Below are positions 1 to 64,000 of a DNA stretch of 64,000 bases, one piece after another. The stretch spans positions 2,560,001 to 2,624,000 of the forward strand of contig OZ240215.1 of NCBI GenBank assembly GCA_965197585.1. Direction: 5' to 3'. The position numbers were made by a program, and so were the translations under genes. Position 1 is the first letter of the stretch. Each line of letters starts with the position of its first letter. Below the pieces are notes generated by a model. The model was not told where the DNA came from. It searched no databases and saw only the letters and a list, made by a program, of their open reading frames with translations. The DNA is from Dehalococcoidia bacterium. Its GTDB lineage: Bacteria; Chloroflexota; Dehalococcoidia; Plut-88900.

Positions 1-314
1 GTCCCTCCCGTCGGGCCCATCACCCCTGTCGCCGAGACCGCCAGGTCCGACCCGATTAGCCGCCGAGCCCCTTTGGCCATCTCCCGCGCAGTCACCTCCG
101 ACACCGACCCCTCACGAATCATCACTTCTTTGGGAATGCCCAGTACGTTCTCTTTGATATCGTTGGCATACGCCAAAACGCCCCCAACAAAGAACCTCGA
201 ACTCCCCGGCACGCTGGTCAGCCTGGCCGCTATCAACCCCGAGGTACATGCCTCCGCCACGGACACCGTAAGTCCCCGCTCCTTCAGAATTCCCGCAACT
301 TCCTCTTCGATCAA
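1..314 (-). CDS. pncC: CinA C-terminal domain / nicotinamide mononucleotide deamidase PncC family protein (3' end outside window)
   Basis: Not in the ORF track. Manual translation from TTG at 314 (RBS GGGGGAG) gives ..LTVSVAEACTSGLIAARLTSVPGSSRFFVGGVLAYANDIKENVLG..GSVSEVTAREMAKGA..LAVSATGVMGP, matching the CinA/PncC motifs AESCTGG, PGSS, Y.N..K and S.TG.AGP. Confidence 0.85.
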   Translation of the reverse strand, partial: MIEEEVAGILKERGLTVSVAEACTSGLIAARLTSVPGSSRFFVGGVLAYANDIKENVLGIPKEVMIREGSVSEVTAREMAKGARRLIGSDLAVSATGVMGPTGG

Positions 315-418
315 ATCTCCCCCTTCAATGCCTGTTTCCTATTACCCCCAATTATAGCCCCCAAACCTCCCCCTTCCCCTTTCCGGCACCCCGTCCCGGA
401 GCCGTAATCGACCCCCAC

Positions 419-1030
419 CTAAGACCCCACCCCCACGCTGATATCTGTAGGCGTACCGCTATTCGTCGCATTCTGGTCCTGCGGACACGCCGACACACAC
501 ACCCAGCAGTCCATCTCTACCCTGAGCAGCACGTAGTCCCCCGCCTTAGTCTCCGGCGCCGCGATGTCCATCCTGCCGTCTATAAACACGCGGAAGTTGG
601 TGAACAGGTTAACGGGCTGCGGTATCTCCACTCCTGGCACCCCGATGGCCTCCATACTCTTCTGAAGGTTCTCCTCACAGCTGGCATGCCACCCCTCCAC
701 CCCCAACTCCCGGTACCTGCTGGGATTGCACGACGCGTATAGCAAGTCGTGAATTCCGGGGCTATGGTCCTCGACAAGCGTGAGGATAGGTCGGCGCTCC
801 TGGGTATAGAACGCATCACCTTCCTTCGGAAACAGCCTGGAAATGGAAGGCCTCGTATGCTCGGCGCTCAGGTACTCCTTTACGTTCTCCACGTTGAAGG
901 CAAACAGGTCCACGGCCTGCCCGCCATGCAGATCTATCACCTTAACCAGCTCCCCCTTACTTACCCGAAACGCCTTCCCTTCCCGAGCCGGTACATGGTA
1001 GTCCAACCGCTTCTGCGTTAGCTCCGTCAT
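419..1030 (-). CDS. Urea carboxylase-associated family protein (DUF1989)
   Basis: Motifs G.QAVDL, HDLLYASC, HASCEENL, P.NLF.N and SACPQD. Start MTELT has a GGAGG RBS. Confidence 0.85.
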   Translation of the reverse strand: MTELTQKRLDYHVPAREGKAFRVSKGELVKVIDLHGGQAVDLFAFNVENVKEYLSAEHTRPSISRLFPKEGDAFYTQERRPILTLVEDHSPGIHDLLYASCNPSRYRELGVEGWHASCEENLQKSMEAIGVPGVEIPQPVNLFTNFRVFIDGRMDIAAPETKAGDYVLLRVEMDCWVCVSACPQDQNATNSGTPTDISVGVGS

Positions 1031-1046
1031 ATGCAAACCTCCGTTT

Positions 1047-1142
1047 TTGACACAATTGTCCAACGCGCTTTATATTTCCCTTACCACCCCAGCGGTAGCA
1101 CCTCTGGGCCGACGTCCCCCCATGTGGGGGGCGTTTCTTTTT
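1047..1142 (+). ncRNA. Putative small RNA cassette, copy 1 (TTGACA-18nt-TATATT promoter, two hairpins, U-tract terminator)
   Basis: TTGACA 1047-1052, TATATT 1071-1076, hairpin cccag..ctggg, then GC hairpin gacgtcccccc..ggggggcgtt plus tcttttt. A homologous copy lies 850 nt downstream. Confidence 0.6.
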
Positions 1143-1225
1143 ACCCTTCCAAGACCTCACACTGATACCGGACCCGAATGCTTGTTGCTCAGTGCGGCAG
1201 GCGGTTACTGGTTTCTCCAAACTCT

Positions 1226-1849
1226 TTAGGCCCACTCCATCGGCCTCTCTAACACATATCCGTCGGCCTTGATGACCTTGCTAGGTAGCTGGTTGCCCCT
1301 TAGCACATTTCGGCCTATTGGCAAGTGTGCGGTTGCAGCCTTTCGGAGATTAGCCGAATGTCGGCCTGGCGGGAAAGCAACGACGACGCGTTTCTCGGGA
1401 TAGCGTGCCCGAACTTTACGCACCAGACCAGACATATCACCATCTGCGGATACGATAAGAGCCGTGTCAAACCTATTTGTTTGAGCATCGTCGAGCAGTT
1501 CGACAGCAATATTGACATCAGTCATTTTCTCTTCATAGGTTTGCCGATTCACTCCACAACTCGTGCAGTACTGGTCTTTGACCATGTAATACCCATAGTG
1601 GATTTGTAGGTCCGGAAGAGTCGCCAAGGCCTCCCAATAGGTAGTCTGTCGCTTCGGTTTACTCGGGTTGCCCGGCTCGGCAAAAACTCTTGCGGTGAAG
1701 TATCGTACTATCACTAGATGTTGTCCGGGCTTCATGAGGTTCTCGGACATTCGCCTGAGATCAAGCCAGTAATACCGCTTCCATCTCTTGGCTCTGAGAC
1801 CATAGTACAGGTTGAATCCATCTACATAGACAGCTACCCTTTCTGCCAA
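1226..1849 (-). CDS. NYN domain (LabA/DUF88, PIN-like) putative ribonuclease
   Basis: Motifs VYVDGFNLY, EKMTDVNIA and IVSADGDM carry the NYN acidic catalytic residues. TTG start at 1849 preferred; the ORF track extends to 1912. Confidence 0.9.
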   Translation of the reverse strand: MAERVAVYVDGFNLYYGLRAKRWKRYYWLDLRRMSENLMKPGQHLVIVRYFTARVFAEPGNPSKPKRQTTYWEALATLPDLQIHYGYYMVKDQYCTSCGVNRQTYEEKMTDVNIAVELLDDAQTNRFDTALIVSADGDMSGLVRKVRARYPEKRVVVAFPPGRHSANLRKAATAHLPIGRNVLRGNQLPSKVIKADGYVLERPMEWA

Positions 1850-1896
1850 AATTCTACCTTTAACATGATGTAAAGTTGCTTGTTCCACCCGTGCTC

Positions 1897-1992
1897 TTGA
1901 CACAATTATCACATGTGCAGTACATTTGCCTTACCACCCCAGCACTAGCACTGCTGGGCCGACGTCCCCAAATATGGGGACGTCTCTTTTTT
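1897..1992 (+). ncRNA. Putative small RNA cassette, copy 2, divergent from the NYN gene
   Basis: TTGACA 1897-1902, TACATT 1921-1926, hairpin cccagca..tgctggg, then perfect 10-bp hairpin gacgtcccca-aata-tggggacgtc plus tctttttt. Confidence 0.65.
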
Positions 1993-2146
1993 GCCCCCAA
2001 GCTCTCCCATCGGCATCTACTCTATCACTACGGTCTAGTCTATCCGAATCCCCGTTCTCACCCCTCACCCCCTCACCCATCCCGATAACCTCACCAACAC
2101 TTTTCAGACATCCTTTCCTACCTACCTAGCATCCCACTCTTAACTG

Positions 2147-2174
2147 TGTCATCCCGAGGCCCCGCGAGGGATCT
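2147..2174. repeat. REP-like dispersed palindromic repeat (family A)
   Basis: tgtcatcccgaggccccgcgagggatct, nearly identical to 25847-25874. Confidence 0.6.
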
Positions 2175-2718
2175 AGGACTTGCCCAACCACCCCCCGTAC
2201 GACCACTCCCTCGTGGTTAACCTCCCCACTCCCCACGCATCAAAGAAACACCAAATGTGACACCATCCCCTTGACTCCATCAGACCATACGTACTAACTT
2301 ACTCTCGATTCCCGTCTGCACAGCCGACTCCCCACCGCCGTCATCATTACCTCTTCTTTTCGAACGGTTTTCCCTCCGACCCAACAACCCCATACATCTA
2401 ATCCTGAAGGACCTTGCCCAATTCATAAGCTCCAGCCGCCATTTCGCCCCCCTCTCCCCTGGGAATTTCTCCATTTACGACAAATGAATCAAAGTCTCTC
2501 CGACAAGCAGACAATCAGAATTCGTGCCTGCTGCCCGCAAACAATCAAACACAAAGCTGATTCCTTTGATTGCCCCCGCAAGCTTTGATAGTAGTATGTC
2601 AACTTGCCCCTCACCCCCCATCCGCGTAAACTACCTCCGGATCGCTTATATAACATTACTTGATACGTGCAATAACAGATTGCATGAGTCCACGGCTCGG
2701 CCTGGACCCCTCAGGAGA

Positions 2719-2952
2719 ATGGACACAGGAGAAGACATCGCCATAGCCGACCATTGGGACGCCGGTCACATGGGCTGCGGTGAGGTAATCATCATGCTCA
2801 GGATGCGGTTTCAACCCCTCGCTCCTGGCCAGGTCTTCAAACTCACCACCCAGGACCTGGGCGCCCACGAAGACATCCCCGCCTGGTGCCGGCTCACGAG
2901 TCGGCGCCTCCTCAAAGCCGACCACCCCCACTACTGGATCGAGCAGAAATAG
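2719..2952 (+). CDS. TusA/SirA-like sulfur carrier protein
   Basis: 77 aa with WDAGHMGCGE..L.PG.V......D.GA.EDIPAWC, a TusA fold with CG in place of CP. Confidence 0.8.
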   Translation: MDTGEDIAIADHWDAGHMGCGEVIIMLRMRFQPLAPGQVFKLTTQDLGAHEDIPAWCRLTSRRLLKADHPHYWIEQK

Positions 2953-2970
2953 ACCCTGGAAGGAGTCAAC

Positions 2971-3333
2971 ATGTCCGGAAAGTTCTGCGTCAGCCTCACC
3001 CATGCCAAGGACAACACCGACAAAGCTACCGTGGCCTTCGTCATAGCCAACGCTGCCCTCGGTTCGGAGAAGGAGACCATGGTCTTCCTCAGCACCGAGG
3101 GAGTTCGTGTTGCCGAGAAGGGTTATGCCGACGACATCAACGAGGAAGGGTTCATGCCTCTCAAGGATCTGATGGACAGCTTCGCCGCATTCGGTGGTGA
3201 TATCTACGTCTGTGCACCGTGTTTCAAGAAGCGTGGCCTCGACGAGAACAACCTCGTTGACGGGGCCACGATAGTCGGTGGCGCAAAGCTCGTAGAGTTC
3301 CTCTCCGACAACAGCCCTGCCGTCTCCTACTGA
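2971..3333 (+). CDS. DsrE/DsrF-like family protein
   Basis: Motifs FLSTEGV and IYVCAPCFKKRG...L..G; strong GGAG RBS. Confidence 0.85.
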   Translation: MSGKFCVSLTHAKDNTDKATVAFVIANAALGSEKETMVFLSTEGVRVAEKGYADDINEEGFMPLKDLMDSFAAFGGDIYVCAPCFKKRGLDENNLVDGATIVGGAKLVEFLSDNSPAVSY

Positions 3334-3354
3334 CCTCCCGCACCCGAGCCACTA

Positions 3355-4875
3355 ATGGACCCCATCGAACGTCACGTATACCAGCCCGACGCCAGCTTCG
3401 ACGGCGGTGACCTCGATTGCGGCGGCGGCCTCCTTCTGCTCATCCGCCGTCACATCGACCCTATGGAGCGCGGCGGCCTCCTCGAAATCCTCTCCACCGA
3501 CTCCACAGTCGAAGTCGAGCTTCCCGCCTGGTGCCGCATGACCAGCAACGAGATGGTCTCCTGGACCAAGGGGAACGGGCAACGCAGCTTCCTGGTCTGC
3601 AAGGGTCCTTTGGAAGAGCACCCAGCCACGGTCACCCTCCCACCTCCCGCCTCCATAGGCGAACAGCTGCGCGTGAAGATCACAATCCCCGACTCCCTCC
3701 CCCCGCCCTCCCCCGCCCCCAGTATCGCACCGCTGTCCGTCATGGGCATCGGGAGCTGGCCCCGGCCCCGCTGGATGCTCCAGGCAGTCCACGACAGGCT
3801 CGAAGGCCGCCTCAATGACGACGACTTCCAGGCCACCGCTGACGACGCCGCCCGACTCTCCATCGACGCCCAACTTCGCGCCGGTGTCGACGTGGTCACC
3901 GACGGCGAGCAGCGCCGCGACAACTATGCCAGCTTCGTAGGCGGCCTCCTCGACAACTGCCAGCTCATCCCTCTCACCGACCTCACCGCCATGGTCGACG
4001 ACCCCGAGAAGTTCGAGAAGGACCTGCGCGCCCTTGACGTGCCCGCCGGCGAGGTGCGACACCCTGTCGTCTACGGCAAGCTCGGCAGAAGCAGTCCCCT
4101 CGCCGTCCACGAGCTTGAATTCGCCGCCAAATGCACCGACAGGCCCATCAAGGTCGCCCTCCCCGGCCCCTACCTACTCATCCGTACCATGTGGCTTGAC
4201 TGTCTTACCGACCTCCCCTACGAGACCCGTGAAGACCTAGCCCGAGACGTCGTACGAGTCCTCCGCGAAGAGCTCCACTTCCTCCTCGCCTCCGGCGCAG
4301 CCCTAGTCCAGTTCGACGAACCCGTCCTCACCGAGGTCGTATTCGGCGCCCCAAGCGGCAACCGCACTTTCATGTGCGGGGCCCTCAGCGAAAAGCTGGC
4401 CCCTGCCGCAGAGCTTGATTTCGCCGCAGGCCTCCTTAACGACGTCGTCACCGGCCTCCCACCCGACCGCCTCGGCCTCCATATCTGCCGCGGCAACTGG
4501 ACCCGAGACGAGTCCGCCGCACTCTCCGGCGACTACCGCCCCCTCCTCGACCTCCTCAACAGGGTCAAGGTTGGGACCCTACTCCTGGAGCTCTCAACCC
4601 CCCGTGCCGGTGAAGCTGCAGTCTTGCGTTCTCTCCCCGAGGACAAGCGCATAGCCATCGGTGTCGTCAATCAGAAGCTCGACGCCGTAGAACGTCCCGA
4701 GGACATCCGCCGGAGCATAGACCTCGGCATCGACCTCTTCGGAAGGGAGCGCCTTATCCTCACCCCCGACTGCGGCTTCGCCACATTCGCCGACAACCCC
4801 GTCGCCTCCGCCACCACCGCCGAGGCCAAGCTCCGGGCCATAGCCCAGGCCCGGGAACTGGTTCCGGCGTCATGA
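3355..4875 (+). CDS. Fusion of an N-terminal TusA-like domain and a cobalamin-independent methionine synthase II (MetE C-terminal-like) Zn domain
   Basis: N-terminal FDGGDLDCGGG..ELPAWC, Pro-rich linker, then IGSWPRP, DGEQRR, QFDEP, HICRGN, LELS and PDCGF (Zn ligands H, C, E, C). Confidence 0.85.
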   Translation: MDPIERHVYQPDASFDGGDLDCGGGLLLLIRRHIDPMERGGLLEILSTDSTVEVELPAWCRMTSNEMVSWTKGNGQRSFLVCKGPLEEHPATVTLPPPASIGEQLRVKITIPDSLPPPSPAPSIAPLSVMGIGSWPRPRWMLQAVHDRLEGRLNDDDFQATADDAARLSIDAQLRAGVDVVTDGEQRRDNYASFVGGLLDNCQLIPLTDLTAMVDDPEKFEKDLRALDVPAGEVRHPVVYGKLGRSSPLAVHELEFAAKCTDRPIKVALPGPYLLIRTMWLDCLTDLPYETREDLARDVVRVLREELHFLLASGAALVQFDEPVLTEVVFGAPSGNRTFMCGALSEKLAPAAELDFAAGLLNDVVTGLPPDRLGLHICRGNWTRDESAALSGDYRPLLDLLNRVKVGTLLLELSTPRAGEAAVLRSLPEDKRIAIGVVNQKLDAVERPEDIRRSIDLGIDLFGRERLILTPDCGFATFADNPVASATTAEAKLRAIAQARELVPAS

Positions 4876-5582
4876 CCGGCCCGGCTGGCCCTCCACCCAC
4901 CGACGACGAGGCCATCCAGGTCCAGGGCTATCAGCGGTTCCGTGCCCCGGAAGGCCACACCGGCCAGGGAATCCTGATAAACACCTCCCGCGGCAGCATA
5001 TTCAGCCTTTTTCACCCCACCGAGACCATGGACGCCGCCGTACTCTGGGTCTGGGGCGCCCGAGGAGGCGTCACCGGCCCCGCCGACAGCATCTACGTCC
5101 GCCTCGCCGAGCGCCTCGCCAGTCAAGGCATAGCCTCCCTCAGGCTCGACTACCGTTTACCCAATGACCTCTACGAATGCGTCCTGGACACCCTCGCCGG
5201 GACAACCCTGCTGCTGGGTGTTGGCTTTAAGCGATTGGCCCTGGTTGGCCATTCCTTCGGAGGGGCCGTGGTAATAGCCGCCGCACCTTACAATGACAAG
5301 ATAGTAGCCGTCGTAGGTTTATCCAGCCAAAGCGCAGGTGCGCAGCGTGTTTCGGAAGTCGCCCCCAGGCCTCTTCTCCTCGTCCACGGCGCAGACGACG
5401 CCATAATCCCAGTCCGTGCCTCCCAGTTCATCTACGACCTGGCCGATCAACCCAAGGAACTGCGCTACTTTCAGGGCGCGGGCCACGGCCTGAACGAGTG
5501 CCGTGAAGAGCTGGAGGAACTGCTCCACGGCTGGCTCCGGGAGAAGCTGGCCCCGCCAACCGTCGACTCCGCACCTGCCTGA
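4872..5582 (+). CDS. Alpha/beta hydrolase
   Basis: GHSFG nucleophile elbow, HGADD and GAGH complete a Ser-Asp-His triad. ATGA overlap with the upstream gene. Confidence 0.85.
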   Translation: MTGPAGPPPTDDEAIQVQGYQRFRAPEGHTGQGILINTSRGSIFSLFHPTETMDAAVLWVWGARGGVTGPADSIYVRLAERLASQGIASLRLDYRLPNDLYECVLDTLAGTTLLLGVGFKRLALVGHSFGGAVVIAAAPYNDKIVAVVGLSSQSAGAQRVSEVAPRPLLLVHGADDAIIPVRASQFIYDLADQPKELRYFQGAGHGLNECREELEELLHGWLREKLAPPTVDSAPA

Positions 5583-5681
5583 CTAACAACCTGGCATTAC
5601 AAGAAATGCGATGCATCTCTTGATCCAGTAAGTATCTCTTCGGGTATAGGCAACGGGATCCCCGCACCCTATGGGTGGTGT

Positions 5682-5711
5682 CCGTTCGCCCTGAGAGTAG
5701 TCGAAGGGTCT
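5682..5711. repeat. REP-like dispersed repeat (family B)
   Basis: ccgttcgccctgagagtagtcgaagggtct; a reverse-complement copy is at 19419-19449. Confidence 0.55.
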
Positions 5712-5740
5712 AAAGAACGGACGGGGCCGGATCCCCCTCC

Positions 5741-6988
5741 CTACCCCTCCTGATTGCACACGTCCAGTGCCGTTGCCGCCATCGCCTTGGCGCAGGTAAC
5801 CATGTCGCTGATGCGGACGTAGTGGTCTGGTTCGTCTTCCCGTGCATCCCAATCGCCCCCTGGCCCGTACAGCACGCACGGGATGCCCGCCTTCCACAAG
5901 TGGGTAGTGTCATTCCCCGAGTAAGAGTTGGGAGTCTTGCTCCCGACGTAAGCCAACTCGCCCCCCGTGACCGCCCTGAACCCCCGAGCCACCGCTTTCA
6001 CAATCTCCTCGTCCGTGGGCATGTTCATCGGCTCCATCACCGTGCGAAGCACCCGATAATCCGCTGGTGGCGGCATCTCGATCTCATAGTCGAACTCGGG
6101 GTCCGAGGCCTTGACCGCATCCAGGGCCCGACGCACCTCCTCTAGGACTCCCGACGATGTTTGACCCGGGACCATGCGCCCGTCCACCAGCGCCGTGCAG
6201 AAGTCAGGCACGAAGTTCGGGCCGTTTATCACATGGTTCCTCCCCTGTCCCCCGATCACCGCTCCAACGTGTAGCCGAGGTAAGGATGGCAGGGCCGCGA
6301 ACGGTGTATGCGACAGCTCCAGCCCGTTTATCGCCTCAATGGCCTTGGACATCTTCTGAATTGCGTTGATGCCGCTCTCTTTCTGGCTTATGTGCCGAGA
6401 CTCGCCCAGCACGTGCACCGCCATCTCCAGCCATCCTGCGTGCACAGTGAGAACGGTGTCCGCGTCGTTCGGTTCCGCCACTATCGCCATGTCGGGGCGG
6501 TAGCCGTGCTCCAGGGCATACTCCGTCCCCACCCCACCCTGCAGCTCCCCGACAACACACGCCACCTGCAGGTCTCCCTTGAGCGACGCCTTCGCCCGGC
6601 GAATCGCCTCGGCCGCCGCCACTATCGACGCAACACCGCCCTTCATGTTGTATATCCCCGCCCCGTACAGCCGGTCACCTTCCACCGAGGACTTCCACGG
6701 GTCACGCTTCCAACCCATTGAAAGCGGGTCCTGGTCTATGTGCCCGTTCAACATCAGGGTTTTCCCGCCCCCCGTGCCCCGCAGCGTCGCGATTACCTGG
6801 TACCGGCCCGGGTCCACCTCTTGAAGGTCGACCTCATATCCCCATCGCCGGAAGTTCGACGCCAGGAACAGCGCTATCTGAGATTCCTCGGTCTTGAAGC
6901 TCGGTATGTCGATTAGCTTCTTCGCAAGCCCGACAACCCAATCTTCCTTCACCCGATTCGTTACTCTGTCTAAAGTTGTTGCAGCCAT
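5741..6988 (-). CDS. M20/ArgE-DapE family metallo-amidohydrolase (paralogue 3)
   Basis: Motifs LNGHID, YGAG..NMKGG, GELQGG and AEP. Confidence 0.9.
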   Translation of the reverse strand: MAATTLDRVTNRVKEDWVVGLAKKLIDIPSFKTEESQIALFLASNFRRWGYEVDLQEVDPGRYQVIATLRGTGGGKTLMLNGHIDQDPLSMGWKRDPWKSSVEGDRLYGAGIYNMKGGVASIVAAAEAIRRAKASLKGDLQVACVVGELQGGVGTEYALEHGYRPDMAIVAEPNDADTVLTVHAGWLEMAVHVLGESRHISQKESGINAIQKMSKAIEAINGLELSHTPFAALPSLPRLHVGAVIGGQGRNHVINGPNFVPDFCTALVDGRMVPGQTSSGVLEEVRRALDAVKASDPEFDYEIEMPPPADYRVLRTVMEPMNMPTDEEIVKAVARGFRAVTGGELAYVGSKTPNSYSGNDTTHLWKAGIPCVLYGPGGDWDAREDEPDHYVRISDMVTCAKAMAATALDVCNQEG

Positions 6989-7003
6989 TCTCGATCTCCC
7001 CGG

Positions 7004-8248
7004 CTAGGCCGGCAGGTTACAGACTTCAAGCGCCGTTAGGGCGTGGGTCTTTGCGCACTCGACCATTTCGCTCACGTTGACAAACGTGTCGGCCTCTCCA
7101 CCGAGCGACCTGTCGCCCCCCGGCCCGTTCAGGACACACGGGATGCCCGCCTTCCACAAGTGGCACGTATCGTTGCCCGCATAAGAGCGAGGCAGTATCG
7201 CCCCGACGTTCTCGGGTGGCGCCCCCATGTGCCCTTCAATCGCCCGAGCCACCGCCCCGACTATGTACTCATCCTTCGGGATGTCCACCGGGTCCATGGT
7301 CACGGCTACCCCCTTATATCTCGCAGGCGGCGGTATGACCAGCTCCCATTTCAGTTCCGGGTCCTCGGCGCTCAGGCCGTCCATGACCTTCCTCACGTCC
7401 TCCTCCACGCTCTCGGCGGTCTGGCCGGGGACTATGCGCACGTCCCAGATGGAGGTGCAGAAGTCGCTCACGTAGTTGGGACCCTTCAGGTCATGGTCTC
7501 GGCCCCGACCCCCGATAATTGCCCCACAGTTTATCCTCGGCAGCCCCGGCAGTTCGGGGTGCGGCGTATGCCTCAGTTCGACTTTGTCCACCGCATCGAT
7601 CACCTTCATCATCTTCCCAATCGCGTCGACCGCCTCTTCCCTCACCGTGATGTGCTTGGAGTACCCCAGGACGTTGATCGCCATCCCGATAACTCCGGCA
7701 TGGATAGTCATGATAGTCTTCGACCCGAAGGGCTCGGCTACAATGGCCATGTCCGCCGTCACCCCGCTTTCGAGAGCGTGGACCGTCCCCACCCCTCCCT
7801 GCAGCTCTCCCACCACGCACGCCACTACTATGTCTCCCTTAAGCTCCACCTTAGACTTACGAATAGCCTCCGTCGCCGATATCATCGAAGCGACTCCACC
7901 CTTCATGTTGAAGGCTCCACCCCCGTACAGCCGGTCCCCTTCCCAGCTGGGCGTCCACGGGTTCCGTTTCCAGCCCATCGCCAGCGGGTCGATGTCTATG
8001 TGCCCGTTCAACATCAGGCTCTTCCCCCCACCCGACCCCTTAAGCGTAGCTATGGTCTGATACCGCCCCGGCTCCACTTCCTGTAGATCGACCTCATATC
8101 CCCTCCGCCGGAAGTACGTGGCGAGATACTTGGCTACCTTCTGCTCTTCCGTCTTGAAGCTCGGTATGCGGAGGATCCTGCTGCACAGGTCCACCACCTC
8201 CCGATCCTTGATCTTTCCCAGAACCCTATCCTTCACTGCTGCATCCAT
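7004..8248 (-). CDS. M20/ArgE-DapE family metallo-amidohydrolase (paralogue 2)
   Basis: Same motifs; closely similar to the neighbouring paralogues. Confidence 0.9.
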   Translation of the reverse strand: MDAAVKDRVLGKIKDREVVDLCSRILRIPSFKTEEQKVAKYLATYFRRRGYEVDLQEVEPGRYQTIATLKGSGGGKSLMLNGHIDIDPLAMGWKRNPWTPSWEGDRLYGGGAFNMKGGVASMISATEAIRKSKVELKGDIVVACVVGELQGGVGTVHALESGVTADMAIVAEPFGSKTIMTIHAGVIGMAINVLGYSKHITVREEAVDAIGKMMKVIDAVDKVELRHTPHPELPGLPRINCGAIIGGRGRDHDLKGPNYVSDFCTSIWDVRIVPGQTAESVEEDVRKVMDGLSAEDPELKWELVIPPPARYKGVAVTMDPVDIPKDEYIVGAVARAIEGHMGAPPENVGAILPRSYAGNDTCHLWKAGIPCVLNGPGGDRSLGGEADTFVNVSEMVECAKTHALTALEVCNLPA

Positions 8249-8291
8249 CGGTTTCTCCGTAAGCTATTGGGCTGGCAGCCTCACTCACCCG

Positions 8292-8978
8292 TTATTCTTC
8301 TACCTTTGTGACCGGTTTTGACAACTTTTCCTTCAACGGATTTGTTGGCCTGACGGGATACAAAGAGTCTAGGCTTTCCAATTCCGAGAGCACCTTCACC
8401 AAAGCACGACGCGTGGTAGGCCTGCAACCCTGTATCGCCTTAATCAGTTCCCGAACGGTTTTGTCGCTAGTCTCCTTCTTATTTTGTGCGAAGTCGTTTT
8501 GCGCATAGTTGATGGAAAACTTATCCATGCTGGTCAGCGACCCGAATTTGGGACGCCACCAAGTGGGACACAAATTCAGAAGGTCGACTTCTTCCCTAAC
8601 CGTAATCACCACCACGTCAACGCCTCGCTTGCGTAGAGTATCCAATTTCCGGCATTTCTCTTCGCTGGGCGGACTGCTGACAACCACTTCGATGATTCTG
8701 AGCGGCTTGACTTCGTCGTCGCCGTAGAGGATGAGATCAGGCACGATGCCTCCCACACTGTCCCACTCCGGGTCTGGAACCTTGACACTCCCAACTCCGG
8801 CCCGCAGGTCGTGCGACAGCTCCCCGTCCGGTTCAAGTCTCGCCCGAATCTCCTCTCCCCTATCTAAGTCAGGGCGCGTCAACTCGTCGTAGAGCAGAGC
8901 TACAGCCCGTTCGTGCAGAGCACTGACAGGCCAAGCCTGCGTTCCGACATTCCTGGCCATGTCCCCGTTCTCGCTCAT
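8292..8978 (-). CDS. Hypothetical protein with a possible PD-(D/E)XK nuclease-like fold
   Basis: IVPDLILY....P..IIEVVVS resembles the PD..E.x motif. The gene sits between M20 paralogues. Confidence 0.5.
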   Translation of the reverse strand: MSENGDMARNVGTQAWPVSALHERAVALLYDELTRPDLDRGEEIRARLEPDGELSHDLRAGVGSVKVPDPEWDSVGGIVPDLILYGDDEVKPLRIIEVVVSSPPSEEKCRKLDTLRKRGVDVVVITVREEVDLLNLCPTWWRPKFGSLTSMDKFSINYAQNDFAQNKKETSDKTVRELIKAIQGCRPTTRRALVKVLSELESLDSLYPVRPTNPLKEKLSKPVTKVEE

Positions 8979-8995
8979 TGGGATACCCCCCTCCC

Positions 8996-10246
8996 CTACT
9001 TCTCCTGATTGCACCAGTCCATCGCCGCCAGGGCATACGTCTTCGCCAGCTGCACCATGCTCGGCACTATGACGTAGGAGTCGGGCTCACCCTTCTGGTC
9101 CCGGCCGTTCTCGGCGCCCATCAGGCACACTGGAATACCCGCCTCCCAAATGTGGCAGCTGTCGTTGCCCGCATAGGATTGGGTCAGTATCGCCCCTATC
9201 TTGTCCGGCGCCCGACCCGAAACCTTGCGGTAGGCCTTCTCCAGGTTCTGCACTATCACGTTGTCTTTGGGCACGTCCATCGGGTTCATGAACACCGTCA
9301 TCACCTTGTACTCCGGCGGCACCGGCGTCACTATCTCGTACTCGAAGGTCGGGTCCTCTTCCTTGATCTTGCTCAGTGCCCGGTCAAGGTCTGCCTTGAC
9401 CGTCACGTGCGACTGCCCAGGCACGATCCTCGCATCGACTATCACCGTGCAGTAGTCACAGGTGAAGTTCGGCCCTTTCAGGTCGTGGTTCCTCCCCCTC
9501 CCCCCGATTATCGTCCCAGCGATAATCCGTGGCAGATCGGGCAGGTCGGGCCTGTGTTCATAGGTGAATTCTACGTTCTTTATTGCCGGTATGGCCTTTG
9601 TCATCATCTCCAGGGCGTCGATGGCCAAATGAGAGCGGCTCACGTGCTGCGACTGCCCGACGGTACTGATAGCCAACTCCACAACCCCTGCGTGAGTCGT
9701 CATTATGTTGTCCCCGTCGCCCGTGGGCTCCGCGACATAGGCTCCGTCAGTTCTCAATCCTTGGTTTAAGGCGTAGACCGTCCCAACCCCTCCCTGCAGC
9801 TCCCCCACAACACACGCCACGACAAGGTCGCCCTTCATCGGGGCCTTGGCCTTCCGAATAGCCTCGGCAGCAGTGATGATCGCCGTTACCCCGCCCTTCA
9901 TGTTGTTGATCCCCGCACCGTACAGCCGGTCCCCTTCCCAGCTGGGAGTGAACGGCTCCCGGACCCAGCCCATCGCCAGCGGGTCGATGTCTATGTGCCC
10001 GTTAAGCATCAGGCTCTTGCCCCCACCCGACCCCTTGAGCGTCGCTATCGTCTGATACCGACCCGGCTCCACTTCCTGCAAATCTACCTCATACCCTCTG
10101 CGACGGAAGAACCCGGCCAGGAACCTGGCAACTTTCTGCTCTTCCGTCTTGAAGCTGGGCATGGAAATCAGGTCGCTGGCCAGCTTGACTGTCTGCTCGG
10201 TCTTGATTTGACGCAGTACGCGTTCCTCGACCGCTTGGTCAACCAT
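8996..10246 (-). CDS. M20/ArgE-DapE family metallo-amidohydrolase (paralogue 1)
   Basis: Motifs LNGHID, GINNMKGG, GELQGG and AEP. Confidence 0.9.
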   Translation of the reverse strand: MVDQAVEERVLRQIKTEQTVKLASDLISMPSFKTEEQKVARFLAGFFRRRGYEVDLQEVEPGRYQTIATLKGSGGGKSLMLNGHIDIDPLAMGWVREPFTPSWEGDRLYGAGINNMKGGVTAIITAAEAIRKAKAPMKGDLVVACVVGELQGGVGTVYALNQGLRTDGAYVAEPTGDGDNIMTTHAGVVELAISTVGQSQHVSRSHLAIDALEMMTKAIPAIKNVEFTYEHRPDLPDLPRIIAGTIIGGRGRNHDLKGPNFTCDYCTVIVDARIVPGQSHVTVKADLDRALSKIKEEDPTFEYEIVTPVPPEYKVMTVFMNPMDVPKDNVIVQNLEKAYRKVSGRAPDKIGAILTQSYAGNDSCHIWEAGIPVCLMGAENGRDQKGEPDSYVIVPSMVQLAKTYALAAMDWCNQEK

Positions 10247-10348
10247 TCTTACCTCCCGAGATATTGATTGTGCAAGTTCAGAAAGCGCTTAGTTAAAGTA
10301 AGTTACGGAGATGAAAAAACTAGTGGAGAGAAATATAAGTGCTGTCCG

Positions 10349-11470
10349 CTACATACCCTCAAAGCGCAGAGTGCCTTCCAAGCGGTGCTTCCCATCCGCG
10401 AATTGGAAAGCCAAGGGTATTTCTTCACCTTCGGCAGGGGGTATGAATCCATTGTTTCTAAGGGTCCTGAGTGCTAGCAATATCTGTCGCTCGGAGAACT
10501 GTCGTTTCCTGTCACTCCAGCTGTGAGTTTGGGCAACAATGTCGGACTCGGTGGCATTCGGATATTCCTTGGTGACCCAGTGGACAGTTGCTAGCAACTC
10601 AAGGCCAAAAGGTGTTTCGAATCCTTCAATCAGCTCTGTGACTCTGTCCAGTCTTCGCTTCGATTCAGGATGGCTTACCAAATAATTATCCGAATCAGTA
10701 AGTGCACTTGGGGCTAATGTGAGTTGCTTGTGAGGTTCGTCACCCCCATCGTTATATCCGTAGATCATGTGTCCCTCAACCGTCCGTAGCAGATGTCGAA
10801 GATTCTGAGCGTATGGCCCATAGGTCTCTTTCACGAAAGCCAGCCTCAGCGGCTCACCCGCTTCCTGCATGAAATACATAAGCTTATGCACTTCTAGCAG
10901 CGTTACAAAAGGATCGAGCAAACCTTTGAGGTAGCGGTAAATCAAGCGTATCAAGACTGCTCTTGCTACAGTCATCTTGGATGCACTGACAGATTTAGGT
11001 AGTTGACTGATGGAAGCACTACCAGGTTTGAATACGATCGCATCTAAGCAATCGATTGCCTTTACAGTTGCTTCTATAAGGGGACGCACGTCCGCCCAAT
11101 TAAGCTTGCCCAAGTCGGTTCCTAGAGGGGGAATCGCTATAGAACGGATGTTGCGCGCCTTAATCTCTTCTGCTAGTGCGTCAAGGCCTGCTTCAATGTA
11201 TTCGAGGCGGCTTTTGCCACGCCAGTGAATCTTGGTTGGGAAGTTGATGACAAAGCGAGGGTTGGTGGAACATCCAGTTTCGAATACAAACATCCGACCC
11301 GGTTTTACCTCTTCCCGCTCGCAGGCGGCCTGATAGGCCTTGAAGTTGGCCGGATATTTCCTTTTGAACTGGAGGGCTATCCCGCGTCCCATCACACCAA
11401 CGCAGTTGACACTGTTAACTAACGCTTCGGCATCCTCCTCGAATATATCGCCCCTCTTATATTCGATCAT
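10349..11470 (-). CDS. darG: DarG antitoxin (macrodomain DNA ADP-ribosyl glycohydrolase)
   Basis: GDIF..DAEALVNSVNCVGVMGRGIALQFK, INFPTK.HW and SIAIPPLG in the macrodomain; C-terminal YGPYA and GLELLATVHW. Confidence 0.93.
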   Translation of the reverse strand: MIEYKRGDIFEEDAEALVNSVNCVGVMGRGIALQFKRKYPANFKAYQAACEREEVKPGRMFVFETGCSTNPRFVINFPTKIHWRGKSRLEYIEAGLDALAEEIKARNIRSIAIPPLGTDLGKLNWADVRPLIEATVKAIDCLDAIVFKPGSASISQLPKSVSASKMTVARAVLIRLIYRYLKGLLDPFVTLLEVHKLMYFMQEAGEPLRLAFVKETYGPYAQNLRHLLRTVEGHMIYGYNDGGDEPHKQLTLAPSALTDSDNYLVSHPESKRRLDRVTELIEGFETPFGLELLATVHWVTKEYPNATESDIVAQTHSWSDRKRQFSERQILLALRTLRNNGFIPPAEGEEIPLAFQFADGKHRLEGTLRFEGM

Positions 11471-11484
11471 GTGCCCGGCCCTCC

Positions 11485-12150
11485 TCACGAATAATACCAA
11501 TCCCTCTTAATCTCGACTAGCGGGTTTATTTTAGCAAACCGTAGCGCGGACAAAACACGATTCCTGATTTGAGGCGAGTATACGCCAATGCGCTTTATCA
11601 GTGTCCAGGGAAATGAAAGCTGTACCAATAACTCTGCTTGCTTAAGTTCCTTGCGGTTCGGAAACTGTGAAGTATTGGTCCAGGTTTTGGATTGTACAGC
11701 GTCCCAATCTATCTTCTCCAATTGGGTAACGTCGGAGAAGTCCTCGAAATGGTTTGACCCTGCATTAGATGTGGTAAAGGCCCATAGCCGCTTGCGCTTT
11801 TCAGCCCACTGGATCACACAATGTAGATCGGCCTCAAGGTGAATAATGGGCACTTGCCCATCGTGATATGTCAGTTCGGGAAGGCTGCTTTTGTGGAGCA
11901 CATAAAGCATGACGGAACGTGGACAGAAGTAGAAAGGGACGCAATCGCCAACGTGTAAATCGGAATGGCAACTCAAGGCCTTGCTTCGCCGTCGTTGTTT
12001 GATGTTTTCAATACCGATAGTAGTGCCGGTATTCTTCCGGCCTGCCATGACCGCATCACACCATAGACCACTATCCTTGATAATGGATGGCAGTCGATCC
12101 ACATGCACAATGTGGTAAATCTTGGGCCGTTCCGGCACGAGCGCAGTCAT
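11485..12150 (-). CDS. darT: DarT toxin (DUF4433 ssDNA ADP-ribosyltransferase)
   Basis: IYHIVHVDRL, VPFYFCPRSVMLY, FTTSNA and KQAE (catalytic Glu); directly upstream of darG. Confidence 0.92.
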   Translation of the reverse strand: MTALVPERPKIYHIVHVDRLPSIIKDSGLWCDAVMAGRKNTGTTIGIENIKQRRRSKALSCHSDLHVGDCVPFYFCPRSVMLYVLHKSSLPELTYHDGQVPIIHLEADLHCVIQWAEKRKRLWAFTTSNAGSNHFEDFSDVTQLEKIDWDAVQSKTWTNTSQFPNRKELKQAELLVQLSFPWTLIKRIGVYSPQIRNRVLSALRFAKINPLVEIKRDWYYS

Positions 12151-12202
12151 ACCTAATTATAGTACATTTGACCTGTATTCAATTCGTTACTACCTGTACC
12201 CC

Positions 12203-12574
12203 CTAGCGGTTGCTCGTACCCTCAGCTCCGTCCAACTCCACGGCCTGCCGGATTATCCGCCCAAGGGCCGGTGCCTCCAGGTCCTCCAAACTCCTGATCT
12301 TCACGTGCCTCATCCGCTTACCTGTACCCTCGATCAGCCCCTCCGGATTCGGGATCAGGGCCCCTTGACACAGCCCCAAGGTTACGTGCTTGTCCGCCTG
12401 AGAAGCTATGTAGAATGTCCTAACCTTCTTTTCAAAGCAAGGATTGCCCCACTTTATCGACTCCCGCAAGTCGGGCGCAGCCTCCAGGAACATCCGACGT
12501 AGCTCTACTGCCAGAGGCCTCAGCCGCGCATCCACCTCGACCACCCAGTCGTCAAAACTCTTCTTTGACGGCAT
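12203..12574 (-). CDS. DUF1801 (YdhG-like) domain protein
   Basis: Motifs ESIKWGNP and L.EGTGK.MRHVK. Confidence 0.85.
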   Translation of the reverse strand: MPSKKSFDDWVVEVDARLRPLAVELRRMFLEAAPDLRESIKWGNPCFEKKVRTFYIASQADKHVTLGLCQGALIPNPEGLIEGTGKRMRHVKIRSLEDLEAPALGRIIRQAVELDGAEGTSNR

Positions 12575-12591
12575 AGTCGTAGCCCTGTGTC

Positions 12592-13551
12592 CTATTTCGT
12601 GTCGGGAACCAGCGTGAGCAGGAACTGCAGCACGAGATTGGCGGCCAGAAGCGAGGTTATTTCAGAAATATCGTAGGCGGGAGCCACCTCCACAATATCA
12701 AACCCGACCGCCCCGACTCCCCTCATCCCCTTCACCAATGCCATCGCCTCACGGCTGGTGAGCCCCGCCACCTCCGGCGTCCCGGTGCCCGGGGCGAAAC
12801 CCGGGTCCACGCTGTCGATATCATAGGAGATGTGCACCGGACGACCCTTGGTGGCCGACCTTATCTTCTCGATAGTCGCATCGACCCCCGTGTGCCAGAA
12901 CTCCTCGCCCGTGATCACGGTAATGCCCGCGGCCTTCACCTCCTCGACTATCCCCATCGAGGGCCGTCCCCGTATCCCAACCTGCACCGACGTCGCCGGG
13001 TCCATGATCCCCTCATCCGAGGCGATGCGGAACATGGAGCCGTGGTGTATGGGCATATCCTTGGGCGGCTCCCAGAAGTCGGGGTGTGCATCGAAATGGA
13101 CGAGGGATATCTTCCCGTGCTTCTTATACAGCGCCCTAAGGATTGGAAGGGAAACCGTGTGGTCTCCCCCCAGGCACACCGGGAAAACGTCCTGGGAGAT
13201 GATGTCCGTGACGGCGACCTCTATACGCCTGACCGCCTCTTCAATGTACCCATAGGTGAGTTCGATATCTCCATAATCCACAATGCGGAGGCTCTTGAAG
13301 GGCTCGGTCAGCTCCGCTGCCTCCAGCCCGTGTTGCCCGACGTGCATGGAAGCAGTACGTATCCCCCGAGGCCCGAACCTAGCCCCCGAGCGAATGATGG
13401 TCCCCAGGTCCAGCGGAAGCCCGACTATGGCCACGTCGGCCTTGGACAGGTCACGGCTCCCCGGAATCTGCATGAATGTGCTCGGGCTCCCGTATCGGGG
13501 CCCGTCTTGCCACGCTTCAGGCATCAATCGATTTTCTTCAGTGTTTCCCAT
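12592..13551 (-). CDS. speB: Agmatinase / ureohydrolase family protein
   Basis: GARFGP, GGDHT, HFDAHPD, DIDSVDP..APGTGTP and DIVEVAP. The exact substrate cannot be read from sequence. Confidence 0.8.
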   Translation of the reverse strand: MGNTEENRLMPEAWQDGPRYGSPSTFMQIPGSRDLSKADVAIVGLPLDLGTIIRSGARFGPRGIRTASMHVGQHGLEAAELTEPFKSLRIVDYGDIELTYGYIEEAVRRIEVAVTDIISQDVFPVCLGGDHTVSLPILRALYKKHGKISLVHFDAHPDFWEPPKDMPIHHGSMFRIASDEGIMDPATSVQVGIRGRPSMGIVEEVKAAGITVITGEEFWHTGVDATIEKIRSATKGRPVHISYDIDSVDPGFAPGTGTPEVAGLTSREAMALVKGMRGVGAVGFDIVEVAPAYDISEITSLLAANLVLQFLLTLVPDTK

Positions 13552-13669
13552 AAACCATTACTCCGGTTCTTGCCTGGTCACTTCCGGCATCGTTGCCGGA
13601 GATGTTAGCATATCGACAGAACATCCCGGTGCCGAACGACTAGATGTGGACAAACTCAGGAGGTGACCC

Positions 13670-14800
13670 ATGGCAACTTCTCTTACCGGAAGCTACGTTT
13701 CCGCTGATGGACACGTCGTAGAGCCCAAGGACTTGTTTTCTTCCCGAATGGACCGGAAACTCGCTGAAAAGGCCCCACACATCGAGTCCCGGGACTCCGG
13801 TGACTTCTACGTCATGGAAGGCTTCGGCGAGTTCGCCATCGGACTCTCCGGCGAGGGCAGCGCAGCCACCGACAAAGCCGAGGGCAAGGAAATCCACATG
13901 GCCGGCCTCCGCTATGATGACACCCGACCCGGCGCCTGGGATCCCGCCGCACGGCTCAAAGATCAGGACCTTGACGGCATCCGCGCGGAGGTTATGTACC
14001 CTGGTGTCTTTGGCCTTTGGTGCTACAACGCCTCCGACGCCGACCTCCACGTCGAAATCGTCCGCGTTTATAACGACTGGATCGCCGAGTTCAGCGCCTC
14101 CTCTCCCGACCGGCTCTTCGGCGTCGGCATCCTGCCCATGAGAGGCTCGACCGAAAGCAAAATCGCCGAGGTGGAGAGGGTCGCCAAGCTTGGCCTCAGG
14201 TCGGTGATGCTTCCCCTGGAAGTAGAGGGCGGTTACGTCAACATGGAGGGCGGCGACCAACTCTGGGCTGCCCTTCAGGACGTCGGGCTGCCCCTCGGGT
14301 TTCACGTGGGCTCCAGTACCAAGTCGGTCAGCGCAGACAAGTACCGGAGCCTGGGAGTCGGCGTCGCCGTAATAGAGCAGAAGATCTGCGCCGTGGCCCG
14401 CGGCCTCACCGATCTCATCCTCTCCGGCGTTCCACAGTCGTTCCCCGGCCTCCGGTTCGTCATGGCCGAGGGCGGTATCGGCTGGATACCTTCAGTCCTG
14501 CGTCTCAACGACCACTGGTGGGAAGACCACCGGCACTGGATGGAGCCCAAGCTGGAAGAGGCGCCGAGCAGCTACTTCTTCCGCCAGTTCTGGGCCACTT
14601 TCGAAGACGACCGTGCTGGCCTCCTCACCCGGGAACTCCTCAACGTCGACAAGCTGATGTGGGGCTCCGACTACCCCCACCCCGAGGGCGTATTCCCCTT
14701 CTCCCGGCAGCAGATCGCCAAGGACTTCCACGACATCCCGGAGCACGAGACCGTAAAGATCGTTGGCGACAACGCGGCGGCGCTGTACGGCCTGAATTAG
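13670..14800 (+). CDS. Amidohydrolase_2 family metal-dependent hydrolase
   Basis: Motifs SADGHVVEP, YNDW.AEF, FHVG, E.G.GW and WGSDYPH. Confidence 0.88.
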   Translation: MATSLTGSYVSADGHVVEPKDLFSSRMDRKLAEKAPHIESRDSGDFYVMEGFGEFAIGLSGEGSAATDKAEGKEIHMAGLRYDDTRPGAWDPAARLKDQDLDGIRAEVMYPGVFGLWCYNASDADLHVEIVRVYNDWIAEFSASSPDRLFGVGILPMRGSTESKIAEVERVAKLGLRSVMLPLEVEGGYVNMEGGDQLWAALQDVGLPLGFHVGSSTKSVSADKYRSLGVGVAVIEQKICAVARGLTDLILSGVPQSFPGLRFVMAEGGIGWIPSVLRLNDHWWEDHRHWMEPKLEEAPSSYFFRQFWATFEDDRAGLLTRELLNVDKLMWGSDYPHPEGVFPFSRQQIAKDFHDIPEHETVKIVGDNAAALYGLN

Positions 14801-15630
14801 GGCCGATAGGCCTCCGGTATCGGGCCGGTGGGTGGATAGCCGCCCTGGTCGTCGTGGGTCTCATCCCCGTATATTGGCGGGTTGAAGATGCTCATCACCC
14901 ACAAATCGGTGAACCACGTTACCTGGTGCCGGTCCCTGGGGCCGACGACATACACGGTTCCCGGCGCCAGATCCCACTTTTCGCCGGTGGTCACGTCCTC
15001 GACGGAGCCCTCACCCTCGAGAACGTAGTTCGCCTCGACGTGGTTCTGGTACCACATGACGATGCCCTTGCCCTCAGGGGCGCGGGGGGTGGAGATGGTG
15101 AACCCACACCCATCGTCGTGGGTGAGGTATCGATAGGCATTCGCGCGGCTGTGGCCTATTTCGACCACGGGAACATCCTCGAGTCTTTTCACATACATCG
15201 TCCGGCCCGCGTCACCCTGCCAGGCGGGGGGAATATCGCCTGTCGGGGGGAAGGCGCCGTCCGCGTCGTGCCTCTCATTGCCCATCACTGCGGGGCTGAA
15301 AATACTGACCAGGTGGACATCAGTCTTGGCCGTGAGACGATGCCTATCCTTAGGCCCGACCACGTACATACCTCCGTCCTCGACATCCCAGCTATTACCG
15401 TTGGTCAGGTCGGTAACCTCCAGGATGCCCTTTATGATCAGGTTCCCCTCCACGTGGTTCTTGTAGTGAAGGTCGAATGAGAATCCTGCCGAGAACCGCC
15501 CGTCGGAAAGGGAGAAGCCGCAGCCGTCGGCTTTAGTTAAGAGGCGCCTGGCATGCAAGATCTTGTCGCCGTCCCGGCGCACCATCTCTTTGTCGGTCCC
15601 GGCCAGGTCCTCCAGCTTTCTTGCGAACAT
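14797..15630 (-). CDS. Tandem two-domain ectoine synthase (EctC)-like cupin, copy 6
   Basis: Two EctC-type repeats, each with [HW]Y.NHVE, Y.VGP.DRH and F.P...G.E.HD..G.YP. Confidence 0.85.
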   Translation of the reverse strand: MFARKLEDLAGTDKEMVRRDGDKILHARRLLTKADGCGFSLSDGRFSAGFSFDLHYKNHVEGNLIIKGILEVTDLTNGNSWDVEDGGMYVVGPKDRHRLTAKTDVHLVSIFSPAVMGNERHDADGAFPPTGDIPPAWQGDAGRTMYVKRLEDVPVVEIGHSRANAYRYLTHDDGCGFTISTPRAPEGKGIVMWYQNHVEANYVLEGEGSVEDVTTGEKWDLAPGTVYVVGPRDRHQVTWFTDLWVMSIFNPPIYGDETHDDQGGYPPTGPIPEAYRP

Positions 15631-15649
15631 GATTGCACCACCAAATGAT

Positions 15650-15705
15650 GTGGCCGCTCATATGTCGACCCCCAGCGGAGGATCTTGGGCAGTATGAGCG
15701 GCCAC
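15650..15705 (-). repeat. Intergenic inverted repeat in the leader of EctC-like copy 6
   Basis: gtggccgctcata...tatgagcggccac; the whole spacer is duplicated at 16569-16673. Confidence 0.6.
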
Positions 15706-15734
15706 TTGCTCCGCGGAATTTTCTGCCTAATTAG

Positions 15735-16568
15735 CTAAGGCCGCCAAGCCTCCGGAATCGGCCCCCTGGGCGGGTATCCACCCTGGTCGTCGTGGGTCTC
15801 ATCTCCAACCAGCGGAGGATTGAACACGCTCATCAGGTAGAAATCGGTGTTCGCCTGTATCTGGTGCCGGTCCTTGGGACCGACCACATACACCGTCCCC
15901 GGGGCCAGGTCCCACTCCTCCCCCGTCGTCTGGTCCTTCACTGAGCCCTCGCCCTCCAGGATGTAGTTAGCCTCGACGTGGTTCTGGTACCAGAGGACAG
16001 TGCTCTTGCCCGCAGGGGCGCGGGGCGTAGATATTGTGAAGCCGCACCCATCTTCCTGGGTGAGGTATCGATAGGCGTTCGCGCGGCCGTGGCCTATTAC
16101 GATTACCGGGATGTCCTCCAGTCTTTTCACGTACATCGTTCGGCCGGCGTCACCCTGCCATGCGGAGGGAATGTCGCCCGTCGGGGGGAAGGCGCCGTCC
16201 GCGTCGTGCCTCTCATTACCCATCACGGCGGGGCTGAAAATACTGACCAGGTGGACATCAGTCTTGGCCGTGAGACGGTGCCGGTCCTTAGGCCCGACCA
16301 CGTACAGACCTCCGTCCTCCAAATCCCAGCTATTACCGTTGCTCAGGTCTGTCACCTCGATGACGCCCTTGATGATCAGGTTCCCTTCAACGTGGTTCTT
16401 GTAGTGCAGGTCGATGGAGAATCCCGCCGAGAAGCGCACGTCGGATAGGGAGAAACCGCACCCGTCTGCCTTCGTCAGCAGCCGCCCCGACTGCAAAATC
16501 TTATCCCCTTCCCTTTTCACCATCTCTTTGTCGGTCCCGGCCAGGTCCTCCAGCCTTCTTGCGAACAT
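15735..16568 (-). CDS. Tandem two-domain EctC-like cupin, copy 5
   Basis: 277 aa with the same double EctC motifs. Confidence 0.85.
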   Translation of the reverse strand: MFARRLEDLAGTDKEMVKREGDKILQSGRLLTKADGCGFSLSDVRFSAGFSIDLHYKNHVEGNLIIKGVIEVTDLSNGNSWDLEDGGLYVVGPKDRHRLTAKTDVHLVSIFSPAVMGNERHDADGAFPPTGDIPSAWQGDAGRTMYVKRLEDIPVIVIGHGRANAYRYLTQEDGCGFTISTPRAPAGKSTVLWYQNHVEANYILEGEGSVKDQTTGEEWDLAPGTVYVVGPKDRHQIQANTDFYLMSVFNPPLVGDETHDDQGGYPPRGPIPEAWRP

Positions 16569-16587
16569 GATTGCACCTCCAAATGAT

Positions 16588-16644
16588 GTGGCCGCTCATA
16601 TGTCAACCCCCCAGCGGAGGATCTTGGGCAGTATGAGCGACCAC
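16588..16644 (-). repeat. Intergenic inverted repeat in the leader of EctC-like copy 5
   Basis: gtggccgctcata...tatgagcgaccac; the single change gives a G-U pair on the minus-strand RNA. Confidence 0.6.
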
Positions 16645-16673
16645 TTGGTCCGCGGAATATTCGTCCTATCGCA

Positions 16674-17507
16674 CTACGGTCTCCAGGCCTCGGGGATGGG
16701 CCCGGTGGGTGGGTAGCCGCCCTGGTCGTCGTGGGACTCGCCGCCGTATATTGGCGGGTTGAAGACGCTCACCAAGTAAAACCCGGTGCTGGACTTCAAC
16801 TGGTGCCGGTCCTTGGGCCCGACCACGTACAGCGTGCCGGGGTACAAGTCCCACTTCTCGCCGGTTGTTTGGTCCTCGACGGTACCTTCACCCTCGAAGA
16901 TGTAGTTGGCCTCGACGTGGTTCTGGTACCAGAGGACGATGCCATCGCCCGCAGGGGCGCGAGGGGTCGAGATGGTAAACCCGCACTCGTCGTCATGGGT
17001 GAGGTATCGGTATGCCTTCGTACGCCCGTGACTTATGCCGACCACGCGGGTCTCCGAGAGCCTTCTTACGAACATGGTGCGGCCGGATTCTCCCTGCCAG
17101 GCGGAGGGAATCTCGCCGGTAGGCGGGTAGGAGCCATCGGCGTCATGGCGCTCGGTGCCCAGGGTTGGTGGGCAGAACACGCTGATGATGTGCGTATCGG
17201 TCTTGGCGAGGGTGCGGTGCCGGTCCTTCGGCCCGACCACGTACAGGTCCCCGGCGCCCAGGGTCCAGCTGTTGCCGCTGGACACCTCGGTCACGTCCAT
17301 CTCTCCCGATACGACCAGGTTGCCCTCAACGTGGTTCTTGTACCATAGGTCCATGGTCAGGCCTGCGGAGACTCGGACGTCGGAAAAGGAGAAACCGCAG
17401 CCGTCGGCCTTGGTCAGCAGGCGAGTGGCCTGCAATCTTTTCCCGTCGATTTCTCGCACCATCTGCTGGTCGGCGCCGGCGAAGTCTTCAAGCCTTCTAA
17501 CGTACAT
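16674..17507 (-). CDS. Tandem two-domain EctC-like cupin, copy 4
   Basis: 277 aa with the same double EctC motifs. Confidence 0.85.
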   Translation of the reverse strand: MYVRRLEDFAGADQQMVREIDGKRLQATRLLTKADGCGFSFSDVRVSAGLTMDLWYKNHVEGNLVVSGEMDVTEVSSGNSWTLGAGDLYVVGPKDRHRTLAKTDTHIISVFCPPTLGTERHDADGSYPPTGEIPSAWQGESGRTMFVRRLSETRVVGISHGRTKAYRYLTHDDECGFTISTPRAPAGDGIVLWYQNHVEANYIFEGEGTVEDQTTGEKWDLYPGTLYVVGPKDRHQLKSSTGFYLVSVFNPPIYGGESHDDQGGYPPTGPIPEAWRP

Positions 17508-17528
17508 GGTTACACCTCCGGGTTTGCC

Positions 17529-18362
17529 TTATGGCCTCCACGCTTCTGGGATGGGGCCGTTGGGCGTGTAGGTGCCCTCTTCGTCGTGGGTCTCGTGGCC
17601 GATGAGGGGCGGGTTGAAGACGCTGAGCAGGTAGGTGTCGGAGAACTTTACTGTCTGGTGTCGGTCCTTGGGCCCGACGAAGTACATGGTGCCGGGGGCC
17701 AGGTCCCACTTCTCGCCGGTGGTCAGGTCTTCCACCGTGCCTTCGCCTTCCAGGATGTAATTGGCCTCCACGTGGTTCTTGTACCAGAGGACGATTCCCT
17801 TGCCCGCGGGTGAGCGGGGGGTGGACATAGTGAAACCGCACCCTTCCGGCTGGTTGAGATACCGGTAGGCGGTGGAGCGGCCGTGGCTTATCCCGACTAC
17901 CTTGGTGTCCTCCAGGCGCTTGACGAACATGGTCCGCCCGTTCTCTCCCTGCCATTCGGGGGGAAGGTCGCCGGTGGGCGGGTAGGCGCCGTCGGCGTCG
18001 TGGCGCTCGGTGCCCAGGGTGGCGGGGTTGAAGACGCTTACAACGTGAACATCGCTGTTGGCCGTCAGCCGGTGACGGTCCTTCGGCCCGACCACGTAGA
18101 GGTCTCCGGCGCCCAGGTCCCAACTTTCGCCATTGGTCAAGTTCTCCACGTGCAGATCACCGCCTACCACCAGGTTCCCCTCCACATGGTTCTTGTACCA
18201 CAGGTCGATGACCCAGCCTTCGGAAATCCTGACGTCCGAAAGGGAAAACCCGGCGCCGTCCGCCTTAGTTACCAAGCGCCTTGATTGCAGTCTCTTATTC
18301 CCGTCGGTCTTGACCATCTCCATGTCGGTCCCGGCCAAGTCCTCCAGCGTTCTTACGAACAT
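17529..18362 (-). CDS. Tandem two-domain EctC-like cupin, copy 3
   Basis: 277 aa; SRRL..K.DG.GFS and LWYKNHVE in both halves. Confidence 0.85.
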   Translation of the reverse strand: MFVRTLEDLAGTDMEMVKTDGNKRLQSRRLVTKADGAGFSLSDVRISEGWVIDLWYKNHVEGNLVVGGDLHVENLTNGESWDLGAGDLYVVGPKDRHRLTANSDVHVVSVFNPATLGTERHDADGAYPPTGDLPPEWQGENGRTMFVKRLEDTKVVGISHGRSTAYRYLNQPEGCGFTMSTPRSPAGKGIVLWYKNHVEANYILEGEGTVEDLTTGEKWDLAPGTMYFVGPKDRHQTVKFSDTYLLSVFNPPLIGHETHDEEGTYTPNGPIPEAWRP

Positions 18363-18453
18363 AACTTCACCTCCAGATCCTTTCCATATATACGGGTCTC
18401 GGGGGACAGTCTAACTTAAACCGAGAAAGCGGACACTCACCATCGCCGGCTCC

Positions 18454-19287
18454 CTACGGCCTCCAGGCCTCAGGGATGGGGCCGGTGGGCGGATAGCCGC
18501 CCTGATCATCATGAGTCTCGCTGCCGACGAGGGGCGGGTTGAAGACGCTCACCAGCGCGAAGGCCGTGTTGAAGGACATCAAGTGCCTGTCCTTCGGGCC
18601 AACGAAGTACATCGATCCTGGGGCCAGGGCCCACTTTTCGCCCGTGTTCAGGTCCTCGACGGAACCCTCGCCCTCCAGGACGTAGTTGGCCTCAACGTGG
18701 TTCTGGTACCACAACTCTTTCCCGTGGCCCACCGAGGAGCGGGGGTTAGAGACGGTGAAGCCGCAGCCGTCGGCCTGGGTGATGTAGCGGAAGGCCTGGG
18801 CACCCGTGCCCCGGACGCCGACGGCCTGGGTATCGGACTGTCTCTTCACAATCATGCTTCGGCCCGACTCACCAGCCCAGGAAGGAGGAACTTCACCGGT
18901 TGGGGGATAAGCGCCGTCTTCGTCAGGGGTCTCGTCGCCTTTGAGCGCTGGGTTGAAAACCGTGACGGCGTGCAATTCGGTCCTGGTCGAGACGTGATGC
19001 TTGTCCTTGGGACCAACCACATACAGGTCCCCCGCCCCGACCTCCCAGCTCTTGCCGGTGGCGTACTCCGTAACCGTGGCAGTACCGGAGACTATGAGAC
19101 TTGCCTCCACATGGTTCTTGTAGTGACAGTCGATCTCCCAGCCAGGAGAGAGGGTGACGTCGGCGAGGGAGAAGCCTGCGCCGTCTACCTTTGTGACGAG
19201 CCGGACGGCCCTGAGCCACAGGTCTCCGTTCTGCCATTTGACTTCCTTGTCGGTGTTTGCGAGCTGGTCAAGGGTTCTTACGAACAT
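18454..19287 (-). CDS. Tandem two-domain EctC-like cupin, copy 2
   Basis: 277 aa; N-domain variant CHYKNHVEAS. Confidence 0.85.
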   Translation of the reverse strand: MFVRTLDQLANTDKEVKWQNGDLWLRAVRLVTKVDGAGFSLADVTLSPGWEIDCHYKNHVEASLIVSGTATVTEYATGKSWEVGAGDLYVVGPKDKHHVSTRTELHAVTVFNPALKGDETPDEDGAYPPTGEVPPSWAGESGRSMIVKRQSDTQAVGVRGTGAQAFRYITQADGCGFTVSNPRSSVGHGKELWYQNHVEANYVLEGEGSVEDLNTGEKWALAPGSMYFVGPKDRHLMSFNTAFALVSVFNPPLVGSETHDDQGGYPPTGPIPEAWRP

Positions 19288-19418
19288 GTCGGGTGTCCTC
19301 CGGGTTCGGGAGTATCTGTGTAAATGACCTTGTTCTTAGCCGGGACCACCCTAACCCATCAGGAAGCCTTTGTGTAACTCTGGCCTGGCGTCGGGACACC
19401 CCGCCCATTCCGCTCTTG

Positions 19419-19449
19419 AGACCCTTCGACTCCGCTCAGGGCGAGCGGA
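19419..19449. repeat. REP-like dispersed repeat (family B)
   Basis: agacccttcgactccgctcagggcgagcgg, the reverse complement of the element at 5682. Confidence 0.55.
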
Positions 19450-19537
19450 ATGCCCCACCCCCAGGGGATGGATTACGGCTCGGGGGCCAGAGTGACAGTT
19501 ATGCAAAAGTCTCATCAAGGGAAAGGGGATAAGAAGC

Positions 19538-20371
19538 TTAGGGCCTCCAGGCCTCGGGGATGGGGCCGGTGGGCGGGTAGCCGCCCTGGTCATCGTGGGT
19601 CTCATTGCCGACGAGAGGCGGGTTGAATACGCTTAACAGGTAGAAGCCGGTGGTGGTGTTGACCTGGTGCCTGTCTTTGGGGCCCACAAAGTACATGGAC
19701 CCGGGGAACAGGTCCCATTCCTCGCCAGTGGTCAGGTCTTCGGCAGTCCCCTCGCCCTCAATTACATAGTTAGCTTCCACGTGGTTCTTGTAATGGAGCA
19801 CGATGCCGTCTCCCGCAGGAGAGCGGGGGGTGGAAATGGTGAAGCCGCATTCATCTGCCTGGGTGAGGTAGCGATAGGCCTTGGCAGCGCCATGGCTAAC
19901 GCTGACTTCACGGGTGTCCGCAAGTCTCTTGAGGAACATCGTCCGTCCCGAATCACCGATCCATGCAGGTGGGACCTCGCCTGTCGGTGGGTATGCGCCG
20001 TCCTCATCGGGTTTTTCGTTGCCGATAAGCGCGGGGTTAAAGACGGTGACGGCGCGCATCTCGGTCTTAGTTGACACGTGGTGCTTGTCCTTTGGCCCGA
20101 CCACATACAAGTCCCCCGGGCCCACGTCCCAGCTTTTGCCGGTGGCATATTCCGTTAGTGTAGCGCTGCCGGAGATGATGAAGCTGGCTTCGATGTGGTG
20201 CTTGTAGTGGCAGTCAATCTCCCATCCTGCAGAAAGCCGGACGTCGGCGAGGGAGAAGCCGACAAGGTCGCTCTTGGTCACAAGCCGCGCGGCTCTGAGC
20301 CACAGGTCTCCGTCCTGCCACTTACCTTCTTTGTCACTGCCTGCGAGTTGGTCAACGGTCCTTACGAACAT
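19538..20371 (-). CDS. Tandem two-domain EctC-like cupin, copy 1
   Basis: 277 aa; N-domain variant CHYKHHIEAS. Confidence 0.85.
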   Translation of the reverse strand: MFVRTVDQLAGSDKEGKWQDGDLWLRAARLVTKSDLVGFSLADVRLSAGWEIDCHYKHHIEASFIISGSATLTEYATGKSWDVGPGDLYVVGPKDKHHVSTKTEMRAVTVFNPALIGNEKPDEDGAYPPTGEVPPAWIGDSGRTMFLKRLADTREVSVSHGAAKAYRYLTQADECGFTISTPRSPAGDGIVLHYKNHVEANYVIEGEGTAEDLTTGEEWDLFPGSMYFVGPKDRHQVNTTTGFYLLSVFNPPLVGNETHDDQGGYPPTGPIPEAWRP

Positions 20372-20421
20372 GTCGGTTGTCCTCCGGTTTCATGGTTATG
20401 GATCTGCGTATCGTCGTCAAC

Positions 20422-21639
20422 TTACCTGACATAGTCAGGACTCCATCGCTCACCCTTACCCTCTTTGTATTTTCCTGATCCAGCTTCTCTAATTAGCACA
20501 CGCTTTTCTGAGCCGTCTGGTGACATAACAAACAGAGCAACCTCCCTGTCCTGTTCCGATGCCGAATCATCCCGCCCAAATCGGGGGAGCACGGCGACCT
20601 TTGACCAGTCCGGGGACCAAGTGGCAACGGCATGCTTAGGATATAGGTGCCTGAATATTCTATAGTTGGACCCGTCCGCCCTTGCAATGATGAAAGGATA
20701 GCTGCCGAACCTGATCTCGGAACCATCGGGGGACCAGTAAAGGAAGGGGAATGCCCGGCCGTTAAATCGTGTCCGAAGGACATCTACAATTTCTCGCTGT
20801 TCTGAGCTATGAACATCTATGTCGTATAACACTACGGTGTCGTTCTCTTCGCTCACATTCAAGAATGCAATACTCTTGCTATCCGGTGACCACGCAGGCA
20901 CGCTTGTAGTTTCAGATAACCTTTGGAGATTAGAGCCATCCGAACCGACAACATAGACAACCATCTGATGTCCATCACCCGTTACCTTCTCTTCAAGATT
21001 GAGGAAAGCGATATACCGCCCGTCGGGTGACCAGATAGGAGCTGCCTCTATCTCAATGACATTTGCACCAAGACTTCGTACGTCAGAACCATCCGGGGCC
21101 ATAGTGAATAGAGTGAAGTCAGTCAAATAGAGGTCATCGCTAAGGTCTTCTAGGGATAGCCGATCGGATAGGAATGCAATGCGACTTCCGTCAGGGGACC
21201 ATGCCGGAACAATGTCATTTGCTGCATCCTCAGTTAGCCGTTGGCCATTTGAGCCATCTAGATTCTTCAACACAAGTTCGTAATTCAACTTTCCACCAAA
21301 CAGGCCCCCTGTCTTGAGTCTTTGGGAATACACGACTTGAGAGCCATCCGGAGAAATGCTCGGTGAATGAGCGTTTCGGTTTCGATTGTCAGCATGATCG
21401 TTCAGTACTATTAGATTGGATCCGTCTGCGTCTATAACGAATATTATTCCCCGGCCCAATTCCACCGCTATTCGAGTACCGTCTGGAGTCCATTGTGGTA
21501 GTCCAGAGCCTCCTTGGAAGGAATATCCGAATTCTATTTCGGCGGATTCTCCGCAATCCGAAGCTATCATGCAAAGACTGATCGCTGCGACAAGAAGTAA
21601 GACTAAGCCCTTTCTCAAGTTACCCTTGAGATTTTTCAT
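20422..21639 (-). CDS. Secreted TolB-like (PD40 repeat) beta-propeller protein
   Basis: Hydrophobic N-terminal signal followed by repeated P.WSPDG..IAF motifs. Confidence 0.85.
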   Translation of the reverse strand: MKNLKGNLRKGLVLLLVAAISLCMIASDCGESAEIEFGYSFQGGSGLPQWTPDGTRIAVELGRGIIFVIDADGSNLIVLNDHADNRNRNAHSPSISPDGSQVVYSQRLKTGGLFGGKLNYELVLKNLDGSNGQRLTEDAANDIVPAWSPDGSRIAFLSDRLSLEDLSDDLYLTDFTLFTMAPDGSDVRSLGANVIEIEAAPIWSPDGRYIAFLNLEEKVTGDGHQMVVYVVGSDGSNLQRLSETTSVPAWSPDSKSIAFLNVSEENDTVVLYDIDVHSSEQREIVDVLRTRFNGRAFPFLYWSPDGSEIRFGSYPFIIARADGSNYRIFRHLYPKHAVATWSPDWSKVAVLPRFGRDDSASEQDREVALFVMSPDGSEKRVLIREAGSGKYKEGKGERWSPDYVR

Positions 21640-21652
21640 AGTTCACTCTACT

Positions 21653-22852
21653 TCAAACACCCTTGCTCAAGATCTCCAACGGCAGCTTGGACAGCAGTTC
21701 AAGCCCTGATTCCGTCATGACAAAAGTGTCAATTAGCCCCGCGGACCGGGCATCCTTGCCCCGAGAGAAGATCTCGTAGTTGGTGACGAAGCCGGGCTGC
21801 ATGGGCTCGTCCACAAAGCCACCGCCCACGACTCGGGTGTGGCCCACCCAGTCGGGAGGAAGCGAGAGGCCGACATCGTAGCCTCCGCGGTCGACCTCAG
21901 CTGTAAGCCCTAAGGAAGCGAGGTATTCGTCGATGGTCTTGCCTATGGCCGTGGGCGGATCGCCGGGTTTGACTCGCTCCTGGACGTATGGGATGCTCTC
22001 CGCAAGGGCCTTCATGCGCTCACTGGCCTTACCGGTGGGCTCACCGAGACAGAAGAAGCGGCAGAGGTCGGCGTGGTAGCGATTGTAGACGCCGCACACG
22101 TCGGCGAAGATTGTCTCACCAGCCTCCAGGCGCATCCGGGTGGTGGGCTTGTGGGGCATACGGAATCCCTCTTTGCTGACGACGCATCGGATGGCGGTTT
22201 CCTCGCCGCCGGCCTTGGCCATGGCGTACTGCATTGCGCCGTTGACCTCAAGCTCTGTAACACCGGGGGCGGCGGCTTCCAGCCCCGCCATGATTCCGAT
22301 GTCGGCTATCTCTGCAGCCTTTCTCACACAGGCGACCTCCAGCGGCGACTTGGTGAGTCCCACGGTATCCACAATCCATGACCCGTCGACAACACGGGCC
22401 CCGGCTCCCGACATGCGCTCCTCCATAGCCTGCATCATCGCAGGCGAGGGTGCGTAGGCCCACTTTTCAATGCCGACGCAGCCCCTGAGCAGGCCTCGGT
22501 CCTTCATGGAGTCGATGACCGTGCCAAGCTGCGGGCCCATCGGGTGGAATGGGAAGGTAGCGTAGAAGACCGCCTCGTCGATGTAGCAGAAGTCGTTGAC
22601 CATGCGCTCGTGGTAGGAGTCGAAGAAGAGCACCTTCTCGGAGTCGGCCCGGATGACGAGCCCGGTGGGCGAGGCATGGTAGAACCAGATGATATCGAAT
22701 CCCGTGAGATATGTGATGTTCCTGGGCGAGCTGACGTAGAGGATGTCTATCCCGCGGTCAACCATTCTCTGTCGGACCTTGGCTCGGCGGGCGTCGTACT
22801 CCTCGTTGGGAAACACGGCCCCAAATGTCCTTTCGTTGGGCAAGTCAGTCAT
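21653..22852 (-). CDS. M24 Xaa-Pro peptidase family, EutD/DoeA (ectoine hydrolase)-like
   Basis: F..EEY..R..KVR..M...GID.L....P.NI.YLTG; KSP.E; RYHADL.R; GY.VGL..PPDW. Confidence 0.8.
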   Translation of the reverse strand: MTDLPNERTFGAVFPNEEYDARRAKVRQRMVDRGIDILYVSSPRNITYLTGFDIIWFYHASPTGLVIRADSEKVLFFDSYHERMVNDFCYIDEAVFYATFPFHPMGPQLGTVIDSMKDRGLLRGCVGIEKWAYAPSPAMMQAMEERMSGAGARVVDGSWIVDTVGLTKSPLEVACVRKAAEIADIGIMAGLEAAAPGVTELEVNGAMQYAMAKAGGEETAIRCVVSKEGFRMPHKPTTRMRLEAGETIFADVCGVYNRYHADLCRFFCLGEPTGKASERMKALAESIPYVQERVKPGDPPTAIGKTIDEYLASLGLTAEVDRGGYDVGLSLPPDWVGHTRVVGGGFVDEPMQPGFVTNYEIFSRGKDARSAGLIDTFVMTESGLELLSKLPLEILSKGV

Positions 22853-23011
22853 TGTCGTCTCCTTATTAACGCACTTTGATGGCACTGGGTTATTCGAAGA
22901 ATTCGAGGGAGTTTTCGAGGCTAAACAGGGCTAAGCCTCAGGCGAAAGAGAGCAAGGAATCATGGAACTTACAATACCGTCAGCCGACGACGCGGGGCAA
23001 GGGGGAAGAGT

Positions 23012-24310
23012 CTAAAGCGTCTTCCGCCAGTCCGCCGAATCCCCCTCTTGGAAGCGGGTGAAACGGAAGGGATGAAGATCGACGCTTGGTGTCTCGCCCA
23101 TGACCAGCTGAGACATCACCAGCCCGGCCCCGGGACCCATGGCTATGCCGTGGCCGCTCATTCCCGTGGCGAAGTAGAACCCCTTCACGCCGGGTACTCC
23201 GCCCAGAACAGGCGTGGCATCGGGGCTCGCGTCTATCCTGCCCGCCCACGCCCGCTGTATGCCCAGCTCTCCAACCGAGGGCAGCAGCTTTCTCAAATGG
23301 CTAATCGACTGCTCGACAAACTGGCCATTGGGCTCAGGCTCAACCCCAACAGTGTGTGCGAATGGATGGGCTTTGGCCGGGGAGCCGGGCAGCGCCCTCA
23401 GCACATCATCGAACAGTTCCTTGCCGACGTGCACGGTCATCGTCTTCTTCACCCTCAGGAAGTTGCGTATGAAAAGCCCGAAGTTTTGCAAGGATTGAAG
23501 GTCGACGTAGTAATCTGACCTCGTGCCGTTCGATATGTAGAAAGTCCCGTCCCGCTTCTGCCGAAAAGTCACGTCCGGGGTCATCACCGTGCAGTGGGAG
23601 ATAATCTCGGTGGGTTCGGTGCAGACTACAGTGCCTTTCGCTACCCGCTGGGGCAGGTGCACGCCCACCATCCGCCCGACCTTCGATGCCCAGGCCCCCG
23701 CCGCACACACAACCTTATCCGTTTCAATTCGTCCCTTGTCGGTGACGACGGATTTAACGGCACCACCCTCCACTTCTAACCCTTCCACGGCCCGCCCGGT
23801 GTGCAGAGCCACTCCGCTCTCCCTCGCGGCCCAGGCTATCGCCTCGGTTGCGCGCCTGGGCTCGGTCTGGCCGTCCGAAGGAGTGTGTATCCCACCAACA
23901 AACGCCCCTTCGAGCGCCGGTATCTCGCGCTTAACCTCATCCCTGGTTAGGACCCTGGTGTCAAGACCCAAGACTCGAGCCTCCCGGGCCCACTCTTCAA
24001 AGTGAGAGAGGTCCTCTTCCGTGTAGGCCAGTTTGAGGGACCCTTCCTCAATCCATTCAACGTCGGCGCCTATTTCGTCGGTGAGCCCCGACCAAAGGCC
24101 CTTGGAGAAGGTGACAAGTGGAATCTCCCTCGGGTTCCGGCCCTGCTGCCTGACCCAGCCCCAGGCCCGGCTGGACTGCTCGCCTGCCACCTCACCCTTC
24201 TCCACGATGGCGACTTTCACGCCCTTTTTGGCCAGGTAATACGCCGTGCAGCACCCGACAATCCCCGCCCCAATGATGACCACGTCGGCTTTGGATTCGT
24301 TAGTTGTCAT
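23012..24310 (-). CDS. FAD-dependent oxidoreductase (DAO / D-amino-acid oxidase-like)
   Basis: IIGAGIVG, EQSSRAWGWVRQQGR, AWAG.ID..PD..P and G.SGHG...GP. Confidence 0.9.
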   Translation of the reverse strand: MTTNESKADVVIIGAGIVGCCTAYYLAKKGVKVAIVEKGEVAGEQSSRAWGWVRQQGRNPREIPLVTFSKGLWSGLTDEIGADVEWIEEGSLKLAYTEEDLSHFEEWAREARVLGLDTRVLTRDEVKREIPALEGAFVGGIHTPSDGQTEPRRATEAIAWAARESGVALHTGRAVEGLEVEGGAVKSVVTDKGRIETDKVVCAAGAWASKVGRMVGVHLPQRVAKGTVVCTEPTEIISHCTVMTPDVTFRQKRDGTFYISNGTRSDYYVDLQSLQNFGLFIRNFLRVKKTMTVHVGKELFDDVLRALPGSPAKAHPFAHTVGVEPEPNGQFVEQSISHLRKLLPSVGELGIQRAWAGRIDASPDATPVLGGVPGVKGFYFATGMSGHGIAMGPGAGLVMSQLVMGETPSVDLHPFRFTRFQEGDSADWRKTL

Positions 24311-24498
24311 AGCCTCCTCGGGCCTGGGCCTGTAGTCCATACATCTGCCGAAGCGATTTGGAGAGAATGGTACACCTAAGCGTACTGTACTGCGAACTTT
24401 TCAGTGGGTAGTGTCAATCTAGGTAGTGCTCTCGTAGATCGCAAACGGTTATTACCGATTCGAATCCAGCCAGGTGGGCGATACGGGACCCCCCACCC

Positions 24499-25722
24499 CT
24501 ACCCGATAACCGTCACGTTCCTGTCCAGCCCCGAGAGCACTTCCAGGCCGCTGTCGGTCATCAGGATCGTCTCGATGAAGCCGCCACCCGTGCCACCCTT
24601 CCAGCCGTGGTCAGAATCGAGAACCGTGAACAGGTTTTCGCAGTTCGTGATCATCCCCGGATCGTAGTTCGCAGTCTCGAACCCCGTCTCCGGGTCGATA
24701 AACGTGTGCCCGACCCAATCTGGAGGTATCGCAATCCCCATGTTGTAGCCACTCACGTAGGCAACGTATGGCCGCAGCCCCATCGAGTCCACGTACTCGT
24801 CCATGGCTTTCTGAGCCACGGCTGTGGCGTCGCCCGGTCGCACCTTCGAAATCACGTGATCGACACTCCCACACGTCTTGTCAATAAGCTCTCGCCACTT
24901 CGGCGAAGGCTCGCCCAGCGAGAAGAGCCGACCCAGGTCGGCGTGATACCGATGATAGGACCCGCAGTGGTTGATCCAGACAAGGTCGCCCTGCTGCAGC
25001 TTCCGATGGCTCGGCGCCGAGTGCCGAGCAGCAAACCGTGGCCCCGACCTCACCGCAGCGCGGATGGCCGGATCTCCCCCACCCTCTTTCATCATTGCGT
25101 GGAGCGCGACCCCGGCCAACTCGGTTTCCATCACGCCGGGGCGAATGTGACCGTGGGCCGTTTCCATCGCCTTGTCTGCTATGGACGCCGCCTTCCTCAT
25201 TACCTCTATCTCTGCCGCCGACTTGATCAACCTGACCCGGTCCACGACCCACGACCCGTCCACGATATTCGCGCCCGCACCCGCCAAGCCCTGCTTTATC
25301 TCGTTGATTACCACCCCGCTCGGCGCCCGGCTCCAATCCTCGACACCCACGTTCCCCTTCAACCACCCCCGAGCTTTCAGCGCGCTGACTATCGACTCTG
25401 CAGGAGTTTGCCCATCCTTGAAATACTCCGCATCGTCGACCACAGCGTGCCACTCGACGGTCGGCTGATGATATGGCACCTCGAAGAAAACGGTCTGCCC
25501 GGACTCGGCGTGGACAGCCACGCTCACGGGACTGGTCAGGTAGTACCAGATCATGTCGTAGCTCGTCAGGTAGGTGATGTTGGGCGGAGACGAGACCAAC
25601 AGAAGGTCGATCCCCCGCCGCCCCATCTCCCGACGCACCTTCTCGACCCGATCCACATACTCCCCGACAGAAAAAGGCGGCCCCCAACCCTCCCCCTCCG
25701 CCAAAGCACGACCATCTATCAT
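24499..25722 (-). CDS. M24 Xaa-Pro peptidase family, EutD/DoeA-like (second paralogue)
   Basis: PFS..EY..R..KVR.EM..RGID; IKS.AEI; RYHADL.R; GY.MGI..PPDW. Start MIDG chosen; the ORF track extends to 25830. Confidence 0.8.
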   Translation of the reverse strand: MIDGRALAEGEGWGPPFSVGEYVDRVEKVRREMGRRGIDLLLVSSPPNITYLTSYDMIWYYLTSPVSVAVHAESGQTVFFEVPYHQPTVEWHAVVDDAEYFKDGQTPAESIVSALKARGWLKGNVGVEDWSRAPSGVVINEIKQGLAGAGANIVDGSWVVDRVRLIKSAAEIEVMRKAASIADKAMETAHGHIRPGVMETELAGVALHAMMKEGGGDPAIRAAVRSGPRFAARHSAPSHRKLQQGDLVWINHCGSYHRYHADLGRLFSLGEPSPKWRELIDKTCGSVDHVISKVRPGDATAVAQKAMDEYVDSMGLRPYVAYVSGYNMGIAIPPDWVGHTFIDPETGFETANYDPGMITNCENLFTVLDSDHGWKGGTGGGFIETILMTDSGLEVLSGLDRNVTVIG

Positions 25723-25846
25723 CACCAAAGTCCTCCTCGCAAGGGATGCTTGGCCCGACTCTAGCCCAGGGTCCAGTTCGTGGCAAGGCTCCCCAAACGA
25801 ACACCCCCGACACCCCTCCCCCCCTGTCACCCCAAGCCCCCATTCC

Positions 25847-25874
25847 TGTCATTCCGAGGCCCCGCGAGGAATCT
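25847..25874. repeat. REP-like dispersed palindromic repeat (family A)
   Basis: tgtcattccgaggccccgcgaggaatct, followed by cccccgtagggg...ccctcgtgg as in the copy at 2147. Confidence 0.6.
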
Positions 25875-25932
25875 GGGGAGGGGCCTGTTCCTTTCCCCCG
25901 TAGGGGATTCCCTCGTGGGCGCCGTTCCCCGC

Positions 25933-26320
25933 CTACCACACCGCCTTGAGCGCCTGCCCGATCCTAAGCCCGACCACCACCGCGGTCAGCCCAATCGCCA
26001 ACTGGAGTAACACGTTAGCTGAACCGGCGACGTAGGCGTGGTCTCTGAACAACCTGATCGTATCGATACCGAACGCCGAGAGCGTCGTAAACCCCCCAAG
26101 CACGCCTATGACCAGGAATGCCTGGACCTCGGGGCTCAGCGGCTAATGCGTCTCCGCAAACCCCACGACCAACCCGATAAGAAAACACCCCACCGCGTTC
26201 ACAGCCAGCGTCCCATACGGAAACCCCGTCCCGCCCAGCCCCCCATTCACCCACACCACCACCAGGTAGCGCGCCATCGCCCCCACCACGCCCCCCCGCC
26301 CCGACCCAAAGAATCACCAA
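25933..26320 (-). pseudogene. crcB: Fluoride channel FluC/CrcB, disrupted
   Basis: Reconstructed GG..GA.ARY..FPYGTLAVN..GCFLIG..G.LGGFTTLSAF. There is one extra base in the C7 run at 26291-26297 and an in-frame TAG at 26143-26145. Confidence 0.85.
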
Positions 26321-26730
26321 GATGCGCCTATCCCCACTTCGATACCGTTAAGTCCGCCTTCGCCAGACTCCTCCAGCTAATCTCTTGTTAGCGGGGTGAC
26401 ATGTCATTGAGAAGAGCTTTCAAGAGAGCTGGACCCTTCGAGACCTGATCATTACCGCCAAGATTAACGTAATTAGGTTTGATCAGGGGATTATATATTT
26501 ATTTCCGGCGCAACTTGATAGACTAACTGGCCCATGCTAGGGGGGCCCGGTTAGTCGCCGGATAGGGGTCGCTCCATAACGGCTACCACATCGGATGTAC
26601 TTGCAATTAGCTCGTCGGATATAACCGCTACACCTAGCACACGAAACCCCGACGCCAAAACGTTCAAACTGTCTTCAAGGTAGGGACTGGTGGTTTGTAC
26701 GACCTTGTACTCGTATCTCATTGTTTACCC

Positions 26731-26958
26731 CTAGTCCGGTTGGCACTCAGCCACTTCGGAAAAATGCCAAGAGTCGAATGCCCTCCGTCCAAACTCCGCA
26801 ATCGCCTTTCCGTTCTCATCCTTCAGTACGAGCCAGTAGCCTTCCGCAGTCACTTCGTGATCAGCCGCTTGAAATGTATCCGTCCGGAATTCTGTGTCAT
26901 ATGAATTCCGGTCTTCGTTCCAATGATTCACCTCTCGACTAATGTAGTAAGTTCTCAC
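26731..26958 (-). CDS. Small hypothetical protein
   Basis: 75-aa ORF with a GGAGGG RBS before GTG and protein-like composition; no recognisable family. Confidence 0.45.
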   Translation of the reverse strand: MRTYYISREVNHWNEDRNSYDTEFRTDTFQAADHEVTAEGYWLVLKDENGKAIAEFGRRAFDSWHFSEVAECQPD

Positions 26959-27158
26959 TTTACCCTCCCTTTATTCATTCTAATAGGCGTCCGAGTTCAA
27001 CCGGGGAGTCGATCCTTGCGAGGTCGGCTCCCCAACCTCTACCTTTAGGAATAGCTTAGCAGATTGGAGACCACGGCATTAGGCCCGAACAGGCTCACGA
27101 GCATAGGAAGTCGGACTTGTCAAATCCGCTGTGGAACTAGGTATATAATCCCCTAAGT

Positions 27159-28235
27159 TTAGGACCCGATAAGGCCTGCAAAGTCTATGTCTGGTTGACC
27201 CTGACGGGCATAGTAAGACGAGAACCGGGCAATAATGTCCTTCACAAAGGGAGGCGAAATCTGCACCTCTGGAGGTACCTCAAAGTTGTCACCGATATAG
27301 TCCACTTCCACCGTGGACACGCTCCTAAAGTTAAGGAAGCCCAACGGGAAGAAGTCAGTCTGAGGCAGACAGTGGTAATGCCTTGGGCCGTTGTTTTCTA
27401 GAGCCCTCCTGACTGTAGCCTTCTTGGCCTGACCCAATAAGCCGAGGGACTGAGTGTCAAACCAACTGTACAGAGCGTCAGGTAGGACTATTTCAACCAA
27501 GAGAAACCTGTCGGTATTTCGCTTCCCGTCGGACCTGACTACAAGATCACAATCCGGGCTCAAGACGGCGAATCGCTGGTTGCTTTTCTTGGCCTTCAAG
27601 ATACTGCCAGTACGAACATCTCCGCTGAAAGGTGGGTGGATATAGAACTCTTCGGGAAAGTAGCGTTCTATATCCTCGTCGATCAGTTGGATCAAATGGT
27701 TCAGGATGTGCCTCAGCAGTGTATTTTCTGTTCTGGCTGAGTCGGCCTCACCGTACGCTTCCCATTTTTCTATCTGAGGTAGAATGTTTTTCCAAAACAC
27801 CTCCGCTAACTTGGATTCGATAGTCCCTTTGCCCCCCAGGATACGGGTAAGTCCTGTCTGTTGAATATTCCAGAATCGGTCAAGAAGGTCTCCGAATCCA
27901 GCTCCGGGATCTCCTTTCTTGAACACTCCTAAGTACGAAAAATCCTGGTCGGCGGCACCGGGGGTTCCGGTAAGGATAGCGACGGGGAAGCGGTATTGTC
28001 TGTCCTTTATTAGTTGAACAACATGGTTACCTTCGTCACCTTCATTTCCTAGTCGTAGATCAATTATTGCCCCGTCAAAGGTATCATCCAACTCATCGAA
28101 TGCTTCATCTACGTCCTTACACTCTACAAGATTCACCTCTCGCTGCTTTTCATGACGGTATCTTTCAACTGTGCTTCTACATGTATCGATGTCCTGAGGG
28201 TCATCTTCTACAACAAGAAGTTTGATACTGGTCAT
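27159..28235 (-). CDS. Receiver (REC) domain protein with uncharacterised C-terminal domain, partner of the GHKL kinase
   Basis: LLVVEDD, IIDLRL (phospho-Asp), LTG and K; C-terminal VLSPDCDL and RFSSYYARQGQP. ATGA-coupled to the kinase. Confidence 0.8.
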   Translation of the reverse strand: MTSIKLLVVEDDPQDIDTCRSTVERYRHEKQREVNLVECKDVDEAFDELDDTFDGAIIDLRLGNEGDEGNHVVQLIKDRQYRFPVAILTGTPGAADQDFSYLGVFKKGDPGAGFGDLLDRFWNIQQTGLTRILGGKGTIESKLAEVFWKNILPQIEKWEAYGEADSARTENTLLRHILNHLIQLIDEDIERYFPEEFYIHPPFSGDVRTGSILKAKKSNQRFAVLSPDCDLVVRSDGKRNTDRFLLVEIVLPDALYSWFDTQSLGLLGQAKKATVRRALENNGPRHYHCLPQTDFFPLGFLNFRSVSTVEVDYIGDNFEVPPEVQISPPFVKDIIARFSSYYARQGQPDIDFAGLIGS

Positions 28236-30385
28236 TCGCCGCTTTCTCCTACAGCTTGTAGTCTGAACCACGCACCGGTGTCAGATTCGAAGGCCTTCAG
28301 CTCAAGACCATTGCGTGCTGCGGCCTCGCCGGCGATTGGCAAACCGAGTCCGGTGCCTGATTGCTTGGTGGAGAACTGGGGTTCAAATATAACCTCACTG
28401 GCAATTAGGCCAGGATCTATTCCGGGTCCAGTGTCCCGGTAATCTATGTACAGGAGGGAGTTTCCATCTGTCACAGCAACAACGAAAATCTCCTGTTGGG
28501 GACTGTTTTTCTCACTCATCCAGTAAAGGCTATTGTCGATCAGATTGGTGAAAATGGAATAGATATCCTGAGACCAGGCGGAAATTATGAAGTCGTCGGG
28601 ACAGTCCAAATGACTCTCAACATTCTGCGATTTCATTTCCGATGCAAAAACTGAGAAGGTCCCATTTATTGTCTGCTTCAAGTTCAGGGATGTCCTTTTG
28701 GAACGTTTTACAGCCGCTAATGGGTCGAGCCGTCCGAAGAGATGCACGAACACTTCCGCATTTTCTCCAATGCCATCGCCAATAGATACAACCCTATTGA
28801 GATTATCCATTTCCCCGGTTTTGAGGAAAGACTTGTGCCAATACCTGAGATTCGGTATCTGGTTTCTGAAGAAATTAAGGGGCCGACGACCTTCATGAAG
28901 AATGACGTTGATTATCTTCCCCAAAGTCGCCTGGCCCTGGTATATCGCGACAGCTTGGCGAATGTCATCAGCTACCCTGTTTTTCTCCTCCTCATCCCGG
29001 CTGATAAGATCCATGATCTTTTCAGCTGTCTCTCGCCCGACACCGGATTTCGAAAGACTTGAGTGCACATCTCGCTTAAGGTCCTCCGAAGAAAAAAGGC
29101 TGTCCAGTTCACGTTCAATCCTGGCGGCAGGTCGATTGAGACCCGTCCGTCTTCTGTACAGGAAGCGACGTGACTCAAGCTCCGCTATGGCGCTCTTGGT
29201 GATTTCCTTCAATCGGTCAAATGCTTTATTCTCCCTCAAGCCGTCTCTCGCGCTTTTCTCGATCAGGCCGGATTCCTCTTCTGACTGAATCTGAACAAAC
29301 CCGATCACCTGATTACTGCCAATTCGCTGTGACGGGTTCTGAACTCGCTGCTCGTTCAACTTCAACCAGTCAAAATCCGGATCCCCCAGTGGTCGGATGC
29401 GAAATCCATTCCGATAGACACCGATACCGTTGTACTCGTTGAGCAGCTGCCTTGCTTGAAGGTTGCCGACGTAGTTTCCGGAATCGTCCTTGAGCCCACG
29501 CCCAATCAGAGAGTCGATGGACCCCGTGTCCCTGTCATAGACGCGAATATCCAGTAATAGCTCCCCACAGTCTGTGGGTTTGCCGAGGAGGAAAGGGATA
29601 GTTTCATCAGGTGAATTGCGAATCTTCTGCATCGCATATTCCAGCGTACTCCTGCCTTCCGAGGTGATACGGCCTGAAATTCTGTAATCAAAAAGGTCGA
29701 AAATAGGGTAGGGCTGTATGGTTTCGTTTATGTTTTCTACATCGGAAAAACCTCTTACCTTCAGATTAATGCGGAAATCGTCATTACTCAGGGCGACTCC
29801 AACTGGCGACTTCAAACGTCGCAACTCAAAGCGAAGCTTGTTGAATTGCTTCTGGTTCCAATCACTGATAAGCACATCATCTGCTGTTATGGTCAGCCGA
29901 GTGCCGGCGGTCTCGGACGTTTCCGAGGTTTCAACCAGTATTTCGATATCATCCAGGTACTCTGATTTTTCGAATTGGCTCCAATCGATGTATACCTCAG
30001 TCTTCTCACCCTGTTCGGAAACCGTTTCCAGAAGCAAGTCTTTGCCCAAGACCGACGCGGCGTAACGTCCTACACCTTTGCGTCCCTGCATGACTCTTCC
30101 TGCTGGGCTCTTGCGCCTTTTCAGCTTGTCCGATGTCGATGGGACCATCCACTTGTTGAGGACATCCTCTCGGGTCATCCCATGGCCGTGGTCGGAGATG
30201 GCGATAGAGTAACCTCTTCCCCTACTCTTCCGGCTGAATTCGATCTCAACGTCTCTCGAATCGGCGTCGTAGGCGTTCTTGACCAGTTCCACCACTGCCG
30301 CGTAAGGATCCTGAATCAGATCCCTTCCGATGGTGAGTATCAATCGGGCTGCCGGCCTTATTTTATGCGTGTCTGCCTTGCTCAT
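28232..30385 (-). CDS. GHKL (MORC/HATPase_c_3-like) ATPase fused to a C-terminal histidine kinase
   Basis: N-terminal ELVKNAYDAD, D.G.GM and G.KGVGR; C-terminal ILHEGRRP (H-box), NLIDNS, D.GPGI and GTGLGL. Confidence 0.88.
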   Translation of the reverse strand: MSKADTHKIRPAARLILTIGRDLIQDPYAAVVELVKNAYDADSRDVEIEFSRKSRGRGYSIAISDHGHGMTREDVLNKWMVPSTSDKLKRRKSPAGRVMQGRKGVGRYAASVLGKDLLLETVSEQGEKTEVYIDWSQFEKSEYLDDIEILVETSETSETAGTRLTITADDVLISDWNQKQFNKLRFELRRLKSPVGVALSNDDFRINLKVRGFSDVENINETIQPYPIFDLFDYRISGRITSEGRSTLEYAMQKIRNSPDETIPFLLGKPTDCGELLLDIRVYDRDTGSIDSLIGRGLKDDSGNYVGNLQARQLLNEYNGIGVYRNGFRIRPLGDPDFDWLKLNEQRVQNPSQRIGSNQVIGFVQIQSEEESGLIEKSARDGLRENKAFDRLKEITKSAIAELESRRFLYRRRTGLNRPAARIERELDSLFSSEDLKRDVHSSLSKSGVGRETAEKIMDLISRDEEEKNRVADDIRQAVAIYQGQATLGKIINVILHEGRRPLNFFRNQIPNLRYWHKSFLKTGEMDNLNRVVSIGDGIGENAEVFVHLFGRLDPLAAVKRSKRTSLNLKQTINGTFSVFASEMKSQNVESHLDCPDDFIISAWSQDIYSIFTNLIDNSLYWMSEKNSPQQEIFVVAVTDGNSLLYIDYRDTGPGIDPGLIASEVIFEPQFSTKQSGTGLGLPIAGEAAARNGLELKAFESDTGAWFRLQAVGESGE

Positions 30386-30540
30386 ACCCAGACTTCCCTT
30401 ATCTGTCCGGATGTCTCCCCCCTCAACTGCGCGGGCACTGCATTGCCCACCTGCAGGAATACTGGGGTCTTCCCCAAGTCACCACTGGCTCTCTTCAAAT
30501 GGTAATCATCCAGAAATACTTGCAGCCGCTCGGCCTCTAG
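30382..30540 (-). pseudogene. Relic C-terminus of a second C5 cytosine methyltransferase
   Basis: Manual translation LEAERLQVFLDDY..KTPVFLQVGNAVPAQL..* matches motifs IX-X. Its stop overlaps the kinase ATG (ATGA). Confidence 0.65.
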
Positions 30541-30669
30541 CCTTCCGTTACCTAGGAAGGCTAGAGGCTCCCGAATACGGTAGGCAACCTCTTCTGATCA
30601 TTTTCTGCCTGTACAAACGAATCTTCAATCCGGTTCGGGGCTTCCTGGACCAGTTTTACGAGGACCTGG

Positions 30670-32586
30670 TCACATTCGGCCATCGCACCAGTCTCGCCCT
30701 ACGGAAACCAAAACCTCACGCCTCTGCCTCTTGTAGGACACGCAAAACGATTTGATCGGACACTCCTCACATTTAGGGTCTCTTGGTCTGCAATAGCGGT
30801 CACCGATCTCAAGCACGGCAGCGTAAGCCATACTAGTGTCACGCACACCAACTAATCGGGCTATGGCAATCTGAGCAGTCAATTGGGACTCAGGCCTTGC
30901 GTTGCCAAATGCGCGTCCCACGAGGCGGCGAGTTGACGTAGTGGGACGCAAGTTGTGGCTCCTGCCAGCAAGAGTCAATGCTACTTTCCAACGTTCTGCT
31001 GACAGTGTCGGAGGAAGCCCTTGTGCTGGGGGCTCATTCAGGTCACTGTTGGAGAGGGTTTTTGCGATTTCATCGAGCATCTCGCAGTCCTTGCCGCTGT
31101 CGGAAACAAGACTGGACTTCCTGCGTTTATCTGAGAGGTAGGTTGCTGAATCTGGCCATAGGGCCTTGTAGTAGGGCCATAGGGTTGCTATTTCACGAGT
31201 TGACTTGCGCTCGAATAGAACTGTCCCCATCAGAATCTGCCACAGTTCCTGGCTCACGCGCCAGGGGGCTCGTAGCTCGGACTCGGTCTTCTGACGGATC
31301 CATTGCACCAAGGCATCGGAGACTTCCGTTGTCCTAATAGGGTGCGATATGCCCTTGTCATGTCCAAGGGACCGCATCAGTGACTTGCCAATCGCACGCG
31401 CCACTAAAGGGGGTACAGCCTCTCCTATTTGCCTAAATGAATGGGAAGGAGTCCCTGCGAACCTGAAGCGATCGGGGAATGTCTGAATCCGGGCTGCTTC
31501 CCTCATCGTCAGTGTTCTGTGATCAGTGGGGTGGATATACCAGTATCCATCGCGTGCGATATGTGCTGTTATTGTTCGAGATGGCTTCTTGGGGTCAAGC
31601 CGTTTGTATTTGTCATCAAAATGATCCGTCGTGTACCGCCGCAAATGGGCAGGTAAATCCGAATAGCGCGTGTTCGACTTCATCAGGCGAAACGCTTGGA
31701 GGTCGTCCTTTCGAACTGATCTCGCGAAGTGATCGTAGACTCGCCCGCCTCGCCCCTGCGGTTGTCCCTTCCGAAACCAGCGTTGCAGCGCAGTCGTCGC
31801 CTCACCCTTTCGACCATAGGGCAAACCGTCATTGACCTCTCCGGCAGTTATCGCAGGCAGATCGGAAATCGCTTCTTCAACTCCTGGTTTATCCTTCCTA
31901 CTTGGCTTGGGCCAAGAAAAGGGAGTGCCTGCTCGCACACCTACAATAAACACCCTGTGCCTGTGCTGAGGGGCTCCGTATTGCCAGGAAGGCACAATAC
32001 AAGTGTAAACGTCATACCCTGTGTATTCGAGGGCCTCTACGATCTTGCGAAAGACAATTGAGTTATCCCCTGAAACCAGGTCCGGGACGTTTTCCATCAA
32101 CACAGCCGCAGGCCGGAGCCCTTCTACTATTCTCAGGAATCCTTTCCAGAGGTCTCGTCTGTCGTCTTCTTCTGATCGCACTCCCCTCTGGACCAAGGAA
32201 CGGATCTTGCTACTGCCAGCCCTTGAGAAGGGTTGGCAAGGCGGCGAACCCGCAACCAGCGACACTTCTACTCCCTCAAATGCGTCCAGAATGCTGGAAA
32301 TCTCATCACAGTCCGACAGATCGGCTCGTAGAGACACTCCACCGAAATGCGCCCGGTGCGTTTCGACTGCGTACTCATCTATATCCACTCCCAGGATTAC
32401 TCCAAAGCCTGATTCCTCAAGTCCCAGGCTCAGACCACCTCCACAGCAGAAGAGATCGACCGCGAGTGGCCGGTCACTCTTTTTCGCGTACGCGCGGATG
32501 TCGTTGAGGTCGCAGGACTCCTGATGGGGATAAAGCTTCAGCCTTGGCCCCCTTGAGGCTTTGAGTCTGTACTGATCGGTAGTCAT
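30670..32586 (-). CDS. dcm: DNA (cytosine-5) methyltransferase with a C-terminal degenerate HhH-GPD/[4Fe-4S] domain
   Basis: DLFCCGGG, GSPPCQPFS, ENV, Q.R.R, EAARIQTFP and QIGEAVPP, followed by PWR..W..L....L and CRPRDPKCEECPIKSFC. Confidence 0.9.
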   Translation of the reverse strand: MTTDQYRLKASRGPRLKLYPHQESCDLNDIRAYAKKSDRPLAVDLFCCGGGLSLGLEESGFGVILGVDIDEYAVETHRAHFGGVSLRADLSDCDEISSILDAFEGVEVSLVAGSPPCQPFSRAGSSKIRSLVQRGVRSEEDDRRDLWKGFLRIVEGLRPAAVLMENVPDLVSGDNSIVFRKIVEALEYTGYDVYTCIVPSWQYGAPQHRHRVFIVGVRAGTPFSWPKPSRKDKPGVEEAISDLPAITAGEVNDGLPYGRKGEATTALQRWFRKGQPQGRGGRVYDHFARSVRKDDLQAFRLMKSNTRYSDLPAHLRRYTTDHFDDKYKRLDPKKPSRTITAHIARDGYWYIHPTDHRTLTMREAARIQTFPDRFRFAGTPSHSFRQIGEAVPPLVARAIGKSLMRSLGHDKGISHPIRTTEVSDALVQWIRQKTESELRAPWRVSQELWQILMGTVLFERKSTREIATLWPYYKALWPDSATYLSDKRRKSSLVSDSGKDCEMLDEIAKTLSNSDLNEPPAQGLPPTLSAERWKVALTLAGRSHNLRPTTSTRRLVGRAFGNARPESQLTAQIAIARLVGVRDTSMAYAAVLEIGDRYCRPRDPKCEECPIKSFCVSYKRQRREVLVSVGRDWCDGRM

Positions 32587-33278
32587 CGGTATTCTCCGGT
32601 ACGCGCGGAATCCGATAGCAACCGGCGTCCTGTAATGCATCCGGATAGCAGGGGGCACCGCCCGCATTCGGGTTTCTTCGCGTGGCACACCAACGCTGCC
32701 AGGTCAAGGAGGGCGTAGTTGTCCTCCGCACACGGATCTGTCCCGCTTGTCGAAAGTCTGGCTACTACTTGTCTTACCCTGCGACTGCGGTGGTGGGTTT
32801 GGTTCAGTGGTTCGCCCGTGATCCGACAGGCGAGACGGATTGTGTTGGTATCGACCACTACCTGCCGGCAACCGAAACCGAAGCATTTAACGCTACTCGC
32901 AATGTAATGTCCGATACCGGGCAGGGATGTAAGGGCAGTCCACCCTGCTGGCACTTCGCTGTTGTGTAGAGCGACAAGCTGCTCGCATGTAGAGATGAAG
33001 AACTTCGCTCTCCAGGCTAATCCCGCGGAGCGCGTTGCCTTGAGCCATTCAGCCGGCTGTCGAACAACCGACTCTGGTGACGGGAACTGTTTTGAGACAT
33101 CGTTGTACAGCCTCTCCACTGTGGAGGCCTTGGTACGGTGAAGGAGAATCTCCGCCAACAGGATATTCCATGGAGTCGCCCCCGCACGCCACGGCAGTTG
33201 ATGTCGCCCATGTTCGTGATGCCACGATCGGAGGCTAGCCCAGTCTTGTGGCGACAGTGCTAAACCTGATTCAACCAT
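32583..33278 (-). CDS. HhH-GPD family DNA glycosylase (MutY/MIG-like, probably T:G mismatch)
   Basis: LPWR, LLAEILL.RT, LPGIG.Y (HhH), VVDTN (catalytic Asp) and C..K.P.C..CPL...C. There is no MutY C-terminal NUDIX-like domain. ATGA-coupled to the MTase. Confidence 0.85.
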   Translation of the reverse strand: MVESGLALSPQDWASLRSWHHEHGRHQLPWRAGATPWNILLAEILLHRTKASTVERLYNDVSKQFPSPESVVRQPAEWLKATRSAGLAWRAKFFISTCEQLVALHNSEVPAGWTALTSLPGIGHYIASSVKCFGFGCRQVVVDTNTIRLACRITGEPLNQTHHRSRRVRQVVARLSTSGTDPCAEDNYALLDLAALVCHAKKPECGRCPLLSGCITGRRLLSDSARTGEYR

Positions 33279-33974
33279 AGCGGTCAATCCATTTTCGAGC
33301 AACTACCCATCCTATTGGCCAAGCATTCTCAAAAGGAGCTAGGAATCAGCGGTTTCTCAATCGCCGATGAGTACCTGAATACGTCGCGTTGCCCAAGGCG
33401 AAGGACCTGTCCGTCCACTAACCAGCCTCTGTGCCGTGACCCATAAAACACCTATTCCACATGGGAGCGCCTCGGACTCCCATACAGTTTTGCGAGGCGG
33501 TTGATTGTCACCCTAACTTCTCAAACATGCGATACACTCCCAACATACAACGAGCAGATGTTATAACTTTCGGCCGATCAACTCAATAAGTGCTACTTGA
33601 GCGTTGCGTAGCGGCTAGAGTAATTTACAGCAATCGGAGAGGGTATGTCGTGGATAACTGAAGGGGGACAGCTAAGCCAACCAGTGTAACCACTTCGTCG
33701 CGTGGTACCACTTATTTGGTAGGTCTTCGCTGCCTGCCTCTCCTGAATGTGTGATCGCCTACCTCGAAGGCAGATCCGAAACGAGTGCGAACTCCTCGAC
33801 TCTGAGGGTGGCTGCCGTCGCGATATCCCGCAAAAGTAAGGACTTGGGTTTCGACTTACCTCTCCATCACGGCATCGCCCAAGCCGTGATGGACGAGCTG
33901 ACATGAAATTACGCCTCCGGTCCGACCTAGACGCTCCCACTGGACCTAGACTGCTATCTCGCCAACAGAAAGGC

Positions 33975-34350
33975 GGCACACCGGCCACTCAGGGGACGAG
34001 GTGGTCGGATGGAACGAATTGGGAGAGCCTGCAGGCGGGGAGCTGTAGACATAGCCATGATCGGTCTTATGCAGGACGCAAGCCTGAGAGTGAGCGAGGA
34101 TGCGGCGTTGGTCTGGGCTGTCGTCGAGCATGTGCGGGGCGGGTTAGGCTGTGTGTGTTGGGAGCGCTGGCGAGGACAACTACCGCGTGTTGAGTGCCGA
34201 CACAATGAAACTCCTGCTGCCGGTCCGTCGAGACGCTGGCGGGGTCGAGCACGTACTGGCCATGAGACCGAACCAAAATGCCATGCGGACAGGCGCGGCG
34301 GCGAGACAGGCGGGGTTGGGAGAGGACTACTCAGGGGACAGCCCTCCCTC
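33975..34350 (+). pseudogene. Tyrosine recombinase (Cre/XerD-like) remnant
   Basis: Frame-broken fragments RRGAVDIAMIGLMQDASLRVSE.AAL.W (box I Arg) and AARQAGLGEDYSGDSP (decayed SGHS.R). Confidence 0.65.
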
Positions 34351-34666
34351 TGGACTAGTGTCAATCCGCAGTTTCGGGCTTGCCCCGCTCGGTCACTAGT
34401 ACACCGAGGGAGTGTGTGAGCGGATGGTGCAGCGCTAATAACGATGCGGGCTCAGCTGTGCAATGCCCTATTTGAGCTGCAGGCCCAGCTATTCCTAACC
34501 AAGAGGGCCGGTACGGTGCGACCGCCCCATGGGCATCGTTTCGACTCCCTGATCGTTATACTTTATGTAGGATATATAAGGTATCAATAAGGAGAAGGGA
34601 GACTCTCAAATGAGGTCGTTGATCAGCTTGGGGAGGGGCCGATAGCGGGGGACGGATTGCCCTCCC

Positions 34667-34761
34667 CCGCCACCGTCAGCAGTCTCAGCCGCAAAAGTTA
34701 AAGCGTGTATAAATACAGTTATACACGCTTTTGCTTTCTCCTTTGATACTGACGGAGGCGG
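34667..34761. repeat. Nested inverted repeat with a perfect 13-bp-arm / 6-bp-spacer core
   Basis: aaagcgtgtataa-atacag-ttatacacgcttt (34700-34731) inside ccgccaccgtcag...ctgacggaggcgg. Confidence 0.7.
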
Positions 34762-34974
34762 TGGTTAGCCGCTGATTGCACCGGGGACCATCACGGTCCA
34801 CTAACCGATGTCAAACTCTCGCATCAGAAAATTCTTCCTGAAGGGGGACCCTTTATGCAACGCTGCGGTATTAGCCGTGGAACTGCGCCACCGCACCTTT
34901 GCCGGCGGTCTCGTTGCGGGTGTAGTGAGCGGGCATTGCGGCATTGCGCCAGCGCCCGGAGTTTATAAGGCTGG

Positions 34975-35967
34975 TCAGCTCGATTCCCACTCTCGCCAGG
35001 TCCCACGCCATGCCTGCCCTCGGTAGTTCCGCCGCAGCTCCGACACGTATCGTCTCCCGAGGCCGTCCGCGTTCCCTGCCAGCCAGTCGCTCAGCCTCGT
35101 CTTGCCAGTCGGCGGTTCCCCGGATGTAAGCACCCCAGCTATCAGGCCGTCAACCTCGTCATGGGTGAGCGCCATGTCACGCATCAGCAAACCCACCAGC
35201 CCGGTCAGCGCGAGCCCCACGCGCGGAGGCGTGTGTAGGAACCACCTTCGGACACCCATTGAGGAGGCCAGTAGGCGAAGCAGGGCCTCGAAGGAGAACG
35301 TGTCCGGCCCGGCAGCGTCGGCCACGGAGTTCTCGCTCTGAGACCCGGCTTCCACCGCATGAGCCGCGAGGTCTTCGACGTAGACGGGCTGGACCGGATA
35401 GTCACCGCTCCCGTAGACGGGGAAGACGGGAAAGCGCCGCAGCGCCCAAGCCATGTTGTTGAGCAGCAGGTCGCCGACTCCGAAGACCAGCGTAGGTCTG
35501 ATGATGGCATGGGGGACTCCGAGACCTTTCAGCATATCCTCCACCTGTGCCTTGCCTCTGAAGTAGGGCAGCGCGGACCCGGAGGAAGCGTTCGTCACCG
35601 AGAAGTGGACTATCCTGCCGACGCCAGCCCTCTTTGCAGCTTCAAACAGTATCCTGGTATTCTCGACCGCGAGGTCGAAAGTTATCCGGCCATGGGCGTA
35701 CCGCACCCAGTAGGTGTTGTAGAAGACGCCCGCTCCCTGCATCGAGCTGCACAGCCCATCGGGGTCGGAGAAGTCCAAGGGGGCCACCTCCACCCGGCCG
35801 CCGAAAGGGTCCTCCGCATCCGGGCTGCGGGTCAGTGTCCTGACGCGGACGCCCTCGTCAAGTAGACGCCGGGTGACATACCTGCCCGTATAGCTGAAAG
35901 CGCCGGTGACGACGGCGAGGTCGGGGTGCGGCATCCTTCTATCACCGTTCGTGAGTGTGATCGTCAT
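34975..35967 (-). CDS. NAD(P)-binding atypical SDR / epimerase (NDUFA9-like)
   Basis: VTGAFSYTG, Y..GK..VE, IRPTLVFG and QPVYVEDLA. Confidence 0.85.
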   Translation of the reverse strand: MTITLTNGDRRMPHPDLAVVTGAFSYTGRYVTRRLLDEGVRVRTLTRSPDAEDPFGGRVEVAPLDFSDPDGLCSSMQGAGVFYNTYWVRYAHGRITFDLAVENTRILFEAAKRAGVGRIVHFSVTNASSGSALPYFRGKAQVEDMLKGLGVPHAIIRPTLVFGVGDLLLNNMAWALRRFPVFPVYGSGDYPVQPVYVEDLAAHAVEAGSQSENSVADAAGPDTFSFEALLRLLASSMGVRRWFLHTPPRVGLALTGLVGLLMRDMALTHDEVDGLIAGVLTSGEPPTGKTRLSDWLAGNADGLGRRYVSELRRNYRGQAWRGTWREWESS

Positions 35968-36641
35968 TCCTCCAACTGCCCCTCAGTCTCCCCCTTCGCC
36001 ATCCGGTAGCCGACGCGAAGCTCAGTCAGGATGTACTTGGGGTCTTCGGTGTCGGCGTCGAGCCCCCACACCCGGGGCAGCAGCGTCTCGTAGGTCAGAA
36101 GACGCCCGGCGTTGACCGACAGTTCGGCCAGCGTCTCGTACTCCTTGGCGGTCAGCTCGACGGGGCGACCGGTGAGGGTCACCTCGCGCTTGTCGCGGTC
36201 GATAGTCAGATCACCCAACGCAAAGGGCTCCGACGGCTTGGGGACCTCTCGTCGGCGCAGAGCGGCCCTGATCCTGGCCGGCAGCTCCGCCGGTGAGAAG
36301 GGCTTGACCATGTAGTCGGCAGTGCCCATGGCGAAGGCATCTCCTACATTCGGCGGATCGGCTTCTCCGACAGCCCTGAGGTGAAGTAGTAGACCATTGG
36401 CACGTGCTGCTCAGCGCATTGGCCGTAGGGTCCCAATCGGCCGGAAGGCTCGACCGCATCGTCGAGGAGCGTCATCGCTCCGTAGCGGGCCTCGGTCAGG
36501 GAGCGGGCGGAGTCCAGGACCCCCAGGAGCACCGTGTCGAAGTCCAAGCTTTCGTTGATGCGCAGGCTGGCCTTGCTCAGCCTGGACAGCCGGCCTCTGA
36601 GGGCCTGTATCTCTAGGTCTCGCGGCATCGTCTCGGTTCAT
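35964..36641 (-). pseudogene. Internally deleted, frameshifted duplicate of the hybrid sensor kinase/response regulator
   Basis: The 5' part RDLEIQALR.RLSRLS.ASLRINESLD and 3' part ADY.VKPFSP.EL.ARIRAALRR..ELTAKEY are near-identical to the ends of 42615-45020; the middle is missing. Confidence 0.85.
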
Positions 36642-36971
36642 TTCTACGCCTCTGTTGGGCTGTGGAAGGCCCTACTCTCCAACCAATGTGCAGCGGCTGG
36701 ATGGGGATTCCGAATTTGACGCTGCCGGGGCCATTATACCAGTTCGGGCCATAACTTACATCAAGATTATATAAAATAGTCGATATTCTCACGGCAATCT
36801 TACATGCATCCCATAAGATGGAATCACCCATCGAGAGGGAGGCATTCGCTTGGCGCTCGACAGACCAGCCCATGCACTTCACACGGCGGACAGGACAACG
36901 GCCCCTGCCGTCGCTACACCAGTCGCGCTTGGCTCCTCCGAACGCGCCGACCTAGTGCAGATGCCCCCAAG

Positions 36972-36996
36972 TTGACAGTCCTGAAGCTGTCCTGAA
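36972..36996 (+). promoter_or_regulatory. TTGACA followed by an 11-bp-period direct repeat (possible OmpR/PhoB-type box)
   Basis: ttgaca gtcctgaa gct gtcctgaa upstream of the cadherin gene. Confidence 0.35.
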
Positions 36997-37102
36997 ACCA
37001 ACTCCAACAAAACGAGTTCAATCTGCTGCCCAAGCTGGCCATTACTACGGGCAGCCCCAGCGAGACCAGGACCTGGGTTGACCTGGCCCGAAGGACCTGG
37101 TT

Positions 37103-40100
37103 ATGGCACCACTATCCCGCCTTGCTTGCCATCCGAACCTGAGGACTCCCCAATATGGGAGCTCCCGGGCCCTGGCGCTGGTCATGGTGCTCACCGGCCT
37201 GCTTATCGCCACTGTGGTCGCGGGAGGTCCCGCAACCCATCTTGCCCATGCGCAAACGGCCGACTCCTCTATCCAGTACGCTGAGAACGGCACGGCCCCG
37301 GTCGGCACCTTCAATGCCCATGACCAGGACGGCGATGTCATCGAGTGGTCTCTTAGCGGTCCCGACGTCGACCTGTTTTCCATCGACGGCGGCGTGCTGA
37401 GCTTCAGGAGCCCGCCCAACTACGAGGACCCGCAGTCCGCGGCAAGGGGCGGCCTGCGGGCGGAGGGACACGTGTACAGGGTGACCATCGAAGCATCCGG
37501 GGGCGTTCATTATGTGGCCGTGAGGGTCACGGATGTGGACGACGCAGGAACGGTGACCATAGACAGACAACAGCCCCAGGTAGACCGGCCCCTGGGAGCA
37601 AGCCTGTCGGACGAGGACGAGGGTGTGAGGTCCGAGAGATGGCAGTGGGCGAGGTCCCGGAACGGAACGGCTTGGACGGACATACGGGGAGCGACGGCGC
37701 CGAGGCGTCCCCCGGCGCCGGATGACGTGGGCATGTACCTGCGTGCGACGGTCGCCTACTCCGACGGGTTCGGCCCAGGCAAGACCGTCTGGGCGGTCAG
37801 CGCCTACCGGGTGGAGGCCAGGACTCTGTACAACGCCGCTCCCTCCTTTGCCGACCGGCACGAGAATGAAGGCCTTCTCTTCACCCGGTCCGTGGCCGAG
37901 AACACGGCCCCCGGCAAGAACGTGGGCAGGCCTGTATCGGCGACGGACGCCGACGCCGACATCCTGTTCTACGAGCTGCTGAACACCCCCGACCTGGAGG
38001 ATGAACATGGTGACGCCAGGTTCACAATCGACAGCGCCTCCGGTCAGATCCGGGTAGGCAAGCCGCTGGGAGCGGACGCCGAGGAGCCGGAGGACGAGGA
38101 TGCTACCGCTCTCTGGGGCGGCGCTGCACCGCCCGAGGAAGATGCCGGGGACGCCCTCAATGGCGAGTACATCCTGCGCGTGAGGGCAAGTGACCCGTCG
38201 ACCTCCTCCGCCACGGTGAGCGTGATCGTTACGGTCGCCAATGTGAACGAGGCTCCTGCCTTCGATGAGGACGCACCGGCGGCGCTGAGAGTTACGGAGG
38301 TCGCAGTTCCTCCGGTCATCACCGTTGGGGATAGCGGCATCCCGGTTGATGTCGATACCTATGCCGCGACCGACCAGGACGGTGACGACACCACCTTCAC
38401 GTACTCGGTGTCCGGCGCCGACAGCGATGTCCTTGCCTTCGACGACGGTGGCATCCTGAGCTTCAGGGCTGGCCACGAGCCCGACCACGAGGAGCAGAGC
38501 TCCTACTCGATAACAGTCGTGGCCCGCTCCGGCGAGGGCGCCCGCAGGCTAACCACCACAATGGACGTGACCATCGATGTTGTGGACGGGGAAGACGCCG
38601 GAGCGGTGGTCCTATCCCAGAGGCAGCCGCAGGTTGGCATTACCGTACATGCCACGGCCCGCGATCCCGACGGGGGCGTGAGAATCGCCGGGTGGGTGTG
38701 GGAACTGTCAGACTATGTCACCGTGAATGAGAGAGGCACACCGTCGGCCGAGTGCCGGGACGACCCGGGCACACCCGATATCGATGTCGTTGTCGGCTGG
38801 GCCACGATAGGCAGAGCCTCGGCGTCGAACTACACCCCGACGCCGGCTGATGTAGGCAGGTGCCTGAGGGTGACGGTCACCTACACAGACAACATAGGCG
38901 ACGCTCAAGATCAGGTAACGGAGGTTGCGGAAGCTCCTGCCCAGAGAGCCAAAACCGCCAACGCTGCACCGAAGTTCGTTGACCAGGACCTGAACTCCCC
39001 GGGAGACCAGTCGGACAGGACGAGCCGGAAGGTGGCGGAGAACACGAAGGCCGGGCAGAGCGTCGGAACACCGGTCAGCGCCTTTGACGAAGACGGTGAC
39101 CTGCTGATCTACACCATCGGCGACGCCGACGCCAGGTTCTTCGGCATAGTGAGGGACGATGGCCAGCTGAAGGCAAAGGCCCCTCTAAACTTCGAGGCAA
39201 GGAGAAGATACACGGTAGTGGTGACCGCCACCGACCCGTCGGGAGCTGCGGACTCAATACAGGTCACAATCAATGTCACAGATGTGGACGACCCCGTGGA
39301 CATAACCGGAATCAGCTCAGCGAACTACGCTGAGAACGGTACGGGCCCGGTCGCCAGCTTCAGTGCGTTTGACGAGGGTGAACATACTATCGAGTGGTCT
39401 CTGAGCGGTCCCGACAACGACCTCTTCACCATCAGTGGTGGCGTACTGGCCTTCAGGGAACCCCCCAACTACGAAGAGCCGCAGTCTGCGGCGGCAGTCG
39501 GTCAGCGAGCGGAGGAGAGCGTGTACAGAGTGACAGTTGAAGCTGCCGGCGGCACCCACGACGTCACCGTCATAGTCACGGACGTGGACGAGGCGGGAGC
39601 GGCGAGCATAGTCAGGCCGCAGCCCCAGGTCGCCCGGCTGCTTGGGGCCAGTCTGTCGGATGAAGATGGCGGGGTGAAGGCCGAGAGGTGGCGGTGGGCG
39701 AGATCCGGAGATGGCACTAACTGGACGGACATAGAGGGGGCGACGGCGCCGGGGCGGAGGCCGGCGCCGGGTGACGTTGGTATGTACCTGCGTGCGACGG
39801 TCACCTACTCCGACAGGTTCGGACCGAACAAGACCGCCTCGGCGGTGAGCGCCTACCGGGTGGAGGCCACGGCCCTGTTCAATGACGCCCCCTCCTTCGC
39901 CGGCCAGGATGACGAAGAGGCCACCTCCTACATCGACGTCGCCCGGTCCCTCTCCGAGAACACGCCCGCGGGCATGAACATAGGCCAGCCGGTGGCGGCG
40001 ACGGACGCCGACAACGACATACTGTTCTACGAGTTGCTGGACACCCCCGACCTTGAGGATCAAGGTGGCCGCGTCAGGTTCACCATCGACAGCGGCTCCG

Positions 40101-41440
40101 GTCAGTTAAGGGTCGGCAGGGCGCTGGGGGCTGACCCCATGGAGACCGAAGACGAGGACTCTACGGCCCTGGCTGGCGGCCCAGCGCTGCCGTCTGGTGA
40201 AGCTGCCGATGCCGCCGGCGACAACAAGTACGTCCTGCGGGTAAGGGTGAGTGACCCGTCCACCGCCTCGGACACGGTGAACGTGATCGTCACGGTCACA
40301 AAGGTGAACGAGGCCCCTCACTTCATCAAAGAGGACGTACCTACGGTACTGCAAGTTACGGAGAATGCGGACACGGTCATCACGATTGGGGACGGCGACA
40401 CGCCGGTGGATGCCGACACCTACGCCGTGGCGGACCAGGACGGCGACGTTACCGGCCCTGACGGCTATGACGACACCACCTACGCATACTCGGTGTCCGG
40501 CGCCGACAGCGACGTCCTTGCCTTCAACACCGCGGGCATCCTGAGCTTCAAGGCGGGCCATGAGCCCGACTTCGAAGAGCAGAGTTCGTACTCGATAGCC
40601 GTCGTAGCCCGCTCAGGCGATGGCCCCCGAGGGCTGACCGCCACACTGGAGGTGACCGTCAACGTGGTGGATGAAGAAGACGCCGGAGCGGTGTTCATGT
40701 CCCAGAGGCAGCCGCAGGTTGGAATTGTGGTACATGCCACGGCCAGCGACGAAGACGGCGGCGTGACCATCACAAGGTGGGTGTGGGAGCGGTCGGAGGA
40801 GGTCGTCGTAAATGAGAGAGGCGCCCCGTCGGCCGAGTGCCGGGATGAGCAGTCTACGCCCGGAATCGATGTCGTCCGCGACTGGACCCCGATAGCTGGA
40901 GCCACGTCGGCAGTCTACGCCCCGAAGCCGGCCGACGTGGGCAGGTGTCTGCGGGCGACGGCGTTCTACACGGACAACATAGGCGGCGCTGAAGAGCCGG
41001 CAACCGGAGCGTTGGAAGTTCCTGCACGAGGCAGCAATCCCGCCGGCACCGCTCCGACAACGGACAGCGGTTTTGTAAATGCCGCACCCGTGTTCCCCGA
41101 TCAGGACTTCCTCACCGAGGGCGACCAGTCGGACAGGACGAGCCGGGAGGTGGCCGAGAACACGAAGGCCGGGCGGAGCATCGGATCGCCGGTCAGGGCC
41201 GGTGACGATGACGGTGACCTGCTGATCTACACCCTGGGTGGTGTGGATGCCGGGTCCTTCGCCATAACCAGGAACGATGGCCAGCTGAAGACGAAAGCAG
41301 ACCTCAACTACGAAGGCAAGAACAGCTACACGGTGGTGGTGACTGCCACCGACCCGTCGGGCGCCATGGACAGCATGACCGTGACCATCGGCGTCACCGA
41401 TGAGGACGACCCCGCGGTAATAAGGGTTCTATATAGGTGA
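37103..41440 (+). CDS. Large secreted cadherin/Ig-like repeat surface protein
   Basis: Signal ending AHA-Q; repeated AEN..G..VG.PV.A.D.D.D, NYE/DFE, V.V.DVDE and QPQV motifs; two ~700-aa internal units. Confidence 0.88.
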   Translation: MAPLSRLACHPNLRTPQYGSSRALALVMVLTGLLIATVVAGGPATHLAHAQTADSSIQYAENGTAPVGTFNAHDQDGDVIEWSLSGPDVDLFSIDGGVLSFRSPPNYEDPQSAARGGLRAEGHVYRVTIEASGGVHYVAVRVTDVDDAGTVTIDRQQPQVDRPLGASLSDEDEGVRSERWQWARSRNGTAWTDIRGATAPRRPPAPDDVGMYLRATVAYSDGFGPGKTVWAVSAYRVEARTLYNAAPSFADRHENEGLLFTRSVAENTAPGKNVGRPVSATDADADILFYELLNTPDLEDEHGDARFTIDSASGQIRVGKPLGADAEEPEDEDATALWGGAAPPEEDAGDALNGEYILRVRASDPSTSSATVSVIVTVANVNEAPAFDEDAPAALRVTEVAVPPVITVGDSGIPVDVDTYAATDQDGDDTTFTYSVSGADSDVLAFDDGGILSFRAGHEPDHEEQSSYSITVVARSGEGARRLTTTMDVTIDVVDGEDAGAVVLSQRQPQVGITVHATARDPDGGVRIAGWVWELSDYVTVNERGTPSAECRDDPGTPDIDVVVGWATIGRASASNYTPTPADVGRCLRVTVTYTDNIGDAQDQVTEVAEAPAQRAKTANAAPKFVDQDLNSPGDQSDRTSRKVAENTKAGQSVGTPVSAFDEDGDLLIYTIGDADARFFGIVRDDGQLKAKAPLNFEARRRYTVVVTATDPSGAADSIQVTINVTDVDDPVDITGISSANYAENGTGPVASFSAFDEGEHTIEWSLSGPDNDLFTISGGVLAFREPPNYEEPQSAAAVGQRAEESVYRVTVEAAGGTHDVTVIVTDVDEAGAASIVRPQPQVARLLGASLSDEDGGVKAERWRWARSGDGTNWTDIEGATAPGRRPAPGDVGMYLRATVTYSDRFGPNKTASAVSAYRVEATALFNDAPSFAGQDDEEATSYIDVARSLSENTPAGMNIGQPVAATDADNDILFYELLDTPDLEDQGGRVRFTIDSGSGQLRVGRALGADPMETEDEDSTALAGGPALPSGEAADAAGDNKYVLRVRVSDPSTASDTVNVIVTVTKVNEAPHFIKEDVPTVLQVTENADTVITIGDGDTPVDADTYAVADQDGDVTGPDGYDDTTYAYSVSGADSDVLAFNTAGILSFKAGHEPDFEEQSSYSIAVVARSGDGPRGLTATLEVTVNVVDEEDAGAVFMSQRQPQVGIVVHATASDEDGGVTITRWVWERSEEVVVNERGAPSAECRDEQSTPGIDVVRDWTPIAGATSAVYAPKPADVGRCLRATAFYTDNIGGAEEPATGALEVPARGSNPAGTAPTTDSGFVNAAPVFPDQDFLTEGDQSDRTSREVAENTKAGRSIGSPVRAGDDDGDLLIYTLGGVDAGSFAITRNDGQLKTKADLNYEGKNSYTVVVTATDPSGAMDSMTVTIGVTDEDDPAVIRVLYR

Positions 41441-41529
41441 GATCAGCGATAGGCCCTGCAAGGATGGGTCCTGTGGATGGGAGCAAGTGCCGAGCCGGGG
41501 CGCTTGGAAACCGGACCCTCCGATGCCTT

Positions 41530-41761
41530 CGAAGCGCAGATCCTTCTGACAGGAGGCGAGTCCCAGTCAGAGGGCCACATGGGTCCTGCGGGCACCGCTG
41601 TTGCCGAAGGTGACAACGTTCTCACGCCTGTCCACGTACTCGCAGCCTTCAAACCGCATGAGTGGGCGCCTGTTCACCGACGGCATGGCCGGCAAGTCAG
41701 AGGCGTCCAGGCTCCTGGAGGCAGGGAAGCGTGCAGCTTCATTCCAGCGCTCCACCGGCAA
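41530..41761 (-). mobile_element. istB: IS21-family istB helper ATPase remnant
   Basis: AARFPA.RSLD..D..AMPSVN...CEYVDRRENVV.FGNSG..RTHVAL*LGLASCQK is a decayed IstB with a broken Walker A and an internal stop. Confidence 0.75.
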
Positions 41762-41888
41762 TCCGGGTTGACCCTATAGACTCCATCGAACTTCACGATG
41801 GACAGAACCATCTCAGCGATGTGGCTCGTCCCAGCAGGAAGCTCGGCGAAAGTGCAAGTGGAGCTGTGTCTCGCCGCCGTCCCCCACT

Positions 41889-42566
41889 CTAAGCTAGGGT
41901 CACGATGGCCAAGGCCCGTCGCCAAGCCTCCGTATCGTGTCCCCCCATAACCTTGATGGCCAACATCACATTGGCCATCCCGCACTGTACGCGGCCACTG
42001 GCCATTCTTAGGAGCGCCGGACGAGCTCTCATAATCTCCTCCGCTTCCCCGGAGAGGCCAATGGCGTGGTGCAGGACTTCGCTGCCTATCTTGTTGAGCG
42101 ATATGCTGGCTTCCAGGAGCCCGTCCTTCCCATGTGACCCGGTCGCCCACCGATCTATTGCCCCACGAGCGAATTCCACCAACTGCCTCGACCGACCGGT
42201 AAACTTCTTACCGATCTGCGCATTGATGTGCTCTACGTACCTATCCCGAAAACTTGAATCTATAGCAGCCGCGAGGGAGTACTCTGACCGTTCTTGCAGG
42301 GGTCTTATGAGTGACGTAGCTACCGTCCATCGTCCCGCTGCCGCTTCCATGCGTATTGCGCAAGCGAACTCGTAGACATCTCGTGTCACATAGTCGAGAA
42401 ACTCACCTTTGGCCGACGCAGCCCAAGGGGTGTCGCGAACAAGCTGAGAAAAGGCCTTGAGCAGCTGGTCAAGATACCCAAAGTCTGCTCCGGCGTCCTC
42501 CGGCAGCGCCTGCAAGTCAGGGGTGCCTAAGGCGATTTCAAGTGTGAACCGCATCGTATGTTTCAC
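41889..42566 (-). CDS. Hypothetical alpha-helical protein
   Basis: 225-aa ORF. LIRPLQE and the distal LHH loosely recall HEPN/DUF5677-like families; not confirmed. Confidence 0.5.
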   Translation of the reverse strand: MKHTMRFTLEIALGTPDLQALPEDAGADFGYLDQLLKAFSQLVRDTPWAASAKGEFLDYVTRDVYEFACAIRMEAAAGRWTVATSLIRPLQERSEYSLAAAIDSSFRDRYVEHINAQIGKKFTGRSRQLVEFARGAIDRWATGSHGKDGLLEASISLNKIGSEVLHHAIGLSGEAEEIMRARPALLRMASGRVQCGMANVMLAIKVMGGHDTEAWRRALAIVTLA

Positions 42567-42614
42567 AGGCGTCCCTCAACTAGCCAAGTGATTTGAAAAC
42601 CCTCTCCCATTGAA

Positions 42615-45020
42615 TCAGCAAGACACGTTCGTCGCATCATCACGTCCATTTCTCTCGTTCACGGAATCTCCTCCTCCCTGCGACTCCCTCTTCGGCATCC
42701 GGTAGCCGACGCGGAACTGGGTGAAGATGTAGGCGGGGTCTTCGGCGTCGTCGCCCAGCTTGCGACGGATGCTGTTTATGGTGGTCCGCATGGGGCGAAT
42801 GTCGGCGTCGGCGTCGAGCCCCCAGACCCGGCGCAGCAGAGTCTCGTAGGTCAGTACCCGTCCGGCGTTGGTCGAGAGCTCGGCCAGCGTCCCGTACTCC
42901 TTGGCAGTCAGCTCAACCGGGCGACCGGCGAGGGTCACCCGACGCTCGTCATAGTCGATGGTCAGATCGCCCAATATATAGAGCTCCGACGGCTTGGGGA
43001 CCTCGCGCCTGCGCAGAGCGGCCCTGATCCTGGCTAACAGCTCCGTCGGCGAGAAGGGCTTGACCACGTAGTCGGCGGCCCCCATGTCGAAGGCCCTGGC
43101 GACGAGCTTGTCCTGGCCGTAGGCGGACAGGAAGATGACCGGTACGTCTCTCGTCTCGGCGATGTCCTTCATCAGGTCGATCCCGTCGGTCCCCGGCAGC
43201 ACCAGGTCCAGCAGGACCAGGTGGGGCTTATACTCCTCCACGAGACGCAGCGCCTCCCCTGGGTCGGCGGTCACCATCGGTTCGAACCCCGACCTCATGA
43301 GGGTGTCGCGGACGTACCTGAGCGCCTGGGGATCGTCGTCCACAGCCAGGATGCGCAACTGCTCCGCCCGTCGCGGAGCGCGGGACGAGGGCCGAGCGGA
43401 GGTCACCGGAGAGACGTACCCGGCCTGCTCCACCGTCGGAAGGGTGAAGGTGAACCGTGCGCCCAGGCCCGGCCCGTCGCTCTTGGCCCAGATGCGGCCC
43501 CCGAGCGCTTCAACTATCCCCTTGCAGATGGCAAGGCCCAGGCCCGTGTCGCCCCCCTGTTCCTGGGACTCGATCCGGGAGAACTTGCGGAACAGGTGCG
43601 GCAGGCTCTCGGCGGGGATGCCTCTGCCCTGGTCGGATACCGACACCGCGACGTGGACCCCCTCCCCCACGGCGGTCACCCGGATGATGGACGACACAGG
43701 CGAGTGCCTGGCCGCGTTGATCAGCAGGTTGCCCAGCACCTGCACCATGCGCAGCCTGTCGGCCATGACCCAGGGCAGGTCCGGCGCAAGGTCGATTTCG
43801 ATGTCGTGCCGGCCCCCGCCGCTGCGGAATCCGTTGCGGGCCTCGCTAATCAGTATGCCCACGTCGGTCGGTTCAGGTGAGACCGAAAGCGTCCCCGTCT
43901 CGATGCGGGCCACGTCCAGCAGGTCGCTTATCAGCACGTGCATCCTGTCGACCTGCGCGTCGATGATCTGGTGAAACTGCCTCATCTCGGCGGGGTTCAG
44001 CGGAGAGGGCGGGTCCAGCAGCGTCGTGATGGATCCCTTGACCGAGGTGAGCGGGGTGCGCAGCTCGTGGCTCACCATGGCCAGGAACTCAGCTCGCAGA
44101 CGCTCAAGCTCCTCCAGCGCCGTCATGTCCTGCAGGGTCACGACGCAGGACTCGACCTCCCCGTTCCCCGACCGGATGGGAGTGGCGTTCACCAAGGTGG
44201 TGACGCTACGCCCGTCGGGGACCTCGATGACGATCTCCTCGGCCCGCACCGTATCCCCTGCGATCAGCTCCTTAGCTATGTCGAACGGAGAGATCTTCCG
44301 TCCGTCGGCCCGCCGATAAGACAGAACCTCCAGCAACTGCTCCGAGGATTGGTCGGGGTCGCGCAGGCTCTCGACGATTCGCACCGCCTCCTGGTTGAAC
44401 GACACCGGCGCCCCAGTCCTGGCGTCGAAGACCGCCACACCCACCGGAGAGGTGTTGATCAGCGTCTCCAGATCGTTCCTGGCCCGCTGTTCCTCCCGAT
44501 ACCGGCGGGCATTGGCGATCACCATCGCCGCCTGGGACGCGAACATCACCAGCGTCTCCTCGTCCTCCTGGGTATATTCACCTTCCTTCTCGTCAAGGTA
44601 GATGGTGCCCAAGTGCTCGCCCTGGTGGCGGATTGGAGCAGCCAGAAAGGACATGAGGTCCGGGGGGAACTCGGGCAGATCTAGCGTCCGGGCGTGGCTG
44701 GGGAAGTCCCGCAGTCGCAGCGGTTCCTGGATACTGCCAACGTAATCAAAGAACCTAACCCGGTCCGGCTCGGCCCATTGCTTCCGTCCCTGCTCGGGCG
44801 TCATGCCGGAGCCGAAGAATTCCCGCATCTGCCCGGCATCGTCGAGGAGGATGAACACGCCGTAGCGCGACCTGGTCAGGTCACGGGCGGAGTCCAGGAC
44901 CCCCTGGAGCACCGTGTCCAAGTCCAGGGATTCGTTGATGCGCAGGCTGGCCTCGCTCAGCCTGGACAGCCGGTCTCGCAGGGCCTGAATCTCTAGGTCT
45001 CGCGCATCGTCACGGTTCAT
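42615..45020 (-). CDS. Hybrid GAF-PAS-HisKA-HATPase-REC-winged-helix sensor kinase/response regulator
   Basis: SHELRTPL, NLLINA, GTGLGL, AVDDD, LLDLVLP and KPFS, plus a C-terminal OmpR-type domain (LTAKEY..VGYR). Confidence 0.92.
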   Translation of the reverse strand: MNRDDARDLEIQALRDRLSRLSEASLRINESLDLDTVLQGVLDSARDLTRSRYGVFILLDDAGQMREFFGSGMTPEQGRKQWAEPDRVRFFDYVGSIQEPLRLRDFPSHARTLDLPEFPPDLMSFLAAPIRHQGEHLGTIYLDEKEGEYTQEDEETLVMFASQAAMVIANARRYREEQRARNDLETLINTSPVGVAVFDARTGAPVSFNQEAVRIVESLRDPDQSSEQLLEVLSYRRADGRKISPFDIAKELIAGDTVRAEEIVIEVPDGRSVTTLVNATPIRSGNGEVESCVVTLQDMTALEELERLRAEFLAMVSHELRTPLTSVKGSITTLLDPPSPLNPAEMRQFHQIIDAQVDRMHVLISDLLDVARIETGTLSVSPEPTDVGILISEARNGFRSGGGRHDIEIDLAPDLPWVMADRLRMVQVLGNLLINAARHSPVSSIIRVTAVGEGVHVAVSVSDQGRGIPAESLPHLFRKFSRIESQEQGGDTGLGLAICKGIVEALGGRIWAKSDGPGLGARFTFTLPTVEQAGYVSPVTSARPSSRAPRRAEQLRILAVDDDPQALRYVRDTLMRSGFEPMVTADPGEALRLVEEYKPHLVLLDLVLPGTDGIDLMKDIAETRDVPVIFLSAYGQDKLVARAFDMGAADYVVKPFSPTELLARIRAALRRREVPKPSELYILGDLTIDYDERRVTLAGRPVELTAKEYGTLAELSTNAGRVLTYETLLRRVWGLDADADIRPMRTTINSIRRKLGDDAEDPAYIFTQFRVGYRMPKRESQGGGDSVNERNGRDDATNVSC

Positions 45021-45619
45021 TTCTACGCCTCTCTTGGGCTGTGGAAGGCCCCTAATCTCCAAACCAACGTGCAGCGGCTGGATGTGGATTCCGAATTTGA
45101 CGCTACCGGGCCATTATACCGGCTATTGCCCGAAACTCATACTAACTTAATACCAATTGACCGATAATCTCACGTCCATCTTACATGTCCTCTGTATATT
45201 GGATTGGATTGACCCATCGAGAGGGAGATGCTCACATGGCGCTCGACAGACCGGTACATGCACCCGAGACGGCGGGCGGAACGGCGGCGCGGGCCGTCGC
45301 TGCGTCCGCCGCGCTGGTTAACGGATCGCCGGCCACGCATGCCTGTCCCGTCAGGCCAGCCGGCGGCAACTCGACGCTGACGACCCACCACTCTCGATGG
45401 CGCGGTCGCCAGGGTGACGTTACCCCATCCCGCGAACGCGAGGAGACCAAGCCCTCCGCTGACGCACGCCCGGACGGCGCGCTCCCGGGCTCAGGTGCAG
45501 GTCCAGACTGCTCAGACGCCGGCCTCTTCCACAGGACTGCGTCCCCGGTGTGGCTTATCCGTCCCTTCCAGAGTTCGGCTGCCGAACTCAACTAGGAAAA
45601 AAAGAAGGAGTCAATAGCA

Positions 45620-46489
45620 ATGACAATCAGAAATGCAGTCCCACAGTTCGGCATCCGCTGGGCTGTGGCGTTGGCGGTGGTGGCCGCGGTGGCCCTCGCG
45701 GCCCTGCTGGCCGTGGGCTCGCCGGCGTCGGCGCAGAGCTCACTTAATGAAACAGAGATCTTTTCCTCGACGATTACAGTGGGGAGCCACCCCAGCCTCG
45801 ACATCAAGGGTTACTACGACGTGGGCTCCAATACTTATGGGGCGATGTCGTTTTCTGATTTCCCATCTGTTGTCAACAGCGCTAGCGACCACTACTCCAT
45901 TCAGCACTTAATTGATTCCCCAGCTGGTAACCAACTCCACTTGGGATTATTTATACAGCTTGAGGACTTGGACCAGGAAGCCTACACGCTTCACATCGGC
46001 GAGAGATCGTTTGATTTCGCGCATGCCACCTATTCCTTTGAGACAGCCACAAGCATTCACGCTTACTCATGGTCTCTTTCCCCGCGCTTCGGCTGGGCGA
46101 CTGGGCAGACGGTAGCCGTCAAGATCACCGCGCTGCCGATCGTCACCATCGAGGCGGTCACGACCACGGTGGAATACGGCGGAAATGACAATGCCGCCGA
46201 CTCGGTCGCGGAGTTCCGGTTCACCCGCACCGGGGGCACCGACGAGGCGCTGAGCTTCACATTGAATCATTCTGGTCCGGGCTTCTCAGAGAACGCGACG
46301 CGCACGTTCAATGCGGGGCAATCGAGTTTCAGCAACTTTCACTGGGCCGTCGACGTGGACAACAACGGCAATCCGCAATGCTTTATTTCGTGGCAAATCT
46401 TCGATCGGAGCCATTACGTCCGGGGCACCCCAGCTAGTGCGTTGGTGACCGTCGAAGGGCCGGGCACCACCTGCATGTCGGGCATCTAG
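45620..46489 (+). CDS. Secreted protein, cassette array copy 1
   Basis: Signal ending PASA-Q, a variable beta-rich domain and a conserved C-terminus VEYGG..FTR.G.TDEAL..C..W..VEGPGTTCMSGI. Confidence 0.8.
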   Translation: MTIRNAVPQFGIRWAVALAVVAAVALAALLAVGSPASAQSSLNETEIFSSTITVGSHPSLDIKGYYDVGSNTYGAMSFSDFPSVVNSASDHYSIQHLIDSPAGNQLHLGLFIQLEDLDQEAYTLHIGERSFDFAHATYSFETATSIHAYSWSLSPRFGWATGQTVAVKITALPIVTIEAVTTTVEYGGNDNAADSVAEFRFTRTGGTDEALSFTLNHSGPGFSENATRTFNAGQSSFSNFHWAVDVDNNGNPQCFISWQIFDRSHYVRGTPASALVTVEGPGTTCMSGI

Positions 46490-46538
46490 CTCTAGCGCCG
46501 CGCCCTCCCCAGGCCAGAGAAAACGAAGGAGCCAATAG
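46469..46538 (+). repeat. 70-bp identical direct repeat spanning gene end, spacer and RBS
   Basis: acctgcatgtcgggcatctagctctagcgccgcgccctccccaggccagagaaaacgaaggagccaatag, identical at 47378-47447. Confidence 0.85.
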
Positions 46539-46540
46539 CA

Positions 46541-47398
46541 ATGACAATGATAAATGCAGTCCCAAGATTCGGCATCCGTTGGGCGGTCGTGTTGGCGGTG
46601 GTGGCCGCAGTGGCCCTCGCGGCCCTGCTGGCCGTGGGCTCGCCGGCGTCGGCGCAGAGCGCGGGTGATGAAATAGAGATCTGGTCCGCGACGATCACGG
46701 TGGGGATGGAAGGCAGCGGCCGTGGTTTCCACAACCGAGGCGTCCCCGAAGACTATGGGTCCATCTCCGACGATGACTTCAGCGTGGGATCTGACGATTA
46801 CGAAATAGACCTCGTCGCTGATACCGCTGGTTTCAATGGCGTACTCATCTTTGCCGTCAGGCCACAGCTTGATGCCACTTCAGAGCTGCTCTTTACGCTT
46901 CACGTCCGCGGGAGGACGTTCGATTTCAACGATGCAACCGTTGTTGTAGACGGCACCCTACACGCCTACCAATGGAGGGGTATCTCCCGCATCGACTGGG
47001 CTGAAAACGACGAGGTTGTCGTGAAGATCACCGAGAAGAAGTCCATCAGCCTCACGGGGGGTTTAACCGCGAGTCACAAAGTCGTGGAATACGGCGGAAA
47101 CAACAATGCCGCCGAGTCGACGGCGATATTCTGGTTCACCCGCACCGGGAACACGGACGAGGCGCTGACCTTCACCTTCCGTCATGTGCAAAGCGGAGAG
47201 ACCGCCACCCGCACGTTCGAGGCCGGGCAATCGGAATTCTTCAATGCCCACTGGGCCATCGACGTGGACGAGAGCAACAACCCGGTCTGCCTCATCACGT
47301 GGGAGATACTCTCCCCCGTCCCCGGGTACGTCTTTAACTTTAACCCGGCTTTTGCGGAAGTCAAAGGCCCCGGCACGACCTGCATGTCGGGCATCTAG
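46541..47398 (+). CDS. Secreted protein, cassette array copy 2
   Basis: Same signal peptide and C-terminus, divergent centre. Confidence 0.8.
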   Translation: MTMINAVPRFGIRWAVVLAVVAAVALAALLAVGSPASAQSAGDEIEIWSATITVGMEGSGRGFHNRGVPEDYGSISDDDFSVGSDDYEIDLVADTAGFNGVLIFAVRPQLDATSELLFTLHVRGRTFDFNDATVVVDGTLHAYQWRGISRIDWAENDEVVVKITEKKSISLTGGLTASHKVVEYGGNNNAAESTAIFWFTRTGNTDEALTFTFRHVQSGETATRTFEAGQSEFFNAHWAIDVDESNNPVCLITWEILSPVPGYVFNFNPAFAEVKGPGTTCMSGI

Positions 47399-47455
47399 CT
47401 CTAGCGCCGCGCCCTCCCCAGGCCAGAGAAAACGAAGGAGCCAATAGAAATTACA

Positions 47456-48289
47456 ATGAGAAATGCAGTCCCAAGGTTCGGCATGCGGTGGGCGGTCGTG
47501 CTGGCGGTGGTTGCCGCAGTGGCCCTCGCGGCCCTGCTGGCCGTGGGCTCGCCGGCGTCGGCGCAGAGTTCGGACGATGGAGAAGAGATCTGGTCCGCGA
47601 CGATGACGGTGGGGGACTTCCCCACCGCCAAAGGGTACGGACAGCCGTCATCGGTTGGGTCCCTCTCCGACGATACCTTCATCCTGGGGCAACACGAGTT
47701 CCAGGTAAACGGAATCATAGACCGCCAGATTGGCTCTCGACTCATTGTGGGATTTGCCCCGAGACAGCCCAATGACGGCGAACTGCGGGCCATGACGCTT
47801 CACCTCGGCGGGCGATCGTTCGCGTTCGAGGATGCCACCTATGCGTCTGATACCACCTATACCCACGTATACTCATGGCCGCTTTCTCCGCGCTTCGATT
47901 GGACGGCCGGGGAGAGGGTTGCCGTGTCCATCAACGCGCTGCCGATGGTCGAGGTCTACGCGAATGACTCTGAGGTGGAATACGGCGGATCGGGAAATAC
48001 CGACGACGCGACGATTGAGTTCTCGTTCAACCGCATCGGGAGCACGGACGAAGCGCTGAGCTTCAACTTCAGCTTTGTCCAAACCGGAGAGACGGCGACA
48101 CGCACGTTCCAAGCCGGGCAAGAGTACTTCTATCTATACCACTGGGTCATCGAGGTGGACGAGAGCAACAACCCGCTCTGCACCATCACGTGGGAAGTGC
48201 TGCCTGGGGACGGGTACGTCCTTGGCAGGGATCCGATAGCGGCGGTGGACGTCGAAGGACCGGGCACGACCTGCATGTCGGGCATGTAG
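47456..48289 (+). CDS. Secreted protein, cassette array copy 3
   Basis: Same signal peptide and C-terminus (GPGTTCMSGM), divergent centre. Confidence 0.8.
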   Translation: MRNAVPRFGMRWAVVLAVVAAVALAALLAVGSPASAQSSDDGEEIWSATMTVGDFPTAKGYGQPSSVGSLSDDTFILGQHEFQVNGIIDRQIGSRLIVGFAPRQPNDGELRAMTLHLGGRSFAFEDATYASDTTYTHVYSWPLSPRFDWTAGERVAVSINALPMVEVYANDSEVEYGGSGNTDDATIEFSFNRIGSTDEALSFNFSFVQTGETATRTFQAGQEYFYLYHWVIEVDESNNPLCTITWEVLPGDGYVLGRDPIAAVDVEGPGTTCMSGM

Positions 48290-48373
48290 CTCCGGCGCCG
48301 CTCCAGCCCCTGGCCGGAGAACGGTCTCCGTTAGCCGGGCCCAACAGCCAAATTCACAGATTCCATCGAGAGG

Positions 48374-49390
48374 ATGCACATGATTGACCGCAAGAGAGGC
48401 TGGGCAGCAATGGCCGTCCTGGCGCTGCTTCTCCTGTCGGCCTGCGGGGACGCGGACGCCGAGCCGGGGCTCACCGCCGCCGAGGTCAGGGAGATAGTGC
48501 GCGCCGAGCTGGCCGAGGCCCCGGCCCCGCCGCAACCGGGAACGGGCGTCACCTCCGCCGAGGCGGAGCGCATCGCCCGCGGGGTGGTGGCCTCCATCCC
48601 CCTCAAGTCTGCCCCCGCCGACTACACCGCGTTCTACGTGGAGAGCGCCATCGCCCTTTACGAGACCCGGGGCCTGGACGCCACCCTGGCCCACTACAGC
48701 CGGAGGGAGAGCATCGACGGCCAGTGGTACGTCTTCATCATCGACGGAGACGACCGCATAGTCGCCCATCCCGACCCCCAGCGGGTGGGGCTGGACGTGA
48801 ATGGCTGGGTGGGCACCGACACCAACGGCTACAACTTCGCCCCCGAGCTGCTGTCGGCCACCGAGGAGGGCAGGTGGGTGACCTACGTGTTCGCCAACCC
48901 GGAGAGCGGGGACTTCGGTTCCGGCTACACCGGCGAGTTCGATCTGAAGAACGTCTGGGTGGTGAAGCACGAGGGGCTGCTCTTCGCCTCGGGCTGGTAC
49001 GTCAACGCCGACGAGTTCACCCAGGCCATGGTGGCCACGGCCGCCCATGTGTTCCGTCAGGTGGGGCTGGAGGGCACCATTGCGTACTTCGCCAGTCCCG
49101 AGACCGATTTTGCGGGGCTGTGGGCGGTCATCGGCTACTACAACAGCGCCGCCAACGTTGAAGGAGAGTGGTTCGCGTTCATAGCCGACGAGAACGGCAC
49201 GGTCATAGACCACTACGACAAGGCGCTGGTTGGAACGGACATCAAGGACCTGCTCGGTACGGACAGCTTCGAGGTCACCGCGGAGGGCAATTGGGTGACC
49301 ACGGAGGACGCGCGCGTCTGGGTGGTCGGCCAGGACGGGATGATCTTCGGTTCGGGCTGGCGCAGCGGCCACGACGAGACGGGCGATTGA
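48374..49390 (+). CDS. Cache-domain lipoprotein (paralogue 1)
   Basis: Lipobox LLSA-C; WYVFIID....VAHP...G, G.WV.Y...NP and FASGWY; the Cache-like unit is repeated. Confidence 0.75.
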   Translation: MHMIDRKRGWAAMAVLALLLLSACGDADAEPGLTAAEVREIVRAELAEAPAPPQPGTGVTSAEAERIARGVVASIPLKSAPADYTAFYVESAIALYETRGLDATLAHYSRRESIDGQWYVFIIDGDDRIVAHPDPQRVGLDVNGWVGTDTNGYNFAPELLSATEEGRWVTYVFANPESGDFGSGYTGEFDLKNVWVVKHEGLLFASGWYVNADEFTQAMVATAAHVFRQVGLEGTIAYFASPETDFAGLWAVIGYYNSAANVEGEWFAFIADENGTVIDHYDKALVGTDIKDLLGTDSFEVTAEGNWVTTEDARVWVVGQDGMIFGSGWRSGHDETGD

Positions 49391-49569
49391 GGCTGAGAGG
49401 CCGTTTCCGACGCCCATGCATGCACGGAGATTGAAACCATGACCAGGGCCAGGCCCCATTTCAGGCGACCCGTTCCAGCCGGCGTCCCGCGGTCCGCAAA
49501 CCATTCTCAGGGGCCAGGGCGGCGAGGCGGGGCAGGCAGCAACAAGAAGTTCCGAAAAAGGAGGCATCG

Positions 49570-50175
49570 ATGAGACAGGAAGTAATCAGCACATCACCCG
49601 TTGGCGGCGGAGGCGTCCGGCACCGGCTGTTCCGGCTGCCAAGGCTGGCGGTGGCCGCTCTCGTCCTGGCGGTCGCCGTGGTCGCAGTGGTCGCGGGCTC
49701 CGCGCAGGCGCAGACGACGACCGAGCTGAGCATCGTCTATCACTCCAACGGCGACAGAATCGCCGTCCCGGGCAAGCTCAACTCCAGCACCACTCTCAGT
49801 GGATTCCCCGTAGCGCACCATGACTCCATAGCGTATTTCCGCGTCACGCGCAGCGGCGGAGAAAACCTGTTCCAGGGGGATTCCGACGGGGTCGTGGCGC
49901 GCTTCGAATACAGCTATGCAAACGGCTTCGGGTCCCCAGCGTCCGCTGACCGGGGTCTCATTGGAAGATTCGGCCCACCCTGGGACCTTGAGGAAGTCAT
50001 CCGGATGGCGAATTCAGGTCCGCCCAATTATGCGAAGACCACGGGTCCGCTGACCATCGAGCTGGTCCCGCTGGAGGGGCAGCTGTACACGGTCGGCACG
50101 AACAGCTCGCTCTGCATCGTCCTCCACGACCTGGACGGCAACGTCACGGGGGACAACTGCACAGGCGGCTCGTAG
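49570..50175 (+). CDS. Secreted hypothetical protein
   Basis: GGAGG-like RBS, signal ending SAQA-Q, FRVTRSGG and a C-terminal Cys pair; distantly resembles the cassette C-terminal domain. Confidence 0.65.
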   Translation: MRQEVISTSPVGGGGVRHRLFRLPRLAVAALVLAVAVVAVVAGSAQAQTTTELSIVYHSNGDRIAVPGKLNSSTTLSGFPVAHHDSIAYFRVTRSGGENLFQGDSDGVVARFEYSYANGFGSPASADRGLIGRFGPPWDLEEVIRMANSGPPNYAKTTGPLTIELVPLEGQLYTVGTNSSLCIVLHDLDGNVTGDNCTGGS

Positions 50176-50241
50176 CGGCCGAAGGGTTGACCGATAGCCC
50201 ATGCGACGACGGGCGGCAATGCCGATGAAAGCGGAGGGTAC

Positions 50242-51255
50242 ATGGAATTCCGGAAGCTGAGCGCTATCGCCTCGGTGGCGATGGCCGTCCTGGCGCTGCT
50301 CCTCCTTGCGGCCTGCGGGGACGCGGACGCCGGGCCGGGCCTCACCCGGTCCGAGGTGGAAGAGATAGTGCGCGCCGAGCTCGCCGACGCTGCGGTTTCG
50401 TCACAGCCGGGACCGGGCCTCACCCCCGCCGAGGTCGAGCTGATAGCCCGCGGCGTGGTGGCCTCCATCCCATCCAGGTCCGACCCCGCCGGGTACACCA
50501 GGTTCTTCGTAGATGGGGCCATCGGCCGCTACGAGACCTTGGGCCTCGAGGCCACCCTCGCCCACTACAACCGGGAGGAGAGCATCGACGGCCAGTGGTA
50601 CGTCTTCATCATCGGCGAGGACGACCGGCTGATCGCGCACCCCAACCCCTACCGCCTGGGGCTGGACCTGAAGGGATGGGTGGGCACCGACGCCAACGGC
50701 TACAACTACGGATCGGAGATGCTGTCCGCTACCGAGGAGGGGAAGTGGGTGTCCTACGTCTACCGGAACCCGGAGAGCGGGGACCTGGGGCCCGGCTACA
50801 CCGGCGAGCTTGAGCTGAAGAACGCCTGGGTGGTGAAGCACGACGGGCTGCTGTTCGCCTCGGGCTGGTATGTCAACGCCGACGAGTTCAGCAAGGCCAT
50901 GGTCGCCACAGCCGCCCACGTGTTCCGTGAGGTTGGGCTGGAGGGGACCATCGCCTACTTCGCCAACCCCGAGAGCGATTTTGCGGGACTGGCGGCGACC
51001 ATCGAGTACTACAACAACACCGCGAACGTTGAAGGGGAATGGTTCGCGTTCATAGCCGACGAGAGCGGCACGGTCATAGACCACTACGACAAAGCACTGG
51101 TCGGAACGGACCTGAATGACCTGCTCGGCACGGATGCGTTCGAGGCCACCCCGGAGGGCAACTGGGTGACCGCGGAGGACGTGCGCGTCTGGGTGGTCGG
51201 CCAGGACGGGATGATCTTCGGGTCGGGCTGGCGCAGCGACGAATCGGGGAGCTGA
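50242..51255 (+). CDS. Cache-domain lipoprotein (paralogue 2)
   Basis: Lipobox LLAA-C; highly similar to 48374-49390. Confidence 0.75.
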   Translation: MEFRKLSAIASVAMAVLALLLLAACGDADAGPGLTRSEVEEIVRAELADAAVSSQPGPGLTPAEVELIARGVVASIPSRSDPAGYTRFFVDGAIGRYETLGLEATLAHYNREESIDGQWYVFIIGEDDRLIAHPNPYRLGLDLKGWVGTDANGYNYGSEMLSATEEGKWVSYVYRNPESGDLGPGYTGELELKNAWVVKHDGLLFASGWYVNADEFSKAMVATAAHVFREVGLEGTIAYFANPESDFAGLAATIEYYNNTANVEGEWFAFIADESGTVIDHYDKALVGTDLNDLLGTDAFEATPEGNWVTAEDVRVWVVGQDGMIFGSGWRSDESGS

Positions 51256-51460
51256 GGCGGTGGGTCCGGTAGAGACAGGGCTAGAGCGATTCGACCAGGT
51301 CATGCAGATAGAACTAAATACGGGACGATCCGGCTTTGCGGCACGGGCGATACCTCAACGTTGGGACAAGTGCAGCCGCAGGCAACCGGCCCGGCGCACC
51401 CACCGGGCTGCGAGCAACGGCCATCCCGTCGGGGGAAGCCCCCCAGAGAGGACGACACAA

Positions 51461-51679
51461 TTGAGATTCCAACTGAACGTTGATCACCCGACAAAAAGGG
51501 CGATCCTGCACCGCAACGATTCCCGGGACCCTCGCTGCCAGCCGGCTGAGAAGAAGCCCAAGTACGGCTACTGGCGTAGCTTCGACGACCCCCGCAGGGT
51601 CCTGGCCTTCGTCGACGGCATCGGCGAGCGCCTGCATCCGTGCTCGAAGTGCAGGCCCGTGGTAACGGGAATTGGATAG
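51461..51679 (+). CDS. Small hypothetical protein, possible Zn-binding (H..C..CxxC)
   Basis: TTG start after GAGGA; ILH....RC...CSKC. Confidence 0.4.
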   Translation: MRFQLNVDHPTKRAILHRNDSRDPRCQPAEKKPKYGYWRSFDDPRRVLAFVDGIGERLHPCSKCRPVVTGIG

Positions 51680-51776
51680 AGGCAGCAAGTCAGCGCTCCC
51701 CCCGGCCCTGGCCCCTCTTTTCGCGGGGGACCGCCCGGGGGAGCTGCGACGAGTGAGACGGAAGGAGGAGTGCCCC

Positions 51777-52057
51777 ATGCCGCGACAGCGCATCTCTTAC
51801 ATAAGGAAGACCTACGTCTTCCCCGCCAACTTCCATGAGCGGCTTGAGCGGTTCAAGGAGGAGTCGGACCTGCACGGGCGGAGCTGAACCGGCGCCTCGG
51901 CGTCTATCCCCAGACCTTGCAGCGCTGGAAGCGGGGCCTGTCGCGCCCCAGCGCGCGGCACATGATGGCGCTGCTGGAGTTGGCTGGGAGCCTTGGATTT
52001 GGCCATCTGCTGACCGGCCGCCCCAACGGTGAGGCGGTCTCCGGCCGGCCTCAATGA
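51777..52057 (+). pseudogene. XRE-family HTH regulator, frameshifted
   Basis: F.ERLERFKEES.L, then in a shifted frame AELNRRLGV.PQTLQRWKRG..RP. Confidence 0.65.
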
Positions 52058-52105
52058 CCGCCGTGCTCGCCGTGCAGGAAGACCGCCCCTGAAGAGAGCA
52101 TCACG

Positions 52106-52804
52106 ATGATCTGCGCCATCAGCCGAAGATTGCCCGTCCCGCTGGCCGCCCTTGTCGCGACCCTCCTGCTCCTCCCAAGCGCGCCGGCCGTGGCACACGT
52201 CGGTCCCGCACCGACCAGGCCCACGGGACTGACCGCCATGGGGTTCCACGGGGACATAGCGCTGGCCCACGAGATGGCGAGTCCCCACGTGAGGCTGAGC
52301 TGGGACGAACCGGGCGGCGCCGGCTTTCTCGGGTTCCAGCATGCGGAGGTCATCGACGTCTGGATTCCCCTCTTCCTGTTCTCCGTCCTCTTCGGCCTCT
52401 CTATGGACTACCACGTCTTCCTCCTGAGCCGTATCCGAGAGCGCTACGACCAGACCGGCGACAACACCGAGGCCGTGGCCTACGGTCTCCGCTCCACCGC
52501 CGGTTTGATCACCGGAGCCGCCCTCATAATGGTCGCCGTGTTCGGCGCTTTCGCCAGCGGCAGGACCATCATCAACCAGCAAGTCGGGTTCGGGCTTTCC
52601 GTAGCCGTGCTCCTGGACGCCACCCTCGTTCGCTCCGTTCTTGTCTCCGCCAGTATGGATATGCTCGGTAAACGCAACTGGTATCTGCCGTCATGGCTGA
52701 ACTGGCTGCCGGACCTGAGAATAGAAGCGGAAGAAATGCCCGCTCCTGATGTTCAAGGTCAAGCCTTACAGGGAGGGGCTACCGCCAATGAAAGTCCCGA
52801 CTGA
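52106..52804 (+). pseudogene. Chimeric remnant: signal peptide/FN3 start fused to an MMPL transporter C-terminus
   Basis: AP.RPTGLTA..V.LSWD.P is joined directly to LFSVLFGLSMDYHVFLLSRIRE..LDATLVRS..W.LP.WL.WLP. Confidence 0.75.
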
Positions 52805-53963
52805 CTACACAATTGGTTATGAAAAGGCCCGAGCTATTGCACCCGATATCGCAGACAAATACATCGCTCACACCCTTATTGGGGACCCCCTGGGCGAAGA
52901 GATGGCGGCGGACCTTGAGGCGTTCAGCGCATCTGAATCAGAGAGGCTCATTCAAGCGGCCATGAATGAGGAAGGTGAGGAGGCCCTGAGAGACGCCCCG
53001 GACTCCCTTCGGAGGTTCTTCAAAGAAGCGGAAACCCCGCCCGAGTGGCTCGACTATTCTGCATTCGCCCCGAGTGTCCGCATGTTTTACAGAAACTCGC
53101 AGATAGTCCTGGCTGCATTCGTCGCAGGAGTTCTCATAGAAGGCTTTACAACCAACATCGCAAAATCCTTCTTCATCACCGGACGGGTGCGTGACCAGGG
53201 CATCCGGCGTCTGGGGCAGAACAACCGTCACATGATGGAGATATTCCTCCCTGGCGGCATGTACAGGCATGGGGACGGCTGGAAGCTTTCCCTCCGCATC
53301 AGGATGGTTCACGCACGGCTTAGACGCCTCCTCAGCGCTTCCGAAGACTGGGATAAGGAGGCTTGGGGAGAGCCCATCAGTGCCGCTCACTTGGGCTACG
53401 CCATTTCCGCTTTCTCGGCAAGGCTGCTCAAGCACATGAAGACCCTCGGCGCCACTTACAATAAGGAAGAGTACGATAGCTTCATGGCCGTCTGGCGCTA
53501 CAGCGGTCACATAATGGGCATCCCTCAAACCATCCTGTTCCAGGATGCCGATGAAGCTCTGAAACTGTGGAAAATCGCCCTCATGTGCGAGCCCGATTCC
53601 CCAATCGAATCGATCGTGATGGCCCACGCGCTGGTCAACTCGGCCCCATTGATTGCCGGAGCCACCGAGCCGGAAGCCCGTCGCAGCCTGGCCCGGTACG
53701 TGTACCGCTTGTCCCGGGGACTCATCGGAAAAGAGTACGCCGAATCGCTGATGTATCCGCCCATCTCCCCCTTTGGAGCGGTATGGTGGTTCAGGACGCA
53801 GCAGCGCTACGGCCACGTCCTGAACAAGCTGTTGCCGGGCCGCCGCGAAGACAGCAACTTCTCTAAATTCACGTCGCTGCTCAGTACCTCATTGTTCGAC
53901 GAGGAAGGGATACGCTACACATTGCCCGACCGCGTGTACGCGGAAGAGTCGGTCCACTACTAG
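52788..53963 (+). CDS. Oxygenase MpaB/DUF2236 (Lcp-like globin) family protein
   Basis: P.WLD, RRL.., R.R..HA.LR, WG.PIS and WRY.G..MGI; GGAGG RBS. Confidence 0.8.
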   Translation: MKVPTDYTIGYEKARAIAPDIADKYIAHTLIGDPLGEEMAADLEAFSASESERLIQAAMNEEGEEALRDAPDSLRRFFKEAETPPEWLDYSAFAPSVRMFYRNSQIVLAAFVAGVLIEGFTTNIAKSFFITGRVRDQGIRRLGQNNRHMMEIFLPGGMYRHGDGWKLSLRIRMVHARLRRLLSASEDWDKEAWGEPISAAHLGYAISAFSARLLKHMKTLGATYNKEEYDSFMAVWRYSGHIMGIPQTILFQDADEALKLWKIALMCEPDSPIESIVMAHALVNSAPLIAGATEPEARRSLARYVYRLSRGLIGKEYAESLMYPPISPFGAVWWFRTQQRYGHVLNKLLPGRREDSNFSKFTSLLSTSLFDEEGIRYTLPDRVYAEESVHY

Positions 53964-54251
53964 CGGGCGTGTCCGCCTACTGCCGATTGCACTCCCTGCG
54001 CCAGCTCCCCCAACTGTGCATTACGTCGGCGGTGTTCCATGTCGGCACGGAGATGCTATAACCCCGAGAAGTAACTCGCAAGTCTAAACCGCACCCTCGC
54101 TTAGCCCTCCGGCAAGGAGGTGTGCCCAGGGCAGTGGAGTCGGGTGTTGCATAGCCATCTAGGGAGACGGTCTCAATGGACACCAACGGTCAGGAAGATG
54201 GAGCGACCACTTGGGCGGTCGCCGACACCAAGAATCTGACGATACAACGGT

Positions 54252-54567
54252 GAAGATGCCGCCGAGGCCCTCAACGGCGAGTACGTCCTGCGCGTAAGGG
54301 TGAGAGACCCGTCGACCGCATCTGCCACGGTGAATGTGATCGTTACGGTCACCGAGGTGAACGAGGCCCCTCTCTTCAAGGAGGACGCACCGACGGTGCT
54401 GAGAGTCAGGGAGAACACGGACCCGCCAGTCTTCACTCTAGATGACGGCGACACCCTGGTGCGTCCCAAGACCTACGCCGCTACCGACCAGGACGGTGGT
54501 AACACCTGCTGCACGTACTCGGTGACGGGCGTCGACCGCAGTGCTTTCGCCATCGACAGCACCATCT
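54252..54567 (+). pseudogene. Orphan fragment of a cadherin-repeat gene
   Basis: EDAAEALNGEYVLRVRVRDPSTASATVNVIVTV.EVNEAP.F.EDAP matches about 38140-38450. Confidence 0.75.
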
Positions 54568-54874
54568 TTGAGATGTGGATGGGGCTGTCAGCCTGCGGAC
54601 GGATTCCGTTCAATCCGATCTTGGGATGAAAAGCGTATTGAGGAGATTCAGTCCGAAACACTTTGTGGAGCATTTCCCTCCGGGTTCAGGAATTCCGCCC
54701 CTAGCCACCTACAAGGGCGCATTCCACAGATTCCTCCAAAGCTTAGCGATGTTTGTAGTCCTAACTTGACGGCTGCAGTAGTTGAGCATTGGCGGATACG
54801 TCACGCGTTCTCAATAACAAAGAGCGCTTTCGCCGCGAGGCCTGTTGAGTAGTATTTGCTGGCATAGTTCAAGA

Positions 54875-55818
54875 TCAACCATCGTCTTGGAACCGAACCT
54901 CAATCCGTTCATCCGTCACATCTGCTAGCGAGTTCTCCGTCGCCCTACTCATTCCTAGGTCGGCCAGTAAATTATGAAAGAAACGGCCATCAGCGATTTT
55001 GAAATCTGTTCTCCGCTTAGAAAGCCTCACGAGCATACGGGATGTTTCATCAGTCGGCTGGCCCAGAAGTTGCCTTCCCCGAATATAAGCGTGTAGATCG
55101 GACAATTAAAGCGCAGGGTCAAATATTGAGTCTTGGAACTCTATGGTAGCGAATCTCGTCTCACCTGGGTGGAACAGTGGCACCCACGATCTCCCAAAGT
55201 AATCGGCGACATTCGCCTCTAGGGGAGTGTTTCTATCTAGGACCACATGTAAAACAGAGTTCTCGGGTACCAGGTCATGCGCCTCTTCGAGGAAGAGGTT
55301 TAATGCCATCAGATATGGACGGTTGGTTGCTCCTGTAGTCTTGAACTTGCGATGCATAGTCGGTTTAAAGGAGTTTGAATCTTCGTCTCTCTTCAAGGAA
55401 ATGGACGTTTCAATGTAACCACCTGTGAAGTACCTTCTTTACTCCGTTGTCAGGTTGTTGAAAGTTTCCACATGCACGGCGCCTCCAATGGGGAGCAGAG
55501 CACACGATTCCGCAACTCCCACTAGCTCATCTAGGAATTGGAGTTTGCGCCTGTCAGGCCAACCACGGTAGGGATTTGTAGAGCTCTTCTGACGGCTCCG
55601 CTGGGGAAAATCAATAGAATGGAACTCGTCAACGTTGTGACGTTGTTGTGACGTTCCAACACGTCACTCCAGAGCCTGTTGAAAAACTCCCATTGGTTGT
55701 CGGAAGATACGCTCCCCAGAAGCAAGCAGTACTTCGCACCTTCCTGAGTGCCGCTTTCATACCCGTAGGCCCACAGGTGGGCCTCTCCTTTAGAAGGTCT
55801 TTGTAGAGGTGCTAACAC
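54875..55818 (-). pseudogene. DUF3800-like (RNase H-fold) gene fragmented by stops and frameshifts
   Basis: Fragments AYGYESG..YC.L.G, V.LD.N and PAL*LSDLHAY resemble the family motifs Y.DESG and LQ.AD..AY. Confidence 0.5.
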
Positions 55819-56016
55819 TTGTCTAGTTCTTGTCCGATGGTAGGGTATGAGTTAGGAAACTTACGGGACTCTGTTGTTGGGGCATAAAAAGTCGAGCCTA
55901 TCAAAGCCAATCGGATAGTGTTAAGTGGGTCGAACGGAACTGTGTTGCAAACGTTTGAATCTGCGCTGGCCCTTTGAATCTTGGCGGATGGATTGGCGAT
56001 CGTAGTGCGAAGGTAT

Positions 56017-57240
56017 TCAATGCCCTAGCATCCCTGCTGCCACATAATACCCGGTTGCCCCATCAGGGACATGCTCGTAGGTTTGTACTTGGCCTAGAGT
56101 GTTTAGTAGTTGGCCTACTAGCGTTGCCAGACCCACCGGAACTGCCATGAACAGATGGACCTTTCCTCGCACGTGAAACTGTTGTCTGACATTCCGCGCC
56201 GCTTCTACGATCCGGTGCGCCACCTCAACTGCCTCTCCACCAGACTTCAGATCTGCAGTAGTGGAAGGTTCCAAAGGTTTAACGTGAACATAGGCTCGAA
56301 ACCGTGGCAAAGATTGGTAGGAAACACCCACCGCTTGCGATACGTCCGCGTTAACGGAAACAAGTATGGCAAGGTCATCGGCAGCTGCGTCGCCAGCGGT
56401 TATGACTGCATCAAATTTAGAATCCACACGAGAATCCTGCAGTGACCACAGTTGATTGGCCCTGCCTGGAGTGTATTGCTCCCACGAGAGGTCTGACCTT
56501 CTCGGAGCCATGAAGTAGTAACCCAGGGCAATAGCTGCCGGTATTGAAAGCAAGCCACTAGCCTGTACCGTCCTCCCGGGCGCTCTCTGCTGGATCTGCG
56601 CACTTATTTCAGCCAAGGCGGGAAGCAAGTAAGCTCGCCACGTTTCGTCTGTTGCTATCCTATCCTCAAATCTGTGCGTCCAGTCGATTGCCAATGCAGG
56701 GGGGCCATCAGAGGCGAAGCGGCTTCGTGTATTCATTACAAGTTTGAGTGGCTGTCCAACGGGTAGATAATGGTGTAGTGCCTCCAAACGCCTTGCTAAC
56801 GTTCTAATCGCGATAGAGCGGATTTCATGCTCTGCAGCAGGGTCAGATGACACTTTTCGAATGTTCCACCGTCGCAAGTCTGCGATTCCTATGTCCCCTT
56901 GCATCAGGGTTCCTACGCTCTCATAGCTCAGCCCTCCCGCCGCAACGGGCACAACGAAAAACTCGTCACCTCTGTTGTGGCGGTTAAGTATTAACGGAGC
57001 CTCTACCCTTCGAATCATGCTAGATTCAGCAACATCTGGAGTAAGCCACATGACAGCGCTGGCCGTGTTGGAATCGGACAACACAGACCGAATTGCGTCT
57101 TCCGTGGGCTCTTCATCCAGATTTTCGATGTCTTGCCACGTGGGAATCCCAATGTCGTGCTGATAAGCAATCAATGTTTGGGCTTCACTGAGACGGGATC
57201 TGCGGTAGCTCAGAAAAGACCGGCCTGTCGGGTCTGTCAT
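56017..57240 (-). CDS. CBASS effector, TIR-SAVED
   Basis: N-terminal TIR (FLSYRR, W.D, S..I..VE catalytic Glu); C-terminal SAVED (W.Q, VHLFMA.P.GLA..VG..LN). TGATG-coupled to TRIP13. Confidence 0.9.
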   Translation of the reverse strand: MTDPTGRSFLSYRRSRLSEAQTLIAYQHDIGIPTWQDIENLDEEPTEDAIRSVLSDSNTASAVMWLTPDVAESSMIRRVEAPLILNRHNRGDEFFVVPVAAGGLSYESVGTLMQGDIGIADLRRWNIRKVSSDPAAEHEIRSIAIRTLARRLEALHHYLPVGQPLKLVMNTRSRFASDGPPALAIDWTHRFEDRIATDETWRAYLLPALAEISAQIQQRAPGRTVQASGLLSIPAAIALGYYFMAPRRSDLSWEQYTPGRANQLWSLQDSRVDSKFDAVITAGDAAADDLAILVSVNADVSQAVGVSYQSLPRFRAYVHVKPLEPSTTADLKSGGEAVEVAHRIVEAARNVRQQFHVRGKVHLFMAVPVGLATLVGQLLNTLGQVQTYEHVPDGATGYYVAAGMLGH

Positions 57241-58175
57241 CACGTATCGTCCCCGTTCCTGAATGGAGGAGCGGGTGTAAATTCTTTGGCCTGAGCCTTC
57301 ACGCGTTCGAAATCTATTGGAGAACCGGGGAAAGCATCAAGAAGGATGTCCGGCAAGAACCTTGCGGTCAAATCGGAATAGGTGCAACCGTACCCAAGTC
57401 CGTTCGAGTCTCCAAGCAATTGGGCCAACCCCTGGATTTGCCCGTTATCGAACCCCAAACCCGCCAGACTACAACCCAAAATCGTCAACCGTTGTTCCAG
57501 ATTGGGCCTCTTGAAGTGAAATATGTCGGCAGCTCTCCTTACAATCGCGGGGTCAAGTGCCTCTACCCGGTTGGTACACAGCACCACAATCGCCGGGTGA
57601 TTGCCGCCGCCAATGCGATCAATCCCCCTGATCAAAGCATTTACACCGGCACGATCCTCGTGGTGCATTTGACTGAGTTCCCTAGATTGAGCCAATGCGT
57701 CAGCTTCATCAATGAGGAGAACAATTGCACCTTGCGGGCCGGAATCATCAAAGGCAATTTTCCGTGCCGCCTCCTCTATCCGCGAGAAAGCTGTGGTAAT
57801 CAGGCTCGTCATCTGTCCTACCGCACCAGTGCCGCGAGCCCCCAGGCTGAGCCTGTAAAGCGTCGTCGCAATTTTCAGATCGCGCGCAACCTTATCGGGG
57901 AAAGATTCAGCGAGAGAAGTCTTTCCGGTCCCAATGTCGCCGGAGAACAGAAGCAGTGGCATCCTCTCATCGAAAGATCTGGCAAGAGGTACGACGCTCC
58001 CATAATATTGTTTGCTCCAGTTCTCAATCTCTTTCGGCCGCAAGAGGATCCGCGCTTCTTTGGAAATGCGATCCTTCTCCTGGTCGAGTCCAACAAGACG
58101 TGCATACTTGTCTTGAAGCCGAGGGTTCGGGTACTCCTCTACCGCATCGAACAGGTCATCTTCGGTGTAGTTCAT
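57240..58175 (-). CDS. cap6: CBASS TRIP13/Pch2-like AAA+ ATPase (Cap6)
   Basis: GDIGTGKT, LIDEADALA.SR...QMHHEDRAGVNALI and TNR...LDPA..RR. Confidence 0.92.
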   Translation of the reverse strand: MNYTEDDLFDAVEEYPNPRLQDKYARLVGLDQEKDRISKEARILLRPKEIENWSKQYYGSVVPLARSFDERMPLLLFSGDIGTGKTSLAESFPDKVARDLKIATTLYRLSLGARGTGAVGQMTSLITTAFSRIEEAARKIAFDDSGPQGAIVLLIDEADALAQSRELSQMHHEDRAGVNALIRGIDRIGGGNHPAIVVLCTNRVEALDPAIVRRAADIFHFKRPNLEQRLTILGCSLAGLGFDNGQIQGLAQLLGDSNGLGYGCTYSDLTARFLPDILLDAFPGSPIDFERVKAQAKEFTPAPPFRNGDDT

Positions 58176-58678
58176 CAGGTTAAGTAAACACCTCTTTCAA
58201 GAGCAGTTCCGTTCCTGGAATACGTCTTGTCAAAACTCCAGCCTCCCAGACCAAAGTTCGGCTCGTTACCGTATGTTCTTTGAAAGGGCAATGAGTTACG
58301 GATTTTCTGGCGTTCGCTCTCACTAAGATTAGACCAAGTGTTGCTGTATTCGAGGAACGAGTGCCACGAGGCACCTGAAATATTTGCGCCGGCCGGAACC
58401 CTTCCAGACCGATCGTCCGCTAACGAGATTCCATCGGACCTAACCGTGTATCGGACAACCACTACCCAACCGTCGCCTCTCTTGAATCCGTATTCGACCA
58501 TCTTAAGACACTTGTTCAGCAACAAGAGCACAAGTTCGCCGATGTAGGCCTCGATGTTCCCGTCGGACGGTTTGCCGTAGAACAATTGCATCTGCTTAAG
58601 GTCTGCCGCGACCTTAGAGGCGAGATAGACAGCATGGGTCTTGGTAAATGTATCGGAGGTGGAGTAGCTATAGGTCAT
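58175..58678 (-). CDS. cap7: CBASS bacterial HORMA protein (Cap7)
   Basis: S.S.TFT.THA.YLASKVAADLK....FYG.PS..I..Y..E and LPF.R..G.EP..G.W..DK.YS.NG..L.R. Confidence 0.9.
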   Translation of the reverse strand: MTYSYSTSDTFTKTHAVYLASKVAADLKQMQLFYGKPSDGNIEAYIGELVLLLLNKCLKMVEYGFKRGDGWVVVVRYTVRSDGISLADDRSGRVPAGANISGASWHSFLEYSNTWSNLSESERQKIRNSLPFQRTYGNEPNFGLGGWSFDKTYSRNGTALERGVYLT

Positions 58679-58680
58679 TT

Positions 58681-59646
58681 TTACACCTTGAAAGAGGGAC
58701 CGAGGACCTCTTTCCATAAACTAACAGCGCGCCCTTTCGTATCGGAAAACTGTGCCTCTGTGAGCGCATCCAACGCATCTGCGCAAGCTTCAACAAGAGC
58801 AATCCTGTCGTGGTCAGAGTAATTCTCCGCCACGTTATTGTCAGCGTTAACCGGGTCGAAGATTCTTACGGGACTTGAACCCGATTTTGGCAAACTCGAT
58901 GCCGGGTAGTAGTCAGCAAACGCGATTCTTGTCTTCAATTGGGATTGAACTATCAAGGAGAAGAACTCCTGAAGTATCCGGGAGTAGTCCTTGAAGTCGG
59001 CTCCGTGGTCTAACATGTAAGCGCAAATCAACTCGACCATAAATGATTTGAAGCGAAAGTCAGGGTAGTGTGATTTCCTGAGGCGAACCCACCACTTGAG
59101 GAGCCTAACCACCTGAGAAAAATGTTGCGGCGTCAGCCGCTTCCGTTTCCGGATGAACTCCAAGTGAAGGCGGACGCTGGTTTCCAGCCATGTCCCGGTG
59201 TCTCGGTTCAGGAGATATCCCCGGTCATCGGGGTCGTCCTCGTATAACACTGGAACGACATCTACATCCAGACCACTACCGCGGAAGTTGACAGAGACAC
59301 AATGGGTTCCACGGCTGAACTGCTCAGGGTGCATGTTGGGGTTCGCTTCCCGAAGACGGTCAGCTAACCAGTTGAGGAGTTCCGAATCATCTCCCGGAGC
59401 GTCGGCTTTCCGCAAATATACTGCAACATCCATGTCGTTGATGGTGCTTAGTGCCGTTCCCTTGGCCACACTACCAGAGTGCAGCATTTTGACCAGCGCG
59501 AAGTCGGGGTTGTCCCGGATCTTGGCAGCCAGCCTGTCCCTAAGGTCATTTACTTGCTTTCGGTATCTCCGAACCCTGTCCTGGTGAAGATTTACGACTT
59601 CATTCCCGAATCTTACGATGTCTGAGTGTTGTACGTGAGGTGCCAT
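58681..59646 (-). CDS. CBASS oligonucleotide cyclase (CD-NTase, type III-associated)
   Basis: SGS.AKGTAL...ND.DVAVY, DVDVVPV, RLLKWW, FKSFMVEL and DPVN..NNVA. Confidence 0.93.
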   Translation of the reverse strand: MAPHVQHSDIVRFGNEVVNLHQDRVRRYRKQVNDLRDRLAAKIRDNPDFALVKMLHSGSVAKGTALSTINDMDVAVYLRKADAPGDDSELLNWLADRLREANPNMHPEQFSRGTHCVSVNFRGSGLDVDVVPVLYEDDPDDRGYLLNRDTGTWLETSVRLHLEFIRKRKRLTPQHFSQVVRLLKWWVRLRKSHYPDFRFKSFMVELICAYMLDHGADFKDYSRILQEFFSLIVQSQLKTRIAFADYYPASSLPKSGSSPVRIFDPVNADNNVAENYSDHDRIALVEACADALDALTEAQFSDTKGRAVSLWKEVLGPSFKV

Positions 59647-59822
59647 ACCTTATCCTTATGTTCCATCGCTGGGCCTGGTTAATGTCCTCAATTGGGCCAA
59701 AACCTGCATCCGACCGAGAATGGCATTCCTATGGGAGCGATGGCGCTTGAGGTCCTCTGCATCCTTCCAATCGGCTCCTCTGTCGATTTCCTGGTGCACT
59801 CCGTTTCCAGCCCGGGTGGATT

Positions 59823-59871
59823 GTTGAATATTAAGTCAACATTATATTCGACTTGATAGTTGAAATTCAAC
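59823..59871. promoter_or_regulatory. AT-rich divergent promoter with palindromic operator candidates
   Basis: aagtc-N12-gactt (59833-59854) and gttgaaattcaac (59859-59871) lie between CBASS and the HTH gene. Confidence 0.5.
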
Positions 59872-59904
59872 ACAAGTTTTGAGAAACTAACTACGGAGGT
59901 TCCA

Positions 59905-60279
59905 ATGCCTTTTCCCGACCGGTTGCGCGAATTGCGGAGGGCTGCCCGGCTAAGCCAGCGGGCGCTGGCAGAGCAGGTCGGGGTAGATTTCACCTATTTG
60001 AGCAAGATCGAGAACGGCCGCGTCGAACCACCCAGCGAGGGCGTTCTCCAGAGAATCGCCAAGGAACTGGCTGACAAACTGGGGAAGGACGAGACCGCGT
60101 TGGCCGATGAATTGATCACCCTAGCGGGCAAAATTCCTTCAGACTTGGCGGAAACCTTGTCCCGTAACCCTGAGGTTGTCCGGCTTCTACGGTCCGTCGG
60201 GAGTGATGTACATTCATCAGCCGATTGGCGAAAGCTCTTTTCGGGTCAGTCGCCAGAAGAACAACCGGAGGAAGGATGA
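59905..60279 (+). CDS. XRE HTH repressor (CapH-like)
   Basis: LRELR....LSQR.LAE.VGV...YLSKIENG; GGAGG RBS; divergent from CBASS. Confidence 0.88.
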   Translation: MPFPDRLRELRRAARLSQRALAEQVGVDFTYLSKIENGRVEPPSEGVLQRIAKELADKLGKDETALADELITLAGKIPSDLAETLSRNPEVVRLLRSVGSDVHSSADWRKLFSGQSPEEQPEEG

Positions 60280-60923
60280 CTACAAGGTACTTGCCCGATG
60301 TTCATATAGAGAGGCAGGCAACCCGGTTGTTGAATCGGTATGAGCGTGAGTTCGAGGCTGTAACAGAGCCACCAGTGCCGGTTGAGGACATCGCCGATGG
60401 CCTGCTGGAATTAGGGATCCTATGGGATTCAGTGTACGAGGCGGCCGGCACATCCACGCTGGCCGGCTTTGAACCCCGTGAATACATGATTAAGTTCAAC
60501 GAATCCCGTCGTCAGGTCTTCGAGGAGACCCCGGGCTTATACAACACCGTGTTGGGCCACGAAATCGGTCACTGGGAGTTGCACGTTGACCATAACCTGG
60601 CAGCCCAGCAACAACTGCCAAACCTCGACCACGTTTACGAGTGCCTCTACCAAGATTGCACCTGTGCTCAAGGGCCCAAGGAAACTCAGGCCCATAGATT
60701 CATGGCTTTCCTTCTAATGCCTTCCAGCCTGTTGTGGGAAGCCGTCAGCGATGTCGAACTTACCAGTTGGCCTAACCTGTACAGGTTGCGAGAACTCTTT
60801 CAGGTTACTATTTCGGCTCTAACAATAAGGCTCGAACGGCTAGGGGTCCTTTACGTTGCTACCGACGGGCAGCTTTACCCGTCCTTGCAGGAATACCACG
60901 GCCAGACGCGACTGGCGCTTTAG
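60276..60923 (+). CDS. ImmA/IrrE-family Zn metallopeptidase (CapP-like)
   Basis: PVPVE.I, HEIGH and E.QA..F...LLMP; ATGA-coupled to the HTH gene. Confidence 0.88.
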   Translation: MTTRYLPDVHIERQATRLLNRYEREFEAVTEPPVPVEDIADGLLELGILWDSVYEAAGTSTLAGFEPREYMIKFNESRRQVFEETPGLYNTVLGHEIGHWELHVDHNLAAQQQLPNLDHVYECLYQDCTCAQGPKETQAHRFMAFLLMPSSLLWEAVSDVELTSWPNLYRLRELFQVTISALTIRLERLGVLYVATDGQLYPSLQEYHGQTRLAL

Positions 60924-60976
60924 GGAATCTGGCCCTTCAAATGGTGGTCTTATGACCGCCCCAAAAGAGGCACGTC

Positions 60977-63900
60977 ATGGCAAACCCCTTCTTTGACCAA
61001 CCCATCATCAACTCCCCATACGATCCCCCCTCCCGCCATTGGGAGCTGGACAAGGATGGCCAGCCGACTCAAAAGATAATCGAGAGTCGGCGTGGAGCCG
61101 AGTTCATCACCCCAATTCCGAAGCCCAAACAAAAGGGAAAAAAGAGGCAGCAGCAGCTTGTCTTTGAGGAAGGTCTGGGGCTTTCAACTCAAGAACAGCA
61201 ATATGAAGTCACGGCGGCAGTGACCGAGATTCGCCGACGCGTCGACGAGTGGCGCAAAATACCGGGCCCCAATAACTGGGGAGTCACGACGCACACGGCT
61301 AGATTGCTATTGCACTGGCGGCAACATAAGTTCAGCAACTACCAACCCTTCTTTTGCCAGGTCGAAGCAGCAGAGACCCTGATTTGGCTTACCGAAGTTG
61401 CTCCCAGGATGGGGCCGGAAGTGAAGAGGGTATTGGATCGGCTGGCCAACGTGAATCAGGAGGCCAACCCGGAGTTGTTCCGCATTGCCTTGAAGCTGGC
61501 CACAGGTGCCGGTAAGACCGCAGTGATGGCTATGATCATCGCTTGGCAGACAATCAATGCCGTCCGGCACCCGAACAGCCGACGCTTCACCCGGGGCTTC
61601 TTGGTGGTCACCCCCGGCCTTACCATCAAGGACCGGCTGCGGGTACTCCAGCCCAACGACCCCGACAGCTACTACGCAAGCAGGGAACTGGTACCCGCCG
61701 ACATGCTGGAGGACCTGCAGCGGGCGAGGATAGTCATCACCAATTACCACGCTCTTCGACGGCGTGAACGACTGGAAGTTTCCAGTGGAGGGAGAGCGTT
61801 GCTGCAAGGCCGAGGCGAGCCTTTGGAAACGCTGGAAACCGAAGGACAAATGGTTCAACGGGTAATGCCGGAGCTCATGGGTATGAGAAATCCAATGGTT
61901 CTTAATGACGAAGCACACCATTGTTATCGGCGGAAACCGGGTGAAGGCGACGAAGGTGCTTTGACCGGAGAGGAGCGGCGGGAAGCCGAAAAAAACAACG
62001 AGGAGGCTCGGGTCTGGATATCCGGGCTGGAGATAGTCAAACGAAAGCTGGGTATTCGCCAGGTCGTGGACCTTTCGGCTACGCCCTTCTTCTTGAGCGG
62101 CTCCGGCTACGCCGAGGGGACACTGTTTCCCTGGACCGTAAGCGATTTCTCGCTTATGGACGCGATCGAATGCGGCATCGTCAAGCTGCCCAGGGTGCCG
62201 GTAGCCGACAACATTCCTGGAGAGGAAGTGCCTATTTTCCGCAACCTCTGGGAGCACATTCGACCCAATATGCCCAAAGCGGGAAAACGGAAATCCGTTA
62301 ACCTGGATCCCCTAAGTCTACCTGTCGAGCTGCAAACGGCACTGGAGGCTCTCTATGGACACTACAAGACCACTTTCGCCCTATGGGAAGAAGGCGGCTC
62401 CGAAGTCCCGCCCTGCTTCATTATCGTCTGTAATAACACTGCGACTTCCAAACTGATCTATGACTATATATCCGGCTTTGAGCGTGTCAGTGAAGATGGC
62501 TCTACTACGCTGCAGCCCGGCAAATTGGACCTGTTCCGTAACTTCGACGATTACAGCAATCGCCTTCCGATTCCACACACGTTGTTGATCGACAGCACAC
62601 AGCTAGAGTCCGGCGACAAGCTCAGCGACGAATTCCGCAAGGCTGCGGCGCCGTTAATTGAGAGGTTCCGCCGGGAACGGCAGGAGCGATCCGGCAACAT
62701 CCAAGATGCCGACAACATTACCGAACAGGAACTCCTTCGCGAGGTTATGAACACGGTTGGGAAGAAGGGTCGGCTGGGTGAGTCCATCCGTTGTGTTGTG
62801 TCGGTCTCCATGCTGACTGAGGGCTGGGACGCCAACACCGTCACTCACATCCTGGGAGTTCGAGCCTTTGGCACCCAGCTCTTGTGCGAGCAGGTCATTG
62901 GACGAGCACTTCGGCGCCAGTCATACACATTGAACGAGGACAAACTTTTCGATGTCGAATATGCCGACGTTCTCGGCATTCCTTTCGATTTCACCTCGAG
63001 GCCCGTAGTGGTTGCCCCAGGCAAGCCACGACAAACCGTCCAGGTTAATGCCGTTCGCCCTGAGCGCGACCACCTGGAGATAACCTTCCCCCGAGTCTCA
63101 GGCTACCGTGAAGATCCTCCAAAGGAAGAGCTAATAGCCAACTTCACCAAGGATTCCAAGCTCGAATTGACCCCGCTCCTTGTCGGTCCAACGCAGACCA
63201 GGAACGAAGGGATTATCGGAGAAGGGGTTGACTTAAATTTGGTTCACACTGGTGACCTACGCATATCCAGCCTGGTCTTGCACCTGACCAAGCGGCTATT
63301 GGAAACCAAGTGGAGAGACCCCAACCAGGACCTAAAGTTGCACCTGTTCGGCAAGTTGAGGAACGTGGTTAAACAGTGGCTTGACACTTGCCTAATCTGC
63401 CGAGGCGGTACCTACCCAGCCCAGTTAATGTACCAGTCATTGGCCGACATGGCCTGTAATCGGATAACCGCTGCCATCACCAGCCGACATGGAGAGAGGT
63501 CCATTAAGGCGCTGCTCGATGCCTACAACCCTACCGGCTCGACGAGGCACGTGAATTTTACAACATCCAAAGCCGACCTTTGGCGCACCGACTCCCGGAA
63601 GTGCCATGTCAATTACGCTGTGCTCGACCTAAGTTGGGAGGCGGAATTCTGCCGGGTGGCCGAGTCTCACCCCCGAGTAAAGTCCTACGTCAAGAACCAC
63701 AACCTGGGCCTTGAAGTCCCTTATCTGTATGGCTCAACTCCCCGCACCTATATCCCCGACTTTATCTTGCAGGTGGATGATGGCCGAGAGGAGCCGTTGA
63801 ACCTTATCGTGGAGATCAAGGGATACCGGGGTGAAGACGCAAAGGATAAGAAAAACACGATGGACTCGTACTGGGTGCCCGGTGTTAATGGCCTCGGTGT

Positions 63901-64000
63901 ATATGGCCGCTGGGCCTTCGCCGAATTTACCGCCGTACATGATATTCAGGATAACTTGCGCGAACTGATTGATTCCTGCCGGATCAGAGACGATAAACGC
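60977..64000 (+). CDS. Type III restriction enzyme Res-like helicase-nuclease (stop lies beyond the window)
   Basis: Not in the ORF track. MANPFFDQPIINSPY.., LKLATGAGKT (Walker A), NDEAHH, LSATP, MLTEGWD, EQVIGR.LRR and Y.PDF..VEIKG. Confidence 0.9.
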   Translation, partial: MANPFFDQPIINSPYDPPSRHWELDKDGQPTQKIIESRRGAEFITPIPKPKQKGKKRQQQLVFEEGLGLSTQEQQYEVTAAVTEIRRRVDEWRKIPGPNNWGVTTHTARLLLHWRQHKFSNYQPFFCQVEAAETLIWLTEVAPRMGPEVKRVLDRLANVNQEANPELFRIALKLATGAGKTAVMAMIIAWQTINAVRHPNSRRFTRGFLVVTPGLTIKDRLRVLQPNDPDSYYASRELVPADMLEDLQRARIVITNYHALRRRERLEVSSGGRALLQGRGEPLETLETEGQMVQRVMPELMGMRNPMVLNDEAHHCYRRKPGEGDEGALTGEERREAEKNNEEARVWISGLEIVKRKLGIRQVVDLSATPFFLSGSGYAEGTLFPWTVSDFSLMDAIECGIVKLPRVPVADNIPGEEVPIFRNLWEHIRPNMPKAGKRKSVNLDPLSLPVELQTALEALYGHYKTTFALWEEGGSEVPPCFIIVCNNTATSKLIYDYISGFERVSEDGSTTLQPGKLDLFRNFDDYSNRLPIPHTLLIDSTQLESGDKLSDEFRKAAAPLIERFRRERQERSGNIQDADNITEQELLREVMNTVGKKGRLGESIRCVVSVSMLTEGWDANTVTHILGVRAFGTQLLCEQVIGRALRRQSYTLNEDKLFDVEYADVLGIPFDFTSRPVVVAPGKPRQTVQVNAVRPERDHLEITFPRVSGYREDPPKEELIANFTKDSKLELTPLLVGPTQTRNEGIIGEGVDLNLVHTGDLRISSLVLHLTKRLLETKWRDPNQDLKLHLFGKLRNVVKQWLDTCLICRGGTYPAQLMYQSLADMACNRITAAITSRHGERSIKALLDAYNPTGSTRHVNFTTSKADLWRTDSRKCHVNYAVLDLSWEAEFCRVAESHPRVKSYVKNHNLGLEVPYLYGSTPRTYIPDFILQVDDGREEPLNLIVEIKGYRGEDAKDKKNTMDSYWVPGVNGLGVYGRWAFAEFTAVHDIQDNLRELIDSCRIRDDKR

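Follow-up and report, generated by a model that had tools for sequence, protein, structure and literature searches.

What the elements on either side of a nuclease gene encode

Within the window, a 64,000-nt stretch of a Dehalococcoidia bacterium genome (contig OZ240215.1, positions 2,560,001 to 2,624,000), an NYN-domain ribonuclease-like gene lies between two short homologous elements, which raises the question of what these elements encode and whether they belong with the nuclease. The original prediction was that each is a self-contained small-RNA gene and that RNA and nuclease form a module. A repeat search returned a direct-repeat family of two copies, at 1047-1146 and 1897-1996 (850 nt from start to start; ungapped identity 76%), and blastn against the whole 3.43-Mb genome aligned copy 1 with copy 2 at 80% identity over 95 nt (E = 8.3e-18), confirming two homologous elements 850 nt apart that flank the NYN gene. 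No third copy was found in the 3.43-Mb genome, either by blastn or with covariance model R2. The element therefore has two copies in all, as predicted for something other than a genome-wide repeat.

Each copy carries a promoter on the forward strand, at the position of the promoter found family-wide. The copy 1 promoter (1047-1076) consists of a -35 box TTGACA (1047-1052), an 18-nt spacer and a -10 box TATATT (1071-1076), with 11 of 12 matches; that of copy 2 (1897-1926) has TTGACA (1897-1902), again an 18-nt spacer and TACATT (1921-1926), with 10 of 12. Both agree with the promoters originally proposed, and a scan of positions 300-3000 found no other promoter-like site. The same scan detected, at 1111-1135 and 1961-1984, hairpins that resemble terminators and lead into a T run, and RNAfold predicted two hairpins in each copy (-29.4 and -30.9 kcal/mol; z = -2.99 and -6.65), as expected for hairpin 1, a GC-rich hairpin 2 and a U-tract. 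The RNA start was placed by inference at a conserved purine 5 nt before hairpin 1; of 95 copies of the family, 79 have A there and 15 have G. Copy 1 would thus specify an RNA of ~60 nt on the forward strand from A1083 to 1142, convergent with the 3' end of the NYN gene and comprising hairpin 1 (1088-1108), hairpin 2 (1111-1135) and a U-tract (1136-1142). The copy 2 RNA, also ~60 nt and on the forward strand, would run from A1933 to 1992 (hairpin 1, 1938-1958; hairpin 2, 1961-1984; U-tract, 1985-1992) and occupies the canonical place, upstream of the NYN gene and divergent from it.

Differences between the copies are gathered in the promoter spacer, as had been claimed: 7 of its 18 positions differ, compared with 0 of 6 in the -35 box, 1 of 11 in the stretch from the -10 box to hairpin 1 and 4 of 21 in hairpin 1, where one difference is compensatory (A-U to G-C). 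The claim that G-U pairs arise only on the forward strand was also borne out. Three stem-2 pairs in a five-copy alignment change from G-C or U-A to G-U or U-G, changes that would give A-C mismatches if read on the reverse strand, and ~137 of 1564 pair cells are G-U or U-G in the 95-copy alignment, in keeping with an RNA made from the forward strand. The suggestion that copy 1 is a relic fared less well: with the stronger promoter match and an R2 score of 71.5 bits against 74.3 for copy 2 (R1, 90.2 and 97.1 bits, respectively), it is not visibly one here. In the close relative G003, the -10 box of copy 1 is weakened. These results identify the two elements as paralogous copies of one predicted small-RNA gene of ~60 nt.

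The RNA belongs to a structured family with its own promoter

Covariance model R1 was built from five copies, all from this genus. Across the family, the gene has its own sigma-70-type promoter. The RNA opens with a 5-nt 5' tail, ACCNC, and hairpin 1, whose 7-bp stem carries a conserved loop (consensus GAUAGCAUC); a CC linker leads to hairpin 2, which is GC-rich with GACG...CGUY conserved at its base, and a U-tract closes the RNA. In the 95-copy alignment, pairing holds in 97.2% of pair cells, compared with 79.1% in shuffles, and none of 500 shuffles reached the observed value. Compensatory changes affecting both sides occur at 16 of 17 base pairs in these 95 aligned copies, compared with 44-52% in slid controls. 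A sigma-70-like promoter with at least 9 of 12 matches stands at the right place in 69 of the 95 copies (shuffles: mean 2.7, maximum 7). The variable parts of the RNA are the hairpin 2 loop and the stem interiors, and no variable guide-like segment is visible. Loop variants of hairpin 1 include UAGCA, UCGCA, GAGCA and UAGUA; the idea, taken from recall only, that this loop mimics a tRNA anticodon loop was dropped because the loop varies. Every copy ends in a hairpin and U-tract, which would part the RNA from the NYN gene only in variants with both on the same strand, a layout other than that of the window.

Searches of Rfam 15 gave no match at the elements (window positions 900-2300, E <= 10) and none at E <= 1 in 11 related loci, so the view that the module belongs to no named family stands for the RNA. 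Judged by record titles, the family occurs in many phyla, for example Chloroflexota, Planctomycetota, Acidobacteriota, Bacteroidetes and several Proteobacteria. Three of five new matches from an R2 phylum search (L161-L163) were generic terminators without the family motifs and were dropped as false. Taken across its 95 copies, covarying pairs, conserved promoter and terminator, and many phyla, the small-RNA family is well supported by comparative sequence analysis.

The nuclease is a HEC-09-type NYN protein

The gene between the elements (1226-1849, reverse strand) encodes 207 amino acids from a TTG start at 1849. An alternative start at GTG 1912 was rejected: in the G003 orthologue a TAA closes the upstream extension, and 73 aligned homologues (alignment A6) begin at the same point as the TTG. 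With this start, the copy 2 promoter lies outside the coding region, 48 nt from the start codon on the opposite strand, and the predicted copy 2 RNA begins 84 nt upstream of the NYN start and runs away from the gene.

The protein scores 63.4 bits with the Pfam NYN family PF01936 (cut-off 24.2 bits; E = 4.2e-17), and NCBIfam returned no family for it. PADLOC assigned it to HEC-09 over profile positions 2-202 of 203 (280.7 bits, E = 1.5e-84), so that for the protein the view of no named family did not hold. An AlphaFold2 model (mean pLDDT 94.5) has a predicted PIN-like NYN fold; the closest solved structures by Foldseek are 2qip, with E = 6.1e-10, and two NYN domains of MARF1, 5yaa and 6fdl, with E = 3e-5 to 6e-4. 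Residues D111, D136 and D138 are invariant among 73 aligned proteins, and D10 is present in at least 90%. By analogy with the comparison to MARF1 in the main text of Payne et al. (bioRxiv 10.1101/2024.01.29.577857), these aspartates would be catalytic and the active site is predicted to be intact. Ribonuclease activity is likewise predicted from sequence and model.

Start codons of 80 NYN homologues are ATG in 61, TTG in 7 and GTG in 6, with none assigned in 6; weak translation as a toxin signature was rejected on these counts. In-frame stops, found in 5 of the 80 genes, fit the decay of a toxin but could be assembly errors. In the window, the neighbours of the NYN gene are CinA, DUF1989, TusA and DsrE rather than the Hma genes that gave HEC-09 its name; Hma embedding is how that candidate was found and not a property of the protein.

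The RNA gene accompanies NYN homologues across many phyla

If RNA and nuclease form a module, similar elements should stand beside NYN homologues. We examined 80 NYN-homologue loci (42-68% identical, many phyla by title), of which 76 are matched by R1 at E <= 1e-4; in 75 of them the element lies within 262 nt of the NYN gene, as the module reading had anticipated. The element is upstream and divergent in 68 loci (model start 36-262 nt from the NYN match, median 66), upstream on the NYN strand in four and downstream only in three, and in one it is 1386 nt away. Two of the four loci without an element are cut by a contig end. As a background, only 6 of 151 genomes of the class contain R1 family-like matches. 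The element also adjoins NYN homologues in G033, where the protein is 48% identical, and in G149, where it is truncated. From the predicted RNA start to the NYN start the distance is 44-264 nt (median 67.5).

The number of elements per locus varies. Tandem pairs occur upstream in L089, L095, L107, L109 and L118 and downstream in L085 and L098. Bracketing on both sides, found in this lineage and otherwise in L131 alone among the 80 loci, appears to be a rare local arrangement. Among ORFs of at least 70 aa, no protein partner is common to all 80 loci, only NYN itself being shared. Clustering places the NYN gene between HmaA-like and HmaB-like ORFs in 15-16 of the 80, two of which were confirmed with PADLOC; in L071 the hmaB-like ORF downstream (2615-4618) overlaps the end of the NYN ORF (2001-2624). 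In distant NYN paralogues, two of which are present intact in this genome, a related unit of promoter, RNA and terminator immediately precedes the start codon. For a 32.7%-identical NYN gene on a 3461-bp E. coli plasmid, R2 gave no match at E <= 5 and a consensus scan no clear analogue. These data establish the predicted RNA gene as a conserved genetic partner of HEC-09-type NYN genes across many phyla.

The unit appears mobile and the RNA gene also occurs alone

A segment at approximately 1047-2065 (boundaries set by eye, +/-15 nt), which consists of copy 1, the NYN gene, copy 2 and about 70-90 nt beyond, is absent from the DUF1989-TusA spacer of the same-genus genomes G002 and G005. This spacer is empty in G002, G004, G005, G007 and G008, holds the RNA gene alone in G001 and the full unit in G003. 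Members of the RNA family also occur on plasmids and in a prophage. On plasmid pTHEOS01 of Thermus oshimai JL-2, the NYN gene THEOS_RS12940 and an element on the opposite strand, at about 205813-205877 of NC_019387.1, form the canonical pair. The unit of NYN and RNA genes appears to move horizontally and to have been inserted here between DUF1989 and TusA. RNA copies with intact conserved features and no NYN gene occur in G001, G059, G011, G121 and G220, and a search beside NYN-less copies yielded no convincing NYN remnant (best E = 0.85, in L049).

We also checked read contigs from four contig-only runs, of which X1 and X2 are the same sample. One low-depth contig (4.76, compared with 17.4) joins 1137 to 1988 and skips exactly 850 nt. 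Excision was rejected as its origin because 9 of ~150 positions differ, and we read the contig as a related strain without NYN.

How the RNA may act on the nuclease

As a whole, the findings are best explained by an NYN RNase with an RNA partner that acts in trans, most likely as a type III-like antitoxin, a reading that we rate at slightly under an even chance. The RNA would be made abundantly as a free transcript from its own strong promoter and would most likely bind the NYN protein, so that the RNase stays silent, on the pattern of type III toxin-antitoxin or abortive-infection pairs, until the RNA is lost or titrated away and the nuclease is set free. Probably the RNA acts in trans on the protein, because its orientation to the NYN gene varies (divergent, same strand or convergent); the units directly before the distant paralogues have the type III layout. 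With direct repeats on either side, the nuclease gene could be deleted and one RNA copy left behind, which would explain RNA copies without NYN. These same copies count against a pure antitoxin, because such an RNA should decay once its toxin is lost. Other observations that count against the antitoxin model are an RNA without tandem repeats, a nuclease without the ToxN fold and the lack of phage protection by HEC-09 reported in the main text of Payne et al.

The RNA could instead be a partner of NYN in another capacity: it may serve as a cofactor, activate the enzyme or set its specificity, act as a decoy substrate, or be a target that NYN cleaves to regulate itself. Self-control through the leader has been proposed for some RNase genes (rnc, rne and pnp), and the related unit directly before the start codon of the distant paralogues, a same-strand leader, fits such autoregulation in cis. 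The association, covariation and promoter data apply equally to a partner of this kind; an independent role for the RNA would more readily account for its persistence without NYN, and the conserved stem 2 (GACG...CGUY) and hairpin 1 loop point to specific recognition while leaving its purpose unstated. However, in the 68 loci where the RNA is on the opposite strand and transcribed away from NYN, it cannot be a cis leader, and a variable segment of the kind expected of a guide is not visible in the family. We regard a non-antitoxin partner as unlikely, if still a serious contender. Control at the level of DNA or transcription only, with no contact between RNA and protein, is improbable. Here the divergent RNA promoter would compete with or occlude the NYN promoter, or the RNA would be antisense in cis to read-through transcripts, as in SymR/SymE. 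The short distance between the two starts implies that the promoters overlap or that NYN is read from further upstream; in Hma-embedded loci NYN is co-oriented with the upstream helicase gene, so that read-through would pass the RNA gene in antisense. NYN-strand promoters are weak, with at least 9 of 12 matches at only 9 of 68 loci; a conserved one was rejected, many of the matches being the reverse reading of the RNA's -10 box. An extended -10-like TGTGATAAT, read from the window sequence on the reverse strand, does sit within the copy 2 promoter spacer. By contrast, promoter competition has no need of hairpin 1 and its loop, which are conserved with compensatory changes, and antisense action at the 5' end is impossible where the RNA gene is on the NYN strand (four of the 80 loci, and the paralogues) or downstream. 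Nor did we see co-evolving antisense pairing with the NYN start region: cognate duplexes have energies of -28.8 kcal/mol and non-cognate ones of -27.9 kcal/mol (Mann-Whitney p = 0.24).

It is very hard to credit that the repeats are structural by-products with no tie to NYN, whether as boundaries or recombination sites of a mobile cassette or as generic promoter/terminator units. Consistent with such an origin, the unit is present or absent at one site among close relatives, the contig of the related strain skips exactly one repeat period of 850 nt, family members lie on plasmids and in a prophage, and copies are found alone, in tandem and beside truncated NYN. Yet no recombinase is among the conserved neighbours, two-sided bracketing is rare, and what is conserved is a transcription unit with a folded RNA, read on one strand. 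A generic terminator would leave both the conserved loop and the proximity to NYN in 75 of 80 loci unexplained, and the true generic terminators found by R2 lack the family motifs.

Returning to the antitoxin reading, a broader version of it is that HEC-09 NYN proteins, together with their ~60-nt RNAs, constitute a new class of toxin-antitoxin or abortive-infection systems, built of protein and RNA and spanning phyla, in which the RNA is both inhibitor and infection sensor and the paralogues with same-strand leaders are older branches. We put this forward tentatively, as a possibility with the balance somewhat against it.

Significance and relation to known systems

With the RNA gene beside HEC-09-type NYN genes, a candidate described as a lone protein looks like a protein and RNA pair. 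HEC-09 is among the candidate defence genes of PADLOC, an annotation tool in wide use; according to the main text of Payne et al., tests of the protein by itself gave no phenotype. If it is truly a protein-RNA pair, the right experiment changes, to the nuclease with and without the RNA and a phage trigger that removes the RNA. A small-RNA family spread over many phyla by record title is also added. To our knowledge, RNA-antitoxin systems are known for a few toxin folds only; an NYN-based one, if true, would broaden that class and offer a bacterial model for the restraint by RNA of NYN nucleases, whose animal relatives include MARF1.

HEC-09 (Hma-embedded candidate 09, PADLOC PDLC04163) was published as a single-protein defence candidate, Hma being a helicase-methylase-ATPase locus (Payne et al., bioRxiv 10.1101/2024.01.29.577857). 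In the main text of that report, no phage protection by HEC-09 is seen, toxicity is flagged only for HEC-03 and HEC-04, and the terms 'non-coding', 'ncRNA' and 'small RNA' have 0 occurrences. The HEC-09 clone had ~150 bp upstream and, from that description, probably included the RNA gene. The window protein belongs to the same family, with a full-length match and a MARF1-like NYN fold, and a subset of its homologues likewise lies between HmaA-like and HmaB-like genes; unlike the published candidate, the window gene comes with a conserved small-RNA gene and sits between DUF1989 and TusA, outside Hma. With NYN domains of the LabA/MARF1 type (PF01936; PDB 2qip, 5yaa and 6fdl) the predicted protein shares the fold (Foldseek E = 6e-10 to 1e-4, target TM 0.65-0.69) and the conserved aspartates, but sequence identity is only 10-20%, and our searches found no RNA partner gene for those domains.

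In type I cis-antisense pairs such as SymR/SymE, a small RNA is antisense to the toxin mRNA. As there, a small RNA diverges from beside the 5' end of a nuclease-like gene, but here its start lies 44-264 nt upstream of the NYN start codon and transcription leads away from the gene, its orientation varies, and no co-varying complementarity to the NYN start region was found. In the window the RNA does not overlap the translation start region, as a type I RNA would; overlap with a longer read-through mRNA is possible.

Type III systems (ToxIN, CptIN, TenpIN and AbiQ/antiQ) have an antitoxin of tandem repeats co-transcribed with a ToxN-fold toxin. Like them, the NYN-RNA pair joins a predicted endoribonuclease tightly to a structured small RNA, and among ORFs of at least 70 aa no conserved protein partner turned up; it is set in defence islands and mobile DNA, and its same-strand variants run promoter, RNA, terminator, nuclease. 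Neutralisation of NYN by RNA binding is putative and drawn by analogy with these systems. Unlike them, the nuclease has the NYN rather than the ToxN/AbiQ fold, the RNA consists of one ~60-nt unit under a promoter of its own rather than an array of short tandem repeats, and it diverges from the NYN gene in 68 of 80 loci; in the window itself, NYN is flanked on either side by one unit encoded on the opposite strand, in place of the same-strand tandem layout of type III. As part of the tentative proposal of a new class, an NYN toxin fold combined with a single-unit RNA that has its own promoter and may lie in any orientation would set this module apart from all known type III systems.

Two copies of an RNA element bracket an NYN gene

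A repeat search of the window revealed a direct repeat in two copies, copy 1 at 1047-1146 and copy 2 at 1897-1996, whose starts lie exactly 850 nt apart and which share 76% ungapped identity. Blastn against the 3.43-Mb single-contig genome found two copies in total (E = 8.3e-18 for the second), and a covariance-model search of that genome returned the same two only. The original prediction had assigned a promoter to each copy, and a consensus scan of 300-3000 bore this out, with TTGACA-18-TATATT and TTGACA-18-TACATT as the sole promoter-like sites. The scan also placed terminator-like hairpins on the + strand at 1111-1135 (copy 1) and 1961-1984 (copy 2). RNA folding gave both copies an identical two-hairpin fold on the + strand. 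Changes between the copies are concentrated in the promoter spacer, where 7 of 18 positions differ; the -35 box is near-identical in both, as is the sequence between the -10 box and hairpin 1.

The ORF between the copies, on the opposite strand, encodes an NYN-domain protein (Pfam E = 4.2e-17). In the orthologue from G003, a genome of the same genus, a TAA closes the longer reading and leaves a 207-aa ORF from the matching TTG, and an alignment of 73 NYN homologues has the same common start point; we therefore place the gene at 1226-1849 on the minus strand, with a TTG start at 1849. The protein matched the PADLOC model of HEC-09, an Hma-embedded candidate defence gene, from end to end (E = 1.5e-84), and an NCBIfam search matched it to no family. 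Its AlphaFold2 model is confident (pLDDT 94.5), and the solved structures closest to this predicted fold are the LabA-like protein 2qip, followed by MARF1 NYN domains. D111, D136 and D138 are invariant among the 73 aligned homologues.

The element accompanies NYN genes across bacterial phyla

G003 carries both element copies and an intact NYN orthologue of 77% identity. G001, also of the same genus, has one copy at the matching site, 94% identical to copy 2, and the NYN gene is absent there. We aligned the five copies from these two genomes and the window genome to build a covariance model, R1; this alignment had 96.5% pairing, two compensatory pairs and, on the + strand, three pairs turned into G-U. 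Strong R1 matches were confined to a few of 151 genomes of the class. One, in genome G033, lay 54 nt upstream of a divergent, 48%-identical NYN gene, and two in genome G149 adjoined a truncated NYN gene. In locus L048 of G149 (1117-1568), an NYN fragment comprising residues about 126-207 only directly adjoins one of two element copies arranged in tandem; because this copy has no promoter, the front of the gene seems to have been removed by a deletion.

We then took 80 loci from genome contigs, each with a gene for an NYN homologue that is 42-68% identical. By record title, they belong to Chloroflexota, several Proteobacteria, Ignavibacteriota, Planctomycetota, Acidobacteriota, Bacteroidetes, Nitrospirales, Hydrogenedentota, KSB1, Opitutaceae, Rubrobacter and other groups. 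At a threshold of E <= 1e-4, R1 matched 76 of these loci. The element was upstream and divergent at 68 loci, where 36-262 nt (median 66) separate the model start from the NYN match; it was upstream on the same strand at four (L102, L110, L113 and L115), only downstream and convergent at three (L084, L085 and L098), and 1386 nt away at one (L088). R1 had no match at four loci: L129 and L146, which have less than 115 nt of upstream sequence, and L087 and L121, which yielded no element even with search filters off. On a Thermus oshimai plasmid, a divergent element (59.8 bits) lies 56 nt from the NYN gene. Five of the 80 homologues (L072, L075, L110, L124 and L133) contain in-frame stops, with a matching RNA element kept at each; these may be decaying nuclease genes or metagenome-assembly errors.

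Three further NYN loci of the window genome bear a weaker related element. At L165 (G000:C1:491700-494400; 27.3 bits) and L164 (G000:C1:2922000-2924600; 14.8 bits), it forms a promoter-RNA-terminator leader immediately ahead of the start codon, on the same strand as NYN. At L166 (G000:C1:608600-611100; 24.5 bits), all that follows the leader is a decayed N-terminal remnant of NYN, and the element is divergent from a separate 170-aa NYN-like gene. A leader was present at six of seven paralogue loci from the same genus or class, with weak scores of 10.6-30.8 bits, two of them above E = 0.1. This wider family supports a partnership between NYN and RNA over a positional accident.

Distant NYN homologues also occur in 113 plasmid records, mostly from Escherichia (36) and Klebsiella (32); among the best 25 matches are E. 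coli, E. albertii and Serratia plasmids of 3.4-5.1 kb, with about 31-33% identity. One E. coli plasmid (L167, NZ_CP091696.1, 3461 bp) encodes such a homologue with a VbhA-family antitoxin and an HTH protein, and a search of it with the RNA model gave no match. Mycobacterium phage prophiGD43A-1 carries a 35%-identical NYN gene (gene 6; L169, 2489-3183) near the prophage integrase end, with a weak, convergent element-like match (18.4 bits, E = 0.002) just 3' of it. At L050 (1501-2243, genome G011), an NYN-less RNA copy is convergent with two ORFs that, on inspection of their translations only, resemble a PIN-domain toxin and a ribbon-helix-helix antitoxin.

The element has the features of a conserved, folded RNA

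In an alignment of 95 copies, which were fitted to the model and are thus somewhat biased in its favour, standard pairs filled 97.2% of pair cells, versus 79.1% in shuffles, and none of 500 shuffles reached the observed value. Two-sided changes occurred in 16 of 17 pairs, and controls with slid partners gave 44-52%. About 137 of 1564 pair cells hold G-U or U-G, which would be mismatches on the other strand, and 53 of 94 sequences have G-U as the basal pair of hairpin 2. Of the 95 copies, 69 follow a sigma-70-like promoter with a score of 9 of 12 or better (shuffled upstream sequences: mean 2.7 copies, maximum 7); most read TTGACA-17-TAnnnT, and the -10 box ends 11-18 nt upstream of hairpin 1. 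At the position 5 nt ahead of that hairpin, 79 copies have A and 15 have G. This conserved purine fits a transcription start, and its position agrees with the RNA starts originally proposed, A1083 and A1933.

Conserved sequence is limited to a 5' ACCNC tail, the loop of hairpin 1 (consensus GAUAGCAUC; in the window, CUAGCAC and GUAGCAC), a CC linker, GACG...CGUY at the base of hairpin 2, and UCUUUUU; the promoter spacer and hairpin 2 loop are free to vary. No Rfam 15 family matches the element. These results show a folded small RNA that has its own predicted promoter and terminator, is under purifying selection and is genetically bound to one nuclease family, whatever its orientation.

The unit was probably inserted into a variable spacer

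The order CinA-DUF1989-[spacer]-TusA-DsrE is kept across the genus. Five same-genus genomes without element or NYN have spacers of 158-159 nt (G004, G007 and G008), 296 nt (G005) and 742 nt (G002). With the RNA gene alone, the spacer of G001 reaches 314 nt, and with RNA-NYN-RNA it reaches 1638 nt in G003 and 1688 nt in the window genome. Given these differences in length and content, we consider the RNA-NYN-RNA unit to be an insertion into a variable spacer. The single copy in G001 resembles copy 2 together with its right flank; either recombination between flanking copies deleted NYN there, or a cassette recombined with a resident single copy. Bracketing of NYN on both sides is unusual, and recurs only at L131 among the 80 loci.

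From copy 2 to TusA (1997-2700), the window has a long, C-rich, ORF-poor spacer that is common to G003 and G002 and missing from G005, G001, G004, G007 and G008; the DUF1989-TusA spacer is therefore a variable hot spot independent of NYN. Within it, a repeat of about 40 nt (2147-2186, containing gtcatcccgaggccccgcgagggatctagg) has 42 matches in the window's genome, mostly in one orientation. Its summed contig depth in metagenomic runs was 1776-7032, versus about 20-60 nearby, and it folds no better than shuffles. Over 400-2800, in two sequencing runs of the sample that best covers the window, a low-depth contig (4.76 versus 17.4) joins 1137 to 1988 without the NYN unit, and a second contig of equal depth lacks 2046-2255; a related strain in the same sample is the probable source of both.

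Neighbours of the NYN-RNA unit

Payne et al. (bioRxiv 10.1101/2024.01.29.577857) describe HEC-09 as a single NYN gene embedded in Hma systems. Their clone, which included about 150 bp upstream and hence probably, by our own inference, the RNA gene, did not protect against the phages that were tried. The preprint's main text does not use "non-coding", "ncRNA" or "small RNA". Clustering placed 15-16 of our 80 loci between large co-oriented ORFs, and in the two embedded loci scanned the flanking ORFs were HmaA (E = 9.5e-239) and HmaB (E = 0). We found no conserved neighbour besides NYN among ORFs of at least 70 aa at the 80 loci. At L071, an hmaB-like ORF overlaps the end of the NYN ORF, leaving no room for a protein partner. 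The open-access literature searched contained no description of an RNA partner of an NYN protein.

A possible RNA restraint on the nuclease

The most economical reading, to which we give slightly less than an even chance, is that the RNA would bind the predicted NYN RNase and restrain it, and that the two would function like a type III toxin-antitoxin pair. The RNA would act in trans on the NYN protein, since its orientation relative to NYN varies, and conservation of the hairpin 1 loop and stem-base sequences suggests recognition by a protein. The promoter score reached by the 69 RNA copies (strong) was reached on the NYN strand in 9 of 68 cases (weak), an asymmetry consistent with more RNA than nuclease. 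The setting of the unit is often defence or mobile DNA. Among the points against restraint are the persistence of RNA copies without NYN in genomes G001, G059, G011, G121 and G220, and the lack of any toxicity report for HEC-09. The alternative that an antisense RNA controls read-through transcripts into NYN is weakened, as a test revealed no co-varying antisense pairing between the RNA and the region of the NYN start (p = 0.24).

The pair lies outside the known type III families: the fold of its putative toxin differs from theirs, its RNA is not a tandem-repeat array and, in most loci, RNA and nuclease are not co-transcribed.

Follow-up and report, generated by a model that had tools for sequence, protein, structure and literature searches.

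A conserved two-hairpin RNA paired with a HEC-09-type NYN ribonuclease gene in Dehalococcoidia: a candidate RNA-antitoxin module

The window analysed in this study is a 64,000-nt stretch of a Dehalococcoidia bacterium genome (GCA_965197585.1 OZ240215.1:2560001-2624000). Near its left end it carries a gene for a 207-aa NYN-domain protein on the minus strand (1226-1849; TTG start at 1849, with the open frame reaching a GTG at 1912), flanked on the plus strand by two homologous elements of about 96 nt (1047-1142 and 1897-1992). This layout had been reported in an initial annotation of the same DNA, and it was confirmed here by alignment, by the coordinates and by a Pfam NYN match. Each element consists of a promoter-like region followed by a putative small RNA gene of about 60 nt. 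In copy 1 the promoter (1047-1076) has a -35 box TTGACA at 1047-1052, an 18-nt spacer and a -10 box TATATT at 1071-1076, and the RNA (1083-1142) begins with the tail ACCACC and continues with hairpin 1 (1088-1108), a CC linker, hairpin 2 (1111-1135) and a U-tract. The same architecture is found in copy 2, where the promoter (1897-1926) has TTGACA at 1897-1902, an 18-nt spacer and TACATT at 1921-1926, and the RNA (1933-1992) has its hairpins 1 and 2 at 1938-1958 and 1961-1984, respectively. Copy 1 is located downstream of NYN in convergent orientation, and copy 2 is located upstream in divergent orientation, which is the canonical position in relatives of this module. Only 48 nt separate the copy 2 promoter from the NYN start codon, and a possible extended -10 element for NYN (TGTGATAAT, 1909-1917, minus strand) would lie inside the spacer of that promoter.

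To the left of the module are a DUF1989 gene (419-1030, minus strand) and CinA. To the right, about 530 nt free of genes precede TusA, DsrE and a TusA-MetE-like gene. The G+C content is about 0.45-0.53 over the NYN gene compared to 0.55-0.61 at the left (1-1300) and 0.62-0.71 to the right of about 2700; a low value (about 0.49) is also found for the noncoding DNA at 2400-2700. No integrase or transposase gene was found adjoining the window's copy of the module. A match to CRISPR-DR8 at 2808-2844 scored 24 bits against a gathering score of 39 and lies within the TusA-like frame, and it was taken as a chance match.

The two elements share 82% mean column identity over 131 aligned columns, and their TTGACA boxes, at 1047 and 1897, are separated by exactly 850 nt. 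A promoter scan of positions 1-3000 of the window returned two promoter-like sites only, TTGACA-18-TATATT (11/12) and TTGACA-18-TACATT (10/12), and in each element ACCACCCCAG begins about 7 nt past the -10 box. A consensus scan identified terminator-like hairpins followed by a T-run on the plus strand at 1111-1135 and 1961-1984. Predicted folding energies were -29.4 kcal/mol (z -2.8) for copy 1 and -30.9 kcal/mol (z -5.9) for copy 2, and the order in both is hairpin 1, the junction CC-GACG, the GC-rich hairpin 2 and the T-run. Promoter scan, folding and terminator-like hairpins are all consistent with the earlier proposal that each element holds a promoter, two hairpins and a U-tract. Differences between the copies were observed, as previously noted, in the promoter spacer and in the loops of both hairpins, with G-U pairs in copy 1 at places of G-C or U-A pairs in copy 2; the upper stem of hairpin 1 also differs.

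It had been suggested that copy 1 could be a relic. The comparison with a sister species (G003) contradicts this suggestion. Copy 1 is intact, and its identity to the G003 orthologue is 96.7% (93.3% for copy 2), compared to 78.5% for the NYN coding sequence and 68-83% for the spacers. The NYN of the sister species is likewise bracketed by the RNA on both sides, and the downstream-convergent position of copy 1 recurs among relatives (8 + 6 loci, see below). Because both RNA copies are better conserved between the two species than the NYN coding sequence, both are old and maintained, and this comparison of sequences indicates that selection acts on the RNA. Just two copies of the element were found above chance by BLAST in the whole 3.43-Mb genome, which rules out a genome-wide repeat unrelated to NYN.

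A covariance model of the RNA (R1) was built from seven copies, and Rfam was searched, both as the initial annotation had proposed. Copies 1 and 2 scored 88.2 and 91.8 bits, respectively, with R1. An exact motif derived from the RNA was scanned over one genome per species (185,579 species), resulting in 112 matching stretches, 80 of which were taken with their flanks; two overlapping loci were dropped and 78 were examined. Model R1 matched in 68 of these, mainly from Dehalococcoidia and also from Latescibacterota, Actinomycetota, Planctomycetota and a Thermus plasmid. The ten loci with no match to the model (from Streptomyces, Cyanobium, Myxococcales and others) are probably chance matches to the pattern. 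Rfam 15 had no family at the RNA in positions 1-3000 of the window (E up to 10), nor a match in 19 loci of a related RNA form described below as type B (E up to 0.1) or in four further loci (E up to 1).

Conservation of the RNA extends to its fold and to the strand on which it is read. In 88 aligned hits, standard pairs occupy 95.2% of cells, dropping to 40-53% paired when the register is slid; compensatory changes occur at 13 of 19 pairs, and none of 500 shuffles equalled any of five pairing measures. Helix 2 contains about 92 G-U cells against at most six non-pairs. Since G-U cells would be A-C mismatches on the other strand, this bias indicates that selection acts on the plus-strand transcript; together with the covariation it upholds what had been proposed before from the window. 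An alignment of 40 divergent modules showed conservation of the -35 box, the 17-18-nt spacer and the TAnnnT -10 box, together with the start ACC[A/C]CCCCAG, the junction CTGG[G/C]CCGACG and the T-run. The single-stranded 5' tail ACC[A/C]CCCC (ACCNCCCC) and the CCGACG junction are kept across phyla. The RNA has no variable, guide-like segment, and its variation is found in loops and in paired, covarying stems. Judged by its sequence conservation, the element is a structured RNA encoded on the strand opposite NYN, with promoter-like and terminator-like signals of its own.

The NYN protein matches Pfam NYN PF01936 (E 4.2e-17, 63.4 bits vs a cut-off of 24.2) and, over residues 3-206, positions 2-202 of the 203 in the PADLOC HEC-09 model PDLC04163 (E 1.5e-84). 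In sets of 87 and 30 homologues, the acidic residues D10, D111, D136 and D138, expected to bind metal, are either invariant or conserved to at least 99%, as are N13, E107 and K108. An AF2 model of the protein has a pLDDT of 93.1, and its best Foldseek matches are the NYN-like structure 2qip (E 7e-10) and the MARF1 NYN structures 5yaa and 6fdl. The protein is thus predicted, from sequence and structure model, to be a metal-dependent RNase of the HEC-09 family that retains the catalytic acidic residues. The initial annotation had recognized no named family in the module, which stands for the RNA, as Rfam 15 holds no match, and does not stand for the NYN, which falls in PADLOC HEC-09.

HEC-09 was described as a single NYN gene embedded in Hma systems, resembling the MARF1 NYN domain and having three conserved aspartates in common with it, and its representative protected against none of the phages tested (Payne et al., bioRxiv 10.1101/2024.01.29.577857). 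In the main text of that preprint only HEC-03 and HEC-04 are named as apparently toxic, and the terms 'ncRNA' and 'non-coding' do not appear; the HEC-09 construct, as described there, included about 150 bp upstream, which may or may not hold an RNA gene. In openly readable papers and the main texts of preprints, neither NYN nor HEC-09 was found described with an RNA partner. The Hma embedding is absent in the window, where the neighbors are CinA, DUF1989, TusA and DsrE. Relatives of the module do occur beside Hma genes (HmaA in locus L068, HmaC in L078), and others are found next to a gene for a Dsr2-like protein (L085), GmrSD, an N6 methylase, Abi_C, HicB or transposases. Module neighbors vary, and many of them are metabolic genes.

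The RNA and NYN are strongly coupled. A NYN homologue (44-68% identity) is present within the 3-kb flanks in 57 of the 68 RNA loci, at 600 nt or less in 55, and all 76 RNA copies in the 57 loci are on the strand opposite NYN. The commonest layout in the 55 adjacent loci has the RNA upstream and divergent only (41 loci), as in copy 2 and NYN of the window. The RNA is downstream and convergent only in eight loci and on both sides, as in the window, in six, so that it is one-sided in 49 of the 55. In divergent loci the gap from NYN start to the start of the model is mostly 46-96 nt, with the NYN start about 20-45 nt from the RNA -35 box, and in seven convergent loci (one of them bracketed) the RNA 3' end is 14-25 nt from the NYN stop. 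Each NYN is accompanied by between one and four RNA genes, with more than one copy in 14 of the 68 loci. Searching from the protein side gave the same picture. The three genes that exceeded 250 bits with the HEC-09 model in 151 Dehalococcoidia genomes all have the RNA divergently upstream, and among ten metagenome loci found by protein the RNA is present in all five of at least 50% identity. Plasmid pTHEOS01 of the cultured Thermus oshimai JL-2 encodes, around 205.8-206.6 kb, a NYN of 53% identity that scores 324 bits against the HEC-09 model; its RNA is on the opposite strand, and a helicase-related gene adjoins. No NYN relative was found in the viral contigs searched. The initial annotation had tied the RNA specifically to NYN, and this tie is seen in both search directions, with similar elements beside homologous NYN genes. 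We have very little doubt that the RNA and NYN pair is a functional unit.

In a quick maximum-likelihood tree (IQ-TREE) of 87 NYNs, the 60 with an opposite-strand RNA (hereafter type A) form one group (aLRT 93), within which the downstream arrangement has at least three origins. The opposite-strand count (76/76) therefore does not represent 76 independent events, and the uniform orientation may have been inherited from one ancestor via a single inversion. One ancestral inversion leaves unexplained the lasting pair across Chloroflexota, Latescibacterota, Actinomycetota, Planctomycetota and Deinococcota.

Many further NYN genes, scoring 100-166 bits with the HEC-09 model, carry a related RNA directly upstream and on the same strand (type B). 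The order in type B is a TTGAC promoter, a C-rich start, a hairpin (its top often GCUUCGGC), the junction GG[C/U]GCGAGG and a second hairpin with a weaker U-run, followed at 10-56 nt by the NYN start. The type B alignment has compensatory changes at 14 of 16 pairs. The corresponding model (R2) matches in 57 of the 151 Dehalococcoidia genomes, and a type B RNA lies within 600 nt of 27 of the 31 NYN genes in the 100-166-bit band (25 upstream, 2 downstream); three of the four NYNs missing it have a diverged version by eye or a weak match. The RNA accompanies just 9 of 45 shorter LabA-like NYNs (59-100 bits). Beyond the window, three type B RNAs were found in the same genome, all of them adjoining a NYN paralogue. 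Another same-strand version accompanies a NYN on a Leptospira plasmid as well as metagenome NYNs with 35% identity. Types A and B have a common plan and share the CCC...GGG-N-CGA junction; either model gives weak hits to the type for which it was not built. The RNA thus exists in at least two related forms, widespread in Dehalococcoidia and present in several other phyla. Some type B RNAs are located directly upstream of housekeeping genes (Na/H exchanger, PRPP synthetase, dehydrogenase), and one pair precedes a DUF3800 gene. These placements fit a more general leader or a broader range of partners.

A serious rival to direct action on the protein, even if an unlikely one in our judgment, is that the RNA controls the amount of NYN and not the protein itself. 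For the same-strand clade this would mean a 5' leader that limits read-through into NYN by attenuation at its terminator-like hairpin; in the clade of the window, control would be exerted by divergent-promoter occlusion, by convergent transcription, or by a cis-antisense effect on a long NYN UTR resembling type I systems. The spacing is compatible with such control, since the type B hairpin ends so close to the NYN start that there is no room for a second promoter, and NYN in type A begins or ends within tens of nucleotides of the RNA -35 box or 3' end, respectively. The antisense orientation of every type A copy also speaks for it, as do the unrelated genes that follow some type B RNAs, which would be expected of a general leader. 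The RNA does not overlap the NYN coding sequence, and it may overlap a long NYN 5' or 3' UTR in antisense. [quoted passage not shown] Moreover, a test of the NYN 5' region revealed no conserved site of pairing: the 5' 14 nt of the RNA paired with this region no better than with shuffled sequence (mean z +0.27, n=38), and the position of pairing was not fixed. No conserved position for a NYN promoter was found either. A consensus scan of positions 1-3000 of the window found no minus-strand promoter, and a -10-like hexamer on the NYN strand is present beside the RNA -35 box in 13 of 27 modules and absent altogether in eight.

The RNA is frequently found on its own. NYN is missing from the vicinity of the RNA in 11 of the 68 type A loci and for 28 of the 71 RNA hits in the 151-genome sample. 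Several of these orphan RNAs occupy sites that hold both RNA and NYN in related genomes, marked by the aminotransferase of L088, L105 and L119, the CoA-transferase of L102 and the binding protein of L064. A second sister species (G001) has the same CinA-DUF1989-TusA-DsrE site with one RNA between DUF1989 and TusA, and NYN absent, and in a related strain's metagenome contig 1137 is followed directly by 1988, with exactly 850 nt missing. NYN looks truncated or interrupted next to an intact RNA in 8 of 57 loci, some of which may be explained by frameshift errors in MAGs. An early reading, in which the RNA was considered independent of NYN since it was found without NYN in G001, G059 and G011, was overturned by tblastn over the pattern-selected loci, and those three are orphans. 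NYN without the RNA is almost never seen in the superfamily, and the reverse is common. This asymmetry fits an RNA antitoxin, most likely of a type III-like kind.

Loss of NYN together with one repeat invites the thought that the repeats work at the DNA level, either bounding a small mobile NYN cassette or serving as its sites of recombination, and that the RNA-like signals would be incidental. Direct repeats bracket NYN in the window and in six other loci, the sister species G001 and the 850-nt-skipping contig have one repeat and no NYN, and genomic contexts are highly variable. Nevertheless, presence and absence are explained equally well by homologous recombination between two functional RNA genes, no integrase or transposase is beside the window's copy, and in most loci the RNA flanks NYN on a single side. 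Conservation extends to the promoter hexamers and the U-tract, and the G-U bias of helix 2 is the mark of selection on one transcribed strand. A DNA-level role is thus regarded as very improbable.

The same asymmetry bears on the possibility that the RNA is a positive partner of NYN, either cofactor, scaffold, natural substrate or sensor, so that the pair would be a ribonucleoprotein enzyme. Strict co-inheritance and the conservation of a single-stranded tail and junction that a protein could read would agree with such a partnership, as would the pair of type B RNAs preceding a DUF3800 gene. However, the RNA is often without NYN or beside a disrupted one, with NYN rarely lacking the RNA, which is opposite to the pattern predicted for a helper RNA serving a useful protein. 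There is also no guide-like variable segment in the RNA. We consider a positive partnership to be rather improbable.

We therefore favor an RNA-antitoxin reading, in which the module would comprise a self-transcribed, two-hairpin small RNA of about 60 nt and an NYN RNase of the HEC-09 family, the RNA restraining the nuclease as its antitoxin. Most likely the RNA would bind the protein directly, in the manner of type III toxin-antitoxin and abortive-infection systems. An excess of RNA would be supplied by the near-consensus promoter and, in the window, by two RNA genes for a single NYN gene. When this supply fails, for example because transcription is shut off during phage infection or because the element is lost, NYN would be set free to degrade RNA of the cell or the phage. 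The lack of pairing with the NYN 5' region, together with the flip in orientation between clades, argues for action in trans on the protein and not on the mRNA. Direct action on the protein is also favored by the preservation of RNA sequence and shape on either strand and upstream or downstream of NYN, by the conservation of the single-stranded tail and junction across phyla, and by layouts that give RNA excess, either through a near-consensus promoter and one to four RNA genes or through a terminator-like hairpin before NYN. The defense-type neighbors of relatives (HmaA, HmaC, Dsr2-like, GmrSD, Abi_C) are in line with this reading. That the RNA acts negatively on NYN, by whatever route, is probable. 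Inhibition of NYN by direct RNA-protein contact has at best an even chance of being correct. As a whole, the RNA-antitoxin module is the best explanation that we can offer, with a probability of roughly 0.5. Thermus oshimai JL-2 is cultured and carries the full module on pTHEOS01, so the idea is directly testable.

The proposal has implications for how HEC-09 is studied. HEC-09 has been put forward as a one-gene defense candidate, with no phenotype in the only test found, the one in the preprint by Payne et al. If HEC-09 needs the RNA or is restrained by it, constructs and screens that use the lone gene may miss its activity. If the antitoxin reading is true, NYN would become one more of the small number of protein folds with known RNA antitoxins.

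Type III toxin-antitoxin systems (ToxIN, CptIN, TenpIN) are the closest point of reference for such a module. They combine an endoribonuclease of the ToxN/AbiQ fold with an antitoxin consisting of short repeats in an array, which the toxin processes; the array is located upstream of the toxin gene and on its strand, with a terminator between them. In common with these systems, the module encodes a small structured RNA beside an endoribonuclease gene, with the RNA proposed to be in excess, and the sister NYN clade even has the order of promoter, RNA, terminator-like hairpin and nuclease on one strand. The mobile and defense contexts in which relatives of the module sit are another point of likeness. 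By contrast, the nuclease has an NYN/PIN-like fold instead of the ToxN/AbiQ fold, and the RNAs of the window are complete genes with their own promoter and terminator, located on the opposite strand and 850 nt apart. Type I antitoxins are cis-encoded antisense RNAs, and their toxins are small membrane peptides. An RNA gene opposite the toxin strand, at its 5' or 3' end, recalls this arrangement. Here, however, the RNA gene stays clear of the coding sequence and the NYN 5' region yielded no conserved site of pairing, the putative toxin is a 207-aa nuclease, and the RNA of the related clade is on the same strand.

Precedents for RNA motifs of this kind as antitoxins are not limited to ToxN-like toxins. 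In the AbiF-RCd22 system (abiF RNA motif) of Clostridioides difficile, a neighboring ncRNA is described as neutralizing the toxin in cis as well as in trans by direct RNA-protein contact (bioRxiv 10.1101/2025.04.15.648962). That system is also a non-ToxN toxin with a conserved neighboring ncRNA, and it sets a precedent for motif-type RNA antitoxins; as described in the preprint, it differs in having an Abi_2 protein and a different RNA located upstream on the same strand. The DUF3800-I, drum and skipping-rope motifs, as presented by Weinberg et al. (2017, PMC5737381), resemble our RNA in structure, terminator and orientation or side relative to the gene. They differ in the partner, which is NYN here, and the RNA has no match to those motifs as far as Rfam 15 holds them. 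HEC-09 itself is matched over the full length of its model, and relatives of the module are found beside HmaA and HmaC; yet the published description is that of a lone NYN gene in Hma (Payne et al.), and in the window the gene is between DUF1989 and TusA/DsrE genes and is accompanied by the RNA.

A broader picture is also conceivable, which we put forward tentatively and at slightly less than even odds. HEC-09-type NYNs, and possibly DUF3800 proteins, would be the protein halves of a phylum-spanning and undescribed class of RNA-gated toxin or defense systems, in which a two-hairpin RNA encoded on either strand binds and silences the nuclease until the RNA supply fails. It would amount to a type III-like family with an NYN toxin and free-standing RNA genes. 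Related systems of RNA and nuclease are already known, and the novelty of the module is in its NYN protein and in RNA genes that stand on their own.

Three type B RNAs, the related form found with the sister NYN clade, lie outside the window in its own genome (G000), each beside an NYN paralogue: at G000:C1:2923627-2923693 on the minus strand, and at G000:C1:492650-492717 and G000:C1:610268-610335 on the plus strand. Two of the three are located 21-27 nt upstream of the paralogue and on its strand; the third precedes a shorter NYN gene (170 aa) by 232 nt and has the opposite orientation.

Type B RNAs were also observed next to genes other than NYN. At locus L195 (1061-1273; G100:C1:1078460-1078672), two in tandem precede a DUF3800 gene. 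Many RNA motifs are associated with DUF3800 genes, and therefore the partners of this kind of RNA may come from more than one protein family. Orphan type B RNAs in L197, L199, L202 and L203 (genomes G007, G059, G066 and G084) are placed immediately upstream of housekeeping genes on the same strand, namely a glucose/sorbosone dehydrogenase gene, Na/H exchanger genes in two congeneric species and a PRPP synthetase gene. These orphans may be remnants of lost NYN genes, or they may have a role independent of NYN. Arrays occur for both forms: four type A RNA genes (the form found in the window) lie downstream of an NYN gene at L062 (2992-3377) with a spacing of about 105 nt, and four type B copies form an array at L194 (G143:C1:414556-415857) with no recognized NYN gene.

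Within the window, sRNA copy 2 is separated from a TusA-like gene by about 530 nt (1993-2523) lacking a convincing open frame, with a plus strand very rich in C and a GC skew of about -0.5. This stretch carries a GC-rich repeat of about 45 nt at 2147-2192 (within 2120-2220), with hairpin potential and the core ...tcccgaggccccgcgaggga... The repeat has 42 matches across the genome and occupies the same position in the sister species G003. Across four metagenome runs, the repeat's summed depth far exceeded that of its flanks, reaching thousands in three of the four. This lineage probably carries the element as a dispersed, REP-like repeat. The sulfur-carrier cluster beyond it (2524-4875), also kept in the sister species G001, comprises the TusA-like gene, DsrE and a 506-aa fusion gene, the product of which joins a TusA-like N-terminus to a cobalamin-independent methionine-synthase-like domain.

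NYN genes resembling HEC-09, a candidate defence family in PADLOC, are present on small mobilisable ColE1-type plasmids of E. coli and Klebsiella (L217 and L219). They score 164 and 104 bits, with 28-32% identity, and each is paired with a divergent helix-turn-helix gene. Two hairpins stand ahead of the E. coli plasmid gene, the second being a clear terminator. Such HEC-09-like NYN genes were found in 400 plasmid records, 207 of them from Klebsiella.

Follow-up and report, generated by a model that had tools for sequence, protein, structure and literature searches.

We found that the window, the 64,000-nucleotide stretch of Dehalococcoidia DNA analysed here, contains a module of three genes, self-contained and laterally mobile, that encodes a free-standing TusA-like carrier, a DsrE-like protein, and a fusion of a TusA-like domain to a core MetE-type barrel. 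Taken together, the trio suggests a reaction not yet described, acting on an amino acid akin to homocysteine. The genes lie on the + strand at 2719..2952 (TusA-like carrier, 77 aa; Pfam TusA), 2971..3333 (DsrE-like protein with a CAPC motif, 120 aa; Pfam DsrE), and 3355..4875 (fusion, 506 aa; Pfam TusA and Meth_synt_2), with intergenic spacings of 18 nt between TusA and DsrE and 21 nt between DsrE and the fusion. Within the fusion, an N-terminal TusA-like domain (residues 1-85, 3355..3609; Pfam TusA) is joined by a Pro-rich linker, recognised from the sequence (residues 86-125, 3610..3729), to a TIM barrel of the core MetE type (residues 126-506, 3730..4875; Pfam Meth_synt_2). A fourth gene on the same strand (4872..5582) encodes an alpha/beta-hydrolase of 236 aa (Pfam Hydrolase_4, Abhydrolase_1/6, and DLH) with a GHSFG nucleophile elbow at residues 126-130; it overlaps the fusion gene by ATGA and is translationally coupled to it. 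The initial annotation had described these four tightly packed ORFs, one of them a TusA::MetE-like fusion with a Pro-rich linker, and the coordinates and the two Pfam matches within a single ORF bear out that layout. The hydrolase, however, which had been counted as a member of the unit, is not part of what is conserved: it follows the fusion gene in 8 of 80 related loci (L001-L007 and L036), all of them relatives 83-98% identical, and is a lineage-specific accessory, an add-on of one genus-level group.

The order TusA/DsrE/fusion recurs in related loci from other genomes far beyond chance. A DsrE gene adjoins the fusion gene in 78 of the 80 loci, and in 75 of them a free TusA gene precedes DsrE. 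Of the seven misses (DsrE and TusA counted together), four fall at contig ends, and a fifth (L080) was counted as cut from the position of the locus, about 1 kb of contig lying beyond it, outside the examined stretch; free TusA is missing from two Binatia loci. Conserved linkage was the test by which the initial annotation had proposed to stand or fall, and it survived this test. The 80 loci span at least seven phyla (Dehalococcoidia, Latescibacterota, Terriglobia/Acidobacteria, Verrucomicrobia, Planctomycetota, Binatia, and a Burkholderiales MAG), and no other neighbour family occurred in more than 9 of them. In six loci a methylmalonyl-CoA mutase gene flanks the cassette, with a gene for a B12-binding domain downstream of the mutase. 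Relatives of the fusion are encoded in 215 stretches when one genome per species is taken, and the 120 closest protein clusters (90% clustering) are 74-93% identical to the window protein and nearly all about 506 residues long; at an E value of 0.001 as many as 7422 proteins passed, most of which may be other MetE-like proteins. With identities of 63-93% across phyla, the module is under strong constraint. Judging by record titles, its carriers are soil, freshwater, and marine (sponge) MAGs, and we assume that the hosts are aerobes. A literature search found no published work on this TusA/DsrE/MetE-like gene combination.

Both TusA-like units were recognised by profile searches, and both keep the cysteine that matters in TusA. 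The free protein matched Pfam TusA (PF01206) at E 4.3e-6 (26.9 bits, just below the 28.6-bit cut-off), residues 27-83 of the fusion did so at E 1.5e-5 (25.2 bits), and a second TusA profile search placed the fused domain over the Pfam cut-off at 28.7 bits. The two units are 28% identical over 40 residues and share the motifs D-x-G-x(3)-C-G and PAWCR, as had been noticed from the sequence at the outset. At the position of CPxP the free protein reads CGEV and the fusion CGGG, and neither unit approached the TusA equivalog NF001423 (29.8 bits for the free and 21.9 for the fused unit, against a cut-off of 78). The earlier wording, that PAWCR stands in place of CPxP, was correct on the loss of CPxP and wrong on the replacement. 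When aligned with E. coli TusA (3LVJ), C20 of the free protein (2776-2778) falls on the cysteine of 'RCPEP', so that the active cysteine has been kept and the prolines lost, and C57 of PAWC (2887-2889) falls on the cysteine of 'IPGFC', which is likewise present in E. coli TusA. C20 and C57 occur in 76 of 76 aligned sequences, and the corresponding residues of the fused domain, C22 (3418-3420) and C60 (3532-3534), in 80 and 79 of 81. Both units can thus be placed in the TusA fold, with a conserved active cysteine.

The DsrE-like protein scored 58.9 bits against Pfam DsrE (PF02635; cut-off 22.7) and 18.5 bits against TIGR03012, the TusD/DsrE equivalog, for which 89.25 are required. The CAPC seen in the initial annotation is C81-A-P-C84 (3211-3222). 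C81 was found in 79 of 79 sequences, C84 and C6 each in 78 of 79. In the closest solved structure, the DsrE/DsrF-like 3MC3, C81 aligns with the cysteine of 'YVC', which we take to be the catalytic position of DsrE/TusD; the protein is therefore a member of the DsrE fold with a conserved cysteine. Since the TusA-family matches and the single DsrE-family match in the 3.43-Mb host genome are the cassette's own, these carriers look dedicated to the fusion enzyme.

The catalytic part of the fusion is a single MetE-type barrel that lacks the folate-binding N-terminal half, as first proposed. Meth_synt_2 (PF01717) matched from residue 132 onward (89.2 bits), and Meth_synt_1 (PF08267), the N-terminal folate barrel, had no Pfam match in the fusion. 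We rejected identity with two-barrel MetE on this ground and because the scores against TIGR01371 (52.7 bits, cut-off 929.95) and PRK05222 (65.2 bits, cut-off 541) fell below their thresholds. Five curated methionine-synthase equivalogs were rejected likewise, all with scores far below cut-off: NF003317 (145.4 bits against 406), NF006589 (104.4 against 392), NF002119 (80.1 against 258), NF004875 (75.2 against 576), and NF005085 (82.7 against 313). Among solved structures, 3RPD, a MesD, matched best in both sequence and fold (Foldseek E 1.6e-23, target TM 0.82), and the fold also resembles the C-terminal barrels of MetE. The AlphaFold model has a pLDDT of 82.9, with values below 50 at residues 91-103 and of 93-95 at residues 111-130; the second half of the Pro-rich linker is conserved.

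What the barrel has kept are the zinc ligands and the homocysteine contacts of MetE and the core synthases. H376, C378, E412, and C473, the HxC, E, and C ligands that had been called intact, are invariant in alignments of 45 and 81 sequences and align with those of 3RPD and T. maritima MetE. The amino-acid-binding residues S134, E185, and D321 are invariant as well and align with Ser22/Glu73/Asp188 of 3RPD, an equivalence that presumes a 3-residue tag offset. In 3RPD these residues contact selenomethionine, according to PMC7857596. That the triad is invariant argues for a thiol site still filled by an amino acid; since a distant paralog has also kept these residues, the triad is only moderate evidence for homocysteine in particular. 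Most likely, to judge from these residues, the fusion enzyme still binds a homocysteine-type amino acid instead of acting on carrier-bound sulfur alone. In addition, the barrel carries a cysteine of its own, C341 (4375-4377), present in 81 of 81 fusion-family sequences. It sits on a family-specific insert of roughly 21 residues (the stretch is 33 residues long, against 12 in 3RPD), which comes after the strand that carries the Asp for homocysteine binding. To judge from their positions in the sequence, C22, C341, and the zinc would lie close together. Two further conserved cysteines, C202 and C283, occur in the fusion family alone.

A related, unfused barrel also carries C341. The host genome holds both the fusion module and a sister one (represented by P0134; host copy at G000:C1:1494909-1497513), whose barrel has no TusA domain, is about 42-48% identical to that of the fusion, and has the same zinc and amino-acid residues. 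The C341 cysteine ('FMC', on the same insert) was present in 80 of 80 sister-family sequences; C202 and C283 are absent. No TusA or DsrE gene lies near the sister barrel in any of 80 loci. Its neighbours are instead an OsmC-like protein (76 of 80 loci) with one conserved cysteine (70 of 76 sequences), a tandem rhodanese (24 of 80), and an AhpD/CMD-like protein (12 of 80). Each of the two related barrels thus recruits proteins of the reactive-cysteine or sulfane-sulfur kind. The CxxC of DsrE, and likewise the OsmC-like and AhpD-like proteins, would fit thiol-disulfide (reductant) roles just as well.

Our preferred reading of the module, held tentatively, is that a cysteine relay passes sulfane sulfur, and possibly selenium in its stead, to a homocysteine-type amino acid bound to zinc. 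We infer the direction and order of the relay, its substrate, and its reaction as follows. The fusion barrel would hold the amino acid on its zinc as MetE and MesD do, and sulfur would travel from free TusA and DsrE to C22 of the fused TusA domain and from there to C341, where it would be delivered to, or removed from, the zinc-bound chalcogen. The module would then use sulfur bound to its carriers to make or process the thiol group of an amino acid akin to homocysteine. Against this reading, the cassette itself encodes no sulfur source such as a cysteine desulfurase or a rhodanese, and the distribution of known homocysteine-forming PLP enzymes (PF01053) does not follow that of the module: one occurs in 9 of 27 carriers and in 74 of 274 other genomes, and 218 of 301 sampled Dehalococcoidia have none.

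A rather unlikely alternative, the strongest of those we weighed, is that the fusion is a fifth core folate-independent methionine synthase, in which the cysteine proteins act like MesX, either making or handing over a methyl donor or keeping the zinc-Cys site reduced in air. In both sequence and fold no characterised protein stands closer than MesD, the residues for zinc and homocysteine have been preserved, and in two Binatia loci the module is divergent from a metY-like gene. Moreover, five trio carriers of genus g9 that were checked have a full MetH (1167-1183 bits), and B12-dependent MetH was the only complete canonical synthase found in that genus, so that a B12-independent backup would make sense. 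Against this, neither cysteine thiols nor persulfides are plausible as methyl donors, a MetE that needs no B12 is already encoded by the host in split form (387.6 bits to NF003317), and every curated methionine-synthase model scored far below its cut-off. Nor is the core cassette linked to a gene for a corrinoid protein or another methyl carrier, and upstream we found neither a SAM nor a cobalamin riboswitch. With MetE or MetH already present in its hosts, the module is not the host's only or main methionine synthase, and the initial annotation was right to set it apart from methyl-folate methionine synthesis.

We consider two further readings unlikely. In the first, the fusion is a homocysteine synthase that works without PLP and depends on carrier persulfide, or the selenium equivalent of such an enzyme: a persulfide on C341, loaded by TusA/DsrE, would attack an activated homoserine held by S134/E185/D321, the product thiolate would land on the zinc, and the mixed disulfide would be resolved by the CxxC together with the second cysteines. 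In the sister family the barrel might act likewise with its OsmC-like protein and rhodanese, starting from thiosulfate. If true, this would be a new entry of sulfur into amino acids, independent of free sulfide, in aerobic bacteria and some archaea.

The second, equally improbable, is that TusA and the CxxC-bearing DsrE form a split YedF and that the barrel acts on selenohomocysteine or selenomethionine or passes selenium to SelD. The host has a Sec-containing SelD and tRNA-Sec, and SelD was found in 43 of 43 class-sample genomes with the fusion or the sister (16 genera), compared with 185 of 258 others; in other phyla, 23 of 25 carriers had it. YedF itself, a TusA-like and DsrE-like (CGxC) fusion, is statistically tied to SelD (PMC5322559), and DsrE-like UxxC proteins are described as selenoproteins (PMC13188914). 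However, SelD is common anyway (228 of 301 Dehalococcoidia, 113 of 151 Planctomycetota), in Planctomycetota it occurs in 6 of 7 carriers and in 107 of 144 others, and genome size confounds the comparison, most of the listed genomes without SelD being small or incomplete. Nor did we find a selenium gene within about 5 kb in the 80 loci or a TGA at the conserved Cys positions in 160 loci, and TIGR03527 (YedF) matched neither TusA nor DsrE at an E value of up to 0.01.

The initial annotation had itself proposed an alkyltransferase acting on carrier sulfur. Zinc would activate the TusA domain's own thiol or persulfide, and this sulfur would then be alkylated or dealkylated by a small molecule, by analogy with epoxyalkane:CoM transferase. 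The covalent tether of the TusA domain to the barrel and its near-invariant cysteine are consistent with this, and, judging from established MetE structures, the barrel face that serves the N-terminal domain and folate in MetE would be free. But the invariant triad argues for an amino acid at the thiol site, the sister family works without any TusA, and no alkyl-donor or product-pathway gene is linked to the module. This part of the proposal has been weakened and is now quite doubtful, and the membership of the hydrolase fell away; its genes, motifs, linkage, and barrel stood, so that the proposal as a whole is supported in part. Least probable of all is that the carriers are dithiol reductants and not sulfur carriers. 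The barrel would then use C341 to reduce an oxidised sulfur amino acid, for instance homocysteine or methionine in disulfide or sulfoxide form, and would be recycled by TusA and the CxxC of DsrE, or in the sister family by the OsmC/AhpD-like proteins: the CxxC, the sister partners from families known as thiol peroxidases and reductases, and the habitats of the carriers (if aerobic life is assumed) would suit it, but rhodanese and TusA are typical sulfane-sulfur carriers, the OsmC-like partner has one conserved Cys only, and we know of no MetE-fold reductase.

The module can finally be set beside related systems already described. MetE-fold enzymes are known for transferring methyl or alkyl groups, and TusA and DsrE for carrying persulfides in tRNA thiolation, cofactor synthesis, and sulfur oxidation; the module wires the one to the other. 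MetE (TIGR01371) has the same catalytic barrel fold, HxC...E...C zinc site, and homocysteine-binding residues as the fusion but, unlike it, also an N-terminal barrel that binds methyl-folate. MesA, MesB, and MesC take the methyl group from a corrinoid protein (MtrA or CoFeSP) and belong to anaerobes with methanogenesis or the Wood-Ljungdahl pathway. Epoxyalkane:CoM transferase is a MetE-fold zinc enzyme that works on a non-amino-acid thiol, and the invariant amino-acid triad would argue against placing the fusion with it. Among carrier relays, TusA-TusBCD serves tRNA thiolation, and TusA-DsrEFH and DsrE3 serve sulfur oxidation. The cassette shares with such relays a TusA-like and DsrE-family pair, each with a cysteine aligned to the active one; it differs in a TusA without CPxP, a DsrE with CxxC, a MetE-fold enzyme as acceptor, and the lack of Dsr, Hdr, or Tus partner genes. 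YedF (TIGR03527), as described in PMC5322559, has the same order of TusA then DsrE and a CxxC in its DsrE part, but YedF is one protein, whereas the cassette has two separate genes, a TusA without CPxP, and a link to a MetE-like enzyme rather than to selD.

The nearest parallel is MesD/MesX (Acinetobacter ACIAD3523/3524; Shewanella 3RPD), which Price et al. 2021 (PMC7857596) place in aerobic bacteria. MesD, like the fusion, is a single MetE-type barrel without a folate domain; the zinc ligands and the Ser/Glu/Asp contacts with the amino acid are the same in both, and each depends on a dedicated partner encoded next door, MesX for the one and TusA with DsrE for the other. The profile of MesX (DUF1852, PF08908) had no match in the host genome but was also silent in 14 of 14 control genomes, so that this result is unvalidated; among the neighbours in the 80 loci, a Pfam scan of 18 recurrent-cluster representatives and 39 downstream ORFs found none. 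The two enzymes are only 22-23% identical, and the fusion, unlike MesD, has an N-terminal TusA domain, the C341 insert, and two further conserved cysteines. The host of the fusion has other methionine synthases beside it. Solving the module would add a new reaction to those of zinc sites that bind homocysteine, could fill gaps in the synthesis of sulfur and selenium amino acids in uncultured soil and marine bacteria, and may illuminate the partner chemistry of MesD/MesX.

The stretch at 2719-5582 was found to hold four ORFs, all on the + strand, which encode a TusA-like protein of 77 aa, a DsrE-like protein of 120 aa, a fusion protein of 506 aa and an alpha/beta-hydrolase of 236 aa. This confirmed the tight four-gene arrangement described in the initial annotation, the first three genes being separated by gaps of 18 and then 21 nt and the fusion and hydrolase genes overlapping by ATGA. 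The Pfam TusA family was recognized both in the small protein (E 4.3e-6) and in residues 27-83 of the fusion (E 1.5e-5), DsrE matched the 120-aa protein with 58.9 bits, and several hydrolase families matched the fourth gene, the domain calls being backed by Pfam and NCBIfam. The fusion matched Meth_synt_2 with 89.2 bits and is Pro-rich in residues 86-125. Curated methionine-synthase models all scored far under their cut-offs (the top one, NF003317, with 145 bits vs 406), and no N-terminal MetE barrel was detected in the fusion by the Pfam/NCBIfam domain search. Since the gene that follows the hydrolase (5741-6988) is convergent with the cassette, the unit ends at 5582. A scan for consensus promoters returned 0 promoter-like sites, terminator-like sites numbered 3 vs 2.3 expected, and searches for riboswitches and other RNAs gave only chance-level matches at E 1 or better in window positions 1-8000 and, across 12 related loci, two tRNAs and nothing else. 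Three metatranscriptomic libraries contain contigs, from relatives of ~91-93% identity, that cover parts of the cassette stretch (one spans 2708-3690, another 4786-5551); DNA carry-over being possible, they demonstrate neither transcription nor a single transcript.

Relatives of the fusion number in the thousands (7422 proteins at E 0.001 among 8000 scored), and the 120 best clusters are 74-93% identical to it and nearly all ~506 aa long, the longest being 702. None of the four relatives checked carried a public name, and the ESM Atlas had no entry for the fusion protein or its 93% homologue. When each species was represented by a single genome, a fusion relative was encoded in 215 stretches, of which the best 80 were analysed; by record title they belong to Dehalococcoidia/Chloroflexota, Latescibacterota, Terriglobia/Acidobacteria, Verrucomicrobia, Planctomycetota, Binatia and one Burkholderiales MAG. 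In this neighbourhood survey of the best 80 of 215 loci, the linkage to TusA and DsrE that had been noted in the window proved to be conserved, with DsrE immediately upstream of the fusion gene in 78 loci and a free TusA upstream of DsrE in 75. DsrE was missed in L076, which lies at a contig end, and in L080, where the locus begins ~1 kb inside its contig and that ~1 kb was outside the survey; the free TusA was missed in L067 and L076 (cut by a contig end) and in L080 likewise, and is truly missing from both Binatia loci. Among the 80 loci, only L001-L007 and L036 have a hydrolase gene after the fusion. Because these loci also have M20 peptidase and DUF1989 neighbours in common, we consider them close relatives of the window, and the hydrolase, which had been counted as part of the pathway unit, is a local add-on. 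When neighbour ORFs were clustered all against all, no additional family exceeded 9 of the 80 loci. Recurring neighbours, namely sulfatases, a permease, methylmalonyl-CoA mutase and a cupin, besides a zur-znuACB-like set found in 6 loci, were each restricted to particular lineages; 23 loci had no gene right after the fusion, and in another 23 that gene was unique. Since the DsrE/TusA linkage is kept and the hydrolase and other neighbours are lineage-limited, we conclude that the conserved unit consists of three genes and travels as a block among genomic contexts and phyla. As for remoter fused relatives, P0127 was rejected because it is without the ligands and P0132 because it appears frameshifted, and the locus search for P0124 returned one, unrelated-looking locus.

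In six loci of one Dehalococcoidia lineage (L033, L035, L042, L048, L049 and L050), the cassette is divergent from the zur-znuA-znuC-znuB-like set (e.g. L050:278-4674, - strand), which comprises a Fur-family (Zur-like) regulator, ZnuA, a ZnuC-like ATPase and, where the permease is expected, a 328-aa ORF with no Pfam match; this hints, from one lineage only, at zinc-responsive control of the fusion zinc enzyme. A 432-aa gene is divergent from DsrE and the fusion in the Binatia loci (L074:2985-4283 and L075:3055-4344, both - strand; 2/80), its metY-like (O-acetylhomoserine sulfhydrylase) label resting on its N-terminal residues, and one OsmC-like gene lies downstream of the cassette in L037. In the window itself, an NYN-domain gene (1226-1912, - strand; Pfam 63.4 bits) separates the DUF1989 gene from the cassette and looks like a recent insertion, as only L036 among the eight close relatives has one. 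Three paralogous M20 peptidase/ArgE-DapE family deacylase genes of ~415 aa are arranged in near-tandem on the other side (5741-6988, 7004-8248 and 8996-10246, - strand), interrupted by an unrelated 240-aa ORF (8292-9014); the family call by Pfam/NCBIfam covers the first copy (5741-6988). The overlapping genes at 10349-11500 and 11485-12150 (- strand), which by the look of their translations we take to be a macro-domain protein and a DUF4433/DarT-like protein, are a possible DarT-DarG toxin-antitoxin pair, and six successive - strand ORFs of exactly 277 aa each within 14797-20371 (14797-15630, 15735-16568, 16674-17507, 17529-18362, 18454-19287 and 19538-20371) look like a tandem gene array.

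Since C20 of the free TusA aligns with the Cys of 'RCPEP' in E. coli TusA (3LVJ), and C57, in PAWC, with the Cys of 'IPGFC' in the same protein, the active Cys has been kept and the CPxP prolines have been lost. The initial annotation had reported PAWC in place of CPxP; the motif is indeed present and the prolines are gone, but by this alignment PAWC is a second motif and not a replacement. Both motifs (C22 and C60) recur in the fused TusA domain, which shares 28% identity with the free TusA across 40 residues. In the alignment of DsrE to 3MC3, a DsrE/DsrF-like protein, C81 falls on the 'YVC' of 3MC3, and C84 makes up a CxxC.

An AlphaFold2 model of the fusion was built from 45 sequences (mean pLDDT 82.9, pTM 0.75), and Foldseek placed the core methionine synthase MesD (3RPD) on top (E 1.6e-23, target TM 0.82), ahead of C-terminal barrels of MetE; 3RPD was also the best solved relative by sequence. 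The zinc ligands of MetE in E. coli numbering are H641, C643, E665 and C726, and the homocysteine contacts S433, E484 and D599 correspond to Ser22, Glu73 and Asp188 in 3RPD (Price et al., PMC7857596). When aligned to 3RPD, the ligands map to H376, C378, E412 and C473 of the fusion, and the contacts, with an inferred 3-residue tag offset, to S134, E185 and D321. None of these seven residues varies among 81 sequences or in the 45-sequence alignment, and because of this invariance the barrel has most likely kept the binding of an amino acid that resembles homocysteine or methionine. The earlier interpretation, in which a carrier-bound sulfur may be alkylated or dealkylated instead of methionine being made from methyl-folate, is partly supported: it holds in its relay and its non-folate nature and has to be amended as to a homocysteine-type amino acid, which the enzyme most likely still binds. 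Three extra Cys are conserved in the barrel, C202 in 79/81 sequences and C283 and C341 in 81/81 each. The last of these lies within a stretch of 33 residues (326-358) vs 12 in 3RPD, directly after the D321-bearing strand, with a beta-hairpin at 337-346 in the model; from its position in the sequence we infer that C341 would be near the zinc.

In a full scan covering 1.84 billion representatives there were 3713 hits. The nearest unfused barrels, P0134 and P0143, are 41-43% identical, and no curated family matches either. We surveyed 80 loci of the P0134 family, from Dehalococcoidia, Anaerolineae, Thermoflexus, Acidobacteria, Latescibacterota and Thaumarchaeota, and HMMs built from the cassette found TusA or DsrE near the barrel in 0/80. 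An OsmC-like ORF was present in 76/80 loci (in 55 it lies on the same strand, downstream), with one conserved Cys in 70 of the 76 sequences, a tandem rhodanese in 24/80 and a CMD/AhpD-like protein in 12/80. These sister barrels retain the zinc and amino-acid residues and, in 80/80, an 'FMC' Cys equivalent to C341; C202 and C283 are missing. The host genome too has such a module outside the window (G000:C1:1494909-1497513, + strand), consisting, in this order, of an unfused core-MetE-like barrel of 387 aa, an OsmC-like protein of 173 aa and a tandem rhodanese of 259 aa; another Meth_synt_2 paralog (1493640-1494842) is divergent from it.

The gene content, conservation, fold and residues of the module are established; for its chemistry we tentatively propose, at somewhat less than an even chance, that a Cys relay running through C22 and C341 would shuttle sulfane sulfur, or perhaps selenium, between the carriers and a homocysteine-like substrate bound to zinc. 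A relay ending at C341 is favoured chiefly because two related barrels with a common extra Cys each recruit reactive-cysteine or sulfane-sulfur proteins. A literature search of open-access main texts found no paper on the combination of TusA, DsrE and MetE-like genes, only general papers for TusA and DsrE together with homocysteine, and nothing new from 2021 on about the mechanism of MesX (DUF1852), the partner of MesD.

The host genome (a single contig of 3.43 Mb, 92% complete), in which the cassette TusA and DsrE are the sole members of their families, has a split MetE of two adjoining half-genes (catalytic half 387.6 bits to NF003317) and at least four further Meth_synt_2 paralogs; a full MetH was not found in it, nor was MesX, in a search that gave no match in any control genome either. 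Across 301 Dehalococcoidia genomes, tallies that include one flagged unpublished (G243) on which no individual claim depends, the fusion occurs in 27 (nine of the window's genus, sixteen of genus g9, G214 and G237) and the sister without the fusion in 16. Five complete g9 genomes (~2 Mb) encode a full MetH (1167-1183 bits); the sole other Meth_synt_2 genes in these genomes are the fusion plus, in three, one distant paralog. That small genomes already holding a methionine synthase keep the module argues against its being a simple housekeeping MetE and is compatible with a B12-independent backup. The idea that the module and PF01053 enzymes (MetB/C/Y/Z; 83/301 genomes) are complementary in homocysteine synthesis was rejected, as the two showed no association in either direction among the 301 Dehalococcoidia (9/27 fusion carriers, all of the window's genus, vs 74/274 other genomes).

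For the proposed Cys relay, a role in selenium handling is possible. The host evidently uses selenocysteine, because its SelD gene (385 bits; G000:C1:3357253-3358176, - strand) contains an in-frame TGA and it also has a tRNA-Sec (3198932-3199030), both genes lying outside the window; the same TGA is found in nearly all Dehalococcoidia SelD genes among the 150 listed of 233 matches. SelD is present in 43/43 class-sample genomes with fusion or sister (16 genera) vs 185/258 others, or by arithmetic on the genus tallies in 16/16 carrier genera vs 123/176 other genera, in 23/25 carriers from other phyla, and within Planctomycetota in 6/7 carriers vs 107/144 others. This co-occurrence is high, but the background is 73-75% and genome size confounds the comparison; SelD-negative genomes, among those listed, are mostly small or incomplete, and the naive binomial of 7e-5 counts related genomes as independent and is not trustworthy. 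None of the 80 loci has a selenium gene near the cassette, and in 160 loci a TGA never stands in for a conserved Cys of the trio; these 160 loci likewise showed neither a selenocysteine at the extra Cys nor an ABC importer of the phosphite type. Separately, an in-frame TGA falls exactly at the HxC zinc-ligand Cys ('FHL*RGN') of a remote Meth_synt_2 paralog, which shares 28-30% identity with the fusion barrel, in G075 (L192:3022-4200, + strand, TGA 3787-3789), G181 (L193, TGA 3664-3666) and G290 (L194, TGA 3344-3346, - strand). With ~130 further open codons after the TGA, conserved Glu and Cys ligands and a stem-loop that begins ~8-11 nt past the TGA, the paralog is a candidate selenoprotein whose metal site would be H-x-U. 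The terms 'methionine synthase', 'MetE' and 'homocysteine' are all absent from the main text of a 2026 review of prokaryotic selenoproteins. Selenoproteins of the DsrE-like UxxC type are known (PMC13188914). A known system comparable to the carriers is YedF, a TusA-like plus DsrE-like (CGxC) protein tied to SelD (PMC5322559).
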